NCBI GenBank assembly: GCA_964505555.1
Contig: CAZDIO010000102.1
Span: 13,355 to 77,354, forward strand
DNA: 64,000 nucleotides
Origin: an uncultured Bdellovibrionales bacterium
GTDB lineage: Bacteria > Bdellovibrionota_C > UBA2361 > SZUA-149 > CAZDIO01
Reading direction: 5' to 3'
The notes beneath the pieces were generated by a model that was not told the DNA's origin, ran no database searches, and saw nothing but the letters and a program-made list of their open reading frames with translations. Each line of letters opens with the position of its first letter. The first letter of the stretch is position 1. A program made the position numbers and the translations under genes. Below, piece by piece: positions 1-64,000 of the stretch.

Positions 1-720
1 TTGTAAGTAGGCGGTAGTGAGAAAAATTACCGTTCCACTACAAAACAGTAAGATCACTTCTTGTTGATGATTAAAGGCGATAAGAAAAAAAAGTGCTGCG
101 ATCTCTCTCCATCTGCTTGACTGACCAGAAAAGAGTTCTATCAATACGGTGAGTGCTCGAAAGTACGCTGCGTAGGCAATAATTGTCGAAGAAAGTGCAT
201 AGTAACGAACTCCAAATGAACTTGTGCCAAAAATGCAAAAAAAAGCGATAACATGAACATAGGCGCTCCACTTTGAAAAACGCAGTGTTCTTGCAAAAAG
301 ATAAAGCTGATACGCAAGTAAGAGCTGACTACAAGCACTAAGAAGATCAAGGGCTTCTCGCCTTGAAAGTAACGGAATAAAACGCAAAAAGCTCCAAAAA
401 AAGAAATAGGAAAACTTTCCCCTTAGGTCATGTTCACCGATTGTTGTCGCAGAGGTCCAAGAAAAAATCCGCCTCACATGCTCCCATGGATCAGAAGGGT
501 ATTCTAGGTACGCACCTGGGAGAAATAACAGCAAGAAAATTAGTAGCCAAAAAAGAACATCGAACACTTGAAAAGAGGAGATTCGCTTGAGACAAAAAAG
601 CAAAAACAGCAGACAAAACCCCACATGAAGGACAGTAAAAATCGAAAGAATGATAGATATTTTGAGATTCAAAACCCATCCAAAAAGATACACGGCTAGA
701 TAAGGGATAAAGAAACTCAC
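1..720 (-). pseudogene. Possible degraded membrane-protein gene running off the left edge. Three short hydrophobic minus-strand ORFs (71-271, 141-350, 491-679) lie in two different frames.
   Basis: The ORFs are F/L/W-rich and adjacent in alternating frames with no long intact ORF. This is consistent with a frameshifted Wzy/ligase-like gene, but there is no clear motif. Confidence 0.2.
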
Positions 721-955
721 TCCATCCCTAAAAAGATTAACGGAGATTTTATCGATTATTTTCTGACATTGCGTCATACAATTTTGTCTGGAATGGCACC
801 GATCAATTATCGATTCTTTATATGGTCATTGCACTAACACACCCCCACGAGAAGCCACAATCTTGTTGAGTCGCTTGCAATCGTTCTGACCTCAATTTGA
901 ATCCATTTCCTCCTTATGCTATGAAAAAATTGAGTCTAAAAGAACGTAAACTACT

Positions 956-1828
956 TTGACAATGTTAGAAGTTTTGAAAAAGCAAGAATCGAACGTGGTA
1001 AATATCGAGCGTCAAGCAGTTGAGCTGCAACCATTTACTCTGCTACTTTCAATCCGCAAACGATACCTGCTTTTTTTATCGCTCTTGATACTTGCTATTA
1101 CTGCTAGCGTGGTGAGCTACTATCTTACTCCTCCACAGTTTGAAAGTAGGGTTGTCGTTATAATTCCAAAAATAACCGATGACGCATTTAATGTGTTTCC
1201 AAATGTAGCGAGTGTTACCTCGAGTTTTATTGAAAAATACGATGTGACCAATGCTCGTCGATCCACAAGAAAGCTGCCTTATATAAATTCTGTGCATCCT
1301 ACTTCTGGTGCTTATGTCAAAGACAGTGATGCAATAGCAATCTCTGCTCGCGGGACAACGATTGGAGAATCAGAGCACTACCTCACTATCGTCGCCAAAC
1401 AGCTCGTTGAGGAACTAAACCTCCCTCTTACTATGGTAAAAAAGAATTGGACCGATTATCTTGATTGGATAACAAGAGAGAGCATTTCATTAGAAGGATC
1501 GATAAAGGATCTCGAAACAAAAACAGCGAATCTTTCTGGAGAAAATGTAGCATTTCATGCGCTGTTGACATTAGAACAAGCAAAAGCTCGCGATAACCTC
1601 TCTGAAATGCGCTCAAAGCTTGCCGCAACGAAGCGACAGTTAGTAATCGCCGATACCTATGCAGCCTCGATCCTTGTAGGACCAAGTCCCGTCTTCGATG
1701 GCAAACCTGTGACACCACGATTTAATGAATTTTTGTTTTTCGGAGTTTTCTTTGGTCTTTTCTTGGCGTGTGTCGGTATATTAGCCGCTGAATGTCTTCC
1801 GCGTATCTCCATTTTTAAGCGGACCTGA
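956..1828 (+). CDS. Polysaccharide chain-length determinant (Wzz/PCP-like) protein
   Basis: 290 aa with an N-terminal TM (LLFLSLLILAITASVVSYYL), a long periplasmic-type middle with coiled-coil-like KDLETKTANL..LEQAKARDNLSEMRSKLAATKRQL, and a C-terminal TM. Located in a glycan locus. Confidence 0.5.
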   Translation: MTMLEVLKKQESNVVNIERQAVELQPFTLLLSIRKRYLLFLSLLILAITASVVSYYLTPPQFESRVVVIIPKITDDAFNVFPNVASVTSSFIEKYDVTNARRSTRKLPYINSVHPTSGAYVKDSDAIAISARGTTIGESEHYLTIVAKQLVEELNLPLTMVKKNWTDYLDWITRESISLEGSIKDLETKTANLSGENVAFHALLTLEQAKARDNLSEMRSKLAATKRQLVIADTYAASILVGPSPVFDGKPVTPRFNEFLFFGVFFGLFLACVGILAAECLPRISIFKRT

Positions 1829-2656
1829 GCATTCAAACACCATCTTGAAGCTATATGGTTCGAGCAACAAAAAACGTTGCATCAGACCCTTATCAAGCTC
1901 ATCAATCAAAGCAAAAAGTTTCTTACAGAGCTTTTCTGGAAGGAGGTGGCGAAGGGGTGCAATGCAAGGCAGAAAAAAATGGAAATGTTTTTTTTCCGCC
2001 CTTGAAAATGAACTTTCAAGTAGAGTAAAATCTTGAGTTTTCATAACGTGCGAAGCCGCCCATCGAGTTCGCGTTCCGCGCCAAACTCCAACCGACCGAT
2101 TGAGGTTAAATATCGGGTTATGACCCAAACATTCGATTCCAAGGAGAACCCCTCGAGGACTTAGCACCCGACACATCTCTTTTAGTGCAGAGGGAAGATT
2201 AAAACTCGAAAATGCTTCATGGTTAATCACGACATCAAAACTATCATCCGCAAAATTGAGTGTGTCCGTATCCATCGTCTGAAACGAAACCTTTTGATGC
2301 AAGCCCCGCTCAAAAGCTCCCTGCGAGGCAACTTGCACAGCCGCTGGAGCGATATCAATACCGATTACTGAAGCAGCACCAAAAGCACCTGCCAAGATAC
2401 TATGTTTTCCAGTTCCACAGCCAACCTCAAGAATTCGTGCTCCCTGACAGATCGCACGAAGCCGGGTAAGAAAAAAATCTTCACTCCTATGGAGGATCTG
2501 TTCGCGCACCTCTGGCGAAGTAAAGTGACGAGAGGCCGCATAAAGCTCTTGATAGACCTCCCGTTCAGTCGCCTTCCACGGATCCTCTGGTAGTAATTCT
2601 CGACCGGAATTAACCACAGTGATCTCTTCCATCGGTCGTTCTTTGGAACTTTGCAT
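1781..2656 (-). CDS. Class I SAM-dependent methyltransferase
   Basis: SAM-binding motif ILEVGCGTGKHSILAGAFGAASVIGIDI (motif I E/DxGxGxG). Convergent with wzz-like gene. Confidence 0.7.
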   Translation of the reverse strand: MQSSKERPMEEITVVNSGRELLPEDPWKATEREVYQELYAASRHFTSPEVREQILHRSEDFFLTRLRAICQGARILEVGCGTGKHSILAGAFGAASVIGIDIAPAAVQVASQGAFERGLHQKVSFQTMDTDTLNFADDSFDVVINHEAFSSFNLPSALKEMCRVLSPRGVLLGIECLGHNPIFNLNRSVGVWRGTRTRWAASHVMKTQDFTLLESSFSRAEKKHFHFFLPCIAPLRHLLPEKLCKKLFALIDELDKGLMQRFLLLEPYSFKMVFECSGPLKNGDTRKTFSG

Positions 2657-2865
2657 TACTCTTTCTTATGAACTCTAGCACTGTATTTTTGACACTATAG
2701 AAGAAGGATAAAGAGAAGACAAATTCTCCACTCCTCTGTAAGCCTTGAATTTGTTATGTAATAAAATATCATCAAATGAGTGCAAAACAAGTGCCCTTAT
2801 GTTATGTAGTGCGGCTTAATCAGTATGGTCAAGCTGAGATTATTGTTGGAGATTATTAAGACCTT

Positions 2866-3969
2866 ATGAAGCAAATTCCCTATTTTGACTATCCTCATAC
2901 CTTTCGTTCAGAAGAAGAATCTCTTCTTGCGATTATTACTGATATCGGGCGAAGAGGAGCGTTTGTCCTGCAAAACGATCTCACACAGTTTGAAAAGAAT
3001 TTGGCGATCTTTGCAGAGTCCCCCTTCGCGGTAGGAGTTGCAAATGCCACAGATGGACTAACTATCGCTCTGCGAGCAGCAGGGATTGGTCCTGGTGATG
3101 AGGTAATCTTTTGCTCACACACCTTTGTGGCAACTGCTGCTGCAATTCACCATACGGGTGCTACGCCGGTGCCTGTTGAATGCCAAGCTGATCATTTGAT
3201 CGATCCTCACTCAGTGAAAAAAGCGATAACAAAACGCACAAAAGCGATCCTTCCTACACAGCTCAATGGGCGAACCGCAGAAATGGATCTCTTGATGGCG
3301 ATCGCCGAAGAAAACAATCTCCTCCTTATTGAAGATGCGGCACAAGCTCTTGGCTCTCGTTTTAGGGGGAGACAAGCAGGCACTTTTGGGGTTGCCTCAG
3401 CAATTAGCTTTTTCCCTGCAAAATCGCTTGGCTGCTTAGGAGATGGTGGCGCAGTACTTGTTCGAAATGAAGAGCTCTATCACAAAATACGATTAATGAG
3501 AGATCACGGTCGAAGCGCAACCGGTGAAGTTGTGATGTGGGGGGTTAATTCCCGCCTTGATAATTTACAAGCAGCGATATTGGATTATCGATTAAAATCT
3601 TTCGATACGGTCATTGCGCGCCGCAGAAAGATCGCTCAAATCTATCAAGAAGAACTAGAAGCAACGTCCCAAGTTGTTCTCCCACCCGGGCCAAATGCAA
3701 ACAGTGATCACTTTGATACCTTTCAAAATTATGAGATCGAGGCCGAACTGAGAGATGCTTTAAAGAATTTTCTTCGTGAGCAAGGTGTGGGCACTTTGAT
3801 TCAATGGGGAGGAAAAGCGGTACATGAATTTCCAGCGCTGGGATTTCAGGTGAAACTTCCCTTCACAGAAAAAATGTTTGAACGATGTTTGATGCTCCCG
3901 ATGAACATGTCTCTAGCGGATGAAGATGTTCGACATATTTGTACGGTGATAAGAAAGTTTTATGGCTAG
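2866..3969 (+). CDS. DegT/DnrJ/EryC1/StrS-family PLP-dependent sugar aminotransferase
   Basis: Conserved family blocks: GxANATDGLTIAL, DEVIxxSHTFVATA, LIEDAAQALGS, and the SFFPAKSLGCLGDGGAV block with PLP lysine. 367 aa. Confidence 0.85.
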   Translation: MKQIPYFDYPHTFRSEEESLLAIITDIGRRGAFVLQNDLTQFEKNLAIFAESPFAVGVANATDGLTIALRAAGIGPGDEVIFCSHTFVATAAAIHHTGATPVPVECQADHLIDPHSVKKAITKRTKAILPTQLNGRTAEMDLLMAIAEENNLLLIEDAAQALGSRFRGRQAGTFGVASAISFFPAKSLGCLGDGGAVLVRNEELYHKIRLMRDHGRSATGEVVMWGVNSRLDNLQAAILDYRLKSFDTVIARRRKIAQIYQEELEATSQVVLPPGPNANSDHFDTFQNYEIEAELRDALKNFLREQGVGTLIQWGGKAVHEFPALGFQVKLPFTEKMFERCLMLPMNMSLADEDVRHICTVIRKFYG

Positions 3970-4807
3970 TAGTTTTGACGGCCTTGTGCCCGATCCCATC
4001 AGCTCGAAGGAGCTGGCAAAAAGGATTCGAATCCACGCATTAGAAATGGCAAACCGAGGCTCTAGCTCGCATATCGCTTCTAGCCTTTCTATTGCGGACA
4101 TTCTTGCCGTTCTTTATGGAGAGGTTTTGCAGGTAGACCCCACCAATCCTCAGTGGCCTGCTCGAGATCGCTTTATCTTGAGCAAAGGTCATGCTGGAGC
4201 AGCTCTTTATGCAACCCTGGCGGAAAGAGGGTTTTTCCCGCCTGAACGTCTCCTCTCACACTATCAGAATGGTTCCGATCTTAGTGGACATGTATCTCAC
4301 AAAGGTATCCCTGGGGTGGAGCTCTCCACGGGATCTCTAGGACATGGGCTTGGGGTCGGTGCCGGAATGGCATACGGAGCAAGACTTGATGCACAGACTC
4401 ATCGAGTCTTTGTGTTGATGAGTGATGGAGAGTGTGACGAAGGTTCAAATTGGGAAGCTATTTTATTTGCTGCACATCATCAACTTGATAACCTGGTGGC
4501 AATCATCGATTATAATAAGATACAAAGCCTTGCTCCTGTTTCAGAAACGTTGGGACTTGAGCCCTTCCGTGCAAAATGGGAGGCCTTTGGTTGGGAAGTA
4601 AAGGAATTAGATGGTCATCACCATCAGGAACTTTTTAGTGCTTTCTCAAAAATTCCTTTTGAAACAGGAAAGCCAAATTGCATTATTGCTCACACAACCA
4701 AGGGAAAAGGAGTTAAGTTCATGGAAGACTCTGTACTTTGGCACTACCGCACTCCTCAGGGAAGTGAATTTGAACGAGCATTAGCAGAGCTTCATTCTAC
4801 CTTATGA
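3962..4807 (+). CDS. Transketolase, N-terminal (ThDP/PP-binding) subunit of a split transketolase
   Basis: 281 aa. Motifs SKGHAGAALYATLAERGF and GSLGHGLGVGAGMAY, with GDGECDEGSNWEA (ThDP-binding GDG...E/N). Overlaps upstream DegT stop (ATGGCTAG). Confidence 0.85.
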   Translation: MASSFDGLVPDPISSKELAKRIRIHALEMANRGSSSHIASSLSIADILAVLYGEVLQVDPTNPQWPARDRFILSKGHAGAALYATLAERGFFPPERLLSHYQNGSDLSGHVSHKGIPGVELSTGSLGHGLGVGAGMAYGARLDAQTHRVFVLMSDGECDEGSNWEAILFAAHHQLDNLVAIIDYNKIQSLAPVSETLGLEPFRAKWEAFGWEVKELDGHHHQELFSAFSKIPFETGKPNCIIAHTTKGKGVKFMEDSVLWHYRTPQGSEFERALAELHSTL

Positions 4808-5760
4808 GAGATTGTTTTATCTTTAGGCTCTGTCAGATCGCAGAACACAATCCGCGTGTCATGCTCCTTACTGGAGATCTCGGATTTGCGGTGTTTGATG
4901 AATTTCGCAGTCGGTTTCCTCGACAGTTTCTTAATGTCGGTGTTGCAGAACAGAACCTCACCGGGGTAGCAACTGGATTAGCTCTAGAAGGGCGCGTTGT
5001 GTTTACCTACTCAATTGGAAACTTTCCAACTTTGCGTTGCTTAGAGCAGATTCGAAGCGACGTGCTCTATCATAACGCCAATGTAAATATTGTATCCGTG
5101 GGCTCTGGCTTTAGTTATGGTGCGCTTGGAATGTCTCATCATGCGACTGAGGATATAAGCATTATGCGCGCACTCCCTGGTCTGACGATCATGTCCCCAG
5201 GTGATGATTGGGAAGCTGAAGAATGCACCCAGGCACTGGTCATGAAGCAAGGTCCTGGATATCTACGGCTCGATAAATCAAGCGCTGGAAACACAAAAAA
5301 GCCTGGCGAAATCTTTCAATTAGGCCAAGGCCGGGTACTTCGCGAGGGGAATAACGCAACTTTGATTACGACAGGTGGAATTTTGAAGTTAGTGCTTGAA
5401 GTCGCTGATCAACTTGCTCTTGCCAAGCTCCCTTGTCGAGTGATTAGTCTCCCAACTCTAAAACCGTTAGATTGGGGGCTTATTGAACGTGGAGCGATGG
5501 AAACAGGTGGAATCGTGACGATTGAAGAACATACCGTCGAGGGTGGGTTGGGAAGCCTCGTCGCAGAACACTTATTAGAATCAGGAATTATTCCAGAAAA
5601 GTTTTTCCGTATCGGATTGCGAGATGGATTTCCTACTGTCGTGGGAAGCCAGGAGTATCTACGATCAATATGTAAAATTGATTCTCGCAGTATTTTTGAA
5701 ACCCTCGCTAAGTTCCTTCAGCGCGAGGAAAAGCTCCCCCACAGAGGTGTAGCAAGATGA
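4804..5760 (+). CDS. Transketolase, C-terminal (pyrimidine-binding + C-term) subunit
   Basis: 318 aa. Motifs NVGVAEQNLTGVATGLALEG and HHATEDISIMRALPGLTIMSPGD. 4-nt overlap (ATGA) with the N-subunit gene. Confidence 0.85.
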   Translation: MRDCFIFRLCQIAEHNPRVMLLTGDLGFAVFDEFRSRFPRQFLNVGVAEQNLTGVATGLALEGRVVFTYSIGNFPTLRCLEQIRSDVLYHNANVNIVSVGSGFSYGALGMSHHATEDISIMRALPGLTIMSPGDDWEAEECTQALVMKQGPGYLRLDKSSAGNTKKPGEIFQLGQGRVLREGNNATLITTGGILKLVLEVADQLALAKLPCRVISLPTLKPLDWGLIERGAMETGGIVTIEEHTVEGGLGSLVAEHLLESGIIPEKFFRIGLRDGFPTVVGSQEYLRSICKIDSRSIFETLAKFLQREEKLPHRGVAR

Positions 5761-6527
5761 AGCGAACACTGGACATCATTGCGGCAACACTTGGACTCAC
5801 TTTTCTGGCTCCTATTTTATCGTGTCTCGCATTTGCAATATGGCTCCAAGATCGGCACTCCCCATTCTATATTAGTCAACGAGTAGGGCGTGGGGGTAAT
5901 GTGTTTCAGATGGTGAAGTTGCGTTCGATGATCGCCTTTGCAGATCGTGCGGGAATTGATTCCACATCAGCAACGGATTCGCGCATTACACCGCTTGGTC
6001 ATTTTATTCGACGGTATAAAATGGATGAGTTATGCCAACTTTGGAATGTTCTAAGAGGTGAGATGAGCTTAGTCGGACCAAGACCGAATGTTCAGTGGGA
6101 CACTCAGCGGTACACCACAGAAGAGAAAAAGCTTCTTACCGTCCGGCCTGGAGTTACTGACTTGGCTTCGATCGTCTTCTCAGATGAGGGAGAAATACTT
6201 CGAGACAGTAGCGATCCGGACCTGGATTACAGCCGCATCATTCGGCCTTGGAAAAATCGGCTTGGATTGATTTATATCGAAAACCAATCCTTTTTCCTTG
6301 ATCTTCGAGTTATTTATCTTACCTGCATTGCGATCATTTCTAAAGATCGCGCACTGCAATCAGTCGTCAAAATTCTTATCGGATTTGGCGCTGACCCACT
6401 CCTGATAAGAATGGCTAGCCGAAAAGAGGCCTTACTTGCATATCCTCCTCCAGGAAGTAACTCCATTGCCACTACAGGGAAACCCGCAGATGAGGGTGCT
6501 GCGATGCCTAAACGACAATGCGGTTAA
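5757..6527 (+). CDS. Polyprenyl-phosphate sugar phosphotransferase (bacterial sugar transferase, PglC/WbaP-C-like initiating enzyme)
   Basis: 256 aa. N-terminal TM, then RVGRGGNVFQMVKLRSM...DELCQLWNVLRGEMSLVGPRP motif typical of the PF02397 family. ATGA overlap with upstream gene. Confidence 0.85.
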   Translation: MKRTLDIIAATLGLTFLAPILSCLAFAIWLQDRHSPFYISQRVGRGGNVFQMVKLRSMIAFADRAGIDSTSATDSRITPLGHFIRRYKMDELCQLWNVLRGEMSLVGPRPNVQWDTQRYTTEEKKLLTVRPGVTDLASIVFSDEGEILRDSSDPDLDYSRIIRPWKNRLGLIYIENQSFFLDLRVIYLTCIAIISKDRALQSVVKILIGFGADPLLIRMASRKEALLAYPPPGSNSIATTGKPADEGAAMPKRQCG

Positions 6528-6536
6528 AACACCAGA

Positions 6537-7292
6537 TTAGTCAATGAAGGCGTACGCCACATAAGGATCGAAATCAAAACGCCGGAGCCTCAATTTATTT
6601 GGTCCTAGCACATCGAGTAGAGCCCCTGTTTCGCCAGGCCAAATCGGATTGTCGAGTTCGTCAAATGCAATAACAGCTCCTTTCGGCATCCGGGGAACAA
6701 AATACTCAAGAGCAATCTTTGTCGGCTCATACAGATCAAGATCTAAATACAAAAGACTCACGACAGTGTGTTTGTTGTTTTCAATAAAAGTTGGGATCGT
6801 TTCACGAACATCTCCCCGGACAAGGTGTACTTTATCAACATGCCCAAGAAACCGGTTATCATCATAAATAGAGATGAGCTGCAAGATTTCATCATAAGAA
6901 TTAGCCGCAAGATCTCCTTTTTGTGGCAAATACTGCTTGCTGTGATCTCGTTGCGTAATTCCATTTAACCCTGAAAAACTATCAAATCCATATATTCTCC
7001 GGGTAAGATTATTTGGTTCAAGAACAGAAGAAAAATGTGCCCAACTCATTAAACCAAACCCCTGATTCACTCCACACTCTATGATTGAACCTTTGACAGG
7101 GAGGCAAAGTTTAAAAAGCTCATAGAGCGTAAGAAATCGTGTTACCTTTTGACGGCGAATGTATTTGGGAAAGTTCTCGAGATTCTGTTCTGTAATCAGG
7201 TTATTTCCGTTAAAGAGCGCCGCAATTCGTTCTCCGATCTCTGCTTCAGTTGTGGTTCTAAGCCCACCTTCAGGAACGACTGATGATTTCAT
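6537..7292 (-). CDS. TylF/MycF-family SAM-dependent O-methyltransferase
   Basis: 251 aa. Motifs GSIIECGVNQGFG..., DVRETIP and LYLDLDLYEPT, characteristic of macrocin-O-methyltransferase-like sugar O-MTs. Confidence 0.7.
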   Translation of the reverse strand: MKSSVVPEGGLRTTTEAEIGERIAALFNGNNLITEQNLENFPKYIRRQKVTRFLTLYELFKLCLPVKGSIIECGVNQGFGLMSWAHFSSVLEPNNLTRRIYGFDSFSGLNGITQRDHSKQYLPQKGDLAANSYDEILQLISIYDDNRFLGHVDKVHLVRGDVRETIPTFIENNKHTVVSLLYLDLDLYEPTKIALEYFVPRMPKGAVIAFDELDNPIWPGETGALLDVLGPNKLRLRRFDFDPYVAYAFID

Positions 7293-7457
7293 ATGTCTAA
7301 TTAAACACTAGCTTAGCGGTATTATTCGAGCCGTTTCCGCTCTTTCGTTGACATCCAAAAAGTTATACTCGGAATTAGTAGGCAATAGCAAGTTTTCTTC
7401 TAGAGAGAATTTCTCTCCTCAACCCTTCATTAGGCTCGAGAGAGCACTTTTTTTCAA

Positions 7458-8594
7458 CTATGCTGCCTCCCTCTTCTGTCTCCGATAAAACTCTTCGTAT
7501 CTGCTTGTAATCGCCTGAATGCTAAAAAAAGATTCTATTCGGACCCGAGCGGCGGCGCCTAAGGCTTCTTGTTCCGGTCGACTCATGACGATAATTTTCT
7601 CCCAGCCCTGTGCTAACGCCACAGGAGAGCCGATCGGAACAATGATACCGCTGCTACCGATAAGCGTTCTACAATCTCCGACGTCAGTAACCACGCATGG
7701 GATGCCACAAGCCATCGCTTCTCCAACCACGTTTGGGAAACCTTCACTCTTTGAGGATAAGGTAAAGATATTAAGTGCTGCCATAATTTTCTCAGCATCT
7801 TTTCGTTCCCCAAGCAGACGCACATGAGACGCAAGATCTAATCGCTCAATAATTTTTATAAGCTCAGCATTTGATGAATCAAAACCCTCTCCACAAAGAA
7901 GAAATGTGCATTGTTTGCAACTTTTTCGAAGCTCCGTTGCTGCATTTAAAAAGTTTTCAGGGTCCTTGATAGGATCGTATCGCGCAACCATCCCAATAAG
8001 CATCTCTGTAGGCCCAACATTTAACTCCCTTCTAATTTGCGCTCGTGCTTCTTGATCAGGACGAAACACCGTTGTGTCAAAACCGTTAGGAATTATCTCA
8101 AATCTCTTGGTGTTATATCCCAAACGTTTGTGACTTTCTTTTGCTGCTGAAGAGTTACAGATAATTGCCTTTGGGACACTGTATGAAAGCCACGCGCAGA
8201 GTTTCATTACCATCCATGTTGTCTTCTTTGTTCGTGAAATCTCCACATCACTTCGTCGACAATTCCAAATAACGGGAGCCTTACTTATCAATCGTGTTAC
8301 GACTCCACCAAGAAGATCGGCATGATACATCCATGTTTGAACAATATCTGGAGAAAAAGTTTTTATATAGCGCGCAAGTTTAAAGCTTGCTGATAAGTCA
8401 GGAACCCCTCTTTTCATATTAAGAGTTCTGACAACAATTCCAATCTCCTCAAGACGTTGAGCGATGGGGCCGGGAGAAATAAGAGAGATAACTTCGTTCT
8501 CGAATTCATCCCGATTCATATGTGCAAGCAATTTAAAAAGCATCATTTCAGCACCACCAACGTGCAAACCAGTGATGATGTGGAGGACCTTCAT
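7458..8594 (-). CDS. Glycosyltransferase family 4 (GT-B, Glycos_transf_1)
   Basis: 378 aa. N-terminal MKVLHIITGLHVGGAEMMLFKL and C-terminal EGFPNVVGEAMACGIPCVVTDVG (E-x7-E region). Confidence 0.85.
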   Translation of the reverse strand: MKVLHIITGLHVGGAEMMLFKLLAHMNRDEFENEVISLISPGPIAQRLEEIGIVVRTLNMKRGVPDLSASFKLARYIKTFSPDIVQTWMYHADLLGGVVTRLISKAPVIWNCRRSDVEISRTKKTTWMVMKLCAWLSYSVPKAIICNSSAAKESHKRLGYNTKRFEIIPNGFDTTVFRPDQEARAQIRRELNVGPTEMLIGMVARYDPIKDPENFLNAATELRKSCKQCTFLLCGEGFDSSNAELIKIIERLDLASHVRLLGERKDAEKIMAALNIFTLSSKSEGFPNVVGEAMACGIPCVVTDVGDCRTLIGSSGIIVPIGSPVALAQGWEKIIVMSRPEQEALGAAARVRIESFFSIQAITSRYEEFYRRQKREAA

Positions 8595-8673
8595 TACCTA
8601 AAACATCTCCTTGCTTTCATAAGAAAATCCATGTTTATTATATACTTCTGGAAAAATCTATAATTGCCATTAC

Positions 8674-9963
8674 ATGATATTCTCCTTACTTCCGATGTTT
8701 GTTGTCACCACCACTTCTGTCGTAATGCTCTTGGTATGGGGGCTTTCGCAACGTTTCAACCTGCACTCATTGCACAACATTTTTATCCTTATTTGGGCAT
8801 ACTATACGTTTTGTGTCCCGTTGGATTTGATGTTTTTCCCTGAATTACTTTCTCCCTCAGTCGGTGGCATGCCTAATCTCGGAGATGAAACCTTCGGAGA
8901 TGAGATAGGAATTACATTTTTTCATTATCTGATACTTGGCGGCTCATTTTTTTTAATCTACCACTTTCTGCCGGGTGGATCTCATAAAAACCCCAGGTGG
9001 AAATTATTGGAACTTCCTCTTCCCCCTCTCTGGGTGGTGATTACTTTAAATACGTTGGTCTTCGTAGCCTCAGTGGTGCTCATCGGCAGCCTTTCGCGAA
9101 GCGAAGCCGCGCTCTTGGGTGCGACAAATGTTTCATATAAGTTTTTTACGATCCTCACTACATTCGTTCAGGCGCTTAATATTATTTATGTTCATGAGAT
9201 TAACGACCGACGGAAAGCGCTTCTCATAGTACTTGCTTCATTTCTTTTTACACTCGCCACTGGTGGTCGAACGACTTTTGTAATTTTCATGCTCATCTTT
9301 CTCATCCGTTATGAAATACCGATTTCACGAGTTGGGCGAATTGTAACCGGAGTACTCGCCATTTGTTTTGCTGCTTTTTGGAAATTAATCTGGAGCAGTT
9401 TATCCCAGATGATTTTTTTTGGAGGCTCGGCTTCTGCGCTTTTAGACTTACCCTCTGTGACGGTTTCTAACTTTGAGGGGATCGGTCCCTATGAAATATC
9501 GGTATCCCTTCTTCGTCACTGGGGCTCCTCCCCTTGGTTACTGGGAGAGACCTATATCGTTACTCCGTTGCAATTATTGTTCCCACGTTTTCTTAGTTGG
9601 GAGCCGGTACAAACGCTTGCCGAATATTATGGTCAGTTATTCTCGCCAAACTTTGTTGCTCTTGGTGGTGGTATTGGTTTTTCAGCCGTTGGCGAGGCTT
9701 GGCTTAATTTTTCCCACTTTGGGCCTTTTTTACTCGGCTTGGTTTTTGGTTATATCGCTAAATATTATGACAGCCACCCGCGAGGATTGAGTTATTGGAT
9801 AGTCGTTATTGTTTTCTGTAGATTGTTTCGTTCAGATTTTGCTTCCATTTTTAAGAGTTGGTTGCTGATCTTGGGAATCTCTATACTTGTGGTAACAGTA
9901 TGTCTAAGGCTGCTTGGTGAGTTGCAGGCCAAAATGCTGACACAATGCAAGGAAAACCATTGA
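8674..9963 (+). CDS. Polytopic membrane protein, O-antigen/oligosaccharide repeat-unit polymerase (Wzy)-like
   Basis: 429 aa with about 10–12 predicted TM segments and no soluble domain. Location is between a GT4 gene and other glycan genes. Assignment is by context only. Confidence 0.4.
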   Translation: MIFSLLPMFVVTTTSVVMLLVWGLSQRFNLHSLHNIFILIWAYYTFCVPLDLMFFPELLSPSVGGMPNLGDETFGDEIGITFFHYLILGGSFFLIYHFLPGGSHKNPRWKLLELPLPPLWVVITLNTLVFVASVVLIGSLSRSEAALLGATNVSYKFFTILTTFVQALNIIYVHEINDRRKALLIVLASFLFTLATGGRTTFVIFMLIFLIRYEIPISRVGRIVTGVLAICFAAFWKLIWSSLSQMIFFGGSASALLDLPSVTVSNFEGIGPYEISVSLLRHWGSSPWLLGETYIVTPLQLLFPRFLSWEPVQTLAEYYGQLFSPNFVALGGGIGFSAVGEAWLNFSHFGPFLLGLVFGYIAKYYDSHPRGLSYWIVVIVFCRLFRSDFASIFKSWLLILGISILVVTVCLRLLGELQAKMLTQCKENH

Positions 9964-10010
9964 AGCAACCGGTTAATTTGGTGGTTTAACGTTAGCGTTA
10001 AAAAGAAACT

Positions 10011-11399
10011 ATGAGATACAGCACACGAATAATATTTCTTCTCTTTCTCTGCTACGTCGTGCTTTTTTGGCTCAATGGCTTAGGCTTTCGTCGGAAAGGA
10101 TACGTCCAAGATGATGCTCTTCAACATGTAATGTATGCTTACAATTTAGTTCATCACGGAGTAATCTCAGATGTACAATGCAGTAAGGAACCGGCCCCAG
10201 AAGCATGCAACCGCTCCCCAAGCGCCTATCGTGGTCCAGGCTATCCCTTCTTTCTCGCTCTCAACATTGCATTGAATCCCAAACTGCGCGCGCTTGACGA
10301 ACAACAGATTGTAAAACCTGAATTCCTTAATCCCCTTAGAAACAGTGAACTGTTGCTTCTCTGGCTCACTTCGATTTTCATTTATAAAATTGTATTTATT
10401 TTGACACAAAGAAGATTTCCCGCATTTGTTGCGCTCCTGAGCGTTGGTTTTAATCCGATTCTCCTAGACTATCAGAATGAATTTTATTCGGAAAATTTCG
10501 GCGCCCTTTTGGTTACAATCCTTTCTTACGCACTGCTCATGGCATACAGAAGTGGCCGATATAGATATTATGGATTGAGTGGATTTCTTACCGGTTGTTT
10601 GACATTAACGATCCCCATTTTTTACTACCTCCCATGGCTTTTTATAATCGTTTCCTTTGGTTTATCTCGAAGCAAAAAGATTCATTATCAACAATGGCTG
10701 AAAACTTCAGGGATATTTTTGATTTGTTTCGCGGGTGTTGTGCTTCCTTGGATGGTGCGTAACTACCTCCATTTTGATCGGTTCTACATTACAGAGCGTG
10801 CTGGAGCGATGCTCAACGTTCGTGCGGAGAAAGATCTCATGAATAAAAAAGAGTTTTTTGCGGCGTTTTGTTATTGGAGCAACTGTTCTTTTTTACAGAG
10901 TTTAAGAAAACCATTTGAGAATGATCCCGCATTTCATCGCCTTATTCGCGGCAATCCAGATAGTTTCTATCGAACCGGAAGAGTTCGCCGATTGGAACTA
11001 AACCGTGAGCATGGTCCGGTGGTGGCAGACAAACTATTACTTCGAGAAGCAGTAGAAAAAATTACTTCGCATCCATTTCGACATCTTGCAGTAACCCTCC
11101 CGGTGATGTTTCGTGGCATGGGAATGCAAAGCTGTGGACTAGATTTTATTCTTTTTGGAAGCACATTACTGTTGTTCCTTGCTTCAATTGCGAAACGTGA
11201 TGGACAACTTTTTATTCTCTTATTACCAACCGCTTACTGCTATGCTTTTTATAGCTTGGTAACTTACCATCTCCCACGGTACAGCCTACCACTTTTGCCA
11301 ATGTTTTGGGTCGCCACAATTGTGGCTCTTTATCGTCTGACAAAGAGAATGGAAACTAACAAAGACGATATGTTCCAAAGCTCTCTTACCAACACTTAG
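10011..11399 (+). CDS. Polytopic membrane protein, GT-C-fold (ArnT/PMT-like) glycosyltransferase candidate
   Basis: 462 aa, multi-TM with a periplasmic-loop-rich architecture. No certain motif. Confidence 0.35.
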   Translation: MRYSTRIIFLLFLCYVVLFWLNGLGFRRKGYVQDDALQHVMYAYNLVHHGVISDVQCSKEPAPEACNRSPSAYRGPGYPFFLALNIALNPKLRALDEQQIVKPEFLNPLRNSELLLLWLTSIFIYKIVFILTQRRFPAFVALLSVGFNPILLDYQNEFYSENFGALLVTILSYALLMAYRSGRYRYYGLSGFLTGCLTLTIPIFYYLPWLFIIVSFGLSRSKKIHYQQWLKTSGIFLICFAGVVLPWMVRNYLHFDRFYITERAGAMLNVRAEKDLMNKKEFFAAFCYWSNCSFLQSLRKPFENDPAFHRLIRGNPDSFYRTGRVRRLELNREHGPVVADKLLLREAVEKITSHPFRHLAVTLPVMFRGMGMQSCGLDFILFGSTLLLFLASIAKRDGQLFILLLPTAYCYAFYSLVTYHLPRYSLPLLPMFWVATIVALYRLTKRMETNKDDMFQSSLTNT

Positions 11400-11438
11400 T
11401 ACATGACCACAATTCGTTATGGGTAACGAAAATGAATG

Positions 11439-12557
11439 CTATTGTTCCTTGGATACGGTGCGTGGAAAAGGACTTTGATGCAAGGAATCACTCCCGGGCG
11501 CCCCTGGAGATGAGTCTCCAAATGTCACCGTTCTTCCCAGCTTACGAGATTCGCTCGCAGCTTCCAAGAGCGAAACAACGTCAACACCAGAATTACCATC
11601 CGTAAGTGGGTTTTCATTGTTCACAATACAATGAATGAAATGCTCTGCTTCAACCTGAAGCGGCTCTCGAAATGAAAGTTTCGGAATGACAATATCTCCT
11701 GCTCGTTGAATCAGCGCAAACTGATCATAAGAGTGAAATGGTCTTGCACCCCAAGTATCTTTTACACTTTTTCGCTCAACTCCTTTGTCAAAAACAGTGA
11801 TTTTTTGATCTAGAGAGGTATCATCATAAATCACCATCTTTTTGCTTCCAACGAGTACCCCCTTTCGGGTCTTACTCGGGTCAAGCCAACTTACGTGGAT
11901 GTTGGCAAACTTTCCGCTCGGGAAGCGAAGACTTACGAAGGAGATATCGTCAATATCCTGTTGCAGGTAAGACATCCCGGTTGCGATTACTTCCGTGGGC
12001 TGCTCACCAAACCAGTAGAGCACAATAGAAAGATCATGTGGCGCTAAATTCCATAGCGCATCGACATCTTGCCTTACCTGACCCAAAGCCAAACGCTGCA
12101 TATACACGTAATAAATCTGGCCAAGCTCACCGTCATCAATAAACTTTTTAACCCACCGCACGGCATCGTTGTAAAGGAAGGTGTGTCCCACAGCGAGCTT
12201 AACGTTTTGAAGCTGTGCAAGCTCAACGAGTTCTTTGGCTTCTATTACGGTCGTAGCAAGTGGCTTCTCAACAAAAACATGCTTTCCTCGAAGGATCGCT
12301 GCTTTTGCCTGCCGATAATGTTCCTTTGCAGGACTAGCGATGATTACCGCCTCAATTTCTGATCGGGACAGAAGATCATCCAAAGAACGATCGATATATC
12401 GAACTCGTGGATATTTCTTCTCTATTTCTCTATGTTGCTCCTCTCGCGGCTCACAACAAGCAATAAGATCGCATCCTTCAAGAGAGGAAAAACAGCGCAG
12501 GAGGTTTGCACCCCAGTATCCATAGCCGATCAGTGCGCAATTTATTGTTCGTGACAC
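11439..12557 (-). CDS. Gfo/Idh/MocA-family NAD(P)-dependent oxidoreductase (sugar-nucleotide dehydrogenase-like)
   Basis: 372 aa. N-terminal Rossmann IGYGYWGANLLRCF plus the EKP motif (VFVEKPLAT). Confidence 0.8.
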   Translation of the reverse strand: MSRTINCALIGYGYWGANLLRCFSSLEGCDLIACCEPREEQHREIEKKYPRVRYIDRSLDDLLSRSEIEAVIIASPAKEHYRQAKAAILRGKHVFVEKPLATTVIEAKELVELAQLQNVKLAVGHTFLYNDAVRWVKKFIDDGELGQIYYVYMQRLALGQVRQDVDALWNLAPHDLSIVLYWFGEQPTEVIATGMSYLQQDIDDISFVSLRFPSGKFANIHVSWLDPSKTRKGVLVGSKKMVIYDDTSLDQKITVFDKGVERKSVKDTWGARPFHSYDQFALIQRAGDIVIPKLSFREPLQVEAEHFIHCIVNNENPLTDGNSGVDVVSLLEAASESRKLGRTVTFGDSSPGAPGSDSLHQSPFPRTVSKEQ

Positions 12558-12752
12558 CGAGTAATCCTTCTTCTGTAATCGCCTTTATTTGCAATCAGTT
12601 ATACGCGCTGGCTGGAGAAAAGAATACGCACCCAATAAATAAACCATCCCCACTAATTCTCACAGTAGACTTGTAATATTACTGGTGCTTGGATAATGTC
12701 AAGGCGAGCTTCAGTAGCCTTGAGATAAGGTGAATTTCGAGTAAAAAAATCG

Positions 12753-13727
12753 ATGCAACTAACGGGAAAAACAGTTCTTGTAACTGGTGGTGCAGGATTC
12801 ATTGGCAGTCATATCGTTGATGAATGCCTAAAGCGTGATGCAAAAAAAGTCATTGTGCTTGATAATTTTGTAATCGGCCACAATACCAATATTACCCATC
12901 TTGAGAATAATACTCGGGTGAAAATTGAAGCTGGGGATGTAAGAGATTTTGACTCTGTTTCTCCTCTTGTTCGCTCAGCTGACATTGTCTTTCATGAAGC
13001 AGCTTCCAAGCTTGTTGTTTCACGCACCCGACCTCGAATTGATCTGGAAACAAATGTAATCGGCACTTTCAATGTGCTTGAAGCCGCGCGGGGAAATAAT
13101 ACACTTATTGTTCACGCTTCTACAGGCTCTGTCCTAGGAAGCGGAGATGATGCAATGAAGGAGCAACACCCTCATAACCCAAGCACCCTTTATGGAATCA
13201 GTAAAAGCACAGCAGAACGGTACTGCCAATTCTATGCGCGCGAATTTGGGGTTCGAGTAGGAATCCTTCGTTACTTTCACGTTTTTGGCCCAAGACAAGA
13301 CTTCGATGGGGAGGCAGGCGTGGTAAGTATCTTTCTTGGTCGTGTACTTCGTAAAGAACCTCCAATTATCTTTGGAACTGGAGAGCAGATTAGATGCCTT
13401 ACTTTTGTAAAAGATGACGTGCAGGCTAATTTTTTACTGCTCAATGAACTTGCGAAAGGAAATTACCTTGGAGAAGTTTTTAATGTTGCCTCAAAAACAC
13501 GCATCGAAGTTGGTGAATTGGCCAAGATGATTATTAGCAAATATGGCCCGGTAAATATGAAACCACAATATGGTCCCTCTCGTCCGGGAGAAAATCTTCG
13601 TCCGATTCCAGATACAGCGAAGATTGAGAGCTTAGGTTTTCGTGAATCCGTAACTTTTGAGCAAGGGTTAGAACACACAAAACAGTGGGTAGAACAAAAA
13701 CTTCATCGGCCTACAGGTTCTTCATGA
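12753..13727 (+). CDS. NAD-dependent epimerase/dehydratase (extended SDR), sugar-nucleotide modifying
   Basis: 324 aa. VLVTGGAGFIGSH Rossmann motif and YxxxK (YGISKSTAE). Confidence 0.85.
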   Translation: MQLTGKTVLVTGGAGFIGSHIVDECLKRDAKKVIVLDNFVIGHNTNITHLENNTRVKIEAGDVRDFDSVSPLVRSADIVFHEAASKLVVSRTRPRIDLETNVIGTFNVLEAARGNNTLIVHASTGSVLGSGDDAMKEQHPHNPSTLYGISKSTAERYCQFYAREFGVRVGILRYFHVFGPRQDFDGEAGVVSIFLGRVLRKEPPIIFGTGEQIRCLTFVKDDVQANFLLLNELAKGNYLGEVFNVASKTRIEVGELAKMIISKYGPVNMKPQYGPSRPGENLRPIPDTAKIESLGFRESVTFEQGLEHTKQWVEQKLHRPTGSS

Positions 13728-14803
13728 AGAAGCTCAGTTGGCTACAGCTCGTTGGCGTAGTCATTATCGCGCGAATTATTTACAAGCTTGATTTTCAGCA
13801 ATTCTTATCTGTTTTTTCAAATGTTGATTTTCAAGCTCTTACTCTCTCCGCAATATGTTTACTGATTTTTGGTCTCAGTAAAAGTATTCGGTGGTATTCT
13901 TTTTTGCGAATACAAAAATTGCCGCTCCGATTGTTTCAAACGATTAACATCTATCTTATCGGCCAGCTATTTTCTCTTGTAACACCAGCAAAGCTTGGTG
14001 AATTTATCAAGGTTTTCTATGTTGAAAAAGAAACGCCAGTAAATCATTCGCAGGCACTTTCTAGTGTTGTTGCGGATCGTTTATGTGACTTACTCATGCT
14101 TTTTAGTATCGCAATCATTTGTATTCAAGAGAACTTCCTTCCAAAACCATACCAAACCCCGTGCGAGATTGTTAGCGGCCTACTTCTCCTTTCCCTCCTC
14201 CTTCTTCTTCACCGCCGTTCTGCCCTTGTACTGTACGACCTGATTAAGCGCTTGCCGTTTATTGGTTCATATTTCGCAATCAGCCGTAAATTTTTTTCTG
14301 ATTTCTATAATAGCTTCTCACAGTTTAAGTGTAGGATGGTAATCATTCCGATCGCCTTAACTTTTTCAGCTTATCTTTTTCTTTTCTTTCACGCATATTA
14401 CCTTGCTCAAGCCTTACGGATTGATATGACATTGAAAGAAACTGTTTTCTGTATCACGATTTCAAATATCGCAGCACTTCTTCCTATTTCAGTAGGAGGA
14501 TTAGGGCCACGAGAGCAAGCAATGAAGGAGTTTTTCACACGTGTACTTCCTCGGGGAAATACTCTCTCTACAGAAGCACTCTCGTATTTGAGCGCATCTG
14601 CTGTCGGCTTCTCACTTGCTTTTTATGGAATGTTTTTGCTCACTGCTGGTGTTTTTGGGTATATTGCATGGCTGCGAAATCCGGTAAGTTTGTCAAGCGT
14701 ACAACGCCTTGCTGACGAGATTCGATTACAAACAACAAAGCATCGACGAGAAGAAGTTTCTCTTGTGGAAGTAGGTGAGGTTAACGAGGCATGCCACCAA
14801 TAA
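13724..14803 (+). CDS. Flippase-like / LPG-synthase-TM (UPF0104) family membrane protein
   Basis: About 8 TM. Start chosen at MKKLSW (ATGA overlap with epimerase stop). The longer ORF from 13685 is less likely. Confidence 0.45.
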   Translation: MKKLSWLQLVGVVIIARIIYKLDFQQFLSVFSNVDFQALTLSAICLLIFGLSKSIRWYSFLRIQKLPLRLFQTINIYLIGQLFSLVTPAKLGEFIKVFYVEKETPVNHSQALSSVVADRLCDLLMLFSIAIICIQENFLPKPYQTPCEIVSGLLLLSLLLLLHRRSALVLYDLIKRLPFIGSYFAISRKFFSDFYNSFSQFKCRMVIIPIALTFSAYLFLFFHAYYLAQALRIDMTLKETVFCITISNIAALLPISVGGLGPREQAMKEFFTRVLPRGNTLSTEALSYLSASAVGFSLAFYGMFLLTAGVFGYIAWLRNPVSLSSVQRLADEIRLQTTKHRREEVSLVEVGEVNEACHQ

Positions 14804-15564
14804 ATTCTCAAGCTGCGGCAGTTGCATCTCCCGAATTGAACGCTCAAGCTCGACCGCGAGTCGCAGTCATTATTCCTGTCTATAATGAAGAAAAAGTTAT
14901 CGGACGAGTTCTTGATGCCATTCCACGAGAACATGTTGATGTGGTGATCGTGGTTGATGATGGTTCAACTGATTCGACCCCAACTGAATTAGAAAAAAGA
15001 GATGTTCAGGTCATCCGTCACGAGAAACAACTCTTTATCGGGGCGGCTATTCGAGATGGACTTCGGAAGGCAAAAGAGCTGGGAATAGACATTGTGTGCG
15101 TTTTTGCCGGGAACGGAAAGGACGATCCTCAAGAATTACCATTATTACTTCGACCGATCATCGAACAAGGTTATGATTTTGTCCAAGGCTCTCGCTATCT
15201 TCCGGGTGGGCGATCCGGAAAAATGCCTCGTCATCGTCGGATCGTAACAAAGGTTTACCCACTTCTTGTGAGATTTTTCACCGGAGTCAAGATTACTGAT
15301 GGAACTAATGGATTTCGGGCTTATCGCTTACAACTCCTTGATGATCCGGAGATAGATCTCGATCAGCCATGGCTCAGTGAGTGCCTAGAGTATTATTTTT
15401 CACTCAGAGTGTTTCAGCAAGGGTATTCAGTGACCGAAGTCCCTGTTTCAAAAATCTATCCTGATACTGCTGTGTATAGTGAGTATACAAAAGTTCGTCC
15501 CGGAATTGGATGGCTCAATCGCCTTAAACCACTTTTTTTTCTTGGTTTCCGCCTGAGAAAGTAA
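14791..15564 (+). CDS. Glycosyltransferase family 2 (polyprenyl-phosphate glycosyltransferase, DPM1/GtrB-like)
   Basis: 257 aa. VAVIIPVYNEE...VVDDGSTDST and the DGTNGFRAY motif of GT2 Dpm1-like enzymes. Confidence 0.85.
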   Translation: MPPINSQAAAVASPELNAQARPRVAVIIPVYNEEKVIGRVLDAIPREHVDVVIVVDDGSTDSTPTELEKRDVQVIRHEKQLFIGAAIRDGLRKAKELGIDIVCVFAGNGKDDPQELPLLLRPIIEQGYDFVQGSRYLPGGRSGKMPRHRRIVTKVYPLLVRFFTGVKITDGTNGFRAYRLQLLDDPEIDLDQPWLSECLEYYFSLRVFQQGYSVTEVPVSKIYPDTAVYSEYTKVRPGIGWLNRLKPLFFLGFRLRK

Positions 15565-16825
15565 GCTCGCCTCGAATATCTTCGCGAAGGCTGATGAGAA
15601 AAATAACGGCGGCACCAACAAAAAAGACTGCACTTCCAGCCAGCGTTGCATATGCTGCTCCCTCCGTGGAAGTTTCAGGGATAAGGAGCAGTCCGATAGA
15701 AACGTTTATGATCAGCGATATTCCTGCAAGAACTCCTTGTATTCGAAGACGCCTCATGATGGTAATTGCTGCGTTGAGATATCCATAGAGATACATCATT
15801 GCAGCAGCAACCATGAAGATTCCGAGAATCTTTCCTGAGTGTGCAAGATCTTTTCCATAAATGAGCGACAATAGCTGATCCCCATAGGCAAAGCTGATTA
15901 CAATACCAACCGCACCGATACTGAGTGCAAATAATAACAACCCCCTTAGAAAAAATATGAACCGCTTTCGAGAAGCATGATACGTTTGAGCAAGCGGAGT
16001 AAGTGCCGATGCAGTTAACGCCTCACAGAGCGTCACGCCGATGTACATAAAGTAGCTCACCGCCGTATAGATTCCAAGCGAACCAAGACCTTGCAAACGC
16101 TCTAATAAATATCGAGGAGCATTCGTGTTAAGAGAAACCAGAAGTCGTCTTGCACCCAGAGGCGAGGCTTTTTTTGCAAGTAAAAAGAGCTGTTGATATC
16201 TAATTGGCTGAGCAAGTTCTCTCCATGAAAGATTTTCAGCAAGAAACGTGCGCGCACGTTTTGAAATGAAATACAGCACGATTCCACGCGAAAGAATGAG
16301 AAAAAACAACGCTGATATTAAATCACTAAAAAAATACATCCCAATCAAAATAGAAAGAACACTGAGTACTCCATTGATGATTTGAAACTTCGCAACTTCT
16401 CCTAAGCGTTCCTTGCGCTGAAAAAGTGCTTCGACCATATCGTGGAAGGAATCAACAACCTTTACCAAAGCAACAAGAAGTATCACCTGCCACTGCTCCA
16501 CATCTTTGGTGTAAGTAAAACCAACACCCATAATGACAATAAAGCAGATGATCGAGGTAAAGAAGCGGAGATGAAAATACGTACACGGTTCATTGTCACG
16601 ATTAATATCCGTAACCAGTAAATCCCGGGCACTAAAATTAAAAAATGCAAAAAATGGTGCGCTCAATGCAAGTGCGAGCCCAAAAAGGCCCACCATTTCT
16701 ACATCCCCTAACCACATCAGAATAACCAATATCATCCACTGCGAAAACGAGTAGAATACGTTTCCGATGAGCATCCAGACAAAATTTGACCCGATGCGGC
16801 TTTGTAGAGAAAACCACCTAACCAT
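15524..16825 (-). CDS. Polysaccharide biosynthesis protein / Wzx-type flippase (MOP superfamily)
   Basis: 433 aa, 12–14 TM. N-terminal pattern (NFVWMLIGNVFYSFSQWMILVILMWL) typical of PF01943. Confidence 0.7.
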   Translation of the reverse strand: MVRWFSLQSRIGSNFVWMLIGNVFYSFSQWMILVILMWLGDVEMVGLFGLALALSAPFFAFFNFSARDLLVTDINRDNEPCTYFHLRFFTSIICFIVIMGVGFTYTKDVEQWQVILLVALVKVVDSFHDMVEALFQRKERLGEVAKFQIINGVLSVLSILIGMYFFSDLISALFFLILSRGIVLYFISKRARTFLAENLSWRELAQPIRYQQLFLLAKKASPLGARRLLVSLNTNAPRYLLERLQGLGSLGIYTAVSYFMYIGVTLCEALTASALTPLAQTYHASRKRFIFFLRGLLLFALSIGAVGIVISFAYGDQLLSLIYGKDLAHSGKILGIFMVAAAMMYLYGYLNAAITIMRRLRIQGVLAGISLIINVSIGLLLIPETSTEGAAYATLAGSAVFFVGAAVIFLISLREDIRGELTFSGGNQEKKVV

Positions 16826-17014
16826 GAATTGTAAAGCCTCAGCTTTTTAAGTAGGAGCAGAACTCATATCACACGTCATTTGGCAGTGTCTATTATAGCT
16901 AGCAGGCGGACAGACCGTGGTTGTATTTTGGCACGCAAGAAGGTATTGAGAACGGTGTTATTTTTGTAGGTACATCAAATAATAACTAGCTCTTAAAGTG
17001 AAGGAAAATAGATC

Positions 17015-18118
17015 ATGAGCGGAGTCCCTTTTGCAGATCTCAGTAGACAGCATTCGTCGATGAAATCAGAGCTCCAAACTGCCTTTGATCGAGTTGTCGG
17101 TAAAGGTGATTTTATTCTTGGTGCAGAAGTAAAACATTTTGAAGAGGAGTGGGCAAACTTTACCGGCGCAAAAGCTGCTATCGGTTGCTCGAATGGAACA
17201 GATTCTCTCGTGCTGATCTTACTCGCATTAGGTATTGGTCCTGGTGATGAAGTCATCACTGTTTCACATACATTCTTTGCAACTGTTGAAGCAATTCAAA
17301 GCGTGGGTGCAACCCCTATTTTGGTTGACATTCTTCCACGCAATGGGTTGATGGATCCTCAATTAATTGAACCCGCTATTACTCCTCGGACAAAGGCGAT
17401 TATTCCAGTTCACCTCTATGGTCAGCCGGTTGAACTGGATGAGATTCTTGCAGTTTCAGAGAAGTATAATCTTTACTGTATCCAAGATGCCGCTCAAGCG
17501 CATGGTGCTCTCTATAAGAAAAAGCCACTTGCCAATTATGGTATCGCTTCATCATACAGTTTCTACCCGGGCAAAAATCTCGGCGCTCTTGGAGACGCAG
17601 GCGCTGTAGTCACTAATGATTTAGAACTTGCAAAGAGAATGAGATCGTTACGTGATCATGGGCGAAGCGAAAAATACAGTCACAATGAATTTGGCTGGAA
17701 TATGCGCATGGATGGTTTACAAGCGGCATTTCTATCTGCAAAACTCCCTAAGCTTTCCGGCTGGAACGATGATCGAAAGAAAGTTGCTGCAATGTACCTA
17801 GAAAGCTTGCGCGAACTACCAGGCCTTACCTTTCTGGAAATTTCTCGCCATGTCGATCACGTTTTTCATCTTTTTGTAGTTTGCCATGAACAACGAGACG
17901 ACCTCCAAAGGAAATTAAAAGCTGAAGGAGTCGCAACAGGAATTCACTACCCGTTAGGATGTCACCAACAAACTGCTTGGAAAAACCGCTACGGCGAGAT
18001 GAATCTTCCGCATACAGAGAAACTTGCCCGTACCTGTCTCTCGCTGCCGATCTTTGGAGAGATGAGGGAAGAGGAGGCAATGATGGTTGTCTCTGCACTT
18101 CGTCGCGTGCTTAGCTAA
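17015..18118 (+). CDS. DegT/DnrJ/EryC1/StrS-family sugar aminotransferase
   Basis: 367 aa. GCSNGTDSLVLIL, DEVITVSHTFFAT, IQDAAQAHGA and SFYPGKNLGALGDAGAV (PLP Lys). Confidence 0.85.
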   Translation: MSGVPFADLSRQHSSMKSELQTAFDRVVGKGDFILGAEVKHFEEEWANFTGAKAAIGCSNGTDSLVLILLALGIGPGDEVITVSHTFFATVEAIQSVGATPILVDILPRNGLMDPQLIEPAITPRTKAIIPVHLYGQPVELDEILAVSEKYNLYCIQDAAQAHGALYKKKPLANYGIASSYSFYPGKNLGALGDAGAVVTNDLELAKRMRSLRDHGRSEKYSHNEFGWNMRMDGLQAAFLSAKLPKLSGWNDDRKKVAAMYLESLRELPGLTFLEISRHVDHVFHLFVVCHEQRDDLQRKLKAEGVATGIHYPLGCHQQTAWKNRYGEMNLPHTEKLARTCLSLPIFGEMREEEAMMVVSALRRVLS

Positions 18119-18156
18119 TTTTAAGAAGCATGCGTATCGTTTCGAGCAAAGAACGA

Positions 18157-18801
18157 TCACTTTCGTCCGAGGTGTATCGGACCTGAAGGTGAGGGAGAAA
18201 GAAGCACACAGCTTGTTTGATCAAGTGCATATTTAAGATCGCATCGGGGACAACTTACTTCGATCTTCACTGAAAAATCCTTCATCGCTCCAAGTTTTTC
18301 ACCGCATTCGCATATCCATCCAACCTGCTTTGCTGGAACACCAAGCATAAAAGCATAGTCGGGAACGTTTTTTGTTATAACTGCGCCAGCGGCAACAAAA
18401 GCGTGTTTCCCAATGGTGCGGCCACATACGACAGTGGCATTAGCACCGATCGAAGCACCTTCCCTAACGAGAGTCTTTTTATAAAATTCAGCTCCTCGTT
18501 GGGGATACTTAGAGCGGGGATCTAAAACGTTGGTAAACACCATCGAGGGGCCACAGAAGACAAAATCTTCAAGTTCAACCCCTTCGTACACAGAAACGTT
18601 GTTTTGAATTTTTACATAATTTCCAATTTTTACACCCTCTCCCACAACAACATTTTGCCCAAGAGAGCAATGAGCACCGATACTTGCATTTTTTTGCAGA
18701 TGACTAAAATACCAGATCTTTGTCCCCTCTCCAATGGTAACATCTTCATCGATAATGCTTGAGGAATGAACAAAATATGATTTCTTCTCTGCCACGTTCA
18801 T
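18157..18801 (-). CDS. Hexapeptide-repeat (left-handed beta-helix) sugar N-acetyltransferase with C-terminal Cys4 tail
   Basis: 214 aa. Repeated [LIV]G.... hexapeptides (IGAHCSLGQNVVVGEGVKIGNYVKIQNNVSV). The C-terminus CECGEK...CPRCD resembles a zinc ribbon. Confidence 0.8.
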   Translation of the reverse strand: MNVAEKKSYFVHSSSIIDEDVTIGEGTKIWYFSHLQKNASIGAHCSLGQNVVVGEGVKIGNYVKIQNNVSVYEGVELEDFVFCGPSMVFTNVLDPRSKYPQRGAEFYKKTLVREGASIGANATVVCGRTIGKHAFVAAGAVITKNVPDYAFMLGVPAKQVGWICECGEKLGAMKDFSVKIEVSCPRCDLKYALDQTSCVLLSPSPSGPIHLGRK

Positions 18802-18825
18802 AACTATTCTCTCTGCTCTCTGAGT

Positions 18826-19965
18826 TTACTGATAGAAACTTTGTAACGTTTCAACTACATATTGTTGCATCTCGGTAGTAAGCTCCGGATATATCGGCAA
18901 GGCAAGTGAGTGCGCCGCTGCAAACTCGCTCTGTGGAAAATCTCCCTTTTTATAGCCGAGTGAGGAAAAACACTCTTGAAGGTGAAATGGGACTGGATAA
19001 TAAATCTCAGTTCCAACGTTATGGGCAGTAAGAAACGCCCGTAACTCGTCTCGTTTTTCACCTACAGAGATAACGTATTGGTTATAGATATGGTACTCAC
19101 GTTGATAGGCGATGGGCGGTTTCTTGATCTGTTCAACCTGAATATGTTGGTCATAAAAGGCGGCATTATTTTGCCTCATTTCATGCCACCTACTGAGGTG
19201 CCCAAACTTTACTAACAAGACCGCTGCCTGCAGGGTATCAAGACGAAAATTTCCGCCAATGAGCGAATGATAATATTTTGGGTTTGCACCATGGTTACGA
19301 AGAGAAGTAATTTTTTCTGCAAAAGCTTTATCATTTGTTACCACCATCCCACCATCACCCATCGCACCTAAGTTTTTACTAGGAAAAAACGATAGGCATC
19401 CCGCAAGGCCGATGCTCCCCGCTTTTTTCACTCCGTGTTTTGATGGATAACGTGCTCCAATTGCCTGTGCAGAATCTTCAATAATAGGAATACCGTAAAG
19501 TTCCCCTACCTCCTTTATTGGATCCATATCCGCACACTGTCCATAAAGATGAACAGGAATAATTGCTTTGATCTTACCTTTTTTGTCTGAGTGCTCGAGA
19601 AACGTTGCTAATGCTCTCGGGCAAATATTATAGGTCAGCGGATCAATATCGACAAAAAGAGGTGTGGCACGAAGCCTTGCAACAACACCTGCGGTCGCAA
19701 AAAAAGAATACGGTGAGGTAATAACGAACTCTCCGGGTTCGAGATCAAGTGCCATCAGCGAAACCAACAAGGCATCAGTCCCCGAAGAAACCGCTATTCC
19801 AAACTGTGAATCACAGTAGGTAGAGATAGTTCTTTCGAGCTTTCCTATCTCTGGTCCCATTATATAGGCAGTAGAATTGATTACTGCCTCGATCGCCGGG
19901 TTTAGTTCAGGACGAATGGACTCAAGTTGAGCTTGGAGATCAAGAAGTGGTACCTTCAATGGCAT
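18826..19965 (-). CDS. DegT/DnrJ/EryC1/StrS-family sugar aminotransferase
   Basis: 379 aa. SGTDALLVSLMAL, IEDSAQAIGA and SFFPSKNLGAMGDGGMV. Confidence 0.85.
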   Translation of the reverse strand: MPLKVPLLDLQAQLESIRPELNPAIEAVINSTAYIMGPEIGKLERTISTYCDSQFGIAVSSGTDALLVSLMALDLEPGEFVITSPYSFFATAGVVARLRATPLFVDIDPLTYNICPRALATFLEHSDKKGKIKAIIPVHLYGQCADMDPIKEVGELYGIPIIEDSAQAIGARYPSKHGVKKAGSIGLAGCLSFFPSKNLGAMGDGGMVVTNDKAFAEKITSLRNHGANPKYYHSLIGGNFRLDTLQAAVLLVKFGHLSRWHEMRQNNAAFYDQHIQVEQIKKPPIAYQREYHIYNQYVISVGEKRDELRAFLTAHNVGTEIYYPVPFHLQECFSSLGYKKGDFPQSEFAAAHSLALPIYPELTTEMQQYVVETLQSFYQ

Positions 19966-20101
19966 TCCTTATTTCACGGTGTAGTATAGTATCGTGTATC
20001 TGAATTTTCCAGCGTATCTAATTTGCCGGTGCTTAATATTGATCTTCGAGACAAAAAAGTAAAGGCACTAAAAACCCCGGATTTCACGATCGGTCTTTAA
20101 A

Positions 20102-21352
20102 TCACAGTAACAAAATTACGTTACCACTAAAGAGCATTACTATAAAAAAAACACTGGGAATCAATGGTGCCCACCTTTCGCAAACACCTACTTTTAAAAG
20201 CAACTGCGAATTCAAAATGATTGCAAAGAGAATAAAGAACGCTCCTAATTGCAACAATAGTCGTCCTTGAATTGCTAACTCCGTAGTGAGCGCAAGGGGA
20301 AGGTATGTCGATACAAGGAGCACTGGAGTAGCAAAAAGAATCAATCGAGAGACACCAGGACAGATAGTCTTCCCGCTTAGTTCCATTCCAAAGACTGCTC
20401 CAAAAAGTGCTAAAATATATGCCATCATCAAGGAGACTAAATACCACTCGGGAAGACTTCCAAGCTGTCGCCATCCACCCCAGGTCGTTCTCCATACGTA
20501 AGGAAGCTCCTTGATACGGCGTTTTGTTAGTTCTTCATTGAAGTATGCTCCAGGAATCTCAAGCGTTCCCTCTCCTTTAAATGTTGAGCGCATCAGCGCT
20601 AAGTGATCTTTACCAGCAAGAATATGTCCATTCCCAAGTTCTTTATATACCCAAAAATGAAACCAACCAGAAAATACGAGGGGAAGAGCAAGAGCAAGAC
20701 CGATGCTTCGCCATTTGAAAGAAAATTTCTCTGATCCTTTTACCATGCGATAAAGAAAAACTCCCAAGAGAAGAACTCCCACAGGAAAAGTGTTGTATTT
20801 TGCATGAGCAATCAGCGAAAGTGCTAATCCAACAAGAACTCCCTCTCGGAGATGGAACTTCGTGGTTTGCACTACACGAAAGAGAACAACTATTCCAAAT
20901 GTCGCGGCACAGATTGAAAATGAATCTGCATTTATGTAACCATGAATATAGCGAAGTTGAGGGATTAAGTTAATGCTTAGCGCTGATAATAACGATACGG
21001 TTTTTGAATAAAATATCTGCTGCGTTAGCGCTAAACAGAGAAAAAATTGAATCAATGCATAGACACAGCCTCCTAGTCGAATTACGGTTCTCTTTGAAGC
21101 GGTATCTACGTGTTTTGATATCCAAGCAAAGGGAAGATAGATCAGATACGGCACAGGAGAAAATAAATGATAGGCATGTCCACGATGTGTTCCGTACTGA
21201 GTATCTTTCCAAGAAGCAAGCCGTAATTGAACAGCATAATGCTCTACCATATGGAGGTGATTCCCCTCATCCGGAGCATCCTTTATACGAAAGGCTAAAA
21301 AGGCCGATATTGAGACTACCAAAAAACACGCCACCAGTATTGAACCCTTCAT
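20102..21352 (-). CDS. Polytopic membrane protein (GT-C/DUF2142-like glycosyl or phospholipid-carrier-dependent transferase candidate)
   Basis: 416 aa, about 11 TM. Conserved-looking N-terminus DEGNHLHMVEHY. Assignment tentative. Confidence 0.35.
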   Translation of the reverse strand: MKGSILVACFLVVSISAFLAFRIKDAPDEGNHLHMVEHYAVQLRLASWKDTQYGTHRGHAYHLFSPVPYLIYLPFAWISKHVDTASKRTVIRLGGCVYALIQFFLCLALTQQIFYSKTVSLLSALSINLIPQLRYIHGYINADSFSICAATFGIVVLFRVVQTTKFHLREGVLVGLALSLIAHAKYNTFPVGVLLLGVFLYRMVKGSEKFSFKWRSIGLALALPLVFSGWFHFWVYKELGNGHILAGKDHLALMRSTFKGEGTLEIPGAYFNEELTKRRIKELPYVWRTTWGGWRQLGSLPEWYLVSLMMAYILALFGAVFGMELSGKTICPGVSRLILFATPVLLVSTYLPLALTTELAIQGRLLLQLGAFFILFAIILNSQLLLKVGVCERWAPLIPSVFFIVMLFSGNVILLL

Positions 21353-22146
21353 AGCATCTCCAAGGAAACTCGGTGAATGACTGCTTTTGTTTTTGTTTCG
21401 CTAGTACTGCGATGAATAAGATCGATTATGACCTCTTTACTTTTTGTTCCTTTCCTTTGTTCTTCATTGAGATCAAAGCGAAAGTCTAATCGAAAGGGGT
21501 TTTCTACTACACGTTTTAAAGTAAATGAGCTTTGCTCGATCGCCCGATTATGACTCTTCACCGCGATCTCAATTACGCTTTCATTTTTCTTATTTCTGAC
21601 AAATGCCTCCACAGAAAAACGATACGACCCCTCTGTAAGAACGTAATGAAATTGTCGATGCTCATTCACATTCAGCATCGTACTTTCATAAAGCGGCGAA
21701 TAGAGAAACGGTCGGCTATATTCGATAGGAATCTCCTCTCCAGAACGAAGAGGAGTAAGCGCGGCTTTTTCCAGATCAAAAAAGACAAGATGCCAGTTTT
21801 TAAAAGTACTCGTATGAGACGAAACGTCAGGGAATTGTTGTAAAACATCTTCTCTCATTATCGCTGCAGGGACTTGATGAACTGAGAAAAATTGTAGGGA
21901 GAGCCTCTCCTCATGATACAAGACCGGAGTAATTTTCTGATTGAGAAACGATGAGACCTGATCTCTCATTTCAAATGGTATTCCTACCCGAGCGGGTTCC
22001 TTCAAGGATACTTTGGATAAAAGGTTTTTGGTAATCTGCTGGTAGATATGTTTGTTCCATGCATGAGACCCAACAACACTCAAGGCAATGGCAAAAACAA
22101 AAAGAATGAAGAGATCAATTAAATAGAGATAACCCGTTTTGCTCAT
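21349..22146 (-). CDS. Hypothetical protein with N-terminal TM anchor
   Basis: 265 aa, single N-terminal TM. 4-nt overlaps to both neighbours indicate an operon. Confidence 0.4.
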   Translation of the reverse strand: MSKTGYLYLIDLFILFVFAIALSVVGSHAWNKHIYQQITKNLLSKVSLKEPARVGIPFEMRDQVSSFLNQKITPVLYHEERLSLQFFSVHQVPAAIMREDVLQQFPDVSSHTSTFKNWHLVFFDLEKAALTPLRSGEEIPIEYSRPFLYSPLYESTMLNVNEHRQFHYVLTEGSYRFSVEAFVRNKKNESVIEIAVKSHNRAIEQSSFTLKRVVENPFRLDFRFDLNEEQRKGTKSKEVIIDLIHRSTSETKTKAVIHRVSLEML

Positions 22147-22152
22147 AAGATT

Positions 22153-24027
22153 CTACGGAACCCCAGCGAAAAGTGCTGGGTCAAACCCCTTTGCTGTAAG
22201 GTGCCCGAGTAAGAATCCTCTCATTTCTTCTCCTGAAGGGATTTCTTTTTTGGGACATGAAGCAGTGTGTCCTTTGATGTGCTTAGTAACAAAGCGTTTT
22301 TTTCTAAAATCGAGTTGAAATATCTGATCACAAACCACACTACCAATCGAGCCGATACTCTGTATCGGGGAAAGTGAGGGGAACTTCTCAAATCCTCTAT
22401 TGCCCCGCCTGTGAAATGCACTATTTGAAGCAACACTAATGATTGGGCGTTGTTTCCCTTCTCCATTTTTGAGTAACGACTCTCCTTCCATCCAGTGGGG
22501 CTTTTCAATACCAAGATAGTCCAAGATAGTCGGCGCAATATCTAAGTTCTGAACATTCCGGGTTATTCTTCCCTGATATGTTTTTTTCGGGAACCGGACG
22601 AGTAAGGGAAGTCTTTCATCTGTTTTAAAACCCTTTCCATGATCGGTATGCACAATAAGTAAGGTATCTTCTAAAAGATCTTCTTTTATTAGCAACGAAA
22701 CCATCTGCTCTAGATAGTGATCAAAATCAAGAATGGCGTCATCATAAAAATCTCTCATCCATTCCTTTGTCTGCTCCCTTCCTCCTGAGAACATTTGGGT
22801 GGTTGGAAGATACTTTGGTCCATGGGTTCCGATAAGATGGAGATGAATAAAAAAGGGGCGCGGCAGACGGGTGATGTTTTTTAAAACTAACTCTATCCTT
22901 TCGGGATCCAGTTGATGAATATAGTTTGCCTGCACGACCTGATCGTACTCGTTAATCATGTTTCGAATTCCGTACGCATGAAACAGCCGATCTTCAAGTC
23001 GGTGATAGATCTGACTTAGAAAATACTCAACAAGTCCAAATCGCTTAAAAAAACTAAATTTTGTCTCACGGATCTGTCGATTATTTGCCTCATCAAATGC
23101 ATCCCTCATTCCCAGATCGTAAGGGTCAGCATAGTGCCTCATACTAATATCGACGTTGTAGTACCCTTGGCGACGAAGAATTCCGGGGAGATGTTCATAC
23201 GCGGCACTTCCTCGCAAAATATCAGGGGGATAGAGAAGCTTTGTCTCAGTAGGAAGTTTCCCAGTAAGAATCGAAGCTAGTGAGCACCCGGTATTAGCGC
23301 AATTGGTAAATGCATTTTCAAAAACGAGACTCTCCTCACCAAGTTTTTGAAGATACTCCGTCGTTTTTCGTTCATACCCATAGAGCGATAAATTCGATGC
23401 ATTTAAACCATCAGAGGAGATAAGCATAATATTTGGAAGTAAATCGTGAGGAGAATTTTTTGGGTGCGAAGTTTCATTCAATGCTATTGAGCCCCCACGA
23501 AAGTTTGAAACACAGAGGATTCCTAAAGAGAGAACGAAGAACGAAAGTGCCACTCTATGCTGAACTTTTAAAGATCGTTCTTCGCCGTCGTTTTTAGCCA
23601 TCGTTCTATAGATTCCAAAAAACAAAACGATAAACAGCCCCCCATAGAGAAATCGCCAAGAACCTGCGGTAGAGATTACCCCGAGATGAAATACTGAATA
23701 AGTGAAATTATCGATTAAAAGAAATATTGAGGAGGTAAGCACCACGGCTGAAAAAATCGTCACCAACGTAACGATTCTTTTTTTCCCAAAAAACACGGCG
23801 AGAGGAAGAGAGAAGACAAGAAGAAACAGTGCTCCAAAAAAAATCCCCACAAGGGGGGAGAGCGAAAGAACAAGGAGCTTTTCACCCCATGAGACAGGGG
23901 AGAGAAACGATGGTTTGGTTACAAAAAATAACCACTCCATCGAGACAAGAAAATAACAACTGAGAATCGCTGGAGAAGTTAACAGAATAATTCGTTTGAC
24001 ATTCACTTCGCAAACTGGCGCACGCAC
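22153..24027 (-). CDS. LTA-synthase/sulfatase-family (alkaline-phosphatase superfamily) membrane protein, phosphoglycerol/phosphoethanolamine-transferase-like
   Basis: 624 aa. Five-TM N-terminal domain followed by a sulfatase-like domain (LISSDGLN..., FTNCANTGCSLASILTG, HLHLIGTHGPKY). Confidence 0.6.
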   Translation of the reverse strand: MRAPVCEVNVKRIILLTSPAILSCYFLVSMEWLFFVTKPSFLSPVSWGEKLLVLSLSPLVGIFFGALFLLVFSLPLAVFFGKKRIVTLVTIFSAVVLTSSIFLLIDNFTYSVFHLGVISTAGSWRFLYGGLFIVLFFGIYRTMAKNDGEERSLKVQHRVALSFFVLSLGILCVSNFRGGSIALNETSHPKNSPHDLLPNIMLISSDGLNASNLSLYGYERKTTEYLQKLGEESLVFENAFTNCANTGCSLASILTGKLPTETKLLYPPDILRGSAAYEHLPGILRRQGYYNVDISMRHYADPYDLGMRDAFDEANNRQIRETKFSFFKRFGLVEYFLSQIYHRLEDRLFHAYGIRNMINEYDQVVQANYIHQLDPERIELVLKNITRLPRPFFIHLHLIGTHGPKYLPTTQMFSGGREQTKEWMRDFYDDAILDFDHYLEQMVSLLIKEDLLEDTLLIVHTDHGKGFKTDERLPLLVRFPKKTYQGRITRNVQNLDIAPTILDYLGIEKPHWMEGESLLKNGEGKQRPIISVASNSAFHRRGNRGFEKFPSLSPIQSIGSIGSVVCDQIFQLDFRKKRFVTKHIKGHTASCPKKEIPSGEEMRGFLLGHLTAKGFDPALFAGVP

Positions 24028-25436
24028 GAATAGAGAATTCTTGTGTTTGACTGAAGCTGTTCTTTCTTTTCAATACGATAATACTTACTCAAACAAGTTT
24101 CAAAATTCTCAATACTATAGTCCCAATAGATGTCCTCTTTATTCTGGAGGAGTCTTTTTACCATTACATCTTCTTTGGTGACAAACTCGATCACGAGATC
24201 TGATTCGAGAGTTGAAAGCCACTGAACAAGCTCATCAAGAGGAATATTTGCAGAGATCACCAGGTGATGAATCAATGCGAGTGCTAAGATGAGTTCCGGT
24301 TTTTCTCGATTGGTGATGCTCTTTCGTTCTAATCCACGCCAACCAAGATTCGGTGAAGGATCAGAGATATCAGAAACTAACGGAAGAATTTTTCTATTCC
24401 CCTCCTCCGCAAGTTGTCGATACAAACGCTCTATCGAGAGATGATCACTATCAAAAGCAACTACGTAGTCCGCGTTCTTTGCAGCAATTCGTGAATACCT
24501 TCCCGTATTGCACCCAAGATCCCACACAAGGTGTCGATGCTTCTGACTTACTACCGTATCAACAAATCGCACCTTTGCTTGATCATCTGCATCGGTATAG
24601 CTTGTCTGCGTAACATAATCTGCCCACACGGAGGTAGATTCCTTCCAAGTCAACGAGGAAACAAGTGCTCGTAACCGTTTTGCGTTTGCCTGAATAAGCT
24701 CGTGATGAAACCCTGCGGCTTTTAATTCGGCTTTTATATTTGTCTTTGTTCCAGAAAGTGCGTTTTTTAATTTATTATGGAGATAGACATGCTTAAAAAC
24801 GCCTCCTTTAAAAAGATCAAAGAAGCCAAGTAAGCGGTTCATCTCTTCAATTTCAATCCCATCGAGTCTCCCTCGGAGCCATCGTTGAAAAGAAACGTTC
24901 TTATACGCCTGAAGAAACAGCGGATAGAGAAACAATTGACAGAACTGTCGGTACCCTGCCCAGGGAGTTCCCGGTTGCCATTTTTCAAAGGAACAAACAT
25001 CAATAAATACTGGGAGGCACCCTTGCCATTGAACATTAAAAGAAGAGGCATCTTTTAATGTCATCTGCTCCTTGAGCGCAGCAATCAAGAGATCAAGCTG
25101 CAAAAGTGCTGCAGCTTTGAGCATGCTAAAGCTCCATTCATACGGATAAGAAAGAAAGGGAATTCGTTCATGTCGTAACACTCCGTGCCATTCTTGGTCG
25201 AAGCGCACTCCCTCAAACGTCGCCTCTTTAGTAGCAACAAGCTGACCGGTGTTAAGAAAGCTCTGAAAGAAATGTGTCTTTTTTAGAAAGAGAAAATCAT
25301 CGTATGCTTTCTTACTCAGCACCCGATAAACTTCCCCATCCCGATAGACAACCCTCCCTTCTCGATCACGAAAGGAGCCCGGCTCATAGATTAATTCTGG
25401 AGCGCTTTCTACGCTTTTCACTCCGAGGACAGACAT
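24003..25436 (-). CDS. Two-domain protein with C-terminal class I SAM methyltransferase domain
   Basis: 477 aa. VWDLGCNTGRYSRIAAKNADYVVAFDSD (motif I). N-terminal ~250 aa unassigned. Confidence 0.5.
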   Translation of the reverse strand: MSVLGVKSVESAPELIYEPGSFRDREGRVVYRDGEVYRVLSKKAYDDFLFLKKTHFFQSFLNTGQLVATKEATFEGVRFDQEWHGVLRHERIPFLSYPYEWSFSMLKAAALLQLDLLIAALKEQMTLKDASSFNVQWQGCLPVFIDVCSFEKWQPGTPWAGYRQFCQLFLYPLFLQAYKNVSFQRWLRGRLDGIEIEEMNRLLGFFDLFKGGVFKHVYLHNKLKNALSGTKTNIKAELKAAGFHHELIQANAKRLRALVSSLTWKESTSVWADYVTQTSYTDADDQAKVRFVDTVVSQKHRHLVWDLGCNTGRYSRIAAKNADYVVAFDSDHLSIERLYRQLAEEGNRKILPLVSDISDPSPNLGWRGLERKSITNREKPELILALALIHHLVISANIPLDELVQWLSTLESDLVIEFVTKEDVMVKRLLQNKEDIYWDYSIENFETCLSKYYRIEKKEQLQSNTRILYSCVRQFAK

Positions 25437-25441
25437 ATAAA

Positions 25442-25705
25442 CTACTTTGAAGCGGCCCGTTTTGGAGTTTGGTTTTCATCCTCAGAAGAGAGTTCCTCAT
25501 TGGAGGCATCCTTACTTCCCTTTGAGTGAAAAAATCCCATAATCCTCCCCCAGAACAATTTAAAAACAACTCCCGCTCCTGCAACACCAGCAAGGATAGC
25601 TTGTAGCAAAATACTTCCCGTTCCTGGATCAAGATAAGCAAACGCTTTGGTGGGATAGAACAGAGGAGAGAAAACAAATAGGGCTATTAAGAACAATACT
25701 CTCAT
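25442..25705 (-). CDS. Small membrane/secreted protein (hypothetical)
   Basis: 87 aa. Signal/TM MRVLFLIALFVFSPLF, Gly-rich TM and acidic C-tail. RBS-like GGAG upstream. Confidence 0.35.
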   Translation of the reverse strand: MRVLFLIALFVFSPLFYPTKAFAYLDPGTGSILLQAILAGVAGAGVVFKLFWGRIMGFFHSKGSKDASNEELSSEDENQTPKRAASK

Positions 25706-25851
25706 AGAAAGCTCCGCAATTTAGTAATTGAACCTAAGCCCTACAAATTTTTAGAAGCATAGTCAAGATATTCGGTCTCCTGCCGCCGATGTATTTGCGA
25801 AGACACTATGGAAACACTGTGGAGCCCCTAAGATTCTTGAAGTTTATACTG

Positions 25852-26904
25852 ATGGAAGCTATAAAAGCCCAAATGAAAGTGGTAATTCAGATCCCCTGCT
25901 TCAATGAAGCAAGCACTCTTCCCCTTGTTTTTAACGACATGCCTCGTTCTATTCCTGGAGTCGATATCCTCGAGTATCAGATCATTGATGATGGCTCTAC
26001 AGATGGAACCGCTGAGGTTGCTCGTAAATTAGGTGTCCATTATGTCGTAAATGTTGGTTCGCCAAATCGTCGATGGCTTGGAAGGGCATTTAAGTTAGGG
26101 ATTGATAATGCACTCAAAAATGGCGCGGACATCGTTGTCAACACTGATGGAGATAACCAGTATCCATCGTTTCTTATCCCAACACTCATCGAACCGATCC
26201 TCAATGGACGCGCTGACATCGTCATCGGAGATAGAGATCCGGGAGCTGTTGAAGAGTTTTCTATGCTCAAACGTTTCTTACAAAGACTCGGAAACCGCAC
26301 TATCCAGTATTTGACAGGAGAGCCTGCGCGAGATGCCGTCAGTGGCTTTCGTGCCTACAGTAGAGAGGCACTTTTAAAACTTCATGTTTTTACAAACTAT
26401 ACCTACACGGTAGACACCTTGATCCAGGCGAGAAAAAAAGGTTTAGAGATCGCCTGGATAAAAGCAAGCCCGAATAGAAAAACGCGAGATTCCCGATTAA
26501 TTACGAGTTTAAGCAGTAAGGTGCGGAAATCTGTGGCAACAATTCTCCGGCTGACTACTGTGTATGAGCCCTTTAAAACATTTTTATTTTTTAGCATCGC
26601 TTTCTTGCTTCCTGGGCTTCTCCTCTTGTCTCGATTTGGGTACTACTATTTCTTTGTGCCATTTGAGGCTAAGGGGCATATCCAATCGGTAGTAGTAGGA
26701 TGTGTGCTCATTGTAATCGCTGTGCAGATGTTTGTACTTGGGATATTAGCGGATCTGCTTGCTGTCAATCGACACTTCGTTGAAGAGCTCTTGACCCGAA
26801 TGCGACGTCTTGAAATTACAATCGAAAAATCTCATAAGTTCCCAGAAGCAAAAGAGCACGGATTAACACAAACCGAGAACGAAAAATTACGCATTAACGC
26901 TTAA
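25852..26904 (+). CDS. Glycosyltransferase family 2 with C-terminal TM helices (DPM/Ppm1-like polyprenyl-phosphate GT)
   Basis: VVIQIPCFNEASTL...IIDDGSTDGT, DGDNQYP and DAVSGFRAY motifs, then 2–3 C-terminal TM. An alternative longer start lies at 25789. Confidence 0.8.
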   Translation: MEAIKAQMKVVIQIPCFNEASTLPLVFNDMPRSIPGVDILEYQIIDDGSTDGTAEVARKLGVHYVVNVGSPNRRWLGRAFKLGIDNALKNGADIVVNTDGDNQYPSFLIPTLIEPILNGRADIVIGDRDPGAVEEFSMLKRFLQRLGNRTIQYLTGEPARDAVSGFRAYSREALLKLHVFTNYTYTVDTLIQARKKGLEIAWIKASPNRKTRDSRLITSLSSKVRKSVATILRLTTVYEPFKTFLFFSIAFLLPGLLLLSRFGYYYFFVPFEAKGHIQSVVVGCVLIVIAVQMFVLGILADLLAVNRHFVEELLTRMRRLEITIEKSHKFPEAKEHGLTQTENEKLRINA

Positions 26905-26923
26905 GGAAAAAAGGAGAGGAAAA

Positions 26924-27412
26924 ATGTTTCGCTCAAAGTTTACAAAGAAGGTGCTGGTAATTCTCATCATCGTTTTTTTATTGAGTGGTTGTAGTAGCAT
27001 GCGCTCAGCAAAGCCAACACGAGAGATGCAGATTGCCGTAGCCCTGGTCGCCTTTGAGTACCTTAATAACGTCATTCAAACCAATATCGGCTATCTTCAA
27101 TCTGCGGTGGTCTGGGATGATTATTCAAAAAATATTGGGGTCTCCAAAGATCAGTACCGTTCTCAGTTAGCATTACTTCGAGACACCTCCACTCCGACAA
27201 CTCACCCCCTGGTGGATCTCGATCTTGTTGAGACAAAAATTCATGGTGACGATGCAGAGGTTCTTGTTCAAAAGCATAAACAACCAGATGCCCCGATAAT
27301 TTCAATCAAGCTTCACTGGTCAGGGGAAGCTTGGTTAGTGGTTGAAGATTCGATTTTTGGAAGAAACGGACTTATCGCAACTCACGCTGCAAAAAACAAA
27401 ACGGTAAGTTAA
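26924..27412 (+). CDS. Lipoprotein (hypothetical)
   Basis: 162 aa. Signal peptide plus lipobox LLSGCSS. Strong RBS AAGGAGAGGA. Confidence 0.5.
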   Translation: MFRSKFTKKVLVILIIVFLLSGCSSMRSAKPTREMQIAVALVAFEYLNNVIQTNIGYLQSAVVWDDYSKNIGVSKDQYRSQLALLRDTSTPTTHPLVDLDLVETKIHGDDAEVLVQKHKQPDAPIISIKLHWSGEAWLVVEDSIFGRNGLIATHAAKNKTVS

Positions 27413-27421
27413 GTATTCCGA

Positions 27422-29185
27422 GTGTCACTTCTTTACCGCGATCTTCGGAGCTTTCTCCAAGCACTTCAAAAAGAAAAGGTGCTTGTGGAGATTCATGCGC
27501 CAGTGGACCCACACTTAGAGCTTGCAGAAATTCATCGCAGAGTTATCGAACAAAACGGACCTGCTCTTTTATTTACTCAGGTAAAAGGAGGTCGTTATCC
27601 GGTTGTTACAAATCTCTTTGGAACAAAAAAACGGGTGGATCTCGCCTTTGGTCAAAACGGTCCTGCTCTTGTTCAGCAAGCCGTAGAGCTCGTATGGGAG
27701 CTTTTTCCCCCAAGCTACTCAGCACTTTGGGAGAAACGAAATCTGCTCAAACAATTCTTCTCTTTGGGCAGCGACTCAATTAAAAATGCTCCTGTCCTTG
27801 AGGTCCATGAAAGCCCGCCAATGTTATCTCAGCTCCCTCTTCTTACCACCTGGGAACAAGATGGTGGACCGTTTATAACACTCCCTCTCGTGTACACTGA
27901 GCACCCAGAGACTGGCATTTCAAATCTCGGCATCTATCGCATGCAGCGCTACGACGATCAAACCACCGGGATGCATATGCAGATCGGAAAAGGCGGGGGA
28001 TTTCATCTTGCCCGTGCAAAAGAGTTAGGGAAAAAACTCCCGGTGAATGTTTTTGTAGGAGGCGCCCCAGCAACAATTCTTGCCGCTATTGCTCCATTAC
28101 CTGAAAATATCCCAGAGATTCTCCTTGCCTCGTTTGTGCTTGGGGAAAAGCTTCGTGTTACAAAAAACCCTGCTGGTTCCCTACCCCTCTTTGCGGATGC
28201 GGAGTTTGCGCTTACAGGTTTTGTTGATCCTTTAGAAACTCTTCCAGAAGGACCATTTGGTGATCACTACGGGTATTATTCGCTCAAGCATGATTTCCCC
28301 GTATTTCGTTGCCAGTCAGTATTTCATCGAAAAGACGCGATCTATCCGGCAACCGTCGTTGGAAAACCACGACAGGAGGATTTTTTTATTGGCGATTACT
28401 TACAGGAACTCCTCGCCCCAATTTTTCCAATCGTCATGCCCACGATAAAAAATATCTGGAGTTACGGCGAAACCGGTTTTCATTCCCTTGCTGCTGCCGT
28501 AATTACAGAACGTTATAAGAGAGAAGCAATGGTCAGCGCTTTTCGAATCCTTGGAGAAGGTCAGTTGTCACTAACAAAGTTTCTCCTTCTTGTTGATCAA
28601 GCACTTGATTTAAAAGATTTCCGCTCTGTCTTTGAGCATGTTCTTGAACGAGCAGATTTTCGCTCCGATCTCTACGTATTTTCTCACACTTCGATGGATA
28701 CTCTTGATTATACCGGTCCAAGACTCAATGAAGGGAGTAAAGGGGTGCTCCTCGGAATTGGAAACCCAATTCGTTCACTCCCTGCTGAGTTTCATGAAAC
28801 ACCACCAAATGATATTGATGCCGTTTTTGTGTTTTGCCGGGGATGTCTTGTCATCAGTGGACCAAGCTACACTGCGGATAAAGATGCTCCCCAACGTCTT
28901 GCAAATCATCCCGCATTTTCAAAGTGGCCAATAATAGTCCTCTGCGATAACGCTGAATTTACTGCAAAAGAAAGTAGCTCATTTCTTTGGAGTACGTTTA
29001 CTCGATTTGAGCCCGCTTCAGATATCTATGCAAAGCAGGTATCTCTTCGAGCTTTACATCCAAGTTTTGAATCTCCGATCGTCATTGATTCGCGAATGAA
29101 GCCAAATTATCCTGAAGAACTTTTTTGTGATCCAAACACAAAAAAACTCGTCGACGATCGCTGGTCGGAATACTTTAAAAGCTAG
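27422..29185 (+). CDS. UbiD-family (prenylated-FMN dependent) decarboxylase-like protein
   Basis: 587 aa. The N-terminal region and the stretch ELGKKLPVNVFVGGAPATILAA are typical of UbiD/3-octaprenyl-4-hydroxybenzoate carboxy-lyase. Longer than canonical UbiD. Confidence 0.7.
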   Translation: MSLLYRDLRSFLQALQKEKVLVEIHAPVDPHLELAEIHRRVIEQNGPALLFTQVKGGRYPVVTNLFGTKKRVDLAFGQNGPALVQQAVELVWELFPPSYSALWEKRNLLKQFFSLGSDSIKNAPVLEVHESPPMLSQLPLLTTWEQDGGPFITLPLVYTEHPETGISNLGIYRMQRYDDQTTGMHMQIGKGGGFHLARAKELGKKLPVNVFVGGAPATILAAIAPLPENIPEILLASFVLGEKLRVTKNPAGSLPLFADAEFALTGFVDPLETLPEGPFGDHYGYYSLKHDFPVFRCQSVFHRKDAIYPATVVGKPRQEDFFIGDYLQELLAPIFPIVMPTIKNIWSYGETGFHSLAAAVITERYKREAMVSAFRILGEGQLSLTKFLLLVDQALDLKDFRSVFEHVLERADFRSDLYVFSHTSMDTLDYTGPRLNEGSKGVLLGIGNPIRSLPAEFHETPPNDIDAVFVFCRGCLVISGPSYTADKDAPQRLANHPAFSKWPIIVLCDNAEFTAKESSSFLWSTFTRFEPASDIYAKQVSLRALHPSFESPIVIDSRMKPNYPEELFCDPNTKKLVDDRWSEYFKS

Positions 29186-29233
29186 AACCATCCTACGGCC
29201 ATTAAATTAAGGATCTGAAAGAAAGATCTATAG

Positions 29234-29307
29234 AACCACAGAGACACAGAGCCGCAGAGAAGATTAATAAAATCCCTTTCCTCTGTGTCTCTGCGCCTCT
29301 GTGGTTT
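29234..29307. repeat. Family B palindromic repeat, copy B1 (arms built from CCACAGAG/ACACAGAG/CCGCAGAG 8-nt units, AT-rich loop)
   Basis: Seen directly: aaccacagagacacagagccgcagagaag...cctctgtgtctctgcgcctctgtggttt. Second copy at 63097-63190. Confidence 0.85.
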
Positions 29308-29350
29308 AATAAAGAATCTTTAACTTAATGGCCGTGAGAATCCTCCTAAC

Positions 29351-29430
29351 GTTAGCTGTAACAAGAACCCCGGTCGTTGCGAGCCGGGAAACCTCCGCTC
29401 GCAACGACAGGGGTTCTTGTTACAGCTAAA
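29351..29430. repeat. Family C palindromic repeat, copy C1 (perfect ~35-bp stem containing the cgttgcgagc/gctcgcaacg core)
   Basis: ttagctgtaacaagaaccccggtcgttgcgagc cgggaaacctcc gctcgcaacgacaggggttcttgttacagctaa. Core shared with 56134-56235 and 59726-59782. Confidence 0.85.
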
Positions 29431-29822
29431 GTGGAATTGCTTTTAGTGTTTAAAATCTTATCGTGAGGACGCGTTGACTAGTGCTAGAACAACTCGAATG
29501 TTTAATTGCCGTGCATCGCGTTTTCCATCTCTGTTGCAGTATGTTCCAGATCTTGATTTAACGATTGGCCAAAGTTTGCAACTCCTGCCAAACAAACAAG
29601 CAACACAGAAGCTGCAAGTAGCAGATACTCAAGTAACGATGCTCCACGCTCGTTTTTTCGAATGTTCAATACCATAACCTCTCCTTTCCGGTGGCTAACC
29701 CCCTTCCAGCCTTATTATGCACGCGAATGCCTAAGGAATTAATCGAGAAATTATGGGAAAATCTTTAGATAAACTTGAAATCTTTGAATTGAGAAAAATA
29801 CTTAACTTACTGAAATAACTAG

Positions 29823-30071
29823 TTAATTACTCCAGTACTGCCCACCCTTTTTAGTAACTCCCCGCCTAAACTGCCAATCTTTCCATGCAAAGGCGAGAAA
29901 AAACATCCCAGATACAATAAACAAACTAGCAACCATAGCCGCAAGAATCCGTGGAAACTCAAGGATCAGTAACCCAAGTGCCACAAAACAAATTCCGAGG
30001 GTGAAAAACATTGAAGTCAGCCCACCCCAAAAATTTGATGCTCTTTGAAAAAACACAACTTGTCGAAACAT
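29823..30071 (-). CDS. Small two-TM membrane protein (hypothetical)
   Basis: 82 aa, two hydrophobic helices. Confidence 0.35.
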   Translation of the reverse strand: MFRQVVFFQRASNFWGGLTSMFFTLGICFVALGLLILEFPRILAAMVASLFIVSGMFFLAFAWKDWQFRRGVTKKGGQYWSN

Positions 30072-30336
30072 CTTTTTATCTCTTACGTAATTAATCTATT
30101 TGAAGTCTGCTATCATCTCGTAAGCACCCCTTGGAAGATAAGGACGTAAGCCAACTTTGGCAAGAGCCGCACCAAGAAAAGCTCTCTTCTGAAGATAGCT
30201 GGGCAAACAGCATTTGATAAAAACTATCGTCAAATACGGTAAATCCGTCGCTACCCCTTCCTGTAGTAGCACTGGGTGTAGATAGAGATACTATCAAAAA
30301 GGGGGGTAAGTGTCATTCCTACCCTTTGGGAATAAC

Positions 30337-30376
30337 AAAGAGGCAGTGGGGTAGCGTTCTACCCTACTGCCTCTTT
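30337..30376. terminator. Strong hairpin (18-bp stem, tetraloop) immediately 3' of the flagellin gene, T-run on + strand
   Basis: aaagaggcagtggggtag cgtt ctaccctactgcctcttt followed by aatagtctttttt. One G·U wobble in the stem. Confidence 0.55.
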
Positions 30377-30395
30377 AATAGTCTTTTTTAATTGT

Positions 30396-31259
30396 CTACT
30401 GCAGCAACGTCAACGCCAAGGCTGGCTGTTGATTTGCTTGTGCTAATACTGAAGCACTTGCTTGCTGGAGAATATTTAGTCGCGTAAGTTCCGCCGCTTC
30501 GAACGCTACGTCAACGTCACGGATTCGACTTTCTGCAGCGAGGAAGTTTTCTCGAGCCACTTGCAAGTTACTAATCGCCACATTCAGCCGACTCTCGGTA
30601 GAACCCAATGTTCCTCGAGACGCTGTCAAACTTCCGATGGCGAGGTTAATAGCATCAAGAGCTGATCGTGCAGAGATCTGAGATTCATTCGCCGTTGCCG
30701 CCAAGATCGAAAACAACGGTATAGAACTCCCCTCAACTGCCAACCCAATTGATGCCAAGGTAGCAGAAACTGCAGAGTAGGATACCTGTGAGGTAGTCTG
30801 CCCATCAAACCCTACCTGAAACACCGTCTGTGCTCCTCCAGAGAGAAGGTTTACACCGTTAAATTCAGTTGTTAAGGCGATTCGCTCAATTTCGCTTGAG
30901 AGCGCGAGAAACTCTAAATGCAACGCAGAACGTTGGGTGTTACTAAATACACCGTTGGCTGATTGTTCAGCAAGCTCTGCAAGCCTTGTTAATACGTTTC
31001 CGATCTGCTCCATCGCACCGTCAGTAATGGAGATCATCGAAACACCATCGCTTGCGTTTCGTATGGCGACAGTAGCTACTCGAGAATCTGAACGCAGCTG
31101 ATCGGCGATCGCAAGTCCAGCAGCATCGTCTGATGCTTTGGTAATTCGCAAACCGGACGACAACCGCTCATAGGCTTTCTGTAAACGATCCGTTGTTGAA
31201 CTTAAGTTTCTCTGCGCAGTAAGCGAGGAAACGTTAGTCCGTATATTAATTGTACCCAT
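30396..31259 (-). CDS. fliC: Flagellin (short, D0/D1 only)
   Basis: 287 aa. N-terminus NVSSLTAQRNLSSTTDRLQKAYERLSSGLRITKASDDAAGLAIADQL and C-terminus LNILQQASASVLAQANQQPALALTLLQ match the conserved flagellin N- and C-domains. Confidence 0.9.
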   Translation of the reverse strand: MGTINIRTNVSSLTAQRNLSSTTDRLQKAYERLSSGLRITKASDDAAGLAIADQLRSDSRVATVAIRNASDGVSMISITDGAMEQIGNVLTRLAELAEQSANGVFSNTQRSALHLEFLALSSEIERIALTTEFNGVNLLSGGAQTVFQVGFDGQTTSQVSYSAVSATLASIGLAVEGSSIPLFSILAATANESQISARSALDAINLAIGSLTASRGTLGSTESRLNVAISNLQVARENFLAAESRIRDVDVAFEAAELTRLNILQQASASVLAQANQQPALALTLLQ

Positions 31260-31427
31260 TTCTTACCCTCCTTGACACCCTTACACCTCCTCCGAGACCT
31301 CTACTACAACCGATACTGCTCCTAGGAACTCGATCCGTATCCAGCACGGAGATAGGTTTCAGCACTTTTGTGCATGTTAACCAATAAAACGCTCAAGATA
31401 TGTATCGCTAAACTGCTCTGACCAAAC

Positions 31428-31446
31428 AGCTACTACCGTAAGACTA
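31428..31446 (-). promoter_or_regulatory. Candidate sigma-54 (-24/-12) promoter upstream of flagellin
   Basis: On the minus strand, cTGGCACgagaaGTGCTa (TGGCAC-N5-xTGC), about 185 nt upstream of the flagellin ATG. Confidence 0.3.
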
Positions 31447-31485
31447 CTCCTAGCACTTCTCGTGCCAGGTTTTGTGATCAGCGTC

Positions 31486-32490
31486 TTAGGCGATATTTTG
31501 AAATGGAGTTTCCCGTTTGAGTGCGGCTCGAAGTTCTGCAACACGCGTCACATAAGCCCGAGTACTCGCGGGTAAGTGCGGTTCGATGCTTTCAAAGTTT
31601 GTCGGATCTTTTCCTAAACGAAGTGCCTTCGCTTGTGCTTTTGCAACATTTCCTTCACCTGCGTTAAAGGCAGCGATGGCAAGTTTTTCCAAATCGTCGG
31701 CACTTTTAGCCGGCACGGTTTTTAATCCCGGTCTTAAAAATGTTTCTCGACTAAAAATGTCGTGGAGTTTTCGTAAATACCCCACTCCTAAGTGTGCATT
31801 GAGTCGGGGATCAAAGGGATCATAACCTGCAGGCATTTTGTAACGAACAAGCATCTCACTTGCGGTTTGATCCAGAAGCTGAAATAGCCCCTTTGTTTCA
31901 TGACCATCTTTACTCACCACATGTGGCCTCAGTGATGACTCTGCTTTCGCAACCGCAATACTTAGCTCAGGATCTACACCATGGTACTTCCCTGCTGTCT
32001 TAATAATCTCCTTTATATCCTGACGAGAGTAATCGCTATAAGGCTTAATACTTGCTCGATCTGGGTACACCCTCTTAGCGCTTACAAAAAGTGGGGTGAT
32101 CGGCTTTTCTACTTTTTCTACCGCTGATATTTTTTTGACACTCTCGCTCACCGGATTGACACGGAGCGAGGCATGAATAACCCCACTACTTCCACTTCCA
32201 GAAACTGCAGTAGCGTTCTTTATTAAGGGAGGAAGGTCTGCTTCAAGCATACCGTGCTCTTTGGTGTTAAGATTAGAAACTATCTCACCTGAAGGATTTA
32301 TGGAGGGTGTAGCTTGCTTTAAGTCTTCAGAAGGAGTTGATTTTGCAGCACGCTTTTCAATATCTGAAAGGAGCTCAGAGAAATCCTTCTGATTTGAGCC
32401 ATGGGTGGCCGTATCATTACCGGAGCGACCCCTTGGGGAGTCGATCCTGTTTTGATTTTTCTCGTAGCCTACATTAAATATCGTTGTCAT
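31486..32490 (-). CDS. Lytic transglycosylase (SLT domain) with Ser/Pro-rich N-terminal region
   Basis: 334 aa. C-terminal half has the SLT motifs (ES...; GLFQLLDQTA; AYNAG-like AIAAFNAGEGNV). Directly upstream of flagellin on the same strand. Confidence 0.75.
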   Translation of the reverse strand: MTTIFNVGYEKNQNRIDSPRGRSGNDTATHGSNQKDFSELLSDIEKRAAKSTPSEDLKQATPSINPSGEIVSNLNTKEHGMLEADLPPLIKNATAVSGSGSSGVIHASLRVNPVSESVKKISAVEKVEKPITPLFVSAKRVYPDRASIKPYSDYSRQDIKEIIKTAGKYHGVDPELSIAVAKAESSLRPHVVSKDGHETKGLFQLLDQTASEMLVRYKMPAGYDPFDPRLNAHLGVGYLRKLHDIFSRETFLRPGLKTVPAKSADDLEKLAIAAFNAGEGNVAKAQAKALRLGKDPTNFESIEPHLPASTRAYVTRVAELRAALKRETPFQNIA

Positions 32491-32578
32491 CTGAACTAAT
32501 CCTTCACACTACTAGTGGAGTATTAAAGGATAAGCACGATCCATACCAAACACTTCCTACTAAAAAAGGCAGTTTAAT

Positions 32579-33031
32579 ATGTCACATCACACAGCTGCGA
32601 TTTACTGGAAAAGAGCTACCCCCACATTTACCTACGATGCATATAACCGCGATCATGAGTGGCGCTTTGATAACGGAGTAAAAATAGCGGCATCAGCAAC
32701 CCAAGCCTATCGGGGTAATCCCGCTAACATCGATCCTGAAGAGGCGTATGTCGCCTCACTCTCAAGTTGCCACATGCTGACCTTCTTGGCGTTGTGTTCA
32801 AGAGCAAAGTTCGTTGTTGATACGTACGAAGACACCGCCGAAGGATTATTAGAAAAAAACGCCGCAGGAAAATTAGCGATCACCAAAGTTGTTTTGCGAC
32901 CAAAGATCACCTTTAGTGGAGACAAAGTTCCAAATAGTGCGGAACTAGAGAATCTCCATCACCGCTCCCATGAAGAGTGCTTCATTGCAAATTCCGTCAA
33001 CACAGTGGTGAGTGTTGAGGAGGCTAGCTAG
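32579..33031 (+). CDS. OsmC/Ohr-family peroxiredoxin-like protein
   Basis: 150 aa. Conserved Cys-containing segment YVASLSSCHMLTFLALCS. Confidence 0.6.
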   Translation: MSHHTAAIYWKRATPTFTYDAYNRDHEWRFDNGVKIAASATQAYRGNPANIDPEEAYVASLSSCHMLTFLALCSRAKFVVDTYEDTAEGLLEKNAAGKLAITKVVLRPKITFSGDKVPNSAELENLHHRSHEECFIANSVNTVVSVEEAS

Positions 33032-33063
33032 AGTTGCTCTACGTAACTTCTGGTCAATTTGGA

Positions 33064-33126
33064 TTGAACACAGAGTTTCACAGGGTTACACAGAGTAAAG
33101 ATTTTAAAATTCAACTCTGTGTTCAA
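33064..33126. repeat. Family A palindromic repeat, copy A1 (right arm shortened)
   Basis: ttgaacacagagtttcacagggttacacagagt aaagattttaaaattca actctgtgttcaa. The right arm lacks the internal gtaaccctgtgaaactct present in other copies. Confidence 0.8.
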
Positions 33127-33171
33127 ATAAGATCGGAATGACCTTAGAGCTACCTTCATATTTCTTATTCA

Positions 33172-33408
33172 TTATATCCACTCTTTCATCAGTCGTTTGA
33201 TCTGACTCTGATACGGCACATTTTGTAGATCACATTTATGCCGAAACGCAGCAAGAAGGGTCTGGGGAATTTTTATACTAATGAGTTTACTCTTTTCTGG
33301 CCGTTCATTCATGAGCCGAAAATCTTCAAGAAAACGTGCTATTTCATCCGGAGAGAGCTTCTTTGAATGATGAAGATACTCTTTAGAAAAAAACTGAACA
33401 CTTTTCAT
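33172..33408 (-). CDS. BrnA-like ribbon-helix-helix antitoxin-family protein
   Basis: 78 aa. C-terminus ISIKIPQTLLAAFRHKCDLQNVPYQSQIKRLMKEWI resembles the BrnA/CopG-type RHH antitoxin C-terminus. Confidence 0.55.
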   Translation of the reverse strand: MKSVQFFSKEYLHHSKKLSPDEIARFLEDFRLMNERPEKSKLISIKIPQTLLAAFRHKCDLQNVPYQSQIKRLMKEWI

Positions 33409-33414
33409 CTCTTC

Positions 33415-33882
33415 TTACTCTCTACTTAATTCTTGTAGCGCTTCAATATCGGCGAGATCTTGTGGTCGACCCGCTTCTTGTTTCATTCGAATAAGATCTG
33501 ACAATGAAAGAAGGGAGATACTTGTTTGCTGAACCCGAACACGTTTTGTTCTTTGGGTCGAAAGATCATGGGTAATAATGATGTCAACAAGCTCTGCTGG
33601 AGTACGCGGATTTACAAAACTCCATGCAGTAAGGTTTCGATTCTTAATGTACTCCTTTCGAAATTTAAACACCTCTTTGGCGGTGATCGGAAGCTTTGCT
33701 TGAAGGCCGATACTATTTAGCGCCGCTTCCGCCTTTATAAACTGCTCCTCTTCAAAACGAAGAATAATGTCAATGTCGAGCGTTCCTCGTACCGCCCCAT
33801 GAAGAGATACGGCATATCCACCAACAAGTGCATACTTAACGTGGTTCGTATCTAAGGCCTTAATAACGCTTAAAAGAAACAT
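33415..33882 (-). CDS. Nucleotidyltransferase-fold protein (Pol-beta superfamily), putative TA-system partner
   Basis: 155 aa. GGYAVSLHGAVRGTLDIDIIL (GS/GG...D.D NTase signature). 6-nt gap to the downstream RHH gene. Confidence 0.55.
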   Translation of the reverse strand: MFLLSVIKALDTNHVKYALVGGYAVSLHGAVRGTLDIDIILRFEEEQFIKAEAALNSIGLQAKLPITAKEVFKFRKEYIKNRNLTAWSFVNPRTPAELVDIIITHDLSTQRTKRVRVQQTSISLLSLSDLIRMKQEAGRPQDLADIEALQELSRE

Positions 33883-33997
33883 GGTATATACTAGTATATA
33901 CCTAGAGCGTTATTAATACAATGCTTATTTTTTTGCTCCGTTATTTAGTTTAAATCCCATAACAAGGTAGCTGTACGGTATTTCATAAGGGGGTTTT

Positions 33998-34882
33998 ATG
34001 TCACGTTTTGCAGCGCTTCGCGCTATTGCTACGTCTGCGGGGGTAGACGGTCCAGGCACCTATCTTCCAAAAGTAATAGAGAAAATTCCGAGAGATCAAT
34101 TACACCTTCCAAATGCAGCGAGCGTCTCAGATCAAAGCGAACCAAATAATACCGAACAAAAAAGCATCATTGAGTGGAATAAAACCCCTCCTCCTGTTGT
34201 CGCTCAAGAAAACGTAAGAGGGGGTATCGAAATCGGGGCTGGTGAGGATCTTCAAAATCCGCAGGTATCTAATAAAGTCGCCACCGCCCAAAAAGCTTTA
34301 GCTCGTGTAAATGAAGTGCAAAAAGAGATCTGGTCAAATGCCCACCTCTGGAGCTCTCTTCCTAACGTTGATGATTTTAAAGAGAGAAGTTCTCAACAGA
34401 TTCAACAATTAACAAATGGCCTTACTAGTCCTGATCTCAGTGGGGTGTTTGCCGATTTAAATCAATCGGTACAGGAGAAGGCAAATAGGATTGAGCTCCG
34501 TCTAAAACAACTTGGAGTTGATCCAGCTGAGGCCGGTCATTGTAAGGAGCTGTTCTTAACAGTCGATCCGTTAAGTGGCTTTGCTAAAAACCTCCCGCAA
34601 GATAGCGCGGGACTAAAACAACAGTTGTCTCTAATGACCCCTGACTCAAGGCGGCTAGCCCTTCAAGCTTGGGTATCTAAAGAAACTGCAAAAGCACTCG
34701 AGCCAGTTGTGGGAAGGGAAAACTCTGCGCGGATTGAAACGATCTTACATCAACTGAGTTTTGAAGTTGATCGTTCGCTCGGACAGGTAGCAGCAACAAT
34801 TGCAGTTCGTCGAGAGTTTCCTGCTCAGACGCCCCATTTCATAACGAATGACGCGGTAAACCAGATGTGGGGAAAAAAGTAG
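33998..34882 (+). CDS. Hypothetical soluble protein (no TM, no signal peptide, Q/S-rich)
   Basis: 294 aa. RBS-like AGGGGG upstream. No recognisable domain. Confidence 0.45.
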   Translation: MSRFAALRAIATSAGVDGPGTYLPKVIEKIPRDQLHLPNAASVSDQSEPNNTEQKSIIEWNKTPPPVVAQENVRGGIEIGAGEDLQNPQVSNKVATAQKALARVNEVQKEIWSNAHLWSSLPNVDDFKERSSQQIQQLTNGLTSPDLSGVFADLNQSVQEKANRIELRLKQLGVDPAEAGHCKELFLTVDPLSGFAKNLPQDSAGLKQQLSLMTPDSRRLALQAWVSKETAKALEPVVGRENSARIETILHQLSFEVDRSLGQVAATIAVRREFPAQTPHFITNDAVNQMWGKK

Positions 34883-35117
34883 CGCGGGAATGAATAGTAG
34901 TAAACCGGACCGTTTTAAGTTTGCAAGAACTTGTCTTTCTGTCGTTGCGATACCTAAAGTGGAACTGCTCTAGTCACATCTTATGAAAAATCAAAATTAC
35001 TTAATTACAGGAGACACATGTAGATAAAAAACAGCCATAACTATTAATGAAAGTTGATGATGTAAAGGTTACCAGTTACGAAAATTTTCGTAACCATAAT
35101 TTAGTAGGGGGAGATAT

Positions 35118-35306
35118 ATGAGACAGTTAATTAGCGCCTTTGTTCTCTTAAGCATGTTGATAGCGTTTTGTACTTCAAACGCTTTTGCGGCACATATTAG
35201 AGAAGAAACTTATTGCGTAAAGGATCTGGGGTGTTTTTCATGCATGGTGTCAGGCTTTATTGATAATCAGACAGGACGCATCATTGGTGGATGCTATCCT
35301 CTGTAG
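35118..35306 (+). CDS. Small secreted Cys-rich peptide (signal peptide + ~38-aa mature peptide with 5 Cys)
   Basis: MRQLISAFVLLSMLIAFCTSNAFA|AHIREETYCVKDLGCFSCMVSGFIDNQTGRIIGGCYPL. Strong RBS GGGGGAG 6 nt upstream. Confidence 0.45.
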   Translation: MRQLISAFVLLSMLIAFCTSNAFAAHIREETYCVKDLGCFSCMVSGFIDNQTGRIIGGCYPL

Positions 35307-35387
35307 ATTGTCAAAAAGAAAGCGTGTAGCGAACTGCCAAAAAAAACAGCGCCAGCTCTTTGAGGTCGCTGACGTTTCCTGAGATCA

Positions 35388-36614
35388 CTACATCCGAGAA
35401 ACCATTGCCTCAGCAAACCCTGAGCAGGACACCTCGGTCGGTTTCTCCATTCCTCGGGCAAGGTCGTATGTGACGATCCCCTCCCCGATTGTTTTAGCAA
35501 AGGAATCCTCAATAAGTTTTCCAACCTCTGTCCACCCAAGATGCTCAAACATCATCTTCCCAGAGAGCATTAACGAACCGGGGTTGACCTTATCCTTTCC
35601 TGCATACTTCGGAGCAGTACCGTGCGTTGCTTCAAAAATGGAGGCTTCAACACCGATATTTGCTCCCGGTGCAAGACCAAGTCCTCCAACTTGAGCAGCA
35701 AGTGCGTCAGAGAGATAATCTCCATTTAAGTTCGTGGTGGCGATTACTGAATAGTCCTTCGGTCGGGTTTGAACCTGTTGAAACATGTTATCTGCGATAC
35801 AGTCCTTAATGAGGATCTTCCCTGGTGGCACAGCTCCGTTATGATTTTTGTTTACCTCTTCTTCTGAGATCGTAAAGGGAGCAAACTTCTCTTTTGCAAG
35901 TTTATACCCCCACTCACGAAACCCTCCTTCGGTAAACTTCATAATATTACCTTTGTGAACAAGGGTAACACTGGTGCATCTCATCGCCACCGCATACTCA
36001 ATGGCCATCGCAATTAATCTTTTTGAACCAAACTCACTAATCGGTTTAATCCCTATCGCACTCCCCTCTCGAATTTTTTTCCCTGAGATCTCTTCAATAG
36101 TTTGTGCGAGTTTTTTTGCCTCAGCGCTTCCGGCCTGAAATTCAATCCCCGCATAGACATCTTCTGTGTTTTCGCGAAAGACGATCATGTTTACATCTTG
36201 AGGACGTTTTGCTGGACTAGGCACTCCAGGAAAATATCGAATTGGCCGCACACAAGCGTAGAGATCAAGAACTTGACGAAGCGTTACATTAATTGAACGC
36301 ACCCCTCCCCCAACCGGTGTTGTGAGCGGACCTTTGATCGCAACTTTGTGTTCCTTAATGGCTGTTAAGGTATCATCTGGAAGCCAATTCCCGGTTTGAT
36401 TAAAGGATTTCTCTCCTGCAAGAATCTCAACCCAGGTAACTGATCTCTTTCCTTGAAAGGCACGTTTTATTGCAGCATCAAACACCATCTGTGAAGCTCG
36501 CCACACATCGGGTCCAACCCCGTCCCCTTCAATGTATGGGATCAGCACCTGGTCAGGAACTCGCAACTTCCCTCCCTCACCAAGTGTTATTTTCTGTGCG
36601 CTTCCTTCAGCCAT
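35388..36614 (-). CDS. icd: NADP-dependent isocitrate dehydrogenase
   Basis: 408 aa. Conserved IDH blocks: GDGVGPDV; the isocitrate/Mg site [27 protein letters not shown]; GTAPKYAG. Confidence 0.9.
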
Positions 36615-36657
36615 GAATTCTCCTTTCCAAGAGCGGTGCTAAGTTTTATCAGCCCCG

Positions 36658-38235
36658 CTAAACGCTACGATTCCTTTCTCGTTTTCTTTTCCAAGTTTCA
36701 AAGTCTACTACCGCAATTTTTTTTGCAAGCTCCTCACGAACACATCCTTCAACCGCTTCATGAAGACTTCTTCGATCAAGAGCGGTTTTTAAGCAGTTCA
36801 TCTTCTTTTCAACCTGATCATAGAGGTTTGAAAGAGACTCAGAAGAGAGTGTTTTTCGATAGCGATCGACTTCGGTAGAGAGGTATTCCTGATACTCTTT
36901 TTTCTCAACTGGATTGGCCTCTCCCCGCCCGCTAGAGATTGGGGCTTTTGGAAAGTCCCGCCCAGTATTTTTAAGGATTTTCTCTTCAAAACTCCGGGGA
37001 ATAATGAATTTATGTGGAGTTTCTACTGCCCGATAGAGAAAACCTACCCGATTTTTTGAGACTTTCGTATCATTTGTTTGCACAAGAAAATCGTAATAGG
37101 AGATGATTTTATCAACTTGTAAAAGTTCTGCGGCGTTTTTTTCACTGAGCAGCCGTTTTGCTTGCGAGAGATGAATGCCTCGCGAAAGCAGAGCTTCAAT
37201 GGCTCCTTGTCGTTGTGATTCTAGATCAGTAGAACTGCGTTGGGAGGAATCTTTTTGAAAAACAGGGGGCGAAGAAAGGATAAAGCTTCCTTGCTGCGTG
37301 TGATTTCTAGGAAGAGGGCTCTCTGTTTGCTGGAGATGTTTTTGAGATACGATCTCTTTTCCGGAATGAAAGCGCACAACGGTCTCTACGCCCCTACCTG
37401 CAAACTCATAACTTGAGAGAAACCCAAGCGCTTTTAACTCCTCGCACGCTGGTTCAATTTGTTGCTTAATCTGGGAGATGTATTGATAACTTCGAGAAAG
37501 TCCTAACTTCTCAAAGGCAAAGGTAACAAGTGGTTTTTCAATACTTGATTTGTAGTAAAAATGCTTATCAAGATACCGGTAGAGCCTTCGACTTACAGCA
37601 CTTCGAAGTGAGAAATAAAGGGTTAAATCAAGCTTTTTTATAAACCCTGATTTAAAAGAATGAAAAAGTGCCTCACTCCAAATAAAATAACTCTTTGAAG
37701 CCTCAGCCCCAGAGAGGGCTTTGTTCCCTCGCCCATCGTTTATTTCGTAGGCATCGATAATTCCGAAATTTCTTGTTTGATAGGCTTTTGAAGCATTATC
37801 AAAAAACGCATTTGCTGCCCGAATTCGAACCCCGCTTAAGCGATCAAGTGATTTTGTAAGGCGGGAGTAGCTTCGCCCTTCTGTGGTCCAGCGTAAGATT
37901 CCTAAAAGCTCATACCGGGTAAAATATACCTTTCGGTTTCGAAACCCTTGATCCATCGTTAACCGCATCAAGCCAAGAAGGACATCATCATCCGTAGCGG
38001 TGGGGAGTCCAAACTTGTCTGCCCCGGTAATAATCCACTGGCGTTCAATCACCTCCCCACTGGGGAGCCGTTGGTTGTCACGAAACTCAAGGGTTTTTAC
38101 CTTTGAGTTTGTGCGTGTCGAGAGAACCGCGAGGGGAAACTCTGCAAGGTTCATCTCATCACGTGAGGTAAGCACTACCTCGGATGAGGAGACTTCACGA
38201 TCTTCGGCTCTTTGTTGGTAGAGGGTTTGCTGCAT
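36658..38235 (-). CDS. Replication-initiator-like (RepA-type) protein
   Basis: 525 aa. N-terminus MNLAEFPLAVLSTR... resembles plasmid replication initiator A family N-termini. Basic C-terminus. Lies next to an AT-rich noncoding region and parAB. Assignment tentative. Confidence 0.4.
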   Translation of the reverse strand: MQQTLYQQRAEDREVSSSEVVLTSRDEMNLAEFPLAVLSTRTNSKVKTLEFRDNQRLPSGEVIERQWIITGADKFGLPTATDDDVLLGLMRLTMDQGFRNRKVYFTRYELLGILRWTTEGRSYSRLTKSLDRLSGVRIRAANAFFDNASKAYQTRNFGIIDAYEINDGRGNKALSGAEASKSYFIWSEALFHSFKSGFIKKLDLTLYFSLRSAVSRRLYRYLDKHFYYKSSIEKPLVTFAFEKLGLSRSYQYISQIKQQIEPACEELKALGFLSSYEFAGRGVETVVRFHSGKEIVSQKHLQQTESPLPRNHTQQGSFILSSPPVFQKDSSQRSSTDLESQRQGAIEALLSRGIHLSQAKRLLSEKNAAELLQVDKIISYYDFLVQTNDTKVSKNRVGFLYRAVETPHKFIIPRSFEEKILKNTGRDFPKAPISSGRGEANPVEKKEYQEYLSTEVDRYRKTLSSESLSNLYDQVEKKMNCLKTALDRRSLHEAVEGCVREELAKKIAVVDFETWKRKRERNRSV

Positions 38236-39130
38236 GAAAAAAAATGAAACAAAAAAATTTTAAATTAACTTCAAGTCGTTTGTTATTTTGGTACAACGTA
38301 CATCATAGTTCTTCAACAAGAAGTTTTTTTATAAGTACGTACGTTAGGAGAGAAATTATTCAATCTTTCTAGTAAGTTAAGCCAGAAAATTTCTTTCGAT
38401 TCCCGAATCTTTTGGGCTCAGATCACGATGGACTTGAAGTCAATTCACTTGAGCACTTATCTCATTTCATGAGATTTTTATTCTCCTGCCTAACTTTCTT
38501 ACTTCGACTCTCGACATTGTGAAACCAAAAGCGCGAGATTTTTATGTAAGGCTCTCTGGAGCCTCTAACATGAGTCAGATAGCCAAACATTCCGGAGAAA
38601 ACGGTAGGTGGTCACGGTCATTAAGTTAGTTCCTGTCCATAAAAGCCAATTTTGAGTCCAAGGTCGATTGAACGGCCACTACTTCTAAACTTACTCTGTG
38701 GTTTTATAAAATCTTCTTTCAGACCCTTAATGACCGTGGGTAAGAAACTCTATTTTAGTAAAGTCTCTTAGTTCATTACTCGAACCCTTATTTCAATACA
38801 CGCCTATTTGACCATTTTTGGTTATTCCATTTCACGAACAGCAGCCAAACAAAAACCACAAGATATTCTAACATATTGAAATTATTAATATAATCAGATA
38901 TTCGTGGTTTAATTGACCTCCAAAGATCGCATTATTCTGGGAATGTTCGAGCTTCGAAATAAGTACTGATCACGTTTATAAGCGAGCTTTTGAAAGATGA
39001 TTATTTCAAAGCACGCTACTTTTTGGCCACTAGGTAGGTTTCTTTACTGTTTGGAAGCTTTAGTTTAAACCAGTTATTGTTTAATTTAACCTCTGCCAAA
39101 ATCTCAACTCTTGAGTAACGAAGCTGTAAG
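38236..39130. other. About 0.9 kb AT-rich noncoding region between the rep-like gene and parA; candidate replication origin / partition site region
   Basis: No ORF over 60 aa. A-tracts present. Contains a 15-bp inverted repeat (gtcacggtcattaag / cttaatgaccgtg about 100 nt apart) and short direct repeats (agatattc ×2). Confidence 0.3.
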
Positions 39131-39913
39131 GTGGCCATGGCAAAAGTCTTTGCAATAGTGAATCAAAAGGGGGGAGTTGGAAAAACTACCACCGCTGCAA
39201 ATTTGGCCGCCGCGCTATCTGAGCGAGGTCAAAAAGTGCTTGTTATTGATCTTGATGCTCAAGCAAATCTCTCTGCTCATTTTGGAAGTTCCGTAGATGA
39301 TCAGAGTGAGCAGCTTACAATGTATGATGTGCTCAGGCACAACGCCCCGATTGAAAAAGCAATAATAAACCTCTCTTCGAACTTAAGTATCGTTCCTGCA
39401 AGCCTCCTACTAAGTGCTGCAGATTTAGAGCTTGGTGGTGTTATCGGTCGTGAGTTACTTCTTAAAAAAGCTCTTCAACCGGTAATTGATGACTATGATT
39501 ACACGATCATTGATTGCCCACCCTCACTGGGGATGCTCTCCCTCAATGGGCTTGTTGCTGCTTCACGAGTTATCGTTCCTGTTCAAAGTGAGTTTTTAGC
39601 CCTTCACGGCGTAAGGCAGCTTCTTGATACGATTGACCAGGTACGAAGTGCCTACAACCCCTTACTTGCTGTGGGTGGAGTTCTTCTCTGTCTTCATGAT
39701 TCAAGAAGGAGACTGGCGCGGAGTGTTGCCGATACGGTGCGCGAATATTTTGGAGATCTTGTTTTTGAAACTGTCATTCGCACAAACGTTGCCCTTGCTG
39801 AAGCACCTGCCCAGGGGGACTCAATTTTTCAATACGACCGCCGCTCAAGCGGTGCTGAAGATTATGCTAGCCTTGCAGAGGAGATACTAAGCCGTGGCAA
39901 AAAAGAAGGTTAA
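39131..39913 (+). CDS. parA: ParA/Soj-family partition ATPase
   Basis: 260 aa. Deviant Walker A NQKGGVGKTTT. Confidence 0.9.
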   Translation: MAMAKVFAIVNQKGGVGKTTTAANLAAALSERGQKVLVIDLDAQANLSAHFGSSVDDQSEQLTMYDVLRHNAPIEKAIINLSSNLSIVPASLLLSAADLELGGVIGRELLLKKALQPVIDDYDYTIIDCPPSLGMLSLNGLVAASRVIVPVQSEFLALHGVRQLLDTIDQVRSAYNPLLAVGGVLLCLHDSRRRLARSVADTVREYFGDLVFETVIRTNVALAEAPAQGDSIFQYDRRSSGAEDYASLAEEILSRGKKEG

Positions 39914-40814
39914 ATTCAGTGTAAACCCACTTCTTGGGGGACCAAGTCTTGCATCACGAGCAAAGATGGGGAGCCCTTATCGGGAGCTTTTAATCGACGA
40001 GATCGATTTTGATCCTGATCAACCGCGACGAGTATTTAATGAAGAGCGACTTCAAGAGCTCGCTGATTCAATTAAAGAACACGGAATCATCTCACCAATA
40101 CTTGTTAAAGTAACAGAAGGGGGAACCTATAAGCTTGTATCTGGAGAGAGAAGACTTCGTGCCTCAAAAATTGCTGGATTAGAATCGATCCCCGCAGTTA
40201 TTGAAGACGATGATAAAAGTAGTGATGTAACCCTTCCTAAGCAGCTTGTAGAAAATCTCCAACGAGAAGATCTCACCGTAATGGAGAGGGCGATCGCTAT
40301 TGGCCAACTACGAGATGCTTACAAATTGAGCATTCGTGAGATCTCCTCAAAGCTTTCCATTTCAAAAGGACTCGTTCAGAGAAGCCTTGAAGTTCTCGAT
40401 CTCCCAGACGATCTTCAAGCAGCGTTAATAAACGGTGCCTCAGAGACGAAGATTCTCGTTTTAGCGAAAGTTTCGAATCGTGAATTGAGAAAAGAATTTA
40501 TCGCTCAACTTGATAATTTCACCCGAGCACAACTTGAAGAAGAGGTAGATCGGGTTACGACACTCTTAAATGGCGACAAAGAAGAGGTGTACCACGGTGG
40601 TACACCTCGTAGTCGAAAAAATGGAAGAAATAAACTTTCCCCTCAAGATGAGCAGTTAATTAATGATTTAAAAAACAAACTAGGAACAAGAGTTTCTTTA
40701 ATGCGCAGTCGTGGCAAAGAGGGGCAGGGGAAGCTGATGATCGAGTTCTATTCAGATAACGATCTAAGCGAGATCTTTCGACGACTTTGTCGAACCGCTA
40801 GCGATTCTCTTTAA
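39894..40814 (+). CDS. parB: ParB/Spo0J-family partition protein (GTG start)
   Basis: 306 aa. ParB box ISPILVK...YKLVSGERRLRAS. 20-nt overlap with parA. Confidence 0.85.
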   Translation: MAKKKVKFSVNPLLGGPSLASRAKMGSPYRELLIDEIDFDPDQPRRVFNEERLQELADSIKEHGIISPILVKVTEGGTYKLVSGERRLRASKIAGLESIPAVIEDDDKSSDVTLPKQLVENLQREDLTVMERAIAIGQLRDAYKLSIREISSKLSISKGLVQRSLEVLDLPDDLQAALINGASETKILVLAKVSNRELRKEFIAQLDNFTRAQLEEEVDRVTTLLNGDKEEVYHGGTPRSRKNGRNKLSPQDEQLINDLKNKLGTRVSLMRSRGKEGQGKLMIEFYSDNDLSEIFRRLCRTASDSL

Positions 40815-40888
40815 GCGATTACATTTGTGCGCCAACTGTACCACGGCGGTACACTAATAACAGCACAACAACACAGGAAATTATCCAG

Positions 40889-41716
40889 TTGTCCGTAAAT
40901 TTCTCTAATAATTACAGTCAGTTACAAGAGATTATTGAATCTGCTGTTGTCAGTTCTCTTGAAAACAGTGGTCCACTCTCTGAAGTAATGAGCTATGCCG
41001 TGCTCTCTCCGGGAAAGCGAGTTCGACCAGTCTTAACCCTTGCTGTTTCAGAACTTATAGAGGTGGATAAGAAAAGGTTGATTCCTTTTAGTCTCGCAGT
41101 TGAGTTTATTCACTCAGCGTCACTGATCCATGATGATCTTCCCGCGCTTGATAATGATACTTTAAGACGGGGAAAGCCAACCGCGCATGTTCGATACGGA
41201 GAAGCGTTAGCACTTCTTGGAGGGGATGCGCTTTTTGGAAAAGCATTTCAAATCGTCTCCTCCTCTGGAGAGGATCCAGAGATGATTACCAAACTAAATT
41301 CCCTTCTTAGCCAGACCCTTTTTGATCTGTGTGAGGGACAGGCGATGGAGTTTGCGTATGACAAAGAGGAGATGCTGAATGAAGAGGACATTCGAAATAT
41401 TCATCTGAAAAAAACAGCCTCATTGCTCTCTGCAAGCGCTGCTGCTCCAGGGCTGTTTTTTGACAAAAACCCAAGTCTTTACGGCATCTTAGCCGAGTTT
41501 GGCAGTTGTCTCGGGCTTCTCTTTCAGATTACAGATGATATCCTTGATCAAGATGAAGAAAAGAAGACAACCTACATCCATGCGATCGGACTTGAGGGAA
41601 GTAAGGACCGGGCAAGAGAGGAGCACAGTAAGCTCCTTCAAATATTAAAACCCTTCGGTGAAAGGGCTTGGTTTCTTAGAGAGCTTTGTGACTATGTTCT
41701 CAATCGACAACAGTAA
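40889..41716 (+). CDS. Polyprenyl synthetase (FPP/GGPP synthase)
   Basis: 275 aa. First DDxxD motif SLIHDDLPALDNDTLRRGKPT and second FQITDDILD. Confidence 0.85.
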   Translation: MSVNFSNNYSQLQEIIESAVVSSLENSGPLSEVMSYAVLSPGKRVRPVLTLAVSELIEVDKKRLIPFSLAVEFIHSASLIHDDLPALDNDTLRRGKPTAHVRYGEALALLGGDALFGKAFQIVSSSGEDPEMITKLNSLLSQTLFDLCEGQAMEFAYDKEEMLNEEDIRNIHLKKTASLLSASAAAPGLFFDKNPSLYGILAEFGSCLGLLFQITDDILDQDEEKKTTYIHAIGLEGSKDRAREEHSKLLQILKPFGERAWFLRELCDYVLNRQQ

Positions 41717-41734
41717 CGAAATAAGTCTGACAAA

Positions 41735-42571
41735 ATGAATCCTCCCTTTAGAAGATATCGATTTCTAAACACCCGCCCCAAACACCAGGCAGCATCTCTT
41801 TCAGAAATAGTTGTTAAAAACGGTGGAGAAGTAGTGGAGCTTCCCACACTTGAGATCTGTGCAGTTGAAGCTTCTCTCCAGAGAGATTTTGCAGAGGCGT
41901 TGCGCTCACTTCGAACAGGAGATTGGGTGTTTTTTACAAGTGCAAACGGAGTGAGAGAGGTTTGTAATTACCTGGAGAAGGAAAATCAGGAGGCACTAAA
42001 GGTGCTTTCTCAAGTAGGGATAGCCGTAGTGGGGGAGGTAACGAAAGAGGCTCTCTTTGAATTTGGAATTAAGGCCAGTTTCTGTGGGAAAACCGCTACT
42101 TCAAAATCACTTGGAGAGGAGTTTTTAGCGCAGCTTGGACAGAAGAGAAGGGGACAAAAAGCCCTTCTTTTTCAAGCAAAAAACGCCTCAGCAGAGCTTT
42201 CTGCGCTTTTGGAGGAGGGAGGATTTGAGGTGATAAACAGCGTGGTTTATTACTCAATCTGTCCTGAGGTTAGTAATGACCTGAGGGAGCAAGTGTATCG
42301 TTTAGTAAGAGAGAAGGCGCTTGATGGGATATTTTCTACAAGTAGTGAAGCGCTTCGAAATCTTAGTACTTTTTTTGAAGGTCATCTCCTTGAAGTGATA
42401 AGGAACACCCCTCTCTTTGTTATCGGCTCACAAACCGAAGCGACAGCGATGAAGCTTGGATTTAAGGAGATCTATCAGTCCCCTCATCCAAAGGTGAACT
42501 CTCTTGTAGAGACAGCTTTTCATTACTTTTCTACACAAAATCAATTACTGGAAGGAGGAGGACGAGTATGA
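41735..42571 (+). CDS. hemD: Uroporphyrinogen-III synthase
   Basis: 278 aa with HemD-like two-lobed pattern. Directly precedes and overlaps hemB. Confidence 0.65.
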   Translation: MNPPFRRYRFLNTRPKHQAASLSEIVVKNGGEVVELPTLEICAVEASLQRDFAEALRSLRTGDWVFFTSANGVREVCNYLEKENQEALKVLSQVGIAVVGEVTKEALFEFGIKASFCGKTATSKSLGEEFLAQLGQKRRGQKALLFQAKNASAELSALLEEGGFEVINSVVYYSICPEVSNDLREQVYRLVREKALDGIFSTSSEALRNLSTFFEGHLLEVIRNTPLFVIGSQTEATAMKLGFKEIYQSPHPKVNSLVETAFHYFSTQNQLLEGGGRV

Positions 42572-43539
42572 GTTTTCCTAACACTCGGATGCGAAGACTA
42601 CGACAGAATATCGCTCTTCGTGCCCTTACGGAAGAAACGAAACTTTCAAGTAAGGATTTTATCGCTCCCCTTTTTATTGTTCCAGGAAGGGGAGTAAAAA
42701 AAGAGATCTCCTCGCTTGAGGGGCAGTTTCATCTAAGTGCTGATGCGGCTGTTGAAGAGGTGTATACGCTTAGGAAACTCGGGGTTAAATCGGTATTACT
42801 CTTTGGACTTCCTGAAAAAAAAGATGAGCGAGGGGAGGTAAGTTGTCTTCCCGATGGAGTAGTACAGCAAGCAATTAGTGCGATAAAGAAGGAAGTTCGT
42901 GAGGTGGCCATTATCGCTGACCTCTGTTTTTGTGAATACACAACCCATGGTCATTGCGGAATTATTGTTGATGGGGATGTGGATAATGATCTGACCTTGG
43001 AGATGACCGGAAAGCAGGCGATCTCCCTTGCTCGCGCTGGAGCGGACATTATCGCTCCATCGGGGATGATGGATGGGATGGTGCAAACGATCCGTTTAGC
43101 ACTGGATAAAGAACAATTTATAAACACGGCCATTATGAGCTACTCCGCTAAGTACTGCTCCTCTTTTTATGGGCCATTTCGAGAAGCGGTAGCCTCTTCC
43201 CCCTCTTTTGGGGACAGAAAAACGTATCAGATGAATCCTGCAAATAGCGAGGAAGCACTACGAGAAGTAGCTCTCGATCTGGAAGAGGGTGCTGATATTG
43301 TAATGGTAAAGCCAGCCCTCTCGTATCTGGATATTATTTCCCGAGTAAAAGAGAGATTTCATGTACCACTTGCTGCATACAACGTCAGTGGTGAGTATGC
43401 GATGGTGAAAGCCGCCGCAGAGAAAGGTCTTATTGATGGCGAAAAGGTAATGATCGAAACCCTCCTCTCTATAAAACGCGCCGGTGCAGATACGATCATC
43501 ACCTACTTTGCAAAGGAAGCAGCAACTTTTTTATCTTAG
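42568..43539 (+). CDS. hemB: Porphobilinogen synthase (delta-aminolevulinate dehydratase)
   Basis: 323 aa. RMRRLR near the N-terminus, active-site region around ADIIAPSGMMDG, and MVKPAL...Y motif. Confidence 0.9.
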   Translation: MSFPNTRMRRLRQNIALRALTEETKLSSKDFIAPLFIVPGRGVKKEISSLEGQFHLSADAAVEEVYTLRKLGVKSVLLFGLPEKKDERGEVSCLPDGVVQQAISAIKKEVREVAIIADLCFCEYTTHGHCGIIVDGDVDNDLTLEMTGKQAISLARAGADIIAPSGMMDGMVQTIRLALDKEQFINTAIMSYSAKYCSSFYGPFREAVASSPSFGDRKTYQMNPANSEEALREVALDLEEGADIVMVKPALSYLDIISRVKERFHVPLAAYNVSGEYAMVKAAAEKGLIDGEKVMIETLLSIKRAGADTIITYFAKEAATFLS

Positions 43540-43550
43540 AGGCTGTATCA

Positions 43551-43717
43551 AAACCTCAAGAAACCTTAGACTTAGGGTCTTTAAGCCTTCGACTTAAACT
43601 ACACTTAGCCTTGCTCCTGCACTTGCTAAGTGTAGTTTAAGGAGAGGTCGAAGTGAAAGTCTAAGATAGTGTATAAAAACTTTCAGAGCCTTTGATTTAG
43701 AAGGTTTTGATACAGCG
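43551..43717. repeat. About 170-nt compound palindrome (nested stems) immediately downstream of hemB
   Basis: Outer arms ggctgtatcaaaacc ... ggttttgatacagcg. Inner stem cttcgacttaaactacacttagc ... gctaagtgtagtttaa..gtcgaag. Confidence 0.7.
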
Positions 43718-43781
43718 TCCAAGTAAACACCTGTTTCTCTCTAGGGCGGGTTGGCTAAAGTACGTCGGGCTGTTTTTTTAA

Positions 43782-43869
43782 TGAACACAGAGTTTCACAG
43801 AGATCCACAGAGTAAAGAAAAAAGCTTTTAGATTTAACTCTGTGTAACCCTGTGAAACTCTGTGTTCAA
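43782..43869. repeat. Family A palindromic repeat, copy A2 (left arm variant agatc for ggtta)
   Basis: tgaacacagagtttcacagagatccacagagt aaagaaaaaagcttttagattta actctgtgtaaccctgtgaaactctgtgttcaa. Confidence 0.85.
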
Positions 43870-44020
43870 ACCTACTAAATGAAACGACGCTAGTTGAAAC
43901 CACCTCTATTTGACCCATATAAACCCTAGGGAACTTAAGCTTTAAATCATCGATAAAGATTATGAGGGCAATTCGTCTCTCATCACTATTACGAAATAGA
44001 CTTCAAATAGGGAGGCCATC

Positions 44021-45376
44021 ATGATCGTTACTGATTCACCATTTCGCACGCAATATAGCGCCAATAACGTTGCAATTCGAAACGGAGCAACAAGTACTAC
44101 GCCGGCGCAATTTAGTAATCTTTCTTTTCTTCGATCGACACCACCTTCTTTACCTTCAAGCAATCTCCTTGCCCCATCAAGTAGCGGAGGATTTGTTTCT
44201 CAAGTGCAGTCGATGCTGCAGCAAGTTTCGGTGCTGATGGATCTCATCGGTGCCGCAAGACAATCAGATCAAAGTGCTGGGGTTAGTCTCCTCGATGGGG
44301 CGAAACTCTTTTCTCAAAATGTTTCTCAGGAGCTTTTTAACCTTCAGACAAGAGGAGGTATCGGAGGGGTTTTTGATGCTGTTCCGACCTCTATAGATAG
44401 TCTTGGTACTGCCGCTCAACAGTACGTTCTTGGGAACCTCAAGCGAGAGTTTTTTGACGCAGTTGGTGAGGCGTTTGGGGTGGATGTTTCACAGCTTTCT
44501 GTAACAGATCTTGCCAATTTGGCTTATGAAAGCGTTTTTGGAGAGGGAACATCGCTCTCTAGTACCCTCTCAGATGGGGTGGCAGGAATCTTCTCCGGTC
44601 AGGATCCCTTTGTAGCAGGAGAACTTAGTGGAGAAATTGGTGGAGAAATAAGCACTGAAGTAGGCGGGGCAACTTCAGGAATTGGCCAATTTACAGGCGC
44701 TTTAGCAACCGCGTATTCTCTCTATGGAATAATTAATGACTGGGGAAAGAGCACCCCAGCCATGGGTGCGATGCGAGGTGCTACGGCTGGAGCGTACATC
44801 GGGAGTATTATTCCAGGAGTTGGAACTCTTATCGGAGGTGCCATCGGTGGGGTTGCGGGGGCGATCTCTGGATTGTTTCATAGTGGGAAGCATAAAAACC
44901 AGATTCAACGCGATCAGGTTCGAGAGTTTTTAAGAAATGCCCAAATTATCGATTCAGATAACTCCCTTCAGTTAGCAAATGGTGAACGTTTTGATATCGG
45001 AAAAGATGGAGGTGCTCGCTATCTTGGACTTGACGGAGTTGAGAGACGACCCTACGTGACTGACCCTTCAAATCCACTTACCGCTGAGGCGATAGGGCTT
45101 GTAAATCCGTTAGCAATAATTCTCACCGGAGGTGATCCTGGACTTTCTTCAGCTTTTGCAGGGTATTTTAGTAATGCCATCGTCAGTAACGCACAAGATC
45201 TCGAAGGCGTCCGCCAAAATGCCTTGGCGATATTCTCAAAATTTCAGGTTACCCCAGAGCAATTGATCGCTGGCTTAGAAAATCTTACTGCCTCCGGCAA
45301 AATCCCCCCAGAAGATTTTGCTGCATACGCAAACGGGGTAAGAACTCTCCTTGAAGGGTTTTCTTCACCTTCATAA
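44021..45376 (+). CDS. Hypothetical protein with central glycine-zipper hydrophobic segment; candidate secreted/translocator-like protein
   Basis: 451 aa, no signal peptide. Ser/Thr-rich N-terminus. Segment AGAYIGSIIPGVGTLIGGAIGGVAGAISGLF (GxxxG repeats). Flanked by family A repeats. Confidence 0.5.
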   Translation: MIVTDSPFRTQYSANNVAIRNGATSTTPAQFSNLSFLRSTPPSLPSSNLLAPSSSGGFVSQVQSMLQQVSVLMDLIGAARQSDQSAGVSLLDGAKLFSQNVSQELFNLQTRGGIGGVFDAVPTSIDSLGTAAQQYVLGNLKREFFDAVGEAFGVDVSQLSVTDLANLAYESVFGEGTSLSSTLSDGVAGIFSGQDPFVAGELSGEIGGEISTEVGGATSGIGQFTGALATAYSLYGIINDWGKSTPAMGAMRGATAGAYIGSIIPGVGTLIGGAIGGVAGAISGLFHSGKHKNQIQRDQVREFLRNAQIIDSDNSLQLANGERFDIGKDGGARYLGLDGVERRPYVTDPSNPLTAEAIGLVNPLAIILTGGDPGLSSAFAGYFSNAIVSNAQDLEGVRQNALAIFSKFQVTPEQLIAGLENLTASGKIPPEDFAAYANGVRTLLEGFSSPS

Positions 45377-45390
45377 GAAGCGTTAGATTA

Positions 45391-45479
45391 TTGAACACAG
45401 AGTTTCACAGGGTTACACAGAGTTTGAACTATCTTACTTATCCCACACTCTGTGTAACCCTGTGAAACTCTGTGTTCAA
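45391..45479. repeat. Family A palindromic repeat, copy A3 (followed by ccttccttttttgc extension)
   Basis: ttgaacacagagtttcacagggttacacagagt ttgaactatcttacttatcccac actctgtgtaaccctgtgaaactctgtgttcaa, then ccttccttttttgc. Confidence 0.9.
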
Positions 45480-45546
45480 CCTTCCTTTTTTGCTCAAAAA
45501 GTTTAAAAACATCTTTACTGCTATATCGAATAGTGATATTAATCTA

Positions 45547-45708
45547 GTGGTGATTCGATCGTACAAAAACATTGGCACACGTGATATTGCTGAGAATTCG
45601 AAAGCAGCGCGGCGACTGTTGCCGCAACCATTTAATGCTCAGTATCGCATTTGCTTTCTTTGGAATGGCATTGATGCTGACGCAGTTGAAATAGTGGATT
45701 ATCACTGA
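45547..45708 (+). pseudogene. higB: HigB-like toxin remnant (internally truncated RelE/ParE-superfamily killer protein)
   Basis: N-terminus VVIRSYKNIG... and C-terminus YRICFLWNGIDADAVEIVDYH match the HigB ends (…RVIFRFEDGDAYDVDYIDYH). The central ~40 residues are missing. The longer ORF from 45472 begins inside repeat A3. Confidence 0.5.
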
Positions 45709-45732
45709 GAGATTACAAAAAAGGGCTTCAGC

Positions 45733-46026
45733 ATGTTGAAACCTAGGCGTGTTATAGCAGTGCATCCTGGAGAGATGCTTGAAGAGGTTCTTAAACAGAA
45801 CAAGATTAGCCAATCTTCCCTTGCCGCTCATCTCGGAGTTACTCAAGCAAAGATCAACGAAATCTGTCGTGGTAAGCGAGGAGTGACGCCAGATATGGCG
45901 ATGAAGTTCGGTAAAGCTTTTGGACAGAGCCCAATGTTTTGGATAAATATCCAAAAAAATTGGGAGATGAGCCAGCTCGATGAATCTGATTACAAAGACA
46001 TACAACGGATAAAATGTCGTGCGTAG
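45733..46026 (+). CDS. higA: HigA-family antitoxin (XRE-type HTH)
   Basis: 97 aa. HPGEMLEEVLKQNKISQSSLAAHLGVTQAKINEICRGKRGVTPDMAMKFGKAFG matches the HigA/VapI HTH. Confidence 0.85.
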   Translation: MLKPRRVIAVHPGEMLEEVLKQNKISQSSLAAHLGVTQAKINEICRGKRGVTPDMAMKFGKAFGQSPMFWINIQKNWEMSQLDESDYKDIQRIKCRA

Positions 46027-46142
46027 AAAGCAAGTAAAAGGATTTTACTGGACTTCTGCTGATGCACGGCGACTGCATTTGCTCTCTATTTGAATCCCGA
46101 CTGAGGATCTGGAGAGTTTTATTAAATTACAGCTTATGATTA

Positions 46143-46232
46143 TTGAACACAGAGTTTCACAGGGTTACACAGAGTGTGGGAATAATTAAGATAATTTAAA
46201 CTCTGTGTAACCCTGTGAAACTCTGTGTTCAA
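46143..46232. repeat. Family A palindromic repeat, copy A4 (followed by ccttccctttttgc extension)
   Basis: ttgaacacagagtttcacagggttacacagagt gtgggaataattaagataatttaa actctgtgtaaccctgtgaaactctgtgttcaa, then ccttccctttttgc. Confidence 0.9.
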
Positions 46233-46482
46233 CCTTCCCTTTTTGCCTGTGGGCATGTGGAGTTACCGATTGCTCTAAGAAAAATCATTGATGAAGGCCA
46301 ATTAAGCTGAGGCAAATTGCCTCAGTAGATTCAAAATGCATCAGCGATCATTATTCTAACCCTCTGAAACTGTTCAGATCTTCTTTCACACCAAAGTTGG
46401 CATGACCTTGCAATAGAAACGGTAGGTTCTTGCTACAGGTTCTTTTTGTTTTTTAGTCAGAAAACTTAGCAAGGAGGACTTT

Positions 46483-47196
46483 GTGGTGAAAGGGACAACG
46501 GAAAAATTAACTGAAGAGCAGATTCCCCTCGTAATTGAAAATATTCTTTATGCAAAAAAACTGGCGAGGCAGTTTTATCAACAACGAAGCCACTTCGGTT
46601 TCGATGTTGAGGATTTTGAAGGCGCAGCATTGTTTGGATTATGTGACGCTGCAAGGAGGTTTGAGCCTGATAAGACACTTCATTTTAGAACATTTTCCTA
46701 TTTTCGCATTCGGGGTGCGATGTATGATCTGCTGCGACATGGGGGGGGAATTTCGAAGAAACACTTCAAGTGTTTCATTGAAAATCGAAATCAAACGGGA
46801 GAGGGGACAAAACCTCGAGCAGAGGAAGAAGGGAGCCTCCCCTATTCATTTGCAAGAACTGCTGAGGAGTTATCGAGCATTATTGCCACGATTGAAGAGA
46901 TCGATATCGCTGTGCATGTCAGCACGGACAGCGAGATTCCTGAACTCAGCTACGCACGAGACCTAAATCCTGAAGAGATCAATACCATTCGTGCAACCCG
47001 GTCCTATATTAGAAAACTTATCTCTCAACTTCCCACTGAACAACGAACCGTAATTGAACTTCGCTACTACAATGGCGCTACCTTTGATGAAATTAGCGCA
47101 AATCTCGGTGGGCACTCACGGAGTTGGGTTTCACGAACCCATGTTCGAGCTCTTGATAATTTGCGAGGGATGATTCTTAGCGAAAGGAGAGTGTAA
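46483..47196 (+). CDS. Sigma-70-family sigma factor, FliA/sigma-28-like
   Basis: 237 aa. Region 2 (FEGAALFGLCDAARRFEPDKTLHFRTFSYFRIRGAMYD) and region 4 HTH (VIELRYYNGATFDEISANLGGHSRSWVSRTHVRALDNLR). RBS AAGGAGGA. Stop overlaps the sctJ start (TAATG). Confidence 0.8.
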   Translation: MVKGTTEKLTEEQIPLVIENILYAKKLARQFYQQRSHFGFDVEDFEGAALFGLCDAARRFEPDKTLHFRTFSYFRIRGAMYDLLRHGGGISKKHFKCFIENRNQTGEGTKPRAEEEGSLPYSFARTAEELSSIIATIEEIDIAVHVSTDSEIPELSYARDLNPEEINTIRATRSYIRKLISQLPTEQRTVIELRYYNGATFDEISANLGGHSRSWVSRTHVRALDNLRGMILSERRV

Positions 47197-48131
47197 TGAC
47201 ATCCTCAAAATGGAAAGGAATTTTTCTTGCGCTCGTAGCGTTTTTTCAGGTCAGTTGTAAAGAGACCGTTCTTCATAACTTAGATGAGGTGCGAGCCAAT
47301 CAGGTAAAAGTAACACTAGAGAAACGAGGAATTACTGCGCAAAAGCTTTTTGAAGGGAGCGGATGGAGTATTCGAGTCAAGCGTGCTGACGAAACAGAGG
47401 CACTCTCGATTCTTGAAGAAAGCAGAGTTCTCAAACGGAATCTCCGAACCCCGATAGAACCACCAAAGGGGCTTATTCCAAGCCGAGAGGAACGAGCATC
47501 ATTTTCAGAACGGCAACTGGCGGCAAGTTTAGAAAGTACTCTTGAGCGCTTACCCTATGTGCTAGAAGCTCGAGTTCATCTGAACTTAAATGCCGAAGAG
47601 AACCTTCAAATGGTTTTGCCAAAAGAGGGCCATACGGGAAGTGCTCTGATTGTCACCGATGATCATATGCCTGATCATTTAGCAATTCAAAAATCTCAAG
47701 TACAACAACTCATTGCAGGAGCATCAGGAGTAAACCCACAATCAATCTCGGTAGTAATCGCCAAAGCAAGTGCTGAAAACTACGCAGAGCCACAGATCCA
47801 TAAAGTAGCAAAGCCAGTAGAGACGACGAAAAAAGATACTCCCTCCCATTCTCCATCGTGGATAAAAAAGCTGATAGTGCATGCTCGACAGTATCAAACA
47901 TTTTTAATCTATCTCGCTGGGGTATTAATTGCAGTTCTTGCACTCCGATTGATTTTTCGAAAAAACCCATTTCGAAGTGAGCAAACAATACCGAGTTTTC
48001 AAATGCCTCCTCTGAAGAACTCAAAAAATACCGTCTCCTCTGGTGTTCTGGTCAACGGTACCCAACACGGAAATGGCAGTCAGTTTAAACTGCAACCAAA
48101 CAAACAACATGAAACATTGGAGGTGTACTAA
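47196..48131 (+). CDS. sctJ: Type III secretion inner-membrane ring lipoprotein SctJ (YscJ/PrgK/CdsJ family)
   Basis: 311 aa. Signal plus Cys (FFQVSCKE), then LDEVRANQVKVTLEKRGITAQKL...ETEALSILEESRV (YscJ-like secretin/ring-building motif pair). Single C-terminal TM (FLIYLAGVLIAVLALRLIF). Confidence 0.75.
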   Translation: MTSSKWKGIFLALVAFFQVSCKETVLHNLDEVRANQVKVTLEKRGITAQKLFEGSGWSIRVKRADETEALSILEESRVLKRNLRTPIEPPKGLIPSREERASFSERQLAASLESTLERLPYVLEARVHLNLNAEENLQMVLPKEGHTGSALIVTDDHMPDHLAIQKSQVQQLIAGASGVNPQSISVVIAKASAENYAEPQIHKVAKPVETTKKDTPSHSPSWIKKLIVHARQYQTFLIYLAGVLIAVLALRLIFRKNPFRSEQTIPSFQMPPLKNSKNTVSSGVLVNGTQHGNGSQFKLQPNKQHETLEVY

Positions 48132-48132
48132 G

Positions 48133-48408
48133 ATGATGGCTTCTTCTTTAAATATCCATTGCTCACGGCGATGTGAATTGCTTCTCTGCTTAAGTTATCT
48201 CCTTACCCCAGAAGCAGTTACTTCCATCGCCTCAAAATTAGCAACCAATCGCGATCAAGCCGCGAGAAACCTTGCTCAGGCGATGATGTCACTCTCTCCT
48301 CAGTATGTACGAGACCTGAGTTTAAAAACACTTGCCAATGCCGGAATGAGTATCGGTAATTATAAAAACCAAACGCATGCTCACGGGGTAGCCTCGAGGA
48401 AGTTGTAA
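48133..48408 (+). CDS. Small T3SS-locus protein (hypothetical)
   Basis: 91 aa from ATG immediately after the sctJ stop. The longer ORF from 48043 overlaps sctJ. No motif. Confidence 0.3.
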   Translation: MMASSLNIHCSRRCELLLCLSYLLTPEAVTSIASKLATNRDQAARNLAQAMMSLSPQYVRDLSLKTLANAGMSIGNYKNQTHAHGVASRKL

Positions 48409-48409
48409 A

Positions 48410-49333
48410 ATGAAAGAGAACGACAACAATACGTTTGTTGCTGTAATCAGAGCAAAACTTCAAGCAGGGGGGCGCACTCTCGCATCAACGGAAAATGCAC
48501 CACTGCATACACTACGATTTCGGATGATGGCAAATCAATTTCTCTCTATTCTTTCTTCGTTACTTTCTTTACATCTTACAAAGGAAGTTCATATCTCACT
48601 TGATGAGTCATCAACCTTTCCTCGATCACCTGAAGAGGGGTGCGATGGAGAACAGGTGATCGTGAATCTTCGAGTGTATCATCAAAATATACAACTTGTT
48701 TTACCCGGAGAGCTTGTTCATGACCTTGGTGCTTACGTCCTTCATAAGATGCCAACAGCGGTAATCTCTTCTCTCACGAACGAAGAGATTACCGCTGTGA
48801 GTTTCTTAATCGCTTCAGTCCTTGCTGATCGAGCGCTCTCGAAACAACGAATCTACCTCTCTTCAGTGCACAAAAAATGTAACGAAGAAAAACAAGAGAC
48901 CTCAAAACGCGATCGAGAACAAAATCAGCAACTCTGTGTATCAGCCACGGTTGATAAGAGTCACTACCGAGTGCTCGTACGTATCCCCGAGGAGCTTGTT
49001 GGGCGTTTAGAAAGTTATGGGAAATTAATCTTTCATAGGGAACAAACAACACGTCTTCTTTCAAGGGTGTTTGCGCAGTGGTCGCTGCAACTTCGACTCA
49101 ACGTAGGATCGCTTCACGGTCTTACTGCGCTAAAAGAAGGTCAACGTTTTCCACTTACAGAGTCTACGGGGGCACTTTTTTCTCCAAGCCCTCTCTGTGG
49201 TGAAGAAGGGGTAGCGGTTGAAATACTTTCTGCAAGTATTCCTGGACTTTTAAAATTACGAATTAGGGGAGAAAAAGATTTATATCAACGCACTCAATGG
49301 AGGAATAATGACCAGAGAAGATGCCCACAGTAA
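48410..49333 (+). CDS. sctQ: SctQ-like protein, N-terminal part of a split cytoplasmic-ring/sorting-platform protein (contains a SpoA-like C-terminal segment)
   Basis: 307 aa. C-terminal LQLRLNVGSLHGLTALKEGQRFPL...VAVEILSASIPGLLKLRI fits the SpoA/FliN-fold pattern. Overlaps the next SpoA gene by 26 nt. Confidence 0.45.
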   Translation: MKENDNNTFVAVIRAKLQAGGRTLASTENAPLHTLRFRMMANQFLSILSSLLSLHLTKEVHISLDESSTFPRSPEEGCDGEQVIVNLRVYHQNIQLVLPGELVHDLGAYVLHKMPTAVISSLTNEEITAVSFLIASVLADRALSKQRIYLSSVHKKCNEEKQETSKRDREQNQQLCVSATVDKSHYRVLVRIPEELVGRLESYGKLIFHREQTTRLLSRVFAQWSLQLRLNVGSLHGLTALKEGQRFPLTESTGALFSPSPLCGEEGVAVEILSASIPGLLKLRIRGEKDLYQRTQWRNNDQRRCPQ

Positions 49334-49673
49334 TGAATTGTTTAGAGAATTTACAAATCACCATACCCAGACGATGAACCAAAATGGGGAATCGGCTCGT
49401 GAAATAAAGCGAGAAAGCGGCTCATTGCTTACATTGCAGCAAGCAAAATTTCTTTCAGAGATACAGGTTGGGCTTGATGTCGAGATCGGAAAACTCTCCA
49501 TCCCAGCAGATAAACTCATTGATCTCCTTCCTGGGCAAACATTTGAGTTTGAGTTTGATCCGCTTCTAGAGGTTTCGCTCTCACTGGGAGGAGAAAAGAT
49601 AGCAAAAGCTAAATTCATGCTTGATGGAGAGACGCTCTATCTTGAAGTGAGCTCAGTAAAAACCACTTTATGA
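49308..49673 (+). CDS. SpoA/FliN/SctQ-C domain protein (separate C-terminal SctQ gene)
   Basis: 121 aa. VGLDVEIGKLSIPADKLIDLLPGQTFEFEFDPLLEVSLSLGGEKIAKAKFMLDGETLYLEV is the classic SpoA domain. Confidence 0.7.
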   Translation: MTREDAHSNELFREFTNHHTQTMNQNGESAREIKRESGSLLTLQQAKFLSEIQVGLDVEIGKLSIPADKLIDLLPGQTFEFEFDPLLEVSLSLGGEKIAKAKFMLDGETLYLEVSSVKTTL

Positions 49674-49768
49674 CAAAACCGATCGGAAACCATTGATGGA
49701 AATAAACGATAATACGTACGAGACCTAAAAACTGTTGTGAATTAATTGAATTAATAAGGAGAAATAAC

Positions 49769-50071
49769 ATGTCAGATGTAGCCTCGGCGCTTTTTAATAT
49801 CGGAAGTGTTGTGCGTGAAACCGCAAGTTACTTACCAGAACCTGCAACGCAAGGCGTTAGTATGTTTTCTGACGTTATGGATATCGTAAAAAGCCTCACC
49901 GGTAATGGTGTTGGTGGAGTTCCTACCGAGATCGGCGGGGACTTTATGGAACTTCTTGAATTGCAGATTCAAACTCAGCTTGAGCTTCAGACGGTATCAA
50001 TGGTGTCAAACGTTGAGAAGTCTGAACACGAATCAAAGATGGCTGCGATTCGAAACGTTCGCGTAAACTAA
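49769..50071 (+). CDS. Small T3SS-associated protein, needle/inner-rod (SctF/SctI)-like candidate
   Basis: 100 aa, helical. C-terminus ...KMAAIRNVRVN. Position between sctQ and sctV. RBS AAGGAGA. Confidence 0.3.
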   Translation: MSDVASALFNIGSVVRETASYLPEPATQGVSMFSDVMDIVKSLTGNGVGGVPTEIGGDFMELLELQIQTQLELQTVSMVSNVEKSEHESKMAAIRNVRVN

Positions 50072-50099
50072 AACAAGAAAATTAGATTGGAGAAATACT

Positions 50100-50417
50100 A
50101 TGGCCGTATCAAGTGTAACCACCGCTGCACCTCAAACAGCCGAAGGAAAAGCAGCAAAGAGTGAAGGTGAAGATAAAAAGGAGCGCACCTCTCAGGTGAA
50201 CCAATGGGGAAAAGAGATCCTTGATTTAAAAACCTCAAATGCGCGTCTTCTTGAGATCGTTGAAGCAGCAACAAAAGAGGCAAATGATAGCCCCTGGGTG
50301 ATGAACATGATTGAAAAGTTCATCGGTCAACGGGCGGTAAAGGGTGCCGCTGTTTCAAACATGATTCAAGCAATCATGGAAACGATGAAACGAATCGCTA
50401 ATAATATTGGGCGTTAG
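50100..50417 (+). CDS. Small T3SS-associated protein, needle/inner-rod (SctF/SctI)-like candidate
   Basis: 105 aa. C-terminus VSNMIQAIMETMKRIANNIGR resembles needle-family C-termini (…IIQNFR-like). RBS GGAGAAA. Confidence 0.3.
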   Translation: MAVSSVTTAAPQTAEGKAAKSEGEDKKERTSQVNQWGKEILDLKTSNARLLEIVEAATKEANDSPWVMNMIEKFIGQRAVKGAAVSNMIQAIMETMKRIANNIGR

Positions 50418-50428
50418 TTTCTGATTCC

Positions 50429-52507
50429 ATGAGGCAGCACGCCAAAATACGCGATATTTTACTCCCTATCGCTGTTGTTGCGGTAGTAGGGATGATGATT
50501 TTTCCTTTACCATCAGGAGTGCTCGATGCGCTCCTGATGGTAAATATCGCGTTTTCTTTAGTTCTTCTGGTAAGTTCTGTTTATCTTTCTGAACCAAGAC
50601 ACTTTACCTCCCTTCCAGCGATCCTTCTCCTCTCCACTCTTTTTCGCTTAGGATTAAACGTTTCAACAACACGACAGATTCTTGGTCATGCCGAGGCACC
50701 TGAGATTATTGTTGCCTTTGGTTCTTTTGTTGTAACTGGAAGTTTAATTGTCGGTGCGGTGGTATTTTTGATTATCACCGTAGTGCAGTTTCTAGTGATC
50801 ACCAAGGGGGCAGAGAGAGTTGCTGAGGTTGCCGCGAGATTTACCCTCGATGCGATGCCTGGAAAACAGATGGCGATTGATGCTGATGTGCGTTCAGGTT
50901 CCATTAGTGTTGAAGAGGCAAAGGAGCGAAGGCTTGAATTACAACAGGAATCAAAACTCTACGGTGCCCTTGATGGGGCGATGAAGTTTATCAAAGGGGA
51001 CGCAATTGCTGGTTTGATCATCATCGTTATTAATATCACCGCAGGCCTTGCTGTGGGGGTAACACAGATGGGGCTTAGTTTTTCAGAGGCTCTTCATAAG
51101 TACACCCTCTATACGATTGGTGATGGCCTTGTTTCACAACTTCCGGCACTTCTTGTCTCTGTGGCAGCGGGGATTGTAATTACCAGGGTTGAAAATAAAA
51201 GTGGGGCTTTTCTCGGAAGAGATATCTTTGTTCAACTCGGTGCAGAACCTCAAGCCGTGGCCACCAGTGGAGGAGTGCTTCTTCTTCTCTCACTTGTTCC
51301 TGCGTTGCCAGGAATTCCTTTTTTTGTTGTTGGGGTAATTCTTCTTTCTCTTGCAAGAAAGACAAGTCTTCGACAGAAAAGCTCTGAACAGGGAAGGACA
51401 GATTCAGAGTTTCGACCAAAGGTATTTTCTCCACTCGTTTTAGTTCTCTCCCCCGGAGCTGCCGTTCTTCTTCAACGGCTCGGCACCCTTCCCAAGGCGA
51501 TTCATCAATTACGAAGCGAGATGTTTCAAAAATGGGGGGTGATTGTTCCCGATGTCCAATTTGATCTAGAAAAAGGGGAGAGTGAGATCGCTCTCTGGGT
51601 TACTCTTCATGGAGTGCAAGTTGATTCGCTTCGTGGAGATGAAAAAGATTCTGGAGTTTTTGTTGAGAAAACTATTCAATGCTTACAACAGTCCATTGAA
51701 GCTCATCTTTCTGAACTCATCGATGATACGCAAACAAGAATGCTTCTTGAGGTTCATCAAAGCGTTGCCGAGGATCTGATCAATAGTGTCATTCCTGAGA
51801 TGTTGAGTATTACGGCGCTCACGACAATTCTTCGGCAGTTAGTTATTGAGGGGATCCATATTCGTCAGATGCGTTCGATCCTCCAAGCCGTAGCAGAATC
51901 TCATCTTCGCGAGCAGGAGATGAGCCTTTCACTCCCGAGTGCTTCCGGTGCAAATTCACAACGTCTGCAACTTTTAGGGAAGAAAGAAGGAGCGACAAGG
52001 CAAGGACGAGAGCTCCTTGCTGATGTGAGAATCTCTTTAAAGCGAGTTATTTCAAAACAGATCACGGATGATAATTGGAATTTACAAGCCTTCATCTGTG
52101 CGCCTCTTTTGGAACAGATATTTTCCTCTCCCGTTGCCCTTGGAGCGCCCATTGAACCGGGAATACGTGAAAGCATTTTGAATCAGATTAATAAAGCATT
52201 CTCTACACAAAATACCCCCACAAAAGTTCTCTTAACTTCTAAACAGTCACGAACAAATCTCTTCAACCTGATTCGTTTTGACTGTCCAATGGTCTCAGTT
52301 ATCGCAATTGATGAGCTGGCTCCTGAAGTGACGCTCAGTATTCTTGGGGAGATAAAATTAGAAACTGGAGAGACAGCAGACAGTGAGGAGCAGGAAGGGG
52401 GCAAGAGTAAGAAGATTCAGGAAGAGACTCAAGCTAAACCGGAGCGGAGAGTTTTTCGAAATGTTTCTGAAGTGAGAACAAAAGATTCTCAGAAGATCGC
52501 AGCATAA
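50429..52507 (+). CDS. sctV: Type III secretion export-gate protein SctV (LcrD/InvA/CdsV family; injectisome-type rather than FlhA)
   Basis: 692 aa. FLVITKGAERVAEVAARFTLDAMPGKQMAIDAD, AMKFIKGDAIAGLIIIVIN and TIGDGLVSQLPALL match the LcrD/YscV variants (SLDAMPGKQM, FVKGDAIAGLIII, GDGMVSQVPALL) more closely than the FlhA variants (VLDGMPGKQM, FVRGDAIAGILIM). Confidence 0.85.
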   Translation: MRQHAKIRDILLPIAVVAVVGMMIFPLPSGVLDALLMVNIAFSLVLLVSSVYLSEPRHFTSLPAILLLSTLFRLGLNVSTTRQILGHAEAPEIIVAFGSFVVTGSLIVGAVVFLIITVVQFLVITKGAERVAEVAARFTLDAMPGKQMAIDADVRSGSISVEEAKERRLELQQESKLYGALDGAMKFIKGDAIAGLIIIVINITAGLAVGVTQMGLSFSEALHKYTLYTIGDGLVSQLPALLVSVAAGIVITRVENKSGAFLGRDIFVQLGAEPQAVATSGGVLLLLSLVPALPGIPFFVVGVILLSLARKTSLRQKSSEQGRTDSEFRPKVFSPLVLVLSPGAAVLLQRLGTLPKAIHQLRSEMFQKWGVIVPDVQFDLEKGESEIALWVTLHGVQVDSLRGDEKDSGVFVEKTIQCLQQSIEAHLSELIDDTQTRMLLEVHQSVAEDLINSVIPEMLSITALTTILRQLVIEGIHIRQMRSILQAVAESHLREQEMSLSLPSASGANSQRLQLLGKKEGATRQGRELLADVRISLKRVISKQITDDNWNLQAFICAPLLEQIFSSPVALGAPIEPGIRESILNQINKAFSTQNTPTKVLLTSKQSRTNLFNLIRFDCPMVSVIAIDELAPEVTLSILGEIKLETGETADSEEQEGGKSKKIQEETQAKPERRVFRNVSEVRTKDSQKIAA

Positions 52508-52528
52508 TCTTAGCGCGCTGTATGGGAG

Positions 52529-53146
52529 GTGAAAATGAATATATCTTATAGAAAAATCTCTCTTCATCATTTAGCACTCTGGAGTTTTGTCTGTTTCATT
52601 CTTTTCTTGAGTACTGGCTGTATTTACCGAAATAAAAATAGCCTTACGGCTCATGAAGCCGTAACTCGGGAAACAAAGATGAAGTCACTCCTTGCTTTTA
52701 GTGTTTCACAGCTTCGAATCGGAGATGAAGTGGCACTTGATCGCGCCTATGCAACGCTTGAGCTTGCACGAGAGTTAGACCCAAACGATGCACGAGTGTT
52801 TGATGGTTTAGGAAGTGTGGAATGGCGTCGCGAAGGGTATAAGTTAGCGGAGTTCTACTTTAAAAAAGCGGTATCTCTTGATCCTAACTATTCTCGTCCG
52901 TATGCACATCTTTCGCTTGTTGCAGAAAGAAATGGTGATTATCAGGCAGCAAAAGAGCTCCTTCTAAAATCTCTTGAACTTAATCCTCTTAATTACCGGG
53001 CAAGAAACAACTACGCCGCCCTTCTTGTTCGTTACGGAAATCAAACAAGTAATGAACAAACGGCGTACTATGAGTTTCTAAAAGTTGCCCGAGGTGCTTC
53101 AAAAGAAGATCCCGTTCTTCAGTATAATCTAGGTCGGTTTGAGTAG
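52529..53146 (+). CDS. TPR-repeat lipoprotein
   Basis: 205 aa. Signal plus LSTGC lipobox. At least three TPR units (AYATLELARELDPNDARVF..., AEFYFKKAVSLDPNYSRPY..., AKELLLKSLELNPLNYRAR...). Confidence 0.6.
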   Translation: MKMNISYRKISLHHLALWSFVCFILFLSTGCIYRNKNSLTAHEAVTRETKMKSLLAFSVSQLRIGDEVALDRAYATLELARELDPNDARVFDGLGSVEWRREGYKLAEFYFKKAVSLDPNYSRPYAHLSLVAERNGDYQAAKELLLKSLELNPLNYRARNNYAALLVRYGNQTSNEQTAYYEFLKVARGASKEDPVLQYNLGRFE

Positions 53147-53183
53147 GCGTTATCCGTAGTCGCAGGAGGAACCTGATTTTTAA

Positions 53184-53271
53184 TTGAACACAGAGTTTCA
53201 CAGGGTTACACAGAGTAAAGAGAAGAGATTTTAAATTTAACTCTGTGTAACCCTGTGAAACTCTGTGTTCA
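53184..53271. repeat. Family A palindromic repeat, copy A5
   Basis: ttgaacacagagtttcacagggttacacagagt aaagagaagagattttaaattta actctgtgtaaccctgtgaaactctgtgttca. Confidence 0.9.
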
Positions 53272-53329
53272 TACCAGAAGCTAAATGGACCTACTCTAGC
53301 CTTACAATTCAAAACTTGCTAAGTATTCA

Positions 53330-54337
53330 TTGGAAATCCCTCTTCGGATATTTATGCAAGATCCTCAATCAACGATAAATGTTTCTTCAATAGATTACTC
53401 GCCAACGGTAGGGATAGTAATTATCAATTATAACTGCGCTCCTTATACGCTAGACTGCCTGCGCACAGTAGAGAAGCTTTCCTATACAAATTATTTTGTA
53501 GTGATCATTGATAACAACTCCCCAGATCTCTCCGGCTACTACTTACAACAAGCGCTCAAAGATAAGCGGGTAACCGTCATTATCAACCCTGAAAACTGTG
53601 GCTTCGGGGCAGGAAACAATATCGGTATTCGTCATGCGTTAGAAGGGGAGGCAGAGTATATCTGGCTTTTAAATGCAGATACCTTTGTTCATCCTGAGGC
53701 ACTCTCCCAACTTGTAAAACAAGCAAACGAATATCCTGAGGTTGGAGCGTTTGGAAGTAAGGTTCTGTATGAGGAAGAACCTTTGTCTCCTAAAAAAGAA
53801 GAGGGAAAACCGATAATATGGAGTGCTGGAGCCTCGATAGATTTTTCTAAAGAAGAAGTAAAGATGTTTGGTTCCCATGAAGAAGATCGAGGGCAGCACG
53901 ATCAGCTCCGCGAGTGCGAATACATTCCCGGATGCTCACTTTTCTTTCCTGCAAAGGTGATCTCAGAAGTTGGCTACCTGCCGGAAGAATACTTTATGTA
54001 TTTTGAAGAAACAGAGTGGTGTACGAGGATGAGAAAAAAGCATTTCAAACTGCTCTATGTTCCAGAAAGTGTAGTTTGGCACCGGTTTCAAGATAACAAA
54101 ATGCAAACCCCTTTTGGAGTGTATTATTACAACAGAAATAATCGTTACTTCTGGTTTCGTCAGGGAGATATCTTTAAAAAAATCGCGATGATTGTGCGAA
54201 CACTTTTTAAAGACCTTCCCCGTGCACAGAGAGCGTTTAAAAAAGCCCCCGATGAAGCTTCTCGCGAAATCTTCTCTGCTCACCGAGCTAGCTGTCTTGA
54301 TTTTCTTTTTGGGAGGTTTGGGAAGAGACGGTATTGA
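53330..54337 (+). CDS. Glycosyltransferase family 2
   Basis: 335 aa. VGIVIINYNCAPYTLDCL...VVIIDNNSPD, DxD-like NADTF, and GCSLFFPAKV. Start may be downstream of 53330. Confidence 0.8.
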   Translation: MEIPLRIFMQDPQSTINVSSIDYSPTVGIVIINYNCAPYTLDCLRTVEKLSYTNYFVVIIDNNSPDLSGYYLQQALKDKRVTVIINPENCGFGAGNNIGIRHALEGEAEYIWLLNADTFVHPEALSQLVKQANEYPEVGAFGSKVLYEEEPLSPKKEEGKPIIWSAGASIDFSKEEVKMFGSHEEDRGQHDQLRECEYIPGCSLFFPAKVISEVGYLPEEYFMYFEETEWCTRMRKKHFKLLYVPESVVWHRFQDNKMQTPFGVYYYNRNNRYFWFRQGDIFKKIAMIVRTLFKDLPRAQRAFKKAPDEASREIFSAHRASCLDFLFGRFGKRRY

Positions 54338-54379
54338 GTTAAATATTGATATGTTAAATGTTTGCGAGTGTTTTTAGGA

Positions 54380-54457
54380 TGAACACAGAGTTCAACAGAG
54401 GAAAGAAAACAAACCAATAATTTTAACTCTGTGAAACCCTGTGAAACTCTGTGTTCA
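54380..54457. repeat. Family A palindromic repeat, copy A6 (diverged)
   Basis: gaacacagagttcaacagagg aaagaaaacaaaccaataatttta actctgtgaaaccctgtgaaactctgtgttca. Confidence 0.75.
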
Positions 54458-54516
54458 TTATAAAGAAACTAATCAATACTTACGGAATCCTTTTTTGGGA
54501 ATGATGTTCAATCTGA

Positions 54517-55671
54517 CTACGCCATCGCGCTCGTAATAAAAAATCCCCACATGATCGTCATCGCTGCTAGCAAGGCGGTAAATACAATATAGAGAGTTTT
54601 TCTAAATCCCGTTGAATCCTCACTTTTGGCAAGAAGTAAAAAGATAGGAAAGAGCACCATAACGATTCTTCCCATCGATTGTAAGGTTCCGGTGAGAATT
54701 GATACAACAACGGGAAGAAGGGTAAGTAACGATAGTGAATAATTCTTTTTACGAAAAAGTTCGGCAGAAGATAAAAAAGCAATCAGTACACACAGACAAT
54801 TAAAAAAGGTAAAGTTCCAGTCCGTCATTACATGTTCTGGGTGCTTAAAAAGTGAACCGACAAGGGTAAAAAGTGAATTTTCTCCTCCCCGACCCCACGC
54901 GGCCTGGTTTTTTGAAAATGCCAAAGGATCTCCTGTAAGTGCATAGAGATGAAGCATGAAAAGGACTATCCCGAGTGGAGCGATAATCGTGATCAACACG
55001 CTTTGAATGGAAAACAATCTCACCTTTTTATGGCAAAACAGTAAGTATCCAGGAAGCATCAGGAGACCAAGGGGTCGTGTGGCAGTGGAGAGGGAGAAGC
55101 AAAGAGCAGAGAGAAGAAACTTATCTTTTTGAACTAAGTAGAAACTTCCAATAACCAGTAACAAAAAGAGCGATTCGGTAAAAGGCGCTGAGAAGAAATA
55201 ACTTGTTGGAAACAAACATAACAGCCAAAGCGCTTCAGCTGCTTGGGATTTAGTCATCCCGTATTGCAATGAAAATTTATAGAGAAGCACTAAAGCGAAA
55301 AAAAATGAGATGTTTGAGAGAATAACCCCGACCCCAACATAACTGTTCCAGAACTTAGAGAAAAATGAGAGGAGGAGTGGATAGAGGGGAAAGAAGGCCC
55401 AATTTCTTTGGATCGTTCCCTGTGCCGGCTCGCGATGGTAACCATTTTTTGCAATATTAATATACCAACCCGCATCTGCAGCGCTGAAGATACTCAGAAG
55501 AGTTTGAGTAATCTCTTTTTTTGAAAGAAAGATTTCGGGATGACGTACAACTCCTCCAGGAGACGCTGAGGGGGAAACGTGGAGTTGTGAACTAAAAATT
55601 AATAAGACTAAAATCAGCAATCTTGAGATAAAAAACGGCTTGGCTGACTCAATTATCGGTTCAGATAACAT
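54517..55671 (-). CDS. Polytopic membrane protein, GT87/DUF2029 (PIG-V-like mannosyltransferase) family candidate
   Basis: 384 aa. DAGWYINIAKNGY...NWAFFPLYPLL resembles the DUF2029 N-terminal signature. 9–10 TM. Confidence 0.5.
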   Translation of the reverse strand: MLSEPIIESAKPFFISRLLILVLLIFSSQLHVSPSASPGGVVRHPEIFLSKKEITQTLLSIFSAADAGWYINIAKNGYHREPAQGTIQRNWAFFPLYPLLLSFFSKFWNSYVGVGVILSNISFFFALVLLYKFSLQYGMTKSQAAEALWLLCLFPTSYFFSAPFTESLFLLLVIGSFYLVQKDKFLLSALCFSLSTATRPLGLLMLPGYLLFCHKKVRLFSIQSVLITIIAPLGIVLFMLHLYALTGDPLAFSKNQAAWGRGGENSLFTLVGSLFKHPEHVMTDWNFTFFNCLCVLIAFLSSAELFRKKNYSLSLLTLLPVVVSILTGTLQSMGRIVMVLFPIFLLLAKSEDSTGFRKTLYIVFTALLAAMTIMWGFFITSAMA

Positions 55672-55835
55672 AATTTTACAAACAGTAACCTTAATTAAGT
55701 GAATTTAGAGATAGAGTTCTTGCAGGAAATCACTTTTTTTTCAAACCCCATATCTTAGGGTTTTTTCAAACGATATAATAGGCGCCTCTCCTGGAGGAGC
55801 TTTTTTAACAATTAGAGGAAAATAAAGGGAAACTA

Positions 55836-56048
55836 GTGGTGGATGAGGTAACTTTGGAAACAAGAAACGAAGTAAATAATGATTTATTCCTCTCAGCAGC
55901 TGCAATAGTCGATGCTGCTATTGCTTGTCAGGAAGCCAAGGGCCACGAAGTAAGCCCAGAACTTCGCCCGACACTCATTCAGGCAATTATCGATGATCCA
56001 CTCTTAACGGCAGCGATTTTTAAGAACCCAACCTGTCTTATTCAATAG
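55836..56048 (+). CDS. Small hypothetical protein
   Basis: 70 aa, acidic, no TM. Weak evidence. Followed by repeat C2. Confidence 0.25.
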   Translation: MVDEVTLETRNEVNNDLFLSAAAIVDAAIACQEAKGHEVSPELRPTLIQAIIDDPLLTAAIFKNPTCLIQ

Positions 56049-56133
56049 TGGAAACTTCTCACTGAAGTATTTACCTTTTAATCTTCTATTTAGACTAAGT
56101 AGAAGATTTAGAGCTTCTGATACAATGAAAACA

Positions 56134-56235
56134 CCTGTCGTTGCGAGCCGGGAGGCCCGGCCGCCGGGCGAAGCGAAGCAATCTCGTATTACCAATGAGG
56201 GTTCGAGATTGCTTCGCTTCGCTCGCAACGACAGG
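56134..56235. repeat. Family C palindromic repeat, copy C2 (outer cctgtcgttgcgagc/gctcgcaacgacagg arms enclosing nested inner hairpins)
   Basis: cctgtcgttgcgagc cgggaggcccgg ccgccgggcgaagcgaagcaatctcg...cgagattgcttcgcttc gctcgcaacgacagg. Confidence 0.85.
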
Positions 56236-56267
56236 AAGGAGTTATTCATTAAATTGTGAAAGTCTCA

Positions 56268-57695
56268 TTACCGAAAGAACAAAAACAAAAGAAGGAAAGT
56301 TCCTCCGTTTACCAAAGCGTGAGCAAGCATTGGGGCGATTAGGGAATTTCTCCACTCTCGAAGGAACGCTAACATCATTCCCACGATAGTCAGCGGAACT
56401 ACTCCGATCGGGCCTTGGGGGTGAACTGCCGCAAATATTACGGCTGAGGCAAAGATTGAAAACCCTGCTCCAAAGTGGTCCCGCAGCCATGAATAGAGTG
56501 CACCCCGAAACATGAGTTCCTCAACAAATGGTGCGACTACCACCCCAAGTACCAGTATCAGGAACACTGTTTTATTATCTGCAGAAAGAAGCATCGGAAC
56601 TACCGGATGAGCTCCTTGGTTGAGGTCCACTCCAAGAGCTTCAAGAGCGAGTGAATAAGGAACGATGACAATGAAGATGATCGTCCATAACGCAAGATAG
56701 GAGATAACGGCAGTTCCCGCGTTTCCAAAAAACCATCGAATTCCGCCACAGGTAATTCCTAACATCTTTTTTATCTCTACCCATTGTACCTTAAAAAATT
56801 TGGGCCAAAGCACAAGTAAGGAGAGGCTTACAATACCTACAAGATTTACTAACAAGGGATCTACAGAGGGGTTTCTTACCGCTACAAACCTCAACCCCAC
56901 AGAGGCGATCAACATCCCAAGAAGATAGAGACAAAAGATCTCCAGTCCATAGGGAGAAACACCGGGGACCTGTTGAAACCGAAAGTGAAACTTTCCCCGA
57001 ATAAGCTGTATTCCAAGAATGAGCGCGGAGAGAAAACTTATTACGGCTAAAATAATAAAGATAAAAAGTGCAACGAAAACCTTCATAAAGGTGTAATTTG
57101 CCTCCTCATATAAAGAGGACTCAAGCGCAGACAGCGTTTCCTTTGTGTCTTTTGCCAGAGCTACAACATAGAGCTTTCCAAACCACCCCCAACTGTTTAC
57201 CGCAACGGTAGCTTCTGCTTCGCTGAGGGGTGTATCTTTTGTGAGTATTTCATTCTTTTTAGGATCGTTATTTTGGGATAATTTCCCTCTCAGTTCAGTT
57301 ACAACATCGGAGAGTCCGAAATACTTTGCAGCGATAATCTTTCTTATAAGCAATGCTTGAGCAGAGGCATTATCTGATTTGTTCAATGGAGATTCTGCGC
57401 GGAGGATAGATCGAAACATCTCTCGCGCTTGTGCGCTGACCTCTTTTACCTCCTCTGGGCTATCTGCGATCTCTGTGGGATTTGCTTCGATGTAGCGAAG
57501 TGCACCGATGACCAACTGGGTTTGAATGGTAAAGAGCTTGATCTCTAAATCAGTACGAAAATCAATGGTTTGCGAGGGATCAGGGAGCGTTTTTGGTGCG
57601 GGGGACTTTTGCCAGGAACTAACGATCGTTAGCCCAAGGAGCACAACAAATAGTGATAAAAAAAAATATCTTCTTTTCTTTTCCATAAAGAACAA
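56268..57695 (-). CDS. CPBP-family intramembrane glutamic endopeptidase (CAAX protease/Abi domain) with large N-terminal extracytoplasmic domain
   Basis: 475 aa. C-terminal EELMFRGALYSW...FAAVHPQ...HALVNG motifs (EExxxR, FxxxH, HxxxN). Confidence 0.75.
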   Translation of the reverse strand: MFFMEKKRRYFFLSLFVVLLGLTIVSSWQKSPAPKTLPDPSQTIDFRTDLEIKLFTIQTQLVIGALRYIEANPTEIADSPEEVKEVSAQAREMFRSILRAESPLNKSDNASAQALLIRKIIAAKYFGLSDVVTELRGKLSQNNDPKKNEILTKDTPLSEAEATVAVNSWGWFGKLYVVALAKDTKETLSALESSLYEEANYTFMKVFVALFIFIILAVISFLSALILGIQLIRGKFHFRFQQVPGVSPYGLEIFCLYLLGMLIASVGLRFVAVRNPSVDPLLVNLVGIVSLSLLVLWPKFFKVQWVEIKKMLGITCGGIRWFFGNAGTAVISYLALWTIIFIVIVPYSLALEALGVDLNQGAHPVVPMLLSADNKTVFLILVLGVVVAPFVEELMFRGALYSWLRDHFGAGFSIFASAVIFAAVHPQGPIGVVPLTIVGMMLAFLREWRNSLIAPMLAHALVNGGTFLLLFLFFR

Positions 57696-57768
57696 TGTGC
57701 ACTCTCTTCGTTTCGGATATATAACTGAGGAAACGTAACATTGTTTGTACGCGAATTAAAAGCTTATT

Positions 57769-58488
57769 TTGGTAACAAGAGTTTTTCATAGGGATTTAGA
57801 ACTGCTCTTCATCAGAGCGGTACGAACCCTTTTTGGCTATATTTTGAGCTCTACAGAGAGCAAGCTCCTTGTTGGGCTCCCCGGTGGAAGAAGTGTCACG
57901 CCGTTTCTTGAGCAGCTTGTGCGGCTTCATGATGAATTAGGAAGAAGGGAGTGGGAGAGACTGCACTTTTTTTTTGTAGATGAAAGAATGGTTTCACTTC
58001 AGTCACCAGAGAGTAATTATCACTTAGTGCAGAGTGTGTTTTTTGAACCTGCCCTCAATGAGGGGTTTCTTACTGAAAGTCAGATTCATCCCTTTATCTA
58101 CGATCAAGAAAAAAAAGATGAGGGACTCTCAGACTATAATGATGCCTTTAATTCTTTGGGGGGAAGGTTTCACATCGTCATCTTAGGAGTAGGGGAGGAT
58201 GGTCATATCGCCTCACTTTTTCCAAAGCACCCTTCGATACGAGAGACCGTTGAGCGATTTGTTTTTACCGAGAACTCACCAAAACCTCCCCTTCGAAGAA
58301 TTACAGCGACACGTTCGATGCTTTCAAAGGCTGAGTGTGGAATGGCGATCTTTGTAGGAGAGGGGAAGATGGAGGCGTATCAGCGCTTCTATAATAACGA
58401 TCTTACGGTAGAAGAATGTCCAGTAAAGCTCTTAAAAGATATTGACGAAATGTATCTCATTACTAATCTCCCCGGTAAGGATGAATGA
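57769..58488 (+). CDS. pgl: 6-phosphogluconolactonase
   Basis: 239 aa. VGLPGGRSVTPFLEQL and FHIVILGVGEDGHIASLFP motifs. Confidence 0.8.
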   Translation: MVTRVFHRDLELLFIRAVRTLFGYILSSTESKLLVGLPGGRSVTPFLEQLVRLHDELGRREWERLHFFFVDERMVSLQSPESNYHLVQSVFFEPALNEGFLTESQIHPFIYDQEKKDEGLSDYNDAFNSLGGRFHIVILGVGEDGHIASLFPKHPSIRETVERFVFTENSPKPPLRRITATRSMLSKAECGMAIFVGEGKMEAYQRFYNNDLTVEECPVKLLKDIDEMYLITNLPGKDE

Positions 58489-59705
58489 GCAACACCTCTT
58501 TTCCCAAGCAAAAGTTAAAGATCTTAATTCTTGAAAACATTGATCATATCGCCTGTGTGCGGTTTCAAGAAGCGGGATACTCCCCAGAGGAGATAACTCG
58601 TTCTCTTAAAGAGGATGAGTTACTAGAGGCGATTGAAGATGCTCATGTTCTTTGCATCCGTTCAAAAACCAAGGTCACGAAGGAACATTTAAAAAAGGCA
58701 AAACGACTTCTGGTTATTGGGTGCTTTGGTGTGGGCACCAATCAGGTTGCAACCGAAGAGGCAACAAATCTAGGAATCCCAGTTTTTAATGCGCCCTACA
58801 GTAGCACACGAAGTGTTGCAGAACTTGCGATCGGATGTGTAATTATGCTTGCCCGGAATGCTTTTTCTGCAAGTGAAAAGATGCATCAGGGGATGTGGGA
58901 GAAGAGTTCCTCAGGATCCTATGAGGTCCGAGAAAAAGTTATCGGTATCGTTGGCTATGGTCATATCGGTCAACAGGTGGGGCTTCTTGCAGAAGCACTT
59001 GGTCTTCAGGTACTTTTTTATGACTCCATAAAGAAGCTCCCCCTTGGTCGGGCACGCCAGGTCTCCTCACTTCAGGAGTTATTAAAAGAATCAGATTTTG
59101 TATCGCTTCATGTGCCCGGGCTTTCTCGCGAACTTCTTGGGGCAAGTGAGCTCTCCTTAATGAAGCAAGGAAGTTATCTGTTGAACTTCTCTCGAGGAAA
59201 CACCGTATCTCTTGCCGCATTAAAAGAAGCTCTTCAATCGAACCACCTTGCAGGGGCAGCGATTGATGTTTACCCAAATGAACCAAAAACAAACAAAGAA
59301 CCGTTTCAGTGTGAACTTGCCACCCTCAATAACGTAATTCTTACTCCGCACATCGGAGGAAGTACGGAAGAAGCACAATATAAAATTGCGTTAGAGGTAA
59401 GTGCCTCTCTTCTTGGATATATTGAGTCAGGAGCTACAATGGGCGCAGTGAATTTTCCTCAAGTCAATCTTCCCCCATTTCCAAATTCCCACCGCATTCT
59501 CAATATTCACCGAAACGTTCCTGGGGTGTTGAGTGAGGTAAATAAAATCATCTCCGATCTTGGGGCGAATATAGATGCTCAACACCTCAGCACCTATAAA
59601 GAGATAGGGTATCTAATCATGGATATCAATAAAACACTCTCTGACGAAGTGAGGGAGAGTATCTCACGACTTGATAGCAATCTTAAAACGCGGGTGTTGT
59701 ACTAA
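58485..59705 (+). CDS. serA: D-3-phosphoglycerate dehydrogenase (2-hydroxyacid dehydrogenase + C-terminal ACT domain)
   Basis: 406 aa. GxGxxG (GIVGYGHIGQQVG), catalytic region HIGGST-E, and C-terminal ACT-like ~70 aa. Confidence 0.85.
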   Translation: MSNTSFPKQKLKILILENIDHIACVRFQEAGYSPEEITRSLKEDELLEAIEDAHVLCIRSKTKVTKEHLKKAKRLLVIGCFGVGTNQVATEEATNLGIPVFNAPYSSTRSVAELAIGCVIMLARNAFSASEKMHQGMWEKSSSGSYEVREKVIGIVGYGHIGQQVGLLAEALGLQVLFYDSIKKLPLGRARQVSSLQELLKESDFVSLHVPGLSRELLGASELSLMKQGSYLLNFSRGNTVSLAALKEALQSNHLAGAAIDVYPNEPKTNKEPFQCELATLNNVILTPHIGGSTEEAQYKIALEVSASLLGYIESGATMGAVNFPQVNLPPFPNSHRILNIHRNVPGVLSEVNKIISDLGANIDAQHLSTYKEIGYLIMDINKTLSDEVRESISRLDSNLKTRVLY

Positions 59706-59725
59706 CTGACCATCCCTTGGTCATT

Positions 59726-59782
59726 CCTGTTCCTACGACCCGAATATCCTGGATGATGCGCCCCTTCGCTCGCAACGACAGG
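59726..59782. repeat. Family C repeat, degenerate copy C3 (intact right arm cttcgctcgcaacgacagg, decayed left arm)
   Basis: cctgttcctacgacccgaa ... cttcgctcgcaacgacagg. The left arm has ~5 mismatches versus cctgtcgttgcgagccggg. Confidence 0.6.
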
Positions 59783-59979
59783 ATTCTTGCCACCCTTAAG
59801 GTAGAACACTCTAGTTTAGAAGCGAGCAGCGGTTTGACCCATATGGAGAGTTCTGTTACTTCGAGGGCACCTCGATGAGGTGTTGTTATCACTGGTTGTT
59901 CTTTTCATGATTCCAATTTTCTTTGGGTATTTGACTAAAGACATTCCCTTCCTTTCTTACGTTTCGCAAACGTTGGAGA

Positions 59980-60450
59980 GTGCGGGTATGTCTGTCTATG
60001 GGGGTTGAAGAAAGGAGGAGAAAGGCTGTGAATGTTTTAGCGTATGGGACGTTGATGTTTCCTGAAGTTATGGAAGCACTTACCGGGAAGCAGTTTCCCT
60101 CTGAAGCATATGAGCTGAAGGGGTTTGTGCGGAGAAGATTGATCGGCCAACTCTATCCAGGTCTTATAGAGAAGGTTGGAGAAACAGTTTGCTGTTCTCT
60201 CTATTTTGATATCGATCCAGCTTCGTTGCAAATTCTCGATCAGGCCGAAGATCAATGTTACGAACGTAGAATGATGGAGGTTGTTTCGGTATCAAGAGGA
60301 GCTCTCTCCGCGCGAGTCTACGTAATACCTCTGACACGTGCGCGCTTGTTGAGTGAGGAGAGGTGGGATCATGAAGCATTCAGAGAGAGGCACTTAACTG
60401 AGTATGTCATGCTGTGTAAGCAGCATCGACAGAGTCTGGGAAGTCAGTAA
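59980..60450 (+). CDS. Gamma-glutamyl cyclotransferase-like (AIG2/GGACT fold) protein
   Basis: 156 aa. VLAYGTLMFPEVM... (YGTL motif) and Glu-containing core. True start may be GTG near 60030. Confidence 0.65.
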   Translation: MRVCLSMGVEERRRKAVNVLAYGTLMFPEVMEALTGKQFPSEAYELKGFVRRRLIGQLYPGLIEKVGETVCCSLYFDIDPASLQILDQAEDQCYERRMMEVVSVSRGALSARVYVIPLTRARLLSEERWDHEAFRERHLTEYVMLCKQHRQSLGSQ

Positions 60451-60677
60451 AGGGTGCGGACGCTAGAGAGTTCTTGGTTTTAAGAAAGGAGGTTAAAACG
60501 AACCATCATAGCGCACTATCCGCACTTTATCTTCCATTTTATCTCTTACGTTTTTCATTCTATTGCTAGAAATTACGAATATCGTTTAAAAATATTTAAT
60601 GTTGTAAAGGGGTTTGGGCAGACTTCGAGAGGATAGGGGGTTTTACTTACAGCGCTTTTTTCAGTCTCGCCCAAAGG

Positions 60678-61130
60678 TTGCCGATACACCCATGGAGCTT
60701 CCATCATAGAGAGGGTTTCTTGGAAGAAAACGAAATAGCAAATTACACCGTACTAGTTGCAGAAGACGAGAGCATATCACTCTATGTTCTTGGAACTCTT
60801 GTCCAATGGGCGGGAGGCGTTCCGATTCTTGTGCGAGATGGAAAGGAGGCATGGGAGTATCTTGAAAGTGGTGCTTCCTGCGATGCGCTCCTTACCGATC
60901 TCAAAATGCCAAATATGAGTGGAGAAGAACTTATCGCAAAAATTCGAAAAACTCCCTCACTTGCAAAACTTCCAATTATTATTGTTTCTGGAGTCAATAA
61001 CGAAGAGGTTGCTCCCTATCTTAGTGACCCTCATACCGCATACTTAGAAAAACCTATCGACCACACCACCTTTAAACGTGTATTGTCAGAAATGACGCCG
61101 CTCAATCCCTTTCGACCGTTACATTCCTAG
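60678..61130 (+). CDS. Single-domain response regulator (CheY-like receiver)
   Basis: 150 aa. VLVAEDE..., phospho-acceptor region ALLTDLKMPNMSG, and PIIIVSG. Confidence 0.8.
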   Translation: MPIHPWSFHHREGFLEENEIANYTVLVAEDESISLYVLGTLVQWAGGVPILVRDGKEAWEYLESGASCDALLTDLKMPNMSGEELIAKIRKTPSLAKLPIIIVSGVNNEEVAPYLSDPHTAYLEKPIDHTTFKRVLSEMTPLNPFRPLHS

Positions 61131-61169
61131 AAAGCGGCTCTCTGGTAAGTAAAACAATAGTTTTAGACA

Positions 61170-61649
61170 TTGATGAGAAACAATCTACCTACCTCCATTA
61201 TTTCTGGTCTTATCTGTGGAATAGTGGGTTTGTTTGCTGTGATGCATAGTGTCGGGATCGGCTTATTTTCGATGGGGTCCTTTCTCAAAGTCCCTGCGTA
61301 CTTACGGGTTATCGTTTCTCAAGCTAAAGAACCACTCGATGTTCAACTAGCTAAGAAGCTCAGTCGACGTGAAAATGTCGATTATCTTTCGCCTGTTCTC
61401 GCCCTTCGTGCTCTTTCTACAAATTGTATCGGTGTAACACAAAAGGCCCGCAGCGCTTTAGAAGAGGAACTCTATTTTTATCGTTATTTCTTGATGGAGA
61501 AGCAATTAGTTTTTACAGAAACGTATGTTGAAGATCAATTGCTTCCATGTTCTCATTTTATTTTAACCACGAAAGAGGCAGCAAATTACGAAACTTCGCT
61601 AAAGACTCTGCAGATATTAACTACATCACTTCGATTATATCAGAGATGA
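61170..61649 (+). CDS. Hypothetical protein with N-terminal TM
   Basis: 159 aa. Stop overlaps the next gene start (ATGA). Confidence 0.35.
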   Translation: MMRNNLPTSIISGLICGIVGLFAVMHSVGIGLFSMGSFLKVPAYLRVIVSQAKEPLDVQLAKKLSRRENVDYLSPVLALRALSTNCIGVTQKARSALEEELYFYRYFLMEKQLVFTETYVEDQLLPCSHFILTTKEAANYETSLKTLQILTTSLRLYQR

Positions 61650-63070
61650 AGATCGTTATTCTTCTAAGTTTTTTTCTTCCAGGTTTAGTGCTCTTCTACG
61701 GCGCACGCATTGATTTCGTGTTGAAGGTTCTTTTTGCTCTCGTCTACTCAATGGGAATTACCGTGCTTCTGTATTTAACAATTCTTGTTATCTCACCAGC
61801 ACCGATCGGGACAAACCTCACACTGACAATGCTTTTTGGGATAATGCTTAGTATTTACCTGCGAACAGCTGTTTTTTCCGAAGTAAAGAGAGAACATTTC
61901 CCGGATAATAAGAATCATCAAACGATAAAAAATATTGTGTTTGGATGCTCTTGTCTTCTTTTAGGTGTTCACCTGCTTTCAACACTTGCTGCAATCAAGA
62001 TCTCACCAGGAGTTGAGTGGGATGAGTTTGTTATTTGGAATATTCGGGGAAGGAGTATCTTCCAAACACAATCGTTAGCCGCAAATGTAAACTTCTTAGA
62101 TTATCCAGGATACCCCCCTCTCTGGCCTGCTCTTCTTTCAATCTGTTGGTATTTTGATGAACATTGTACCTATTTTCTTTCCCCCATTCTTTTAATGTTT
62201 ACAGTGCTTTTCTGCCTGCGGTGGATGCAGGAGCGAAGTCGATCAACAGTATTTCAGTTTCTTCTTCTTGGGTTTGCTCCAATAGTATATGGGCACTTCT
62301 TTCTTTGGGGAAACTCCTATCAACTGTATATCCCGTATGCAAATGTATGTGCGGGATGTTTTTTTACGATCGGTGTTCTCTGCTCTCTCTCGTATCTAGA
62401 AACAAAAGCACCACACGAGCTACTTCTTGGAGCGCTGAACTTGGCAGTAACCGTGTTGGTTCGTCCAGAAAGTTTGATCCATGTGTTGATTTTTTTTGGA
62501 TTGTTTACCCCAGTTCTTGTCAAGACCTTTCAAAAAGCGGGGATGGGAAAAAAAATAATTACCAAACGGGTTGTTCAACTGTTTTGTCCTGCAGGTGGTT
62601 TTTGGATCGTCTGGTCGGGATATCGAACGCTTTTTAAACTTGAAAATATCGGAGATCGGTACTTACAACGAGGAATTTCAGAGACATTTGCCATGTCTCT
62701 ATCTGACATAGTGTTTAAAATAAAATCTATTTTTGCCTACAGTTTTACACCATCTCGGCTTATTACTCCTTTTGAAAAGGAATTTTGTTTTTTACTGTTT
62801 CTTGTTTTCTTTATCTTAGGAAGTGGGATGTATTTTGTGGCAAAAAAGAGAGCGATGTTTCCTTCGCTATTTTTAGGGGTGTTGGTTTTTCTGCAGATAA
62901 GTGCGGTAATGATGATCTACTTAGTAACTTCAAACGTTAAGCCAATTGATTGGTGGTTAGTAACAGGCTACTGGCGAATGACCGCTTCTTACATGCTCTT
63001 ACTTTTTGTTTTTCTCTTTGAAACAGCCAATGGGATATTTTCTAGAGTAGAACAACATCACGGCGATTAG
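61646..63070 (+). CDS. Polytopic membrane protein (GT-C-like glycosyltransferase candidate)
   Basis: About 474 aa from MKIVILLSFF. 12 or more TM. Followed by repeat B2. Confidence 0.4.
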   Translation: MKIVILLSFFLPGLVLFYGARIDFVLKVLFALVYSMGITVLLYLTILVISPAPIGTNLTLTMLFGIMLSIYLRTAVFSEVKREHFPDNKNHQTIKNIVFGCSCLLLGVHLLSTLAAIKISPGVEWDEFVIWNIRGRSIFQTQSLAANVNFLDYPGYPPLWPALLSICWYFDEHCTYFLSPILLMFTVLFCLRWMQERSRSTVFQFLLLGFAPIVYGHFFLWGNSYQLYIPYANVCAGCFFTIGVLCSLSYLETKAPHELLLGALNLAVTVLVRPESLIHVLIFFGLFTPVLVKTFQKAGMGKKIITKRVVQLFCPAGGFWIVWSGYRTLFKLENIGDRYLQRGISETFAMSLSDIVFKIKSIFAYSFTPSRLITPFEKEFCFLLFLVFFILGSGMYFVAKKRAMFPSLFLGVLVFLQISAVMMIYLVTSNVKPIDWWLVTGYWRMTASYMLLLFVFLFETANGIFSRVEQHHGD

Positions 63071-63096
63071 TTAGGGTTCTGGAAGAAAGATTATAA

Positions 63097-63190
63097 AACC
63101 ACAGAGACACAGAGTCGCAGAGAAGATCAACAAAATCCTTTTCTCCGTATTCTATCTCTGTGTCTCTGTGTCTCTGCGTCTCTGTGGTTT
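63097..63190. repeat. Family B palindromic repeat, copy B2 (one extra ctctgtgt unit)
   Basis: aaccacagagacacagagtcgcagagaag...tctatctctgtgtctctgtgtctctgcgtctctgtggttt. Confidence 0.85.
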
Positions 63191-63459
63191 TATTAAAAAT
63201 CTTTAATTTATGGCTGTAAAAGCGAGAGGACTTCTATATCTAAATTGTTTACACACTAATCAAGTCGACAATCCTTCTGCAATTGTCTATCCAAAAACCG
63301 TATTTCGACACTATTTCTTATCGTCATGCATCAAAAAAGAATGATCAAAAGCCATAGTTTTGCCTGAATTTTTAGGGAGTTGTGAGTTGTTTTGTAGGTG
63401 ACTGTAATCCGGGCGATCCAGAAGGGCGATAATAATTTTTCAGAAACGGAAATTCCACC

Positions 63460-64000
63460 ATGACAAAAGACCAAGTGTTGGTAGTTGTGCCTAATTACAA
63501 CGGTGGAAAAATCGTATTGGAATGTATCCAATCAATTTTAAAACAAACCTACCCACACATTGAACTGGTTGTTGTTGATAATGCCTCCACAGATGGCTCT
63601 CGTGCTGAAATAGAAAAAACATTTCCACAACTCCGAATCATCGATTCCGGATACAACGCGGGATGGGGTATCGCCTGTAACATCGGAATGAAGGCAAGTG
63701 AAAGCGAATACATCGTTCTTGTAAATAATGACGCTGTTTTAGATCCTCACTGCGTAGAGGAGATGGTCAAAGTTGTTACTTCAGACAAACGTTGTGGTTC
63801 GGTAGCAAGCCGTATTTTGTTGATGGATAAACCAGATACCATCGAAGTATGTGGCTTGGTAATTTATCGAGACGGTTTTTCCTGCGGACGGGGTCGGCTT
63901 GAGAGCGCAAACCGTTACTTAGAAGCTGAAGAGGTATTTTGTGCCAACGACTGTTGTTGTCTCTACCGTCGTGAGATGATTAACGACATTGGAGATTACG
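63460..64000 (+). CDS. Glycosyltransferase family 2 (5' part; runs off right edge)
   Basis: MTKDQVLVVVPNYNGGKIVLECIQSI...VVVDNASTDGS...DNDAV. Open to the window end. Confidence 0.75.
   Translation, partial: MTKDQVLVVVPNYNGGKIVLECIQSILKQTYPHIELVVVDNASTDGSRAEIEKTFPQLRIIDSGYNAGWGIACNIGMKASESEYIVLVNNDAVLDPHCVEEMVKVVTSDKRCGSVASRILLMDKPDTIEVCGLVIYRDGFSCGRGRLESANRYLEAEEVFCANDCCCLYRREMINDIGDY

What the first reader, a model, noticed from the sequence alone, without database searches (positions are those of the whole stretch)
45391..46252. higBA cassette bracketed by two directly repeated, extended family-A copies; HigB appears internally deleted
Copies A3 (45391-45479 + ccttccttttttgc) and A4 (46143-46232 + ccttccctttttgc) share the hairpin plus ~10 nt on each flank (gattattgaa... 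and ...ccttccYtttttgc). They are therefore ~110-bp direct repeats flanking a ~660-bp segment that encodes only HigB-like and HigA. HigB retains the family N-terminus (VIRSYKNIG) and C-terminus (…VDYH) but lacks the ~40 central residues, so it is probably a toxin remnant paired with an intact HigA. This fits a TA addiction cassette inserted or mobilised between repeat copies inside the T3SS locus. Recombination between the flanking repeats could delete the cassette.
Basis: partly seen in the sequence, partly recalled or inferred. Interest (0 to 1): 0.6.

Follow-up and report, generated by a model that had tools for sequence, protein, structure and literature searches.

The report
Decayed higBA cassette between palindromic repeats
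A horizontally acquired toxin-antitoxin gene pair whose toxin gene has lost its middle sits between two copies of a short palindromic repeat that also fills the neighbouring gene gaps; this is ordinary genome litter, not a demonstrated mobile unit.

Summary
Two sister copies of a palindromic repeat (45379-45493 and 46131-46246) flank about 640 bp that carry only a HigB remnant and an intact HigA. Their identity extends beyond the hairpin, 10/13 nt on the left and 13/14 nt on the right. They are not plain direct repeats, because the 23/24-nt loops are inverted relative to each other.

HigB is a remnant of 53 aa. It aligns to 96-98-aa HigB proteins as two blocks, and two in-frame deletions (6 and 129 nt) remove about residues 29-71. 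Close HigA homologues (73-76% identical) pair with 98-aa HigB.

The closest relative available (L203) has the 451-aa gene directly followed by the sigma/T3SS operon, with a 190-bp gap, no higBA and no hairpin. The block is therefore an insertion of about 0.9 kb, just upstream of a conserved sigma54-type promoter.

Mobilisation by the repeats is not shown. The same repeat family fills all five gaps between transcription units from 43.5 to 54.5 kb and also brackets conserved genes. A second pair of copies shares its own extended flank. No target-site duplication, integrase or transposase was found, and higBA modules elsewhere lack such repeats. The repeat family itself, built of 10-nt CACAGRGTTW units, seems undescribed.

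The parts
44021..45376 (+). Conserved 451-aa glycine-zipper gene; left neighbour of the insertion
   Evidence: ORF. It is 63% identical over 243 aa to the gene directly upstream of the sigma gene in L203. Only weak glycine-zipper Pfam hits.
45379..45493 (.). Repeat copy A3: left flank AGCGTTAGATTAT, 33-nt arm, 23-nt loop, 33-nt arm, right flank CCTTCCTTTTTTGC
   Evidence: It begins only a few nt after the stop codon of the 451-aa gene (the hairpin itself 15 nt after it). Its loop is inverted relative to A4 (I1).
45506..45546 (+). higBA promoter/operator remnant: TTTACT, palindrome CTATATCGAATAG (45521-45533), and a -10 region carrying a 2-nt deletion
   Evidence: It aligns with CTATAC-N-GTATAG plus TATAAT upstream of full-length higBA in L206-L209. 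It is the only such site in the window. Promoter function is inferred and was not detected by the consensus scan.
45547..45708 (+). higB remnant, 53 aa, with in-frame deletions of 6 nt and 129 nt (about residues 29-71 of 98 are lost)
   Evidence: Two-block matches to 96-98-aa proteins: query 1-~27 and 28-52 against protein 1-~41 and 74-98. Protein alignment shows a 44-column gap. DNA alignment to L207/L208 higB. C-terminus matches GraT 6f8s_B residues 74-98. No Pfam or NCBIfam hit.
45733..46026 (+). higA, intact 97-aa HigA-family antitoxin (HTH_3/XRE)
   Evidence: TIGR02607 at 82.8 bits, profile positions 4-79 of 81. PF01381. PDB HigA/GraA chains at E 1e-11 to 1e-14. Nearest homologues are 77-80% identical and also 97 aa.
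46027..46130 (.). 104-nt spacer of unknown origin between higA and A4
   Evidence: No similarity to the sequence downstream of higA in L205, L206, L208 or L209.
46131..46246 (.). Repeat copy A4: left flank AGCTTATGATTAT, 33-nt arm, 24-nt loop, 33-nt arm, right flank CCTTCCCTTTTTGC
   Evidence: The Logan contig L001 of the same organism breaks inside its right arm.
46306..46482 (+). Native intergenic region of the sigma/T3SS operon, with a sigma54-type promoter TGGCAT-N5-TTGCA at 46398-46412
   Evidence: It aligns with the 190-bp intergenic region of L203, which carries TGGCAC-N5-TTGCA.
46483..47196 (+). FliA/WhiG-like sigma factor, first gene of the conserved T3SS operon; right neighbour of the insertion
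   Evidence: The operon order is conserved in L202-L204.
43781..43869 (.). Repeat copy A2 (other subfamily), between hemB and the 451-aa gene
   Evidence: Its right flank CTAAATG..CTAG is shared with A5.
53184..53272 (.). Repeat copy A5 (same subfamily as A2), between the TPR gene that ends the T3SS operon and the GT2 gene
33064..33126 (.). Repeat copy A1; its right arm is shortened by 20 nt
54379..54458 (.). Repeat copy A6, degenerate, in opposite orientation, between convergent GT2 and mannosyltransferase genes

Best explanation
An insertion of about 0.9 kb lies in the short spacer between a conserved 451-aa gene and the sigma54-dependent promoter of the sigma/T3SS operon, in an uncultured Bdellovibrionota-like bacterium. 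Its core is a compact type II higBA module, with its own promoter and operator, that was acquired horizontally and is now decaying. The toxin gene has lost 43+2 codons in frame, removing most of the RelE-like fold. The -10 region and the operator are damaged. HigA is intact, and I infer that it survives as an orphan autorepressor or antitoxin.

The two flanking units are sister copies of a palindromic dispersed repeat that was found only in this genome. It resembles REP or MITE elements. Each arm consists of three 10-nt CACAGRGTTW units, and the full unit is about 115 bp. The family has colonised every gap between transcription units in this region. The bracketing therefore most likely reflects two insertions, or a local spread, of the same subfamily into the two new intergenic gaps created by the cassette, rather than a mechanism that delivered the cassette.

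Shown: the repeats, the flank identity, the loop inversion, the HigB deletion, the intact HigA, the empty site in a relative, and the repeat distribution. Inferred: the order of events, loss of toxin activity, loop flipping by intra-hairpin template switching, and a possible terminator or insulator effect of the hairpin plus T-run.
For: - Repeats and flanks.
- HigB remnant. Other short HigB forms in the database have different deletion end points (P0041, P0044, P0042, P0067), which indicates recurrent independent decay.
- HigA intact.
- Horizontal origin: HigA is 73-80% identical to proteins from unrelated sources, including a Chloroflexi MAG. The promoter, operator and higB DNA align at about 73% column identity with L207/L208. 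By contrast, the neighbouring sigma factor has no relative above 51% identity.
- Empty site: L203.
- Repeats are not cassette-specific. Copies sit in all five gaps of 150 nt or more between units from 43.5 to 54.5 kb, and they bracket a conserved gene, the conserved operon, and the GT2 gene that is 55% identical to the L202 GT2. A2 and A5 share their own flank.
- The A3/A4 loops differ at about 4 of 24 positions, similar to the A2/A5 loops (4 of 23). The A3/A4 pair is therefore no younger than the family as a whole.
- higBA modules elsewhere have no CACAG palindromes.
- None of the Pfam-scanned ORFs (all of those of 250 aa or more) is an integrase or transposase.
Against: - A3 and A4 are each other's closest relatives in both flanks and loop, and they are adjacent. 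A local duplication or a Campbell-type integration would produce exactly this.
- Only 64 kb of one genome is available, so it cannot be tested whether the A3/A4 flanks are a genome-wide subfamily trait.
- The only relative showing the empty site is distant (51-63% protein identity), so the order of cassette arrival and repeat arrival cannot be resolved.
- With two subfamily-1 copies among six sites, adjacency by chance has probability about 1/3, which favours neither model.
Confidence: 0.6

Rival explanations
1. The repeats mobilised the cassette. A circular or linear segment carrying higBA plus one family-A unit integrated by recombination into a resident family-A copy behind the 451-aa gene. 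That leaves the cassette between two direct sister copies, and the reverse reaction would delete it.
For: A3 and A4 are sister copies with shared flanks and related loops, and they are adjacent. The cassette promoter begins only about 12 nt after the A3 unit. Perfect direct runs of 38-39 nt exist. The whole block A3-higBA-A4 is absent from L203.
Against: Bracketing is the rule for every unit in this region, conserved genes included. The A2/A5 pair also shares extended flanks without enclosing a cassette-sized segment. The loops are inverted and about 17% diverged, so this is not a recent clean duplication. No recombinase lies nearby. Homologous higBA modules elsewhere lack such repeats, as does the vapBC-like pair in the relative L202.
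Confidence: 0.22
2. Assembly chimera. In a short-read metagenome assembly, the higBA segment, which is truly flanked by family-A copies somewhere else in the same genome, was threaded into the T3SS locus through the identical 33-39-nt arms.
For: The source appears to be an uncultured-organism contig of 81 kb. A k=31 Logan assembly of the same organism breaks exactly inside the A4 arm. The exact HigA and 451-aa proteins are not on record in any other assembly.
Against: A3 and A4 differ in loop and flanks, so k-mers longer than about 40 resolve them. GC content is continuous across the junctions. No direct sign of a misjoin was found.
Confidence: 0.07
3. The family-A hairpins are attC-like recombination sites, and [higBA + hairpin] is an integron-type gene cassette.
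For: TA cassettes are typical residents of chromosomal integrons (established knowledge). The hairpin ends ATTGAAC...GTTCAAC resemble RYYYAAC...GTTRRRY at 6/7 positions each (read). Three consecutive segments between copies are of cassette size.
Against: The stems are perfect, with no extrahelical bases or unpaired central spacer. No tyrosine recombinase was found among the Pfam-scanned ORFs, which include all of those of 250 aa or more. One interval is a conserved 7-kb operon, and other intervals hold conserved genes. The cassette carries its own promoter. Copy orientations are mixed.
Confidence: 0.03
4. The 52/53-aa HigB-like protein is a genuine, functional short family member rather than a remnant.
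For: Proteins of similar length exist, such as P0044 (52 aa) and P0041 (54 aa). The deletions here are in frame and the ORF is open.
Against: The short forms have different deletion end points, so they are not a conserved architecture. The closest HigA homologues pair with 98-aa HigB. The remnant has lost about residues 29-71 and has no PF05015 or NCBIfam hit. The promoter and operator are also damaged.
Confidence: 0.03

Closest known systems
HigBA / GraTA type II toxin-antitoxin modules (HigB PF05015, HigA TIGR02607; structure 6f8s)
   Same: The gene order is toxin first, then an XRE-type HigA. HigA is full length. The N- and C-terminal blocks of the toxin are 62-67% identical to 96-98-aa HigB proteins. 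The upstream palindromic operator and -10 are shared with full-length modules.
   Different: The toxin lacks about residues 29-71 and fails the family model. The operator has 2 mismatches and the -10 has a 2-nt deletion. A 14-nt insertion lies before higA. The module is therefore a decayed one with an orphan antitoxin.
REP / REPIN elements of proteobacteria (mobilised by RAYT transposases)
   Same: Short intergenic palindromes of about 90-115 bp with inverted arms and a short spacer. They are present in many copies, have no target-site duplication, sit at operon ends, and form subfamilies.
   Different: Each arm is three direct 10-nt units rather than an imperfect REP palindrome. No RAYT (Y1 transposase) gene was found in the window. 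Copy number in the whole genome is unknown.
MITEs such as Correia/NEMIS, ERIC and RUP, and MITE-flanked composite units (for example integrons or resistance genes between two MITE copies)
   Same: The repeats have terminal inverted arms, lie in intergenic positions, and could in principle move a gene caught between two copies.
   Different: No target-site duplication flanks either a single copy or the composite (read). No parent IS was identified. The arms occupy almost the whole element.
TA cassettes in chromosomal integrons (Vibrio superintegron higBA, relBE and parDE between VCR/attC sites)
   Same: A small TA module lies between two near-identical structured repeats, and the hairpin ends weakly resemble the attC core sites.
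   Different: The hairpins are perfect and lack the attC bulges. There is no integrase, no attI and no array, and conserved operons lie between other copies.

Membership tests
HigB / RelE-like toxin (Pfam PF05015) | Scores above the family threshold over the RelE-like domain of about 90 aa | tested here: not met
   No Pfam or NCBIfam hit at E up to 0.1. The full-length partner of a close HigA homologue (L207) scores 40.2 bits against a cutoff of 27.
HigB / RelE-like toxin (Pfam PF05015) | Descent from the family: collinear similarity to full-length members | tested here: met
   37 hits at E up to 1e-3. Most are 96-98 aa and match as two blocks, N-terminal and residues 74-98. Identity over aligned residues is 62-67%. 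DNA alignment shows in-frame gaps of 6 and 129 nt.
HigB / RelE-like toxin (Pfam PF05015) | Ribosome-dependent mRNA cleavage and growth inhibition | not testable with these tools
   Loss of activity is inferred from loss of about 45% of the fold. No assay was possible.
HigA antitoxin (NCBIfam TIGR02607) | Equivalog-level score over the full model, plus the HTH_3 domain | tested here: met
   82.8 bits against a cutoff of 47.7, profile positions 4-79 of 81. PF01381 at 36 bits. PDB HigA/GraA at E 1e-11 to 1e-14.
HigA antitoxin (NCBIfam TIGR02607) | Encoded immediately downstream of a higB gene, with an upstream operator | tested here: met
   It lies 24 nt after the higB remnant. The operator-like palindrome at 45521-45533 is homologous to that of L206-L209.
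Integron gene cassette / attC | Imperfect hairpin with extrahelical bases and an unpaired central spacer between the R''/L'' and L'/R' sites | tested here: not met
   The 33-bp stems are perfect in A4 and 97% paired in A3, with no bulges.
Integron gene cassette / attC | Adjacent intI tyrosine recombinase, attI, and a co-oriented cassette array | tested here: not met
   No PF00589-type protein among the Pfam-scanned ORFs, which include all of those of 250 aa or more in the 64 kb. The intervals between copies include a conserved 7-kb operon. The rest of the genome was not seen.
REP / REPIN | Many dispersed intergenic copies of a short palindrome arranged as inverted doublets | tested here: inconclusive
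   Six copies lie in 21 kb, all intergenic. Only 64 kb of the genome is available, and the arms are triple direct units rather than REP-type palindromes.
REP / REPIN | A cognate RAYT (Y1 transposase) gene in the genome | not testable with these tools
   None in the window. The genome is in neither the genome nor the metagenome collection.
MITE / composite MITE unit | Terminal inverted repeats plus a target-site duplication flanking the element or the composite | tested here: not met
   Inverted arms are present. The sequences just outside single copies, and outside the A3...A4 composite, are not duplicated.
Rfam RNA families | Score at or above a family gathering threshold | tested here: not met
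   Only sub-threshold generic miRNA-precursor hairpin hits, 45.6 bits at most against thresholds of 51 or more.

The most novel reading that the evidence does not exclude
The family-A palindromes (three 10-bp-phased CACAGRGTTW units per arm) are recognition sites for an unidentified recombinase or ssDNA-hairpin transposase. That enzyme would capture and shuffle small accessory modules such as higBA at operon boundaries. This would be a cassette system distinct from integrons, with related palindromes spread through many uncultured bacteria.
Probability: 0.05. Interest if true: 0.7.

Novelty: new member of a known kind. Interest (0 to 1): 0.25.

Why it matters
The main value is for annotation. 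The HigB-like ORF should be marked as a pseudogene or remnant, and HigA as an orphan antitoxin. The block is an accessory insertion at the 5' edge of a T3SS operon and not part of that operon.

Decayed TA modules with a surviving antitoxin are common, and so are intergenic palindromic repeats. The less ordinary element is the repeat family itself. Its arms are built of 10-bp-phased CACAGAG units and are perfectly conserved, while its loops and flanks drift. It is densely clustered around one locus. Look-alike palindromes occur in unrelated metagenomes, and I found no description of them in Rfam or in the searched literature. If a binding protein or transposase for these units were found, it would define a new class of REP/MITE-like element.

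Tried and rejected
- Exact 24-mer of the repeat arm against GTDB species genomes and JGI metagenomes: 0 matches in each. No other copy or strain could be recovered, so the genome-wide census was not possible.
- Look-up of the exact HigA and 451-aa proteins in public assemblies: not on record. The sigma factor gave only a 1.4-kb Logan contig that ends inside A4. No population variant or empty-site allele of the same species was found.
- Degenerate pattern CACAGNGTTN x3 in metagenomes: 120 loci, of which 13 are strict palindromes (about a dozen with a loose partner arm among the first 80 loci). The hits are preselected by the pattern, so they show a similar architecture, not proven homology. No neighbouring gene family recurs.
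- Rfam: only sub-threshold miRNA-hairpin matches.
- Literature string search: nothing.
- Repeats around the vapBC-like pair in the relative L202: none.
- CACAG palindromes in the T3SS loci of relatives (L002-L081, L202-L204) and in other higBA loci (L205-L211): none.
- Consensus promoter/terminator scan: it called neither the higBA promoter nor the hairpins as terminators. The terminator or insulator role remains an inference.
- HigA operator-like sites elsewhere in the window (testing co-option as a T3SS regulator): only the cassette's own site, which equals chance expectation.
- Base composition: no anomaly across the cassette.
- Inversion between inverted arms of A3 and A4 as the cause of the loop inversion: rejected on paper, because it would also invert the inner flanks, which are direct.
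Full report
THE OBSERVATION

The 28-nt arm CACAGAGTTTCACAGGGTTACACAGAGT occurs 10 times in the window at up to 3 mismatches, where none is expected by chance. A shorter degenerate probe adds only the same sites. The hits resolve into four full palindromes and two decayed ones:
- A2, 43781-43869
- A3, 45391-45479
- A4, 46143-46232
- A5, 53184-53272
- A1, 33064-33126, whose right arm has lost 20 nt
- A6, about 54379-54458, degenerate and in opposite orientation

Each arm consists of three direct 10-nt units, CACAGAGTTT / CACAGGGTTA / CACAGAGT. As single strands the copies fold into 33-bp stems of about -37 to -39 kcal/mol, with z-scores of -12 to -14; A2, which has three arm mismatches, folds more weakly (-27.7 kcal/mol, z = -9).

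A3 and A4 share sequence beyond the hairpin. On the left the flanks are AGCGTTAGATTAT and AGCTTATGATTAT. On the right they are CCTTCCTTTTTTGC and CCTTCCCTTTTTGC (D1 and D2). In ungapped 20-nt flanks they match at 12/20 on the left and 15/20 on the right. Random 20-mer pairs from the window reach these values with frequencies of about 1.4e-3 and 3e-5, and no other ungapped pair of copies exceeds 10/20.

One correction is needed. The loops of A3 and A4 are reverse complements of each other (I1: 54 nt, 93% complementary). When one loop is inverted they match at about 20 of 24 positions. Each unit is thus two directly repeated blocks of 47-48 nt around a flipped loop. The longest perfect direct runs are 38-39 nt.

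THE CASSETTE

HigA (45733-46026, 97 aa) is complete. It scores 82.8 bits on TIGR02607 against a cutoff of 47.7, covering profile positions 4-79 of 81. It has an HTH_3 domain and matches solved HigA and GraA structures at E = 1e-11 to 1e-14.

The HigB-like ORF has no Pfam or NCBIfam hit. An exhaustive phmmer search of 1.84 billion representative proteins gave 37 hits at E up to 1e-3. Most are proteins of 96-98 aa matched in two separate stretches: the N-terminal part of the query against protein residues 1 to about 41, and query residues 28-52 against protein residues 74-98. The protein alignment shows a 44-column internal gap plus a 2-residue gap, with 62-67% identity over what remains. The C-terminal block also matches GraT (6f8s_B) residues 74-98.

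The closest HigA homologues are 73-76% identical and include one from a Chloroflexi MAG. They sit 10-11 nt downstream of a 98-aa PF05015 HigB. That HigB scores 40.2 bits on PF05015.

A DNA alignment with those genes shows the following:
- The homologous start codon is the GTG at 45547, so the remnant is 53 aa.
- There are two in-frame deletions, of 6 nt and 129 nt, which remove about residues 29-71.
- A 14-nt insertion lies before higA.
- The upstream operator and promoter (CTATAC-N-GTATAG followed by TATAAT in the relatives) are present, but with two mismatches in the palindrome and a 2-nt deletion in the -10.

Short HigB-like proteins do exist elsewhere: P0041 (54 aa), P0044 (52 aa), P0042 (63 aa) and P0067 (69 aa). 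Their deletion end points all differ. This is the pattern expected from repeated independent decay of the toxin gene, not from a conserved short family.

WHERE IT SITS

The source appears only as one 81-kb NCBI contig. The best non-self hit of the neighbouring sigma factor is 51% identical, and the nearest named relatives are Bdellovibrionales/Bdellovibrionota MAGs.

Three contigs from relatives keep the same operon: sigma, SctJ, two small genes, SctQ-like, two small genes, SctV, TPR. The sigma gene is therefore the first gene of the T3SS operon.

In L203, the closest relative, the homologue of the 451-aa gene (63% identical over 243 aa) is followed after only 190 bp by the sigma gene. There is no higBA and no hairpin there. 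That 190-bp spacer aligns with window positions about 46306-46482. It includes a sigma54-type -24/-12 element, TGGCAC-N5-TTGCA in L203 and TGGCAT-N5-TTGCA at 46398-46412 in the window.

The block from about 45377 to about 46300 (A3, higB remnant, higA, a 104-nt spacer of unknown origin, and A4) is thus an insertion of about 0.9 kb. It lies directly behind the stop codon of the 451-aa gene and upstream of the operon's native promoter. Homology with foreign higBA modules begins about 12 nt after the A3 unit and ends at the higA stop codon.

The horizontal origin of the cassette fits the identity values. HigA is 73-80% identical to proteins from unrelated sources, whereas the neighbouring genes have no relative above 51-63%. 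Base composition shows no anomaly.

DO THE REPEATS MOBILISE THE CASSETTE?

This is the weak part of the interpretation, for six reasons.
1. Family-A copies occupy all five gaps of 150 nt or more between transcription units from 43.5 to 54.5 kb. A2 and A3 bracket the conserved 451-aa gene. A4 and A5 bracket the whole conserved operon. A5 and A6 bracket a GT2 gene that is 55% identical to the GT2 following the operon in L202. Being bracketed is the local rule, not a mark of a mobile unit.
2. Extended flanks are not unique to A3 and A4. A2 and A5 share a right flank of their own, CTAAATG..CTAG, at about 15/20 after a 3-nt shift. This suggests subfamilies of a longer unit.
3. The A3/A4 loops differ at about 4 of 24 positions and are inverted. 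The A2/A5 loops differ at 4 of 23. The A3/A4 pair is therefore no younger than the family at large.
4. No target-site duplication surrounds either copy or the composite.
5. No integrase, transposase or Y1 enzyme was found among the ORFs scanned with Pfam, which include every ORF of 250 aa or more and most ORFs of 150 aa or more.
6. Homologous higBA modules elsewhere carry no CACAG palindromes, and neither does the vapBC-like pair that a relative carries between the TPR and GT2 genes.

On the other side, A3 and A4 are each other's nearest relatives and are adjacent. A Campbell-type integration of a [cassette + repeat] circle into a resident copy would produce this arrangement. With two such copies among six sites, chance adjacency has probability about 1/3, so this observation does not decide the matter.

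Deletion of the cassette through the perfect direct runs of 38-39 nt is physically plausible but untested.

The loop inversion is best explained by intra-hairpin template switching, which is an inference from established behaviour of long palindromes. Inversion between arms of different copies is excluded because the inner flanks are direct.

WHAT THE REPEAT IS

The exact arm is absent from 185,579 species genomes and from the JGI metagenome collection. A degenerate pattern for three phased CACAG units finds palindromes of similar build and similar termini in unrelated metagenome contigs: (T)TCAACACAGAG...CTCTGTGTTGAA there, against TTGAACACAGAG...CTCTGTGTTCAA here. One is nested inside another (L197), and one lies between trpE-like and trpG-like genes (L088). 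These hits were preselected by the pattern, and no neighbouring gene family recurs.

Rfam gives only sub-threshold miRNA-hairpin matches, and no paper in the library contains these strings. The family therefore behaves like a REP/REPIN- or MITE-like intergenic palindrome without a known mobilising enzyme.

Two features remain unexplained. The arms are perfectly identical while the loops and flanks diverge, and all copies are confined to 33-54.5 kb of the window. The T-run 6 nt after the stem in A3 and A4 could help terminate the 451-aa and higA transcripts and shield the sigma54 promoter. The consensus scan did not call it, so this remains an inference.

OTHER READINGS

- An attC/integron reading fails. 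The hairpins are perfect, there is no integrase, conserved operons lie between copies, and the cassette has its own promoter.
- A functional short HigB is very unlikely, for the reasons given above.
- An assembly chimera through the identical arms cannot be excluded without reads. A k=31 assembly does break in A4. However, the copies differ enough in loop and flanks to be resolved by longer k-mers.
- Co-option of HigA as a T3SS regulator finds no support. The only operator-like site in the window is the cassette's own.

VERDICT

This is a decaying, horizontally acquired higBA module flanked by two members of a dispersed palindromic repeat, a new member of known kinds and of low-to-moderate interest. 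Most of that interest lies in the undescribed repeat family.

Noticed in passing
window 46398-46412 (and L203 about 860-875): A sigma54-type -24/-12 promoter (TGGCAT-N5-TTGCA) lies about 70 nt upstream of the FliA-like sigma gene that opens the T3SS operon. It is conserved as TGGCAC-N5-TTGCA in the closest relative. This suggests a cascade from sigma54 to a FliA-like sigma to the T3SS.
   Followed up: partly
window 46483-53146; L202, L203, L204: A compact operon (FliA-like sigma, SctJ, two unknown genes, an SctQ/FliN-like gene, two small genes, SctV, a TPR protein) is conserved in uncultured Bdellovibrionota-like contigs. The window also encodes a flagellin (30396-31259).
   Followed up: partly
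window 36658-40814: A RepA-like replication initiator (PF10134, minus strand) and divergent ParA/ParB genes are separated by an 896-bp gap. This plasmid- or chromid-like replication module sits on the same contig as heme, isocitrate dehydrogenase and O-antigen genes.
   Followed up: no
window 33172-33882 (minus strand), next to repeat copy A1 (33064-33126): A second small TA-like pair lies here: a DUF6036 nucleotidyltransferase (155 aa) and a 78-aa protein with a weak CopG-antitoxin match (24.1 bits, below the cutoff of 28). It is adjacent to a decayed family-A copy.
   Followed up: partly
L202 14253-14944: A relative carries an 84-aa gene plus a PIN-domain gene (vapBC-like) between the TPR and GT2 genes, exactly where the window has repeat copy A5. 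TA modules therefore land at different boundaries of the same conserved locus in this lineage. No flanking repeats are present there.
   Followed up: yes
metagenome loci L086, L088, L101, L107, L117, L150, L182, L183, L197, L200: Palindromes built of 10-nt CACAGAGTTN units with AT-rich loops occur in many unrelated metagenome contigs. One is nested inside another (L197), and one lies between trpE-like and trpG-like genes (L088). No common neighbouring gene, no Rfam family and no literature hit were found.
   Followed up: partly
proteins P0041, P0042, P0044, P0067: Other genomes hold HigB remnants of 52-69 aa that keep the N- and C-terminal blocks but have different internal deletion end points. 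Loss of the central part of HigB appears to be a recurrent route of toxin inactivation.
   Followed up: partly
window 33064-33126 (A1): The right arm of copy A1 has lost exactly 20 nt between two CTCTGTG units. This is consistent with slippage between the 10-nt units.
   Followed up: no
window 33064-54458 versus the rest of the window: All six family-A copies lie within 21.4 kb. None lies in the other 42 kb, which includes the 27-kb polysaccharide gene cluster with several gaps of comparable size. The arms are 100% identical in A3, A4 and A5, while the loops and flanks differ.
   Followed up: no

What the first reader, a model, noticed from the sequence alone, without database searches (positions are those of the whole stretch)
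46483..53146. Partial injectisome (non-flagellar T3SS) locus with unusual organisation: sigma-28-like factor translationally coupled to sctJ, split sctQ, sctV, TPR lipoprotein
SctJ (ring lipoprotein with C-terminal TM) and an SctV whose motifs match LcrD/YscV rather than FlhA place this as an injectisome, not a flagellar export apparatus. The sigma-factor stop overlaps the sctJ start (TAATG), which suggests a dedicated or autoregulated sigma factor for the apparatus operon. sctC, sctN, sctRSTU, sctD and sctL are absent from the window, which implies a scattered, Chlamydiae-style T3SS layout. Gene order sigma–J–small–Q_N–Q_C–small–small–V–TPR-lipoprotein is not a standard Ysc/Inv-Mxi/Hrp order.
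Basis: partly seen in the sequence, partly recalled or inferred. Interest (0 to 1): 0.6.

Follow-up and report, generated by a model that had tools for sequence, protein, structure and literature searches.

The report
Divergent sigma-controlled type III secretion cassette
A tightly packed nine-gene operon, conserved in uncultured Bdellovibrionota-like bacteria, encodes core parts of a type III secretion machine that fits neither the flagellar nor the known injectisome branch and carries its own flagellar-type sigma factor with a matching internal promoter, so it may be an undescribed early lineage of these machines.

Summary
Window 46483-53146 (+) is one compact operon: FliA/WhiG-like sigma, SctJ-type ring lipoprotein (TAATG overlap confirmed), a ~91-aa ORF, a 307-aa ORF, a FliN-like SPOA protein, two small paralogous proteins (one needle/SctF-like), an FHIPEP export-gate protein and a TPR lipoprotein. 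The same order recurs in at least 30 other loci, mostly from MAGs that their sources label Bdellovibrionota, Oligoflexia or Deltaproteobacteria.

"Partial injectisome" is only partly right. SctJ and SctF-like genes are injectisome traits. The FHIPEP protein, however, forms a third clade outside both SctV and FlhA, sharing 7 diagnostic residues with SctV and 1 with FlhA. No secretin, SctD or SctRSTU lies within ±10 kb in eight long loci.

New here: a sigma-28-type promoter (GGAAAC-N16/17-CGATAA) sits upstream of the small-subunit genes in the window and in 11 of 34 relatives. It also precedes the sigma gene in two loci and a separate FliH/SctL–ATPase module in two loci, but not flagellin genes. 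This supports a dedicated sigma regulon and a scattered layout.

Best reading (about 0.55): the core module of an undescribed, secretin-less, sigma-controlled T3SS lineage sister to injectisomes. Unresolved: where, or whether, SctRSTU exists, and whether these genomes hold a separate canonical FlhA.

The parts
46143..46232 (.). REP-like ~90-bp palindromic repeat (33-nt perfect arms). It marks the upstream boundary of the transcription unit.
   Evidence: the same element occurs at 33069, 43786-43864, 45391-45479, 46143-46232, 53184-53272 and 54427; 0 copies are expected by chance.
46398..46412 (+). Conserved upstream motif TGGCAY-N3-4-TTGCA, about 70 nt before the sigma start codon. Both halves look like sigma-54 -24/-12 elements, but the spacing is 1-2 nt too short. 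Its function is unknown.
   Evidence: one copy at the same position in W, L081, L082, L083, L086, L088 and L091; only 3 other matches in 117 loci.
46483..47196 (+). FliA/WhiG-family (sigma-28-like) sigma factor, 237 aa, divergent.
   Evidence: TIGR02479, 83.8 bits, aligned 25-230 to 10-222/224, below cutoff; it hits FliA ORFs downstream of flhA in about 37 flagellar reference loci. It is the first gene of the cassette in all loci.
47196..48131 (+). SctJ-type inner-membrane ring lipoprotein, 311 aa, with a lipobox Cys21, a C-terminal TM segment and a variable basic tail.
   Evidence: A FliF model matched only weakly, and only for the L092 orthologue (24 bits against 89 for SctJ).
48133..48408 (+). 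s1: a ~91-aa conserved protein of unknown role (motif CSxRCELLLAL). An ORF of 59-92 aa follows sctJ in most long loci examined.
   Evidence: No Pfam, NCBIfam or PDB match.
48410..49333 (+). Qn: a 307-aa fast-evolving protein. By position it is the N-terminal part of an SctQ/FliM-like C-ring protein. This assignment is inferred.
   Evidence: in L088, L091, L099, L100, L103, L105, L106 and L112 one 270-390-aa ORF at this position ends in the SPOA domain. No direct family hit. AF2 failed.
49308..49673 (+). Qc: an SPOA-domain protein (FliN/SctQ-C-like). The true start may be the internal ATG at 49374.
   Evidence: profile hits FliN at E 7e-10, HrcQB at 1.4e-7 and YscQ-C at 2e-4.
49685..49712 (+). 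Sigma-28-type promoter GGAAAC-N16-CGATAA, 57 nt upstream of s2.
   Evidence: the only match in the window, 0.03 expected; the same motif lies upstream of s2 in 11 of 34 loci, of the sigma gene in L092 and L106, and of the FliH/SctL-ATPase module in L092 and L120.
49769..50071 (+). s2: a 100-aa SctI/SctF-like small subunit. It is the most conserved small protein of the cassette (C-terminus SNxEKSxHExKMAAIRNxR).
   Evidence: hhalign against s3 gives 94.8%, E 5e-8; 206 clusters in 1.84 billion representatives. No direct Pfam or PDB hit.
50100..50417 (+). s3: a 105-aa needle (SctF)-like protein.
   Evidence: 5 of 14 orthologues hit Pfam T3SS_needle_F (best E 6.4e-5); weak PDB hits to an SsaG-complex chain, PrgI, MxiH and YscF.
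50429..52507 (+). FHIPEP export-gate protein (SctV/FlhA homologue), 692 aa, belonging to a third clade.
   Evidence: AF2 pLDDT 88.9. The cytoplasmic domain matches FlhA_C and YscV_C equally (TM 0.7-0.79, about 20% identity).
52529..53146 (+). TPR lipoprotein, 205 aa, with invariant lipobox G30-C31. It resembles the PilW/PilF class of pilotins.
   Evidence: (TIGR02521, 45 bits, below cutoff). It is the last gene of the cassette in all loci that reach that far.
53184..53272 (.). REP-like palindrome directly after the TPR gene. It is the likely terminator and the downstream boundary of the operon.
53330..54337 (+). GT2 glycosyltransferase, a conserved downstream neighbour. Whether it belongs to the system is uncertain.
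   Evidence: present after the TPR gene in L081, L082, L083 and L091, absent in L084 and L086.
43929..45376 (+). Weak lead: a sigma-28-type motif with one mismatch (43929-43958) lies 64 nt upstream of a 451-aa glycine-zipper protein (44021-45376). That protein has a Ser/Thr/Pro-rich N-terminus that does not look like a signal peptide by eye (no prediction was run). It is a candidate secreted substrate.
   Evidence: About 0.8 such one-mismatch hits are expected per window, so this is not significant alone. No homologue in related loci.

Best explanation
The region is one operon. It encodes the membrane-proximal core of a distinct, lineage-restricted type III secretion machine. The parts are an inner-membrane ring (SctJ-type lipoprotein), a cytoplasmic sorting ring (a split SctQ/FliM-FliN-like pair), the export-gate nonamer (FHIPEP), two small helical subunits that would polymerise into an inner rod and a short needle (SctI-like s2, SctF-like s3), and an outer-membrane-directed TPR lipoprotein that may anchor or pilot the distal end in place of a secretin.

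The first gene encodes a FliA-type sigma factor. Inferred mechanism: an upstream promoter of unknown type expresses sigma, SctJ, s1 and Q. The sigma factor then fires a sigma-28-type promoter inside the operon, which boosts the secreted subunits, the gate protein and the TPR lipoprotein. It also fires promoters in front of unlinked modules (FliH/SctL plus ATPase) and, in some relatives, in front of its own gene.

The remaining export-gate proteins (SctRSTU) must be encoded elsewhere or borrowed. Phylogenetically the system sits beside, not inside, the known injectisomes.

Shown: gene content, conservation, clade placement of the gate protein, and promoter-motif enrichment. Inferred: which sigma reads the motif, the assembly, the role of the TPR protein, the secreted substrates and the biological role (possibly prey or host contact).
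For: - Compact operon with 1-nt overlaps or gaps, bracketed by REP-like palindromes.
- Order conserved in at least 30 loci at 38-57% gate-protein identity with intact ORFs. The s2 family has 206 clusters.
- SctJ model aligned end to end, with an invariant lipobox.
- s3 orthologues hit T3SS_needle_F, and s2 is a paralogue of s3.
- The gate protein forms a separate clade (50/50 bootstraps) with 7:1 diagnostic residues shared with SctV over FlhA, and it has a full FlhA/SctV fold.
- Sigma-28-type motif: 1 hit in the window against 0.03 expected; 11 of 34 loci upstream of s2 against about 0.05 hits expected. It also lies upstream of sigma in L092 and L106 and of FliH/SctL-ATPase in L092 and L120. 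It is absent upstream of three flagellin genes, FliG and the FliK-like genes.
- The FliH/SctL-ATPase module also scores equally on SctN and FliI models and far below both cutoffs. It lies 3.6 kb from the gate gene in L092.
Against: - No SctRSTU, SctD or secretin was found in the window or within ±10 kb of eight long loci, and whole genomes could not be scanned. The machine is therefore incomplete as seen.
- Flagellar genes lie nearby in 4 of about 11 loci: flagellin in W, L085 and L122; FlgE in L085; FliH/I/K-like genes in L092. A canonical FliG lies 5 kb from the ATPase module in L120.
- The SPOA protein and, in L092, the gate protein score slightly better on flagellar models.
- The tree is neighbour-joining on a reference set chosen by similarity. 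The ATPase tree lacks FliI references from outside Alpha- and Gammaproteobacteria.
- The identities of Qn and s1 are positional guesses.
- The link between this sigma and the promoter motif is inferred, not shown.
Confidence: 0.55

Rival explanations
1. The cassette is this lineage's own, highly derived flagellar export and basal-body module. The sigma would be the flagellar FliA, the FHIPEP protein the flagellar FlhA, Qn and Qc would be FliM and FliN, and the small proteins would be proximal rod components.
For: - The sigma is FliA/WhiG-like and homologous to FliA genes that lie near flhA in about 37 flagellar loci.
- The SPOA protein scores best against FliN.
- The L092 gate protein scores FlhA 503 against SctV 495.
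- Flagellin, FlgE or FliH/I/K-like genes lie within 15 kb in four loci.
- Abby & Rocha found that most partial T3SS loci are flagellar (PMC3459982).
Against: - The ring protein is a 311-aa lipoprotein that matches SctJ, not FliF. It lacks the two-TM, RBM3 architecture of FliF.
- s3 orthologues match the needle family, and no FliE or rod family hit appeared.
- No FliG, FlhB, FliPQR, FlhF/G, FliE or FlgBC gene lies in or next to the cassette in any locus.
- The sigma-28-type motif is absent upstream of the three nearby flagellin genes, and the window's flagellin has a canonical sigma-54-type -24/-12 instead.
- The gate protein shares 7:1 diagnostic residues with SctV.
- The FliG of L120 passes its curated cutoff, but the cassette gate protein (475 against 772) and the L092 ATPase both miss theirs by a wide margin.
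Confidence: 0.15
2. This is a canonical injectisome scattered Chlamydia-style. Secretin, SctD, SctRSTU, SctN/L and translocators would all exist elsewhere in the genome, and the system would inject effectors into eukaryotic cells.
For: - SctJ, SctQ-like, SctF/I-like and SctV-leaning genes are present.
- An unlinked FliH/SctL-ATPase module with the same promoter motif exists in relatives.
- Scattered injectisomes are known in Chlamydiales (PMC3459982).
Against: - Every component scores far below curated injectisome cutoffs.
- The gate protein lies outside the clade that holds Ysc, Hrp/rhizobial, Myxococcota, Chlamydiae, Desulfovibrionaceae and PVC SctV sequences.
- No secretin or SctD was seen in about 200 kb of flanks.
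- A TPR lipoprotein and a FliA-type sigma are not injectisome features.
Confidence: 0.15
3. This is a stand-alone partial set that has no SctRSTU of its own and docks onto the flagellar FliPQR/FlhB gate, or modulates flagellar export. The comparison is with the orphan flagellar-like genes of Chlamydia (FlhA next to sigma-28, with FliI and FliF elsewhere), which are recalled from memory and were not tested here.
For: - SctRSTU was never seen near the cassette or near the ATPase module.
- The hosts carry flagellar genes.
- Weak hits to the chlamydial FlhA-like and sigma-28 NCBIfam models PRK05910 and PRK05911.
Against: - To my knowledge no T3SS is known to share an export gate (not tested here).
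- The SctJ ring and the SctI/F-like subunits imply a separate basal body.
- Absence from 20-kb flanks says little about a 3-4-Mb genome.
Confidence: 0.1
4. This is a decaying remnant with no function.
For: The gene set is incomplete, the sequences are divergent, and Qn evolves very fast.
Against: - ORFs are intact and gene order is conserved across at least 30 loci and 206 s2 clusters.
- 55 columns are invariant in a 103-sequence gate-protein alignment.
- Lipoboxes and promoter motifs are conserved.
- GC content is the same as the rest of the window.
Confidence: 0.03

Closest known systems
Myxococcales 'Myxo' NF-T3SS / M. xanthus needle-less T3SS* (Abby & Rocha 2012, PMC3459982; review PMC10433427)
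   Same: Both are found in deltaproteobacteria-like lineages that include predators, lack a secretin, carry SctJ and an SctI-like rod protein, are conserved despite looking incomplete, and have been discussed as intermediates between flagellum and injectisome.
   Different: The Myxo loci carry SctRSTUV, SctN and SctL together and lack SctF. This cassette has an SctF-like gene, a FliA-type sigma and a TPR lipoprotein, and it lacks RSTU, N and L in the locus. Its gate protein falls outside the NF clade that contains the Archangium and Polyangiaceae SctV sequences. The hosts also carry flagellar genes.
Canonical injectisomes (Ysc, Inv-Mxi-Spa, Ssa-Esc, Hrp, Rhizobiales, Chlamydiales families)
   Same: SctJ lipoprotein ring, SPOA-domain sorting-platform protein, needle/rod-type small subunits and an FHIPEP nonamer protein. 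The best PDB sequence hit of the gate protein is YscV.
   Different: All scores fall below curated cutoffs. The gate protein forms a separate clade. No secretin, SctD, gatekeeper, ruler or translocon lies in the locus. Control is by a sigma-28-type factor. A TPR lipoprotein is present.
Hrp1 system of Pseudomonas syringae (from general knowledge, not tested)
   Same: SctQ is split into two genes (HrcQA and HrcQB). A dedicated alternative sigma factor (HrpL) drives the structural and effector operons. The HrcQB structure is among the SPOA hits.
   Different: HrpL is an ECF sigma factor, not a FliA-type one, and it is not the first gene of the structural operon. Hrp clusters are complete and include a secretin.
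Flagellar type III export apparatus with the FliA (sigma-28) hierarchy
   Same: A FliA-family sigma factor, a promoter with the sigma-28 spacing and the CGATAA -10 core, a FliN-like SPOA protein, an FHIPEP protein, and a two-tier expression logic in which early genes include the sigma and late genes include the secreted subunits.
   Different: The ring is SctJ-type rather than FliF. There are no FliG, rod, hook or Mot genes. Flagellin genes nearby lack the motif. The gate protein fails the FlhA cutoff (475 against 772) and shares only 1 diagnostic residue with FlhA against 7 with SctV.
Chlamydial orphan flagellar-like genes (FlhA adjacent to sigma-28; FliI and a short FliF elsewhere; recalled from memory, e.g. 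Stone et al. 2010)
   Same: A sigma-28 gene linked to an FHIPEP gene, a short YscJ/FliF-family ring protein, an ATPase encoded elsewhere, and a partial set with no RSTU of its own.
   Different: Only weak similarity to the chlamydial models (PRK05910 at 237 bits against a cutoff of 670; PRK05911 at 36 bits). The chlamydial set has no SctF/I-like, SPOA or TPR lipoprotein genes in one operon. Any relationship is untested.

Membership tests
Non-flagellar T3SS (injectisome), core set sctC/J/N/Q/R/S/T/U/V as used by Abby & Rocha and TXSScan | SctV that groups with injectisome SctV and passes the family model | tested here: not met
   hrcV scores 513 bits against a cutoff of 692. The protein forms a separate clade outside NF-SctV. 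It leans towards SctV: 7:1 diagnostic residues and best PDB hit YscV.
Non-flagellar T3SS (injectisome), core set sctC/J/N/Q/R/S/T/U/V as used by Abby & Rocha and TXSScan | SctJ inner-ring lipoprotein | tested here: met
   TIGR02544 at E 1.4e-21, aligned 10-194 to 6-191/193, although at 77 bits it is below the 162 cutoff. Invariant lipobox Cys and a C-terminal TM segment.
Non-flagellar T3SS (injectisome), core set sctC/J/N/Q/R/S/T/U/V as used by Abby & Rocha and TXSScan | SctQ with a C-terminal SPOA domain | tested here: inconclusive
   An SPOA domain is present, but it scores best against FliN. The N-terminal partner Qn has no detectable homology. A fused form exists in relatives.
Non-flagellar T3SS (injectisome), core set sctC/J/N/Q/R/S/T/U/V as used by Abby & Rocha and TXSScan | Needle subunit SctF | tested here: inconclusive
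   5 of 14 s3 orthologues hit PF09392 (best E 6.4e-5), but the window's own copy does not. PDB hits to needle proteins are weak.
Non-flagellar T3SS (injectisome), core set sctC/J/N/Q/R/S/T/U/V as used by Abby & Rocha and TXSScan | Export-gate genes SctR, S, T and U | tested here: not met
   None in the 64-kb window or within ±10 kb in L081-L086 and L122, and no similarity to gate genes of 80 reference loci. Presence elsewhere in the genome cannot be tested with these tools.
Non-flagellar T3SS (injectisome), core set sctC/J/N/Q/R/S/T/U/V as used by Abby & Rocha and TXSScan | ATPase SctN with stator SctL | tested here: inconclusive
   Absent from the window. In relatives a FliH/SctL-ATPase pair stands alone (L118, L119, L120) or near the cassette (L092), carries the same promoter motif in L092 and L120, and scores SctN 453 against FliI 442, both below cutoffs.
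Non-flagellar T3SS (injectisome), core set sctC/J/N/Q/R/S/T/U/V as used by Abby & Rocha and TXSScan | Secretin SctC and outer inner-membrane ring SctD | tested here: not met
   No Secretin or SctD-type hit in the window or in the precomputed Pfam lists of seven flanked loci.
Flagellar type III export apparatus | FlhA that passes the equivalog model and groups with FlhA | tested here: not met
   TIGR01398 scores 475 bits against a cutoff of 772. The protein lies outside the FlhA clade, which holds Firmicutes, Actinobacteria, Proteobacteria, Nitrospirota and others (50/50 bootstraps).
Flagellar type III export apparatus | FliF MS-ring protein (two TM segments, RBM3) and flagellum-specific neighbours (FliG, FliE, FlgBC, FlhB, FliPQR) | tested here: not met
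   The ring protein is a 311-aa lipoprotein. None of these genes lies in or beside the cassette in any locus.
Flagellar type III export apparatus | The cassette FHIPEP gene is the only FHIPEP gene in a flagellated genome | not testable with these tools
Only ±10-kb flanks were retrievable.
FliA/WhiG (sigma-28) sigma factors | Family model score and domain layout (regions 2, 3 and 4) | tested here: inconclusive
   The best hit is TIGR02479 with a full-length alignment, but 83.8 bits is below the 189.6 cutoff. Pfam regions 2 and 4 pass their cutoffs.
FliA/WhiG (sigma-28) sigma factors | Cognate promoter TAAA-N15-GCCGATAA in front of regulon genes | tested here: met
   GGAAAC-N16/17-CGATAA (that is, GAAA-N17-CGATAA, the same spacing) is enriched upstream of s2, the sigma gene and FliH/SctL-ATPase. 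That this particular sigma reads the motif is inferred.
Myxococcales needle-less T3SS* | SctRSTUV, N, L, J and I in one locus; no SctF; no secretin | tested here: not met
   The lack of a secretin and the SctI-like gene are shared. An SctF-like gene is present and RSTU, N and L are absent from the locus. The gate protein does not group with the Archangium or Polyangiaceae sequences.

The most novel reading that the evidence does not exclude
The cassette is the core of a third, deep-branching lineage of type III secretion machines. It would be sister to all known injectisomes and would still carry flagellar-type regulation (a FliA-like sigma and a sigma-28-type promoter) and a FliN-like C-ring. 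It already has an SctJ ring and an SctF-type needle subunit but has no secretin. That is the intermediate that Abby & Rocha (2012) inferred must have existed, an ancestral NF-T3SS with SctF and before secretin recruitment, surviving today in flagellated Bdellovibrionota.
Probability: 0.3. Interest if true: 0.85.

Novelty: new variant of a known kind. Interest (0 to 1): 0.68.

Why it matters
How the injectisome arose from the flagellum is a long-standing question. The only candidate intermediate so far is the needle-less Myxococcales system. This cassette has a different mix of traits: an SctJ ring and an SctF-like needle subunit together with a FliA-type sigma factor, a FliN-like SPOA protein and no secretin. 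Its gate protein branches beside all injectisome SctV sequences. If that placement holds, it offers a second, independent window on the transition and a living system in which to test it.

The cassette would also be missed by standard T3SS finders, because only three core genes are clustered and all score below cutoffs. Such systems may therefore be undercounted.

The promoter motif GGAAAC-N16/17-CGATAA gives a direct handle for finding the missing parts and the substrates genome-wide.

Tried and rejected
- **Genome-collection scan with the gate protein.** It was swamped by the universal DAMPGKQM motif. It returned 80 unrelated FlhA/SctV loci, which served as tree references, but not the source genome.
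- **Exact look-up of the gate protein.** It found no contig on record. Cluster look-ups gave no organism names. The Bdellovibrionota assignment rests only on names attached to homologues.
- **Sigma-54 promoter upstream of the sigma gene.** Both half-sites are perfect, but the GG-GC spacing is 8-9 nt instead of 10 and varies between orthologues. I rejected this as a canonical sigma-54 promoter and left it unexplained.
- **s2 as FliE or SctI.** Neither the 27-sequence nor the 148-sequence profile, nor the member-by-member scan, hit any Pfam or PDB family. Only paralogy to s3 is supported.
- **Qn as SPOA1.** hhalign probability against the SPOA profile was 3%. There was no PDB hit. The word-index search found only the query itself. 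AF2 without an alignment gave pLDDT 35, and no fold search was attempted.
- **s1 and p451 against PDB.** Nothing found.
- **ATPase tree.** It shows a separate clade, but the FliI references are only Alpha- and Gammaproteobacteria, so it cannot separate 'third clade' from 'local flagellar FliI'.
- **Rfam and tRNA scans of the window.** Nothing found.
- **Classical TAAA-N16-18-CGATAA pattern.** It gave two matches (0.55 expected), neither linked to the cassette or the flagellin gene.

Full report
**1. What is in the window**

On the + strand between 46483 and 53146 lie nine closely packed ORFs.

| Gene | Coordinates | Evidence |
|---|---|---|
| Sigma | 46483-47196 | Sigma-70 regions 2 and 4. Best family FliA/WhiG: TIGR02479, 83.8 bits, full-length alignment, cutoff 189.6. 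|
| J | 47196-48131 | TIGR02544 SctJ, E 1.4e-21, residues 10-194 on model positions 6-191 of 193, 77 bits against a cutoff of 162. |
| s1 | 48133-48408 | About 91 aa, no family hit. |
| Qn | 48410-49333 | 307 aa, no family hit. |
| Qc | 49308-49673 | FliMN_C/SPOA domain. |
| s2 | 49769-50071 | No family hit. |
| s3 | 50100-50417 | No family hit for the window copy. |
| V | 50429-52507 | FHIPEP, E 8e-164. hrcV 513 bits and FlhA 475 bits, both below their cutoffs of 692 and 772. |
| TPR | 52529-53146 | TPR protein. |

The sigma stop and the J start overlap as TAATG. The other junctions are 1-nt gaps, short overlaps or gaps of 11-95 nt.

Across orthologues, the J protein has an invariant lipobox cysteine and a C-terminal membrane segment. 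The TPR protein has an invariant Gly-Cys lipobox.

GC content (0.43-0.45) matches the rest of the window.

A ~90-bp perfect palindromic repeat is dispersed in intergenic regions of the window. One copy lies 250 nt upstream of the sigma gene (46143-46232) and another lies directly after the TPR gene (53184-53272).

**2. The rest of the window**

All ORFs of at least 150 aa were scanned against Pfam.
- 1-27 kb is a polysaccharide and sugar-modification cluster.
- Further along are a sulfatase, UbiD, a flagellin gene (30396-31259, - strand), an SLT transglycosylase and isocitrate dehydrogenase.
- Then come an RPA-type replication initiator with ParA/ParB, and haem and isoprenoid genes.
- Downstream of the cassette lie glycosyltransferases and housekeeping genes.

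No SctC, D, L, N, R, T or U, and no flagellar export or basal-body gene, was found.

**3. The cassette is conserved**

The gate protein has more than 120 relatives at 39-57% identity. Their sources name them as MAG proteins of Bdellovibrionota, Oligoflexia, Bdellovibrionales or 'Deltaproteobacteria'.

Seven long contigs carry the same order: sigma, J, a small ORF in most of them, a Q-like ORF, SPOA, one or two small ORFs, V, TPR. These are L081-L086 and L122, from contigs of up to 3.26 Mb. A metagenome scan seeded with s2 gave 31 more loci, nearly all with the same neighbours.

An exhaustive HMMER search with s2 found 206 clusters at 50% identity among 1.84 billion representatives. The family is real but rare.

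In many distant loci the Q-like ORF and the SPOA ORF are one fused gene of 270-390 aa. The split seen in the window is therefore a derived state shared with its closer relatives (L081, L082, L083, L084, L086, L096). It is not a sequencing artefact.

None of the eight long loci has SctRSTU, SctD, SctN/L or a secretin within ±10 kb. A BLAST of all family-locus ORFs against the ORFs of 80 FlhA/SctV reference loci found only sigma, J, V, SPOA and one ATPase.

**4. Identity of the parts**

- **s3.** 5 of 14 orthologues match Pfam T3SS_needle_F (best E 6.4e-5). The family profile gives repeated weak PDB hits to PrgI, MxiH, YscF and a needle fragment.
- **s2.** It is a paralogue of s3 (hhalign 94.8%, E 5e-8 over the C-terminal helix). 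It matches no described family, even with a 148-sequence profile. It is the only small subunit present in every locus, so by analogy it is the inner-rod (SctI-like) protein. This is inference.
- **Qc.** Its profile hits FliN (E 7e-10), HrcQB (1.4e-7) and YscQ-C (2e-4).
- **Qn and s1.** Both remain unassigned. Qn is called the N-terminal part of SctQ only because of its position and the fused orthologues.
- **V.** Modelled with a 103-sequence alignment (pLDDT 88.9), it has the complete cytoplasmic FlhA_C/SctV_C fold. It resembles B. subtilis FlhA (TM 0.79) and YscV (0.71-0.75) equally, at about 20% identity.

**5. Which branch of the T3SS family**

I built a neighbour-joining tree of 116 FHIPEP proteins over 614 columns. 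It shows three clades:
- the cassette family (50/50 bootstraps);
- an injectisome clade holding Erwinia, Bradyrhizobium, Polyangiaceae, Archangium, Chlamydiae, Desulfovibrionaceae, PVC and betaproteobacterial sequences (47/50);
- a flagellar clade spanning Firmicutes, Actinobacteria, Proteobacteria, Nitrospirota and others (50/50).

In the membrane domain the family is as far from SctV (0.87) as SctV is from FlhA (0.87), and slightly farther from FlhA (0.96). The cytoplasmic domain is saturated against both.

Among positions that are at least 70% conserved within each clade, the family shares 7 states with SctV against FlhA and 1 with FlhA against SctV. All 7 lie in the FHIPEP loop, residues 119-185. 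The best PDB sequence hit is YscV (372 bits) over FlhA (305).

If the root lies on the flagellar side, as argued by Abby & Rocha (PMC3459982), the family is sister to all sampled injectisome SctV sequences. The method is simple and the references were chosen by similarity, so this placement is provisional.

**6. Regulation**

The 95-nt gap before s2 contains GGAAAC-N16-CGATAA (49685-49712). It is the only match in the window, with 0.03 expected. Read as GAAA-N17-CGATAA, it has the spacing and the -10 core of the sigma-28 consensus TAAA-N15-GCCGATAA (established knowledge).

With at most one mismatch, the motif lies in the 260 nt upstream of s2 in 11 of 34 loci. The background rate in 3.1 Mb of reference loci predicts about 0.05 hits. 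In some loci it sits inside the end of the preceding coding region.

The same motif also precedes:
- the sigma gene itself in L092 and L106;
- the FliH/SctL-like gene of an ATPase module in L092 and L120, and weakly in L119.

It is absent upstream of the flagellin genes near the cassette in the window, L085 and L122, of FliG in L120, and of the FliK-like genes. The window's flagellin gene instead has a canonical sigma-54-type element, TGGCACGAGAAGTGCT.

I infer that the cassette sigma is a dedicated regulator of this machine rather than the flagellin sigma factor. Direct proof is lacking.

A second conserved element, TGGCAY-N3-4-TTGCA, lies about 70 nt upstream of the sigma gene in seven loci. 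It resembles a sigma-54 promoter, but its spacing is 1-2 nt too short and varies between loci. I could not explain it.

**7. The unlinked ATPase module**

In L092 (gate protein 38% identical) four genes lie 0.9-5.6 kb downstream on the other strand: a FliK/SctP-like protein, an S49 peptidase, a 449-aa ATPase and a FliH/SctL-like protein. The ATPase scores SctN 453 and FliI 442 bits, against cutoffs near 605-620. The stator protein scores similarly on YscL and FliH models.

The same pair stands alone in L118, L119 and L120. Two observations link this module to the cassette: the shared promoter motif, and the shared pattern of not matching either known branch. Together they support a scattered layout.

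A caution applies. In L120 a canonical FliG (286 bits, cutoff 226.7) lies 5 kb away. The ATPase tree also lacks flagellar references from related phyla. A flagellar origin of this module is therefore not excluded.

**8. The flagellar question**

Flagellar genes are close to the cassette more often than I would expect:
- flagellin 15 kb upstream in the window;
- FlgE and flagellin in L085;
- a flagellin 0.3 kb downstream in L122;
- the FliH/I/K-like genes in L092.

This fits two readings: descent from a flagellar gene neighbourhood, or a present flagellar role.

Against a present flagellar role:
- the ring protein is SctJ-type;
- there is a needle-type subunit;
- every flagellum-specific gene is absent from the cassette;
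- the motif is missing at flagellin genes;
- the gate protein and the L092 ATPase score far below their flagellar cutoffs, whereas FliG in L120 passes its own.

The decisive test is whether these genomes hold a second, canonical flhA and a second gate set.

**9. Comparison with known systems**

The literature searches found no description of this cassette.
- **Myxococcales NF-T3SS / T3SS\*.** This is the closest 'odd' system. It is secretin-less and needle-less, but it carries RSTUV, N, L, J and I in one locus (PMC3459982; PMC10433427). The present cassette differs in gene content, in having an SctF-like gene, in its sigma factor and TPR lipoprotein, and in tree position.
- **Hrp1.** It shares the split SctQ and the idea of a dedicated sigma factor (general knowledge).
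- **Chlamydial orphan flagellar-like genes.** They share the sigma-28/FHIPEP linkage and the partial gene set (from memory). Sequence similarity to the chlamydial models is weak.

**10. Verdict**

I read the region as the core operon of an undescribed, lineage-restricted, secretin-less T3SS variant with its own FliA-type sigma regulon (confidence about 0.55). Rivals:
- a derived flagellar module (0.15);
- a scattered canonical injectisome (0.15);
- a partial set using the flagellar gate (0.10);
- a relic (0.03).

It is a new variant of a known kind. Its interest lies in what it could say about the flagellum-to-injectisome transition, and in the testable promoter motif.

Noticed in passing
window 33069-33095, 43786-43864, 45391-45479, 46143-46232, 53184-53272, 54427-54453: A dispersed ~90-bp REP/MITE-like element made of two perfect 33-nt inverted arms (TTGAACACAGAGTTTCACAGGGTTACACAGAGT) around a 17-24-nt loop. 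There are ten arm matches in 64 kb against 0 expected, most of those examined lying between ORFs. Copies flank the cassette and the 451-aa gene.
   Followed up: partly
window 45472-46026: A HigA-family antitoxin (45733-46026; TIGR02607, 82.8 bits, above cutoff) is preceded by a 78-aa ORF (45472-45708) with no family hit, possibly its toxin. The pair sits between two copies of the palindromic repeat, just upstream of the cassette.
   Followed up: partly
window 30396-31259 (-) and 31452-31467 (-): A typical 287-aa flagellin gene lies 15 kb upstream of the cassette, with a canonical sigma-54-type -24/-12 element (TGGCACGAGAAGTGCT) 208 nt before its start. No sigma-28-type motif was found there.
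   Followed up: partly
window 36658-40814: An RPA-type replication initiator (36658-38235, -) lies next to ParA (39131-39913) and ParB (39894-40814). The surrounding genes are housekeeping ones (icd, hemB, hemD, polyprenyl synthase). This suggests a plasmid-like replication and partition module on a chromid, or an integrated element.
   Followed up: no
window 43929-45376: A 451-aa protein has a Ser/Thr/Pro-rich N-terminus that does not look like a signal peptide by eye (no prediction run) and a central glycine-zipper segment. A one-mismatch copy of the sigma-28-type motif lies 64 nt upstream. It has no homologue in related loci or in PDB. It could be a substrate of the machine, or the motif hit could be chance.
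   Followed up: partly
window 1-26904: A large surface-polysaccharide and sugar-modification cluster: three DegT-type aminotransferases, Wzy-like polymerase, flippase, several GT2/GT4 enzymes, a split transketolase and methyltransferases. It is followed by a sulfatase (22153-24027, -).
   Followed up: no
L116 2759-6082 and L117 258-3581: Two metagenome contigs carry an FHIPEP protein that groups with the injectisome clade near Myxococcota-type sequences. It is followed by an s2-like 127-aa gene and a 140-aa TPR protein. This suggests that s2-like subunits also occur in more conventional NF-T3SS contexts.
   Followed up: partly
L122 12761-14635 (-): A 624-aa 'giant' flagellin with an FG-GAP insertion lies 0.3 kb downstream of the cassette in this relative. 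HemB lies upstream, as in the window.
   Followed up: no
L092 5473-5805, L122 12436-12750, L085 12875-13195: In the basal subclade a ~105-aa ORF follows the TPR gene (L092 against L122: 39% identity, E 7e-17). It is absent from the window and its close relatives.
   Followed up: partly
L083 14097-14936, L091 8736-9485, L110 3874-4677, L122 17611-18459: A gene for a ~250-280-aa response-regulator-like protein (Response_reg shown for L083 and L122; the L091 and L110 ORFs resemble ORFs of about 30 reference loci) recurs a few kb downstream of the cassette in several relatives, but not in the window. It could relate to the unexplained direct-repeat-like motif upstream of the sigma gene.
   Followed up: no
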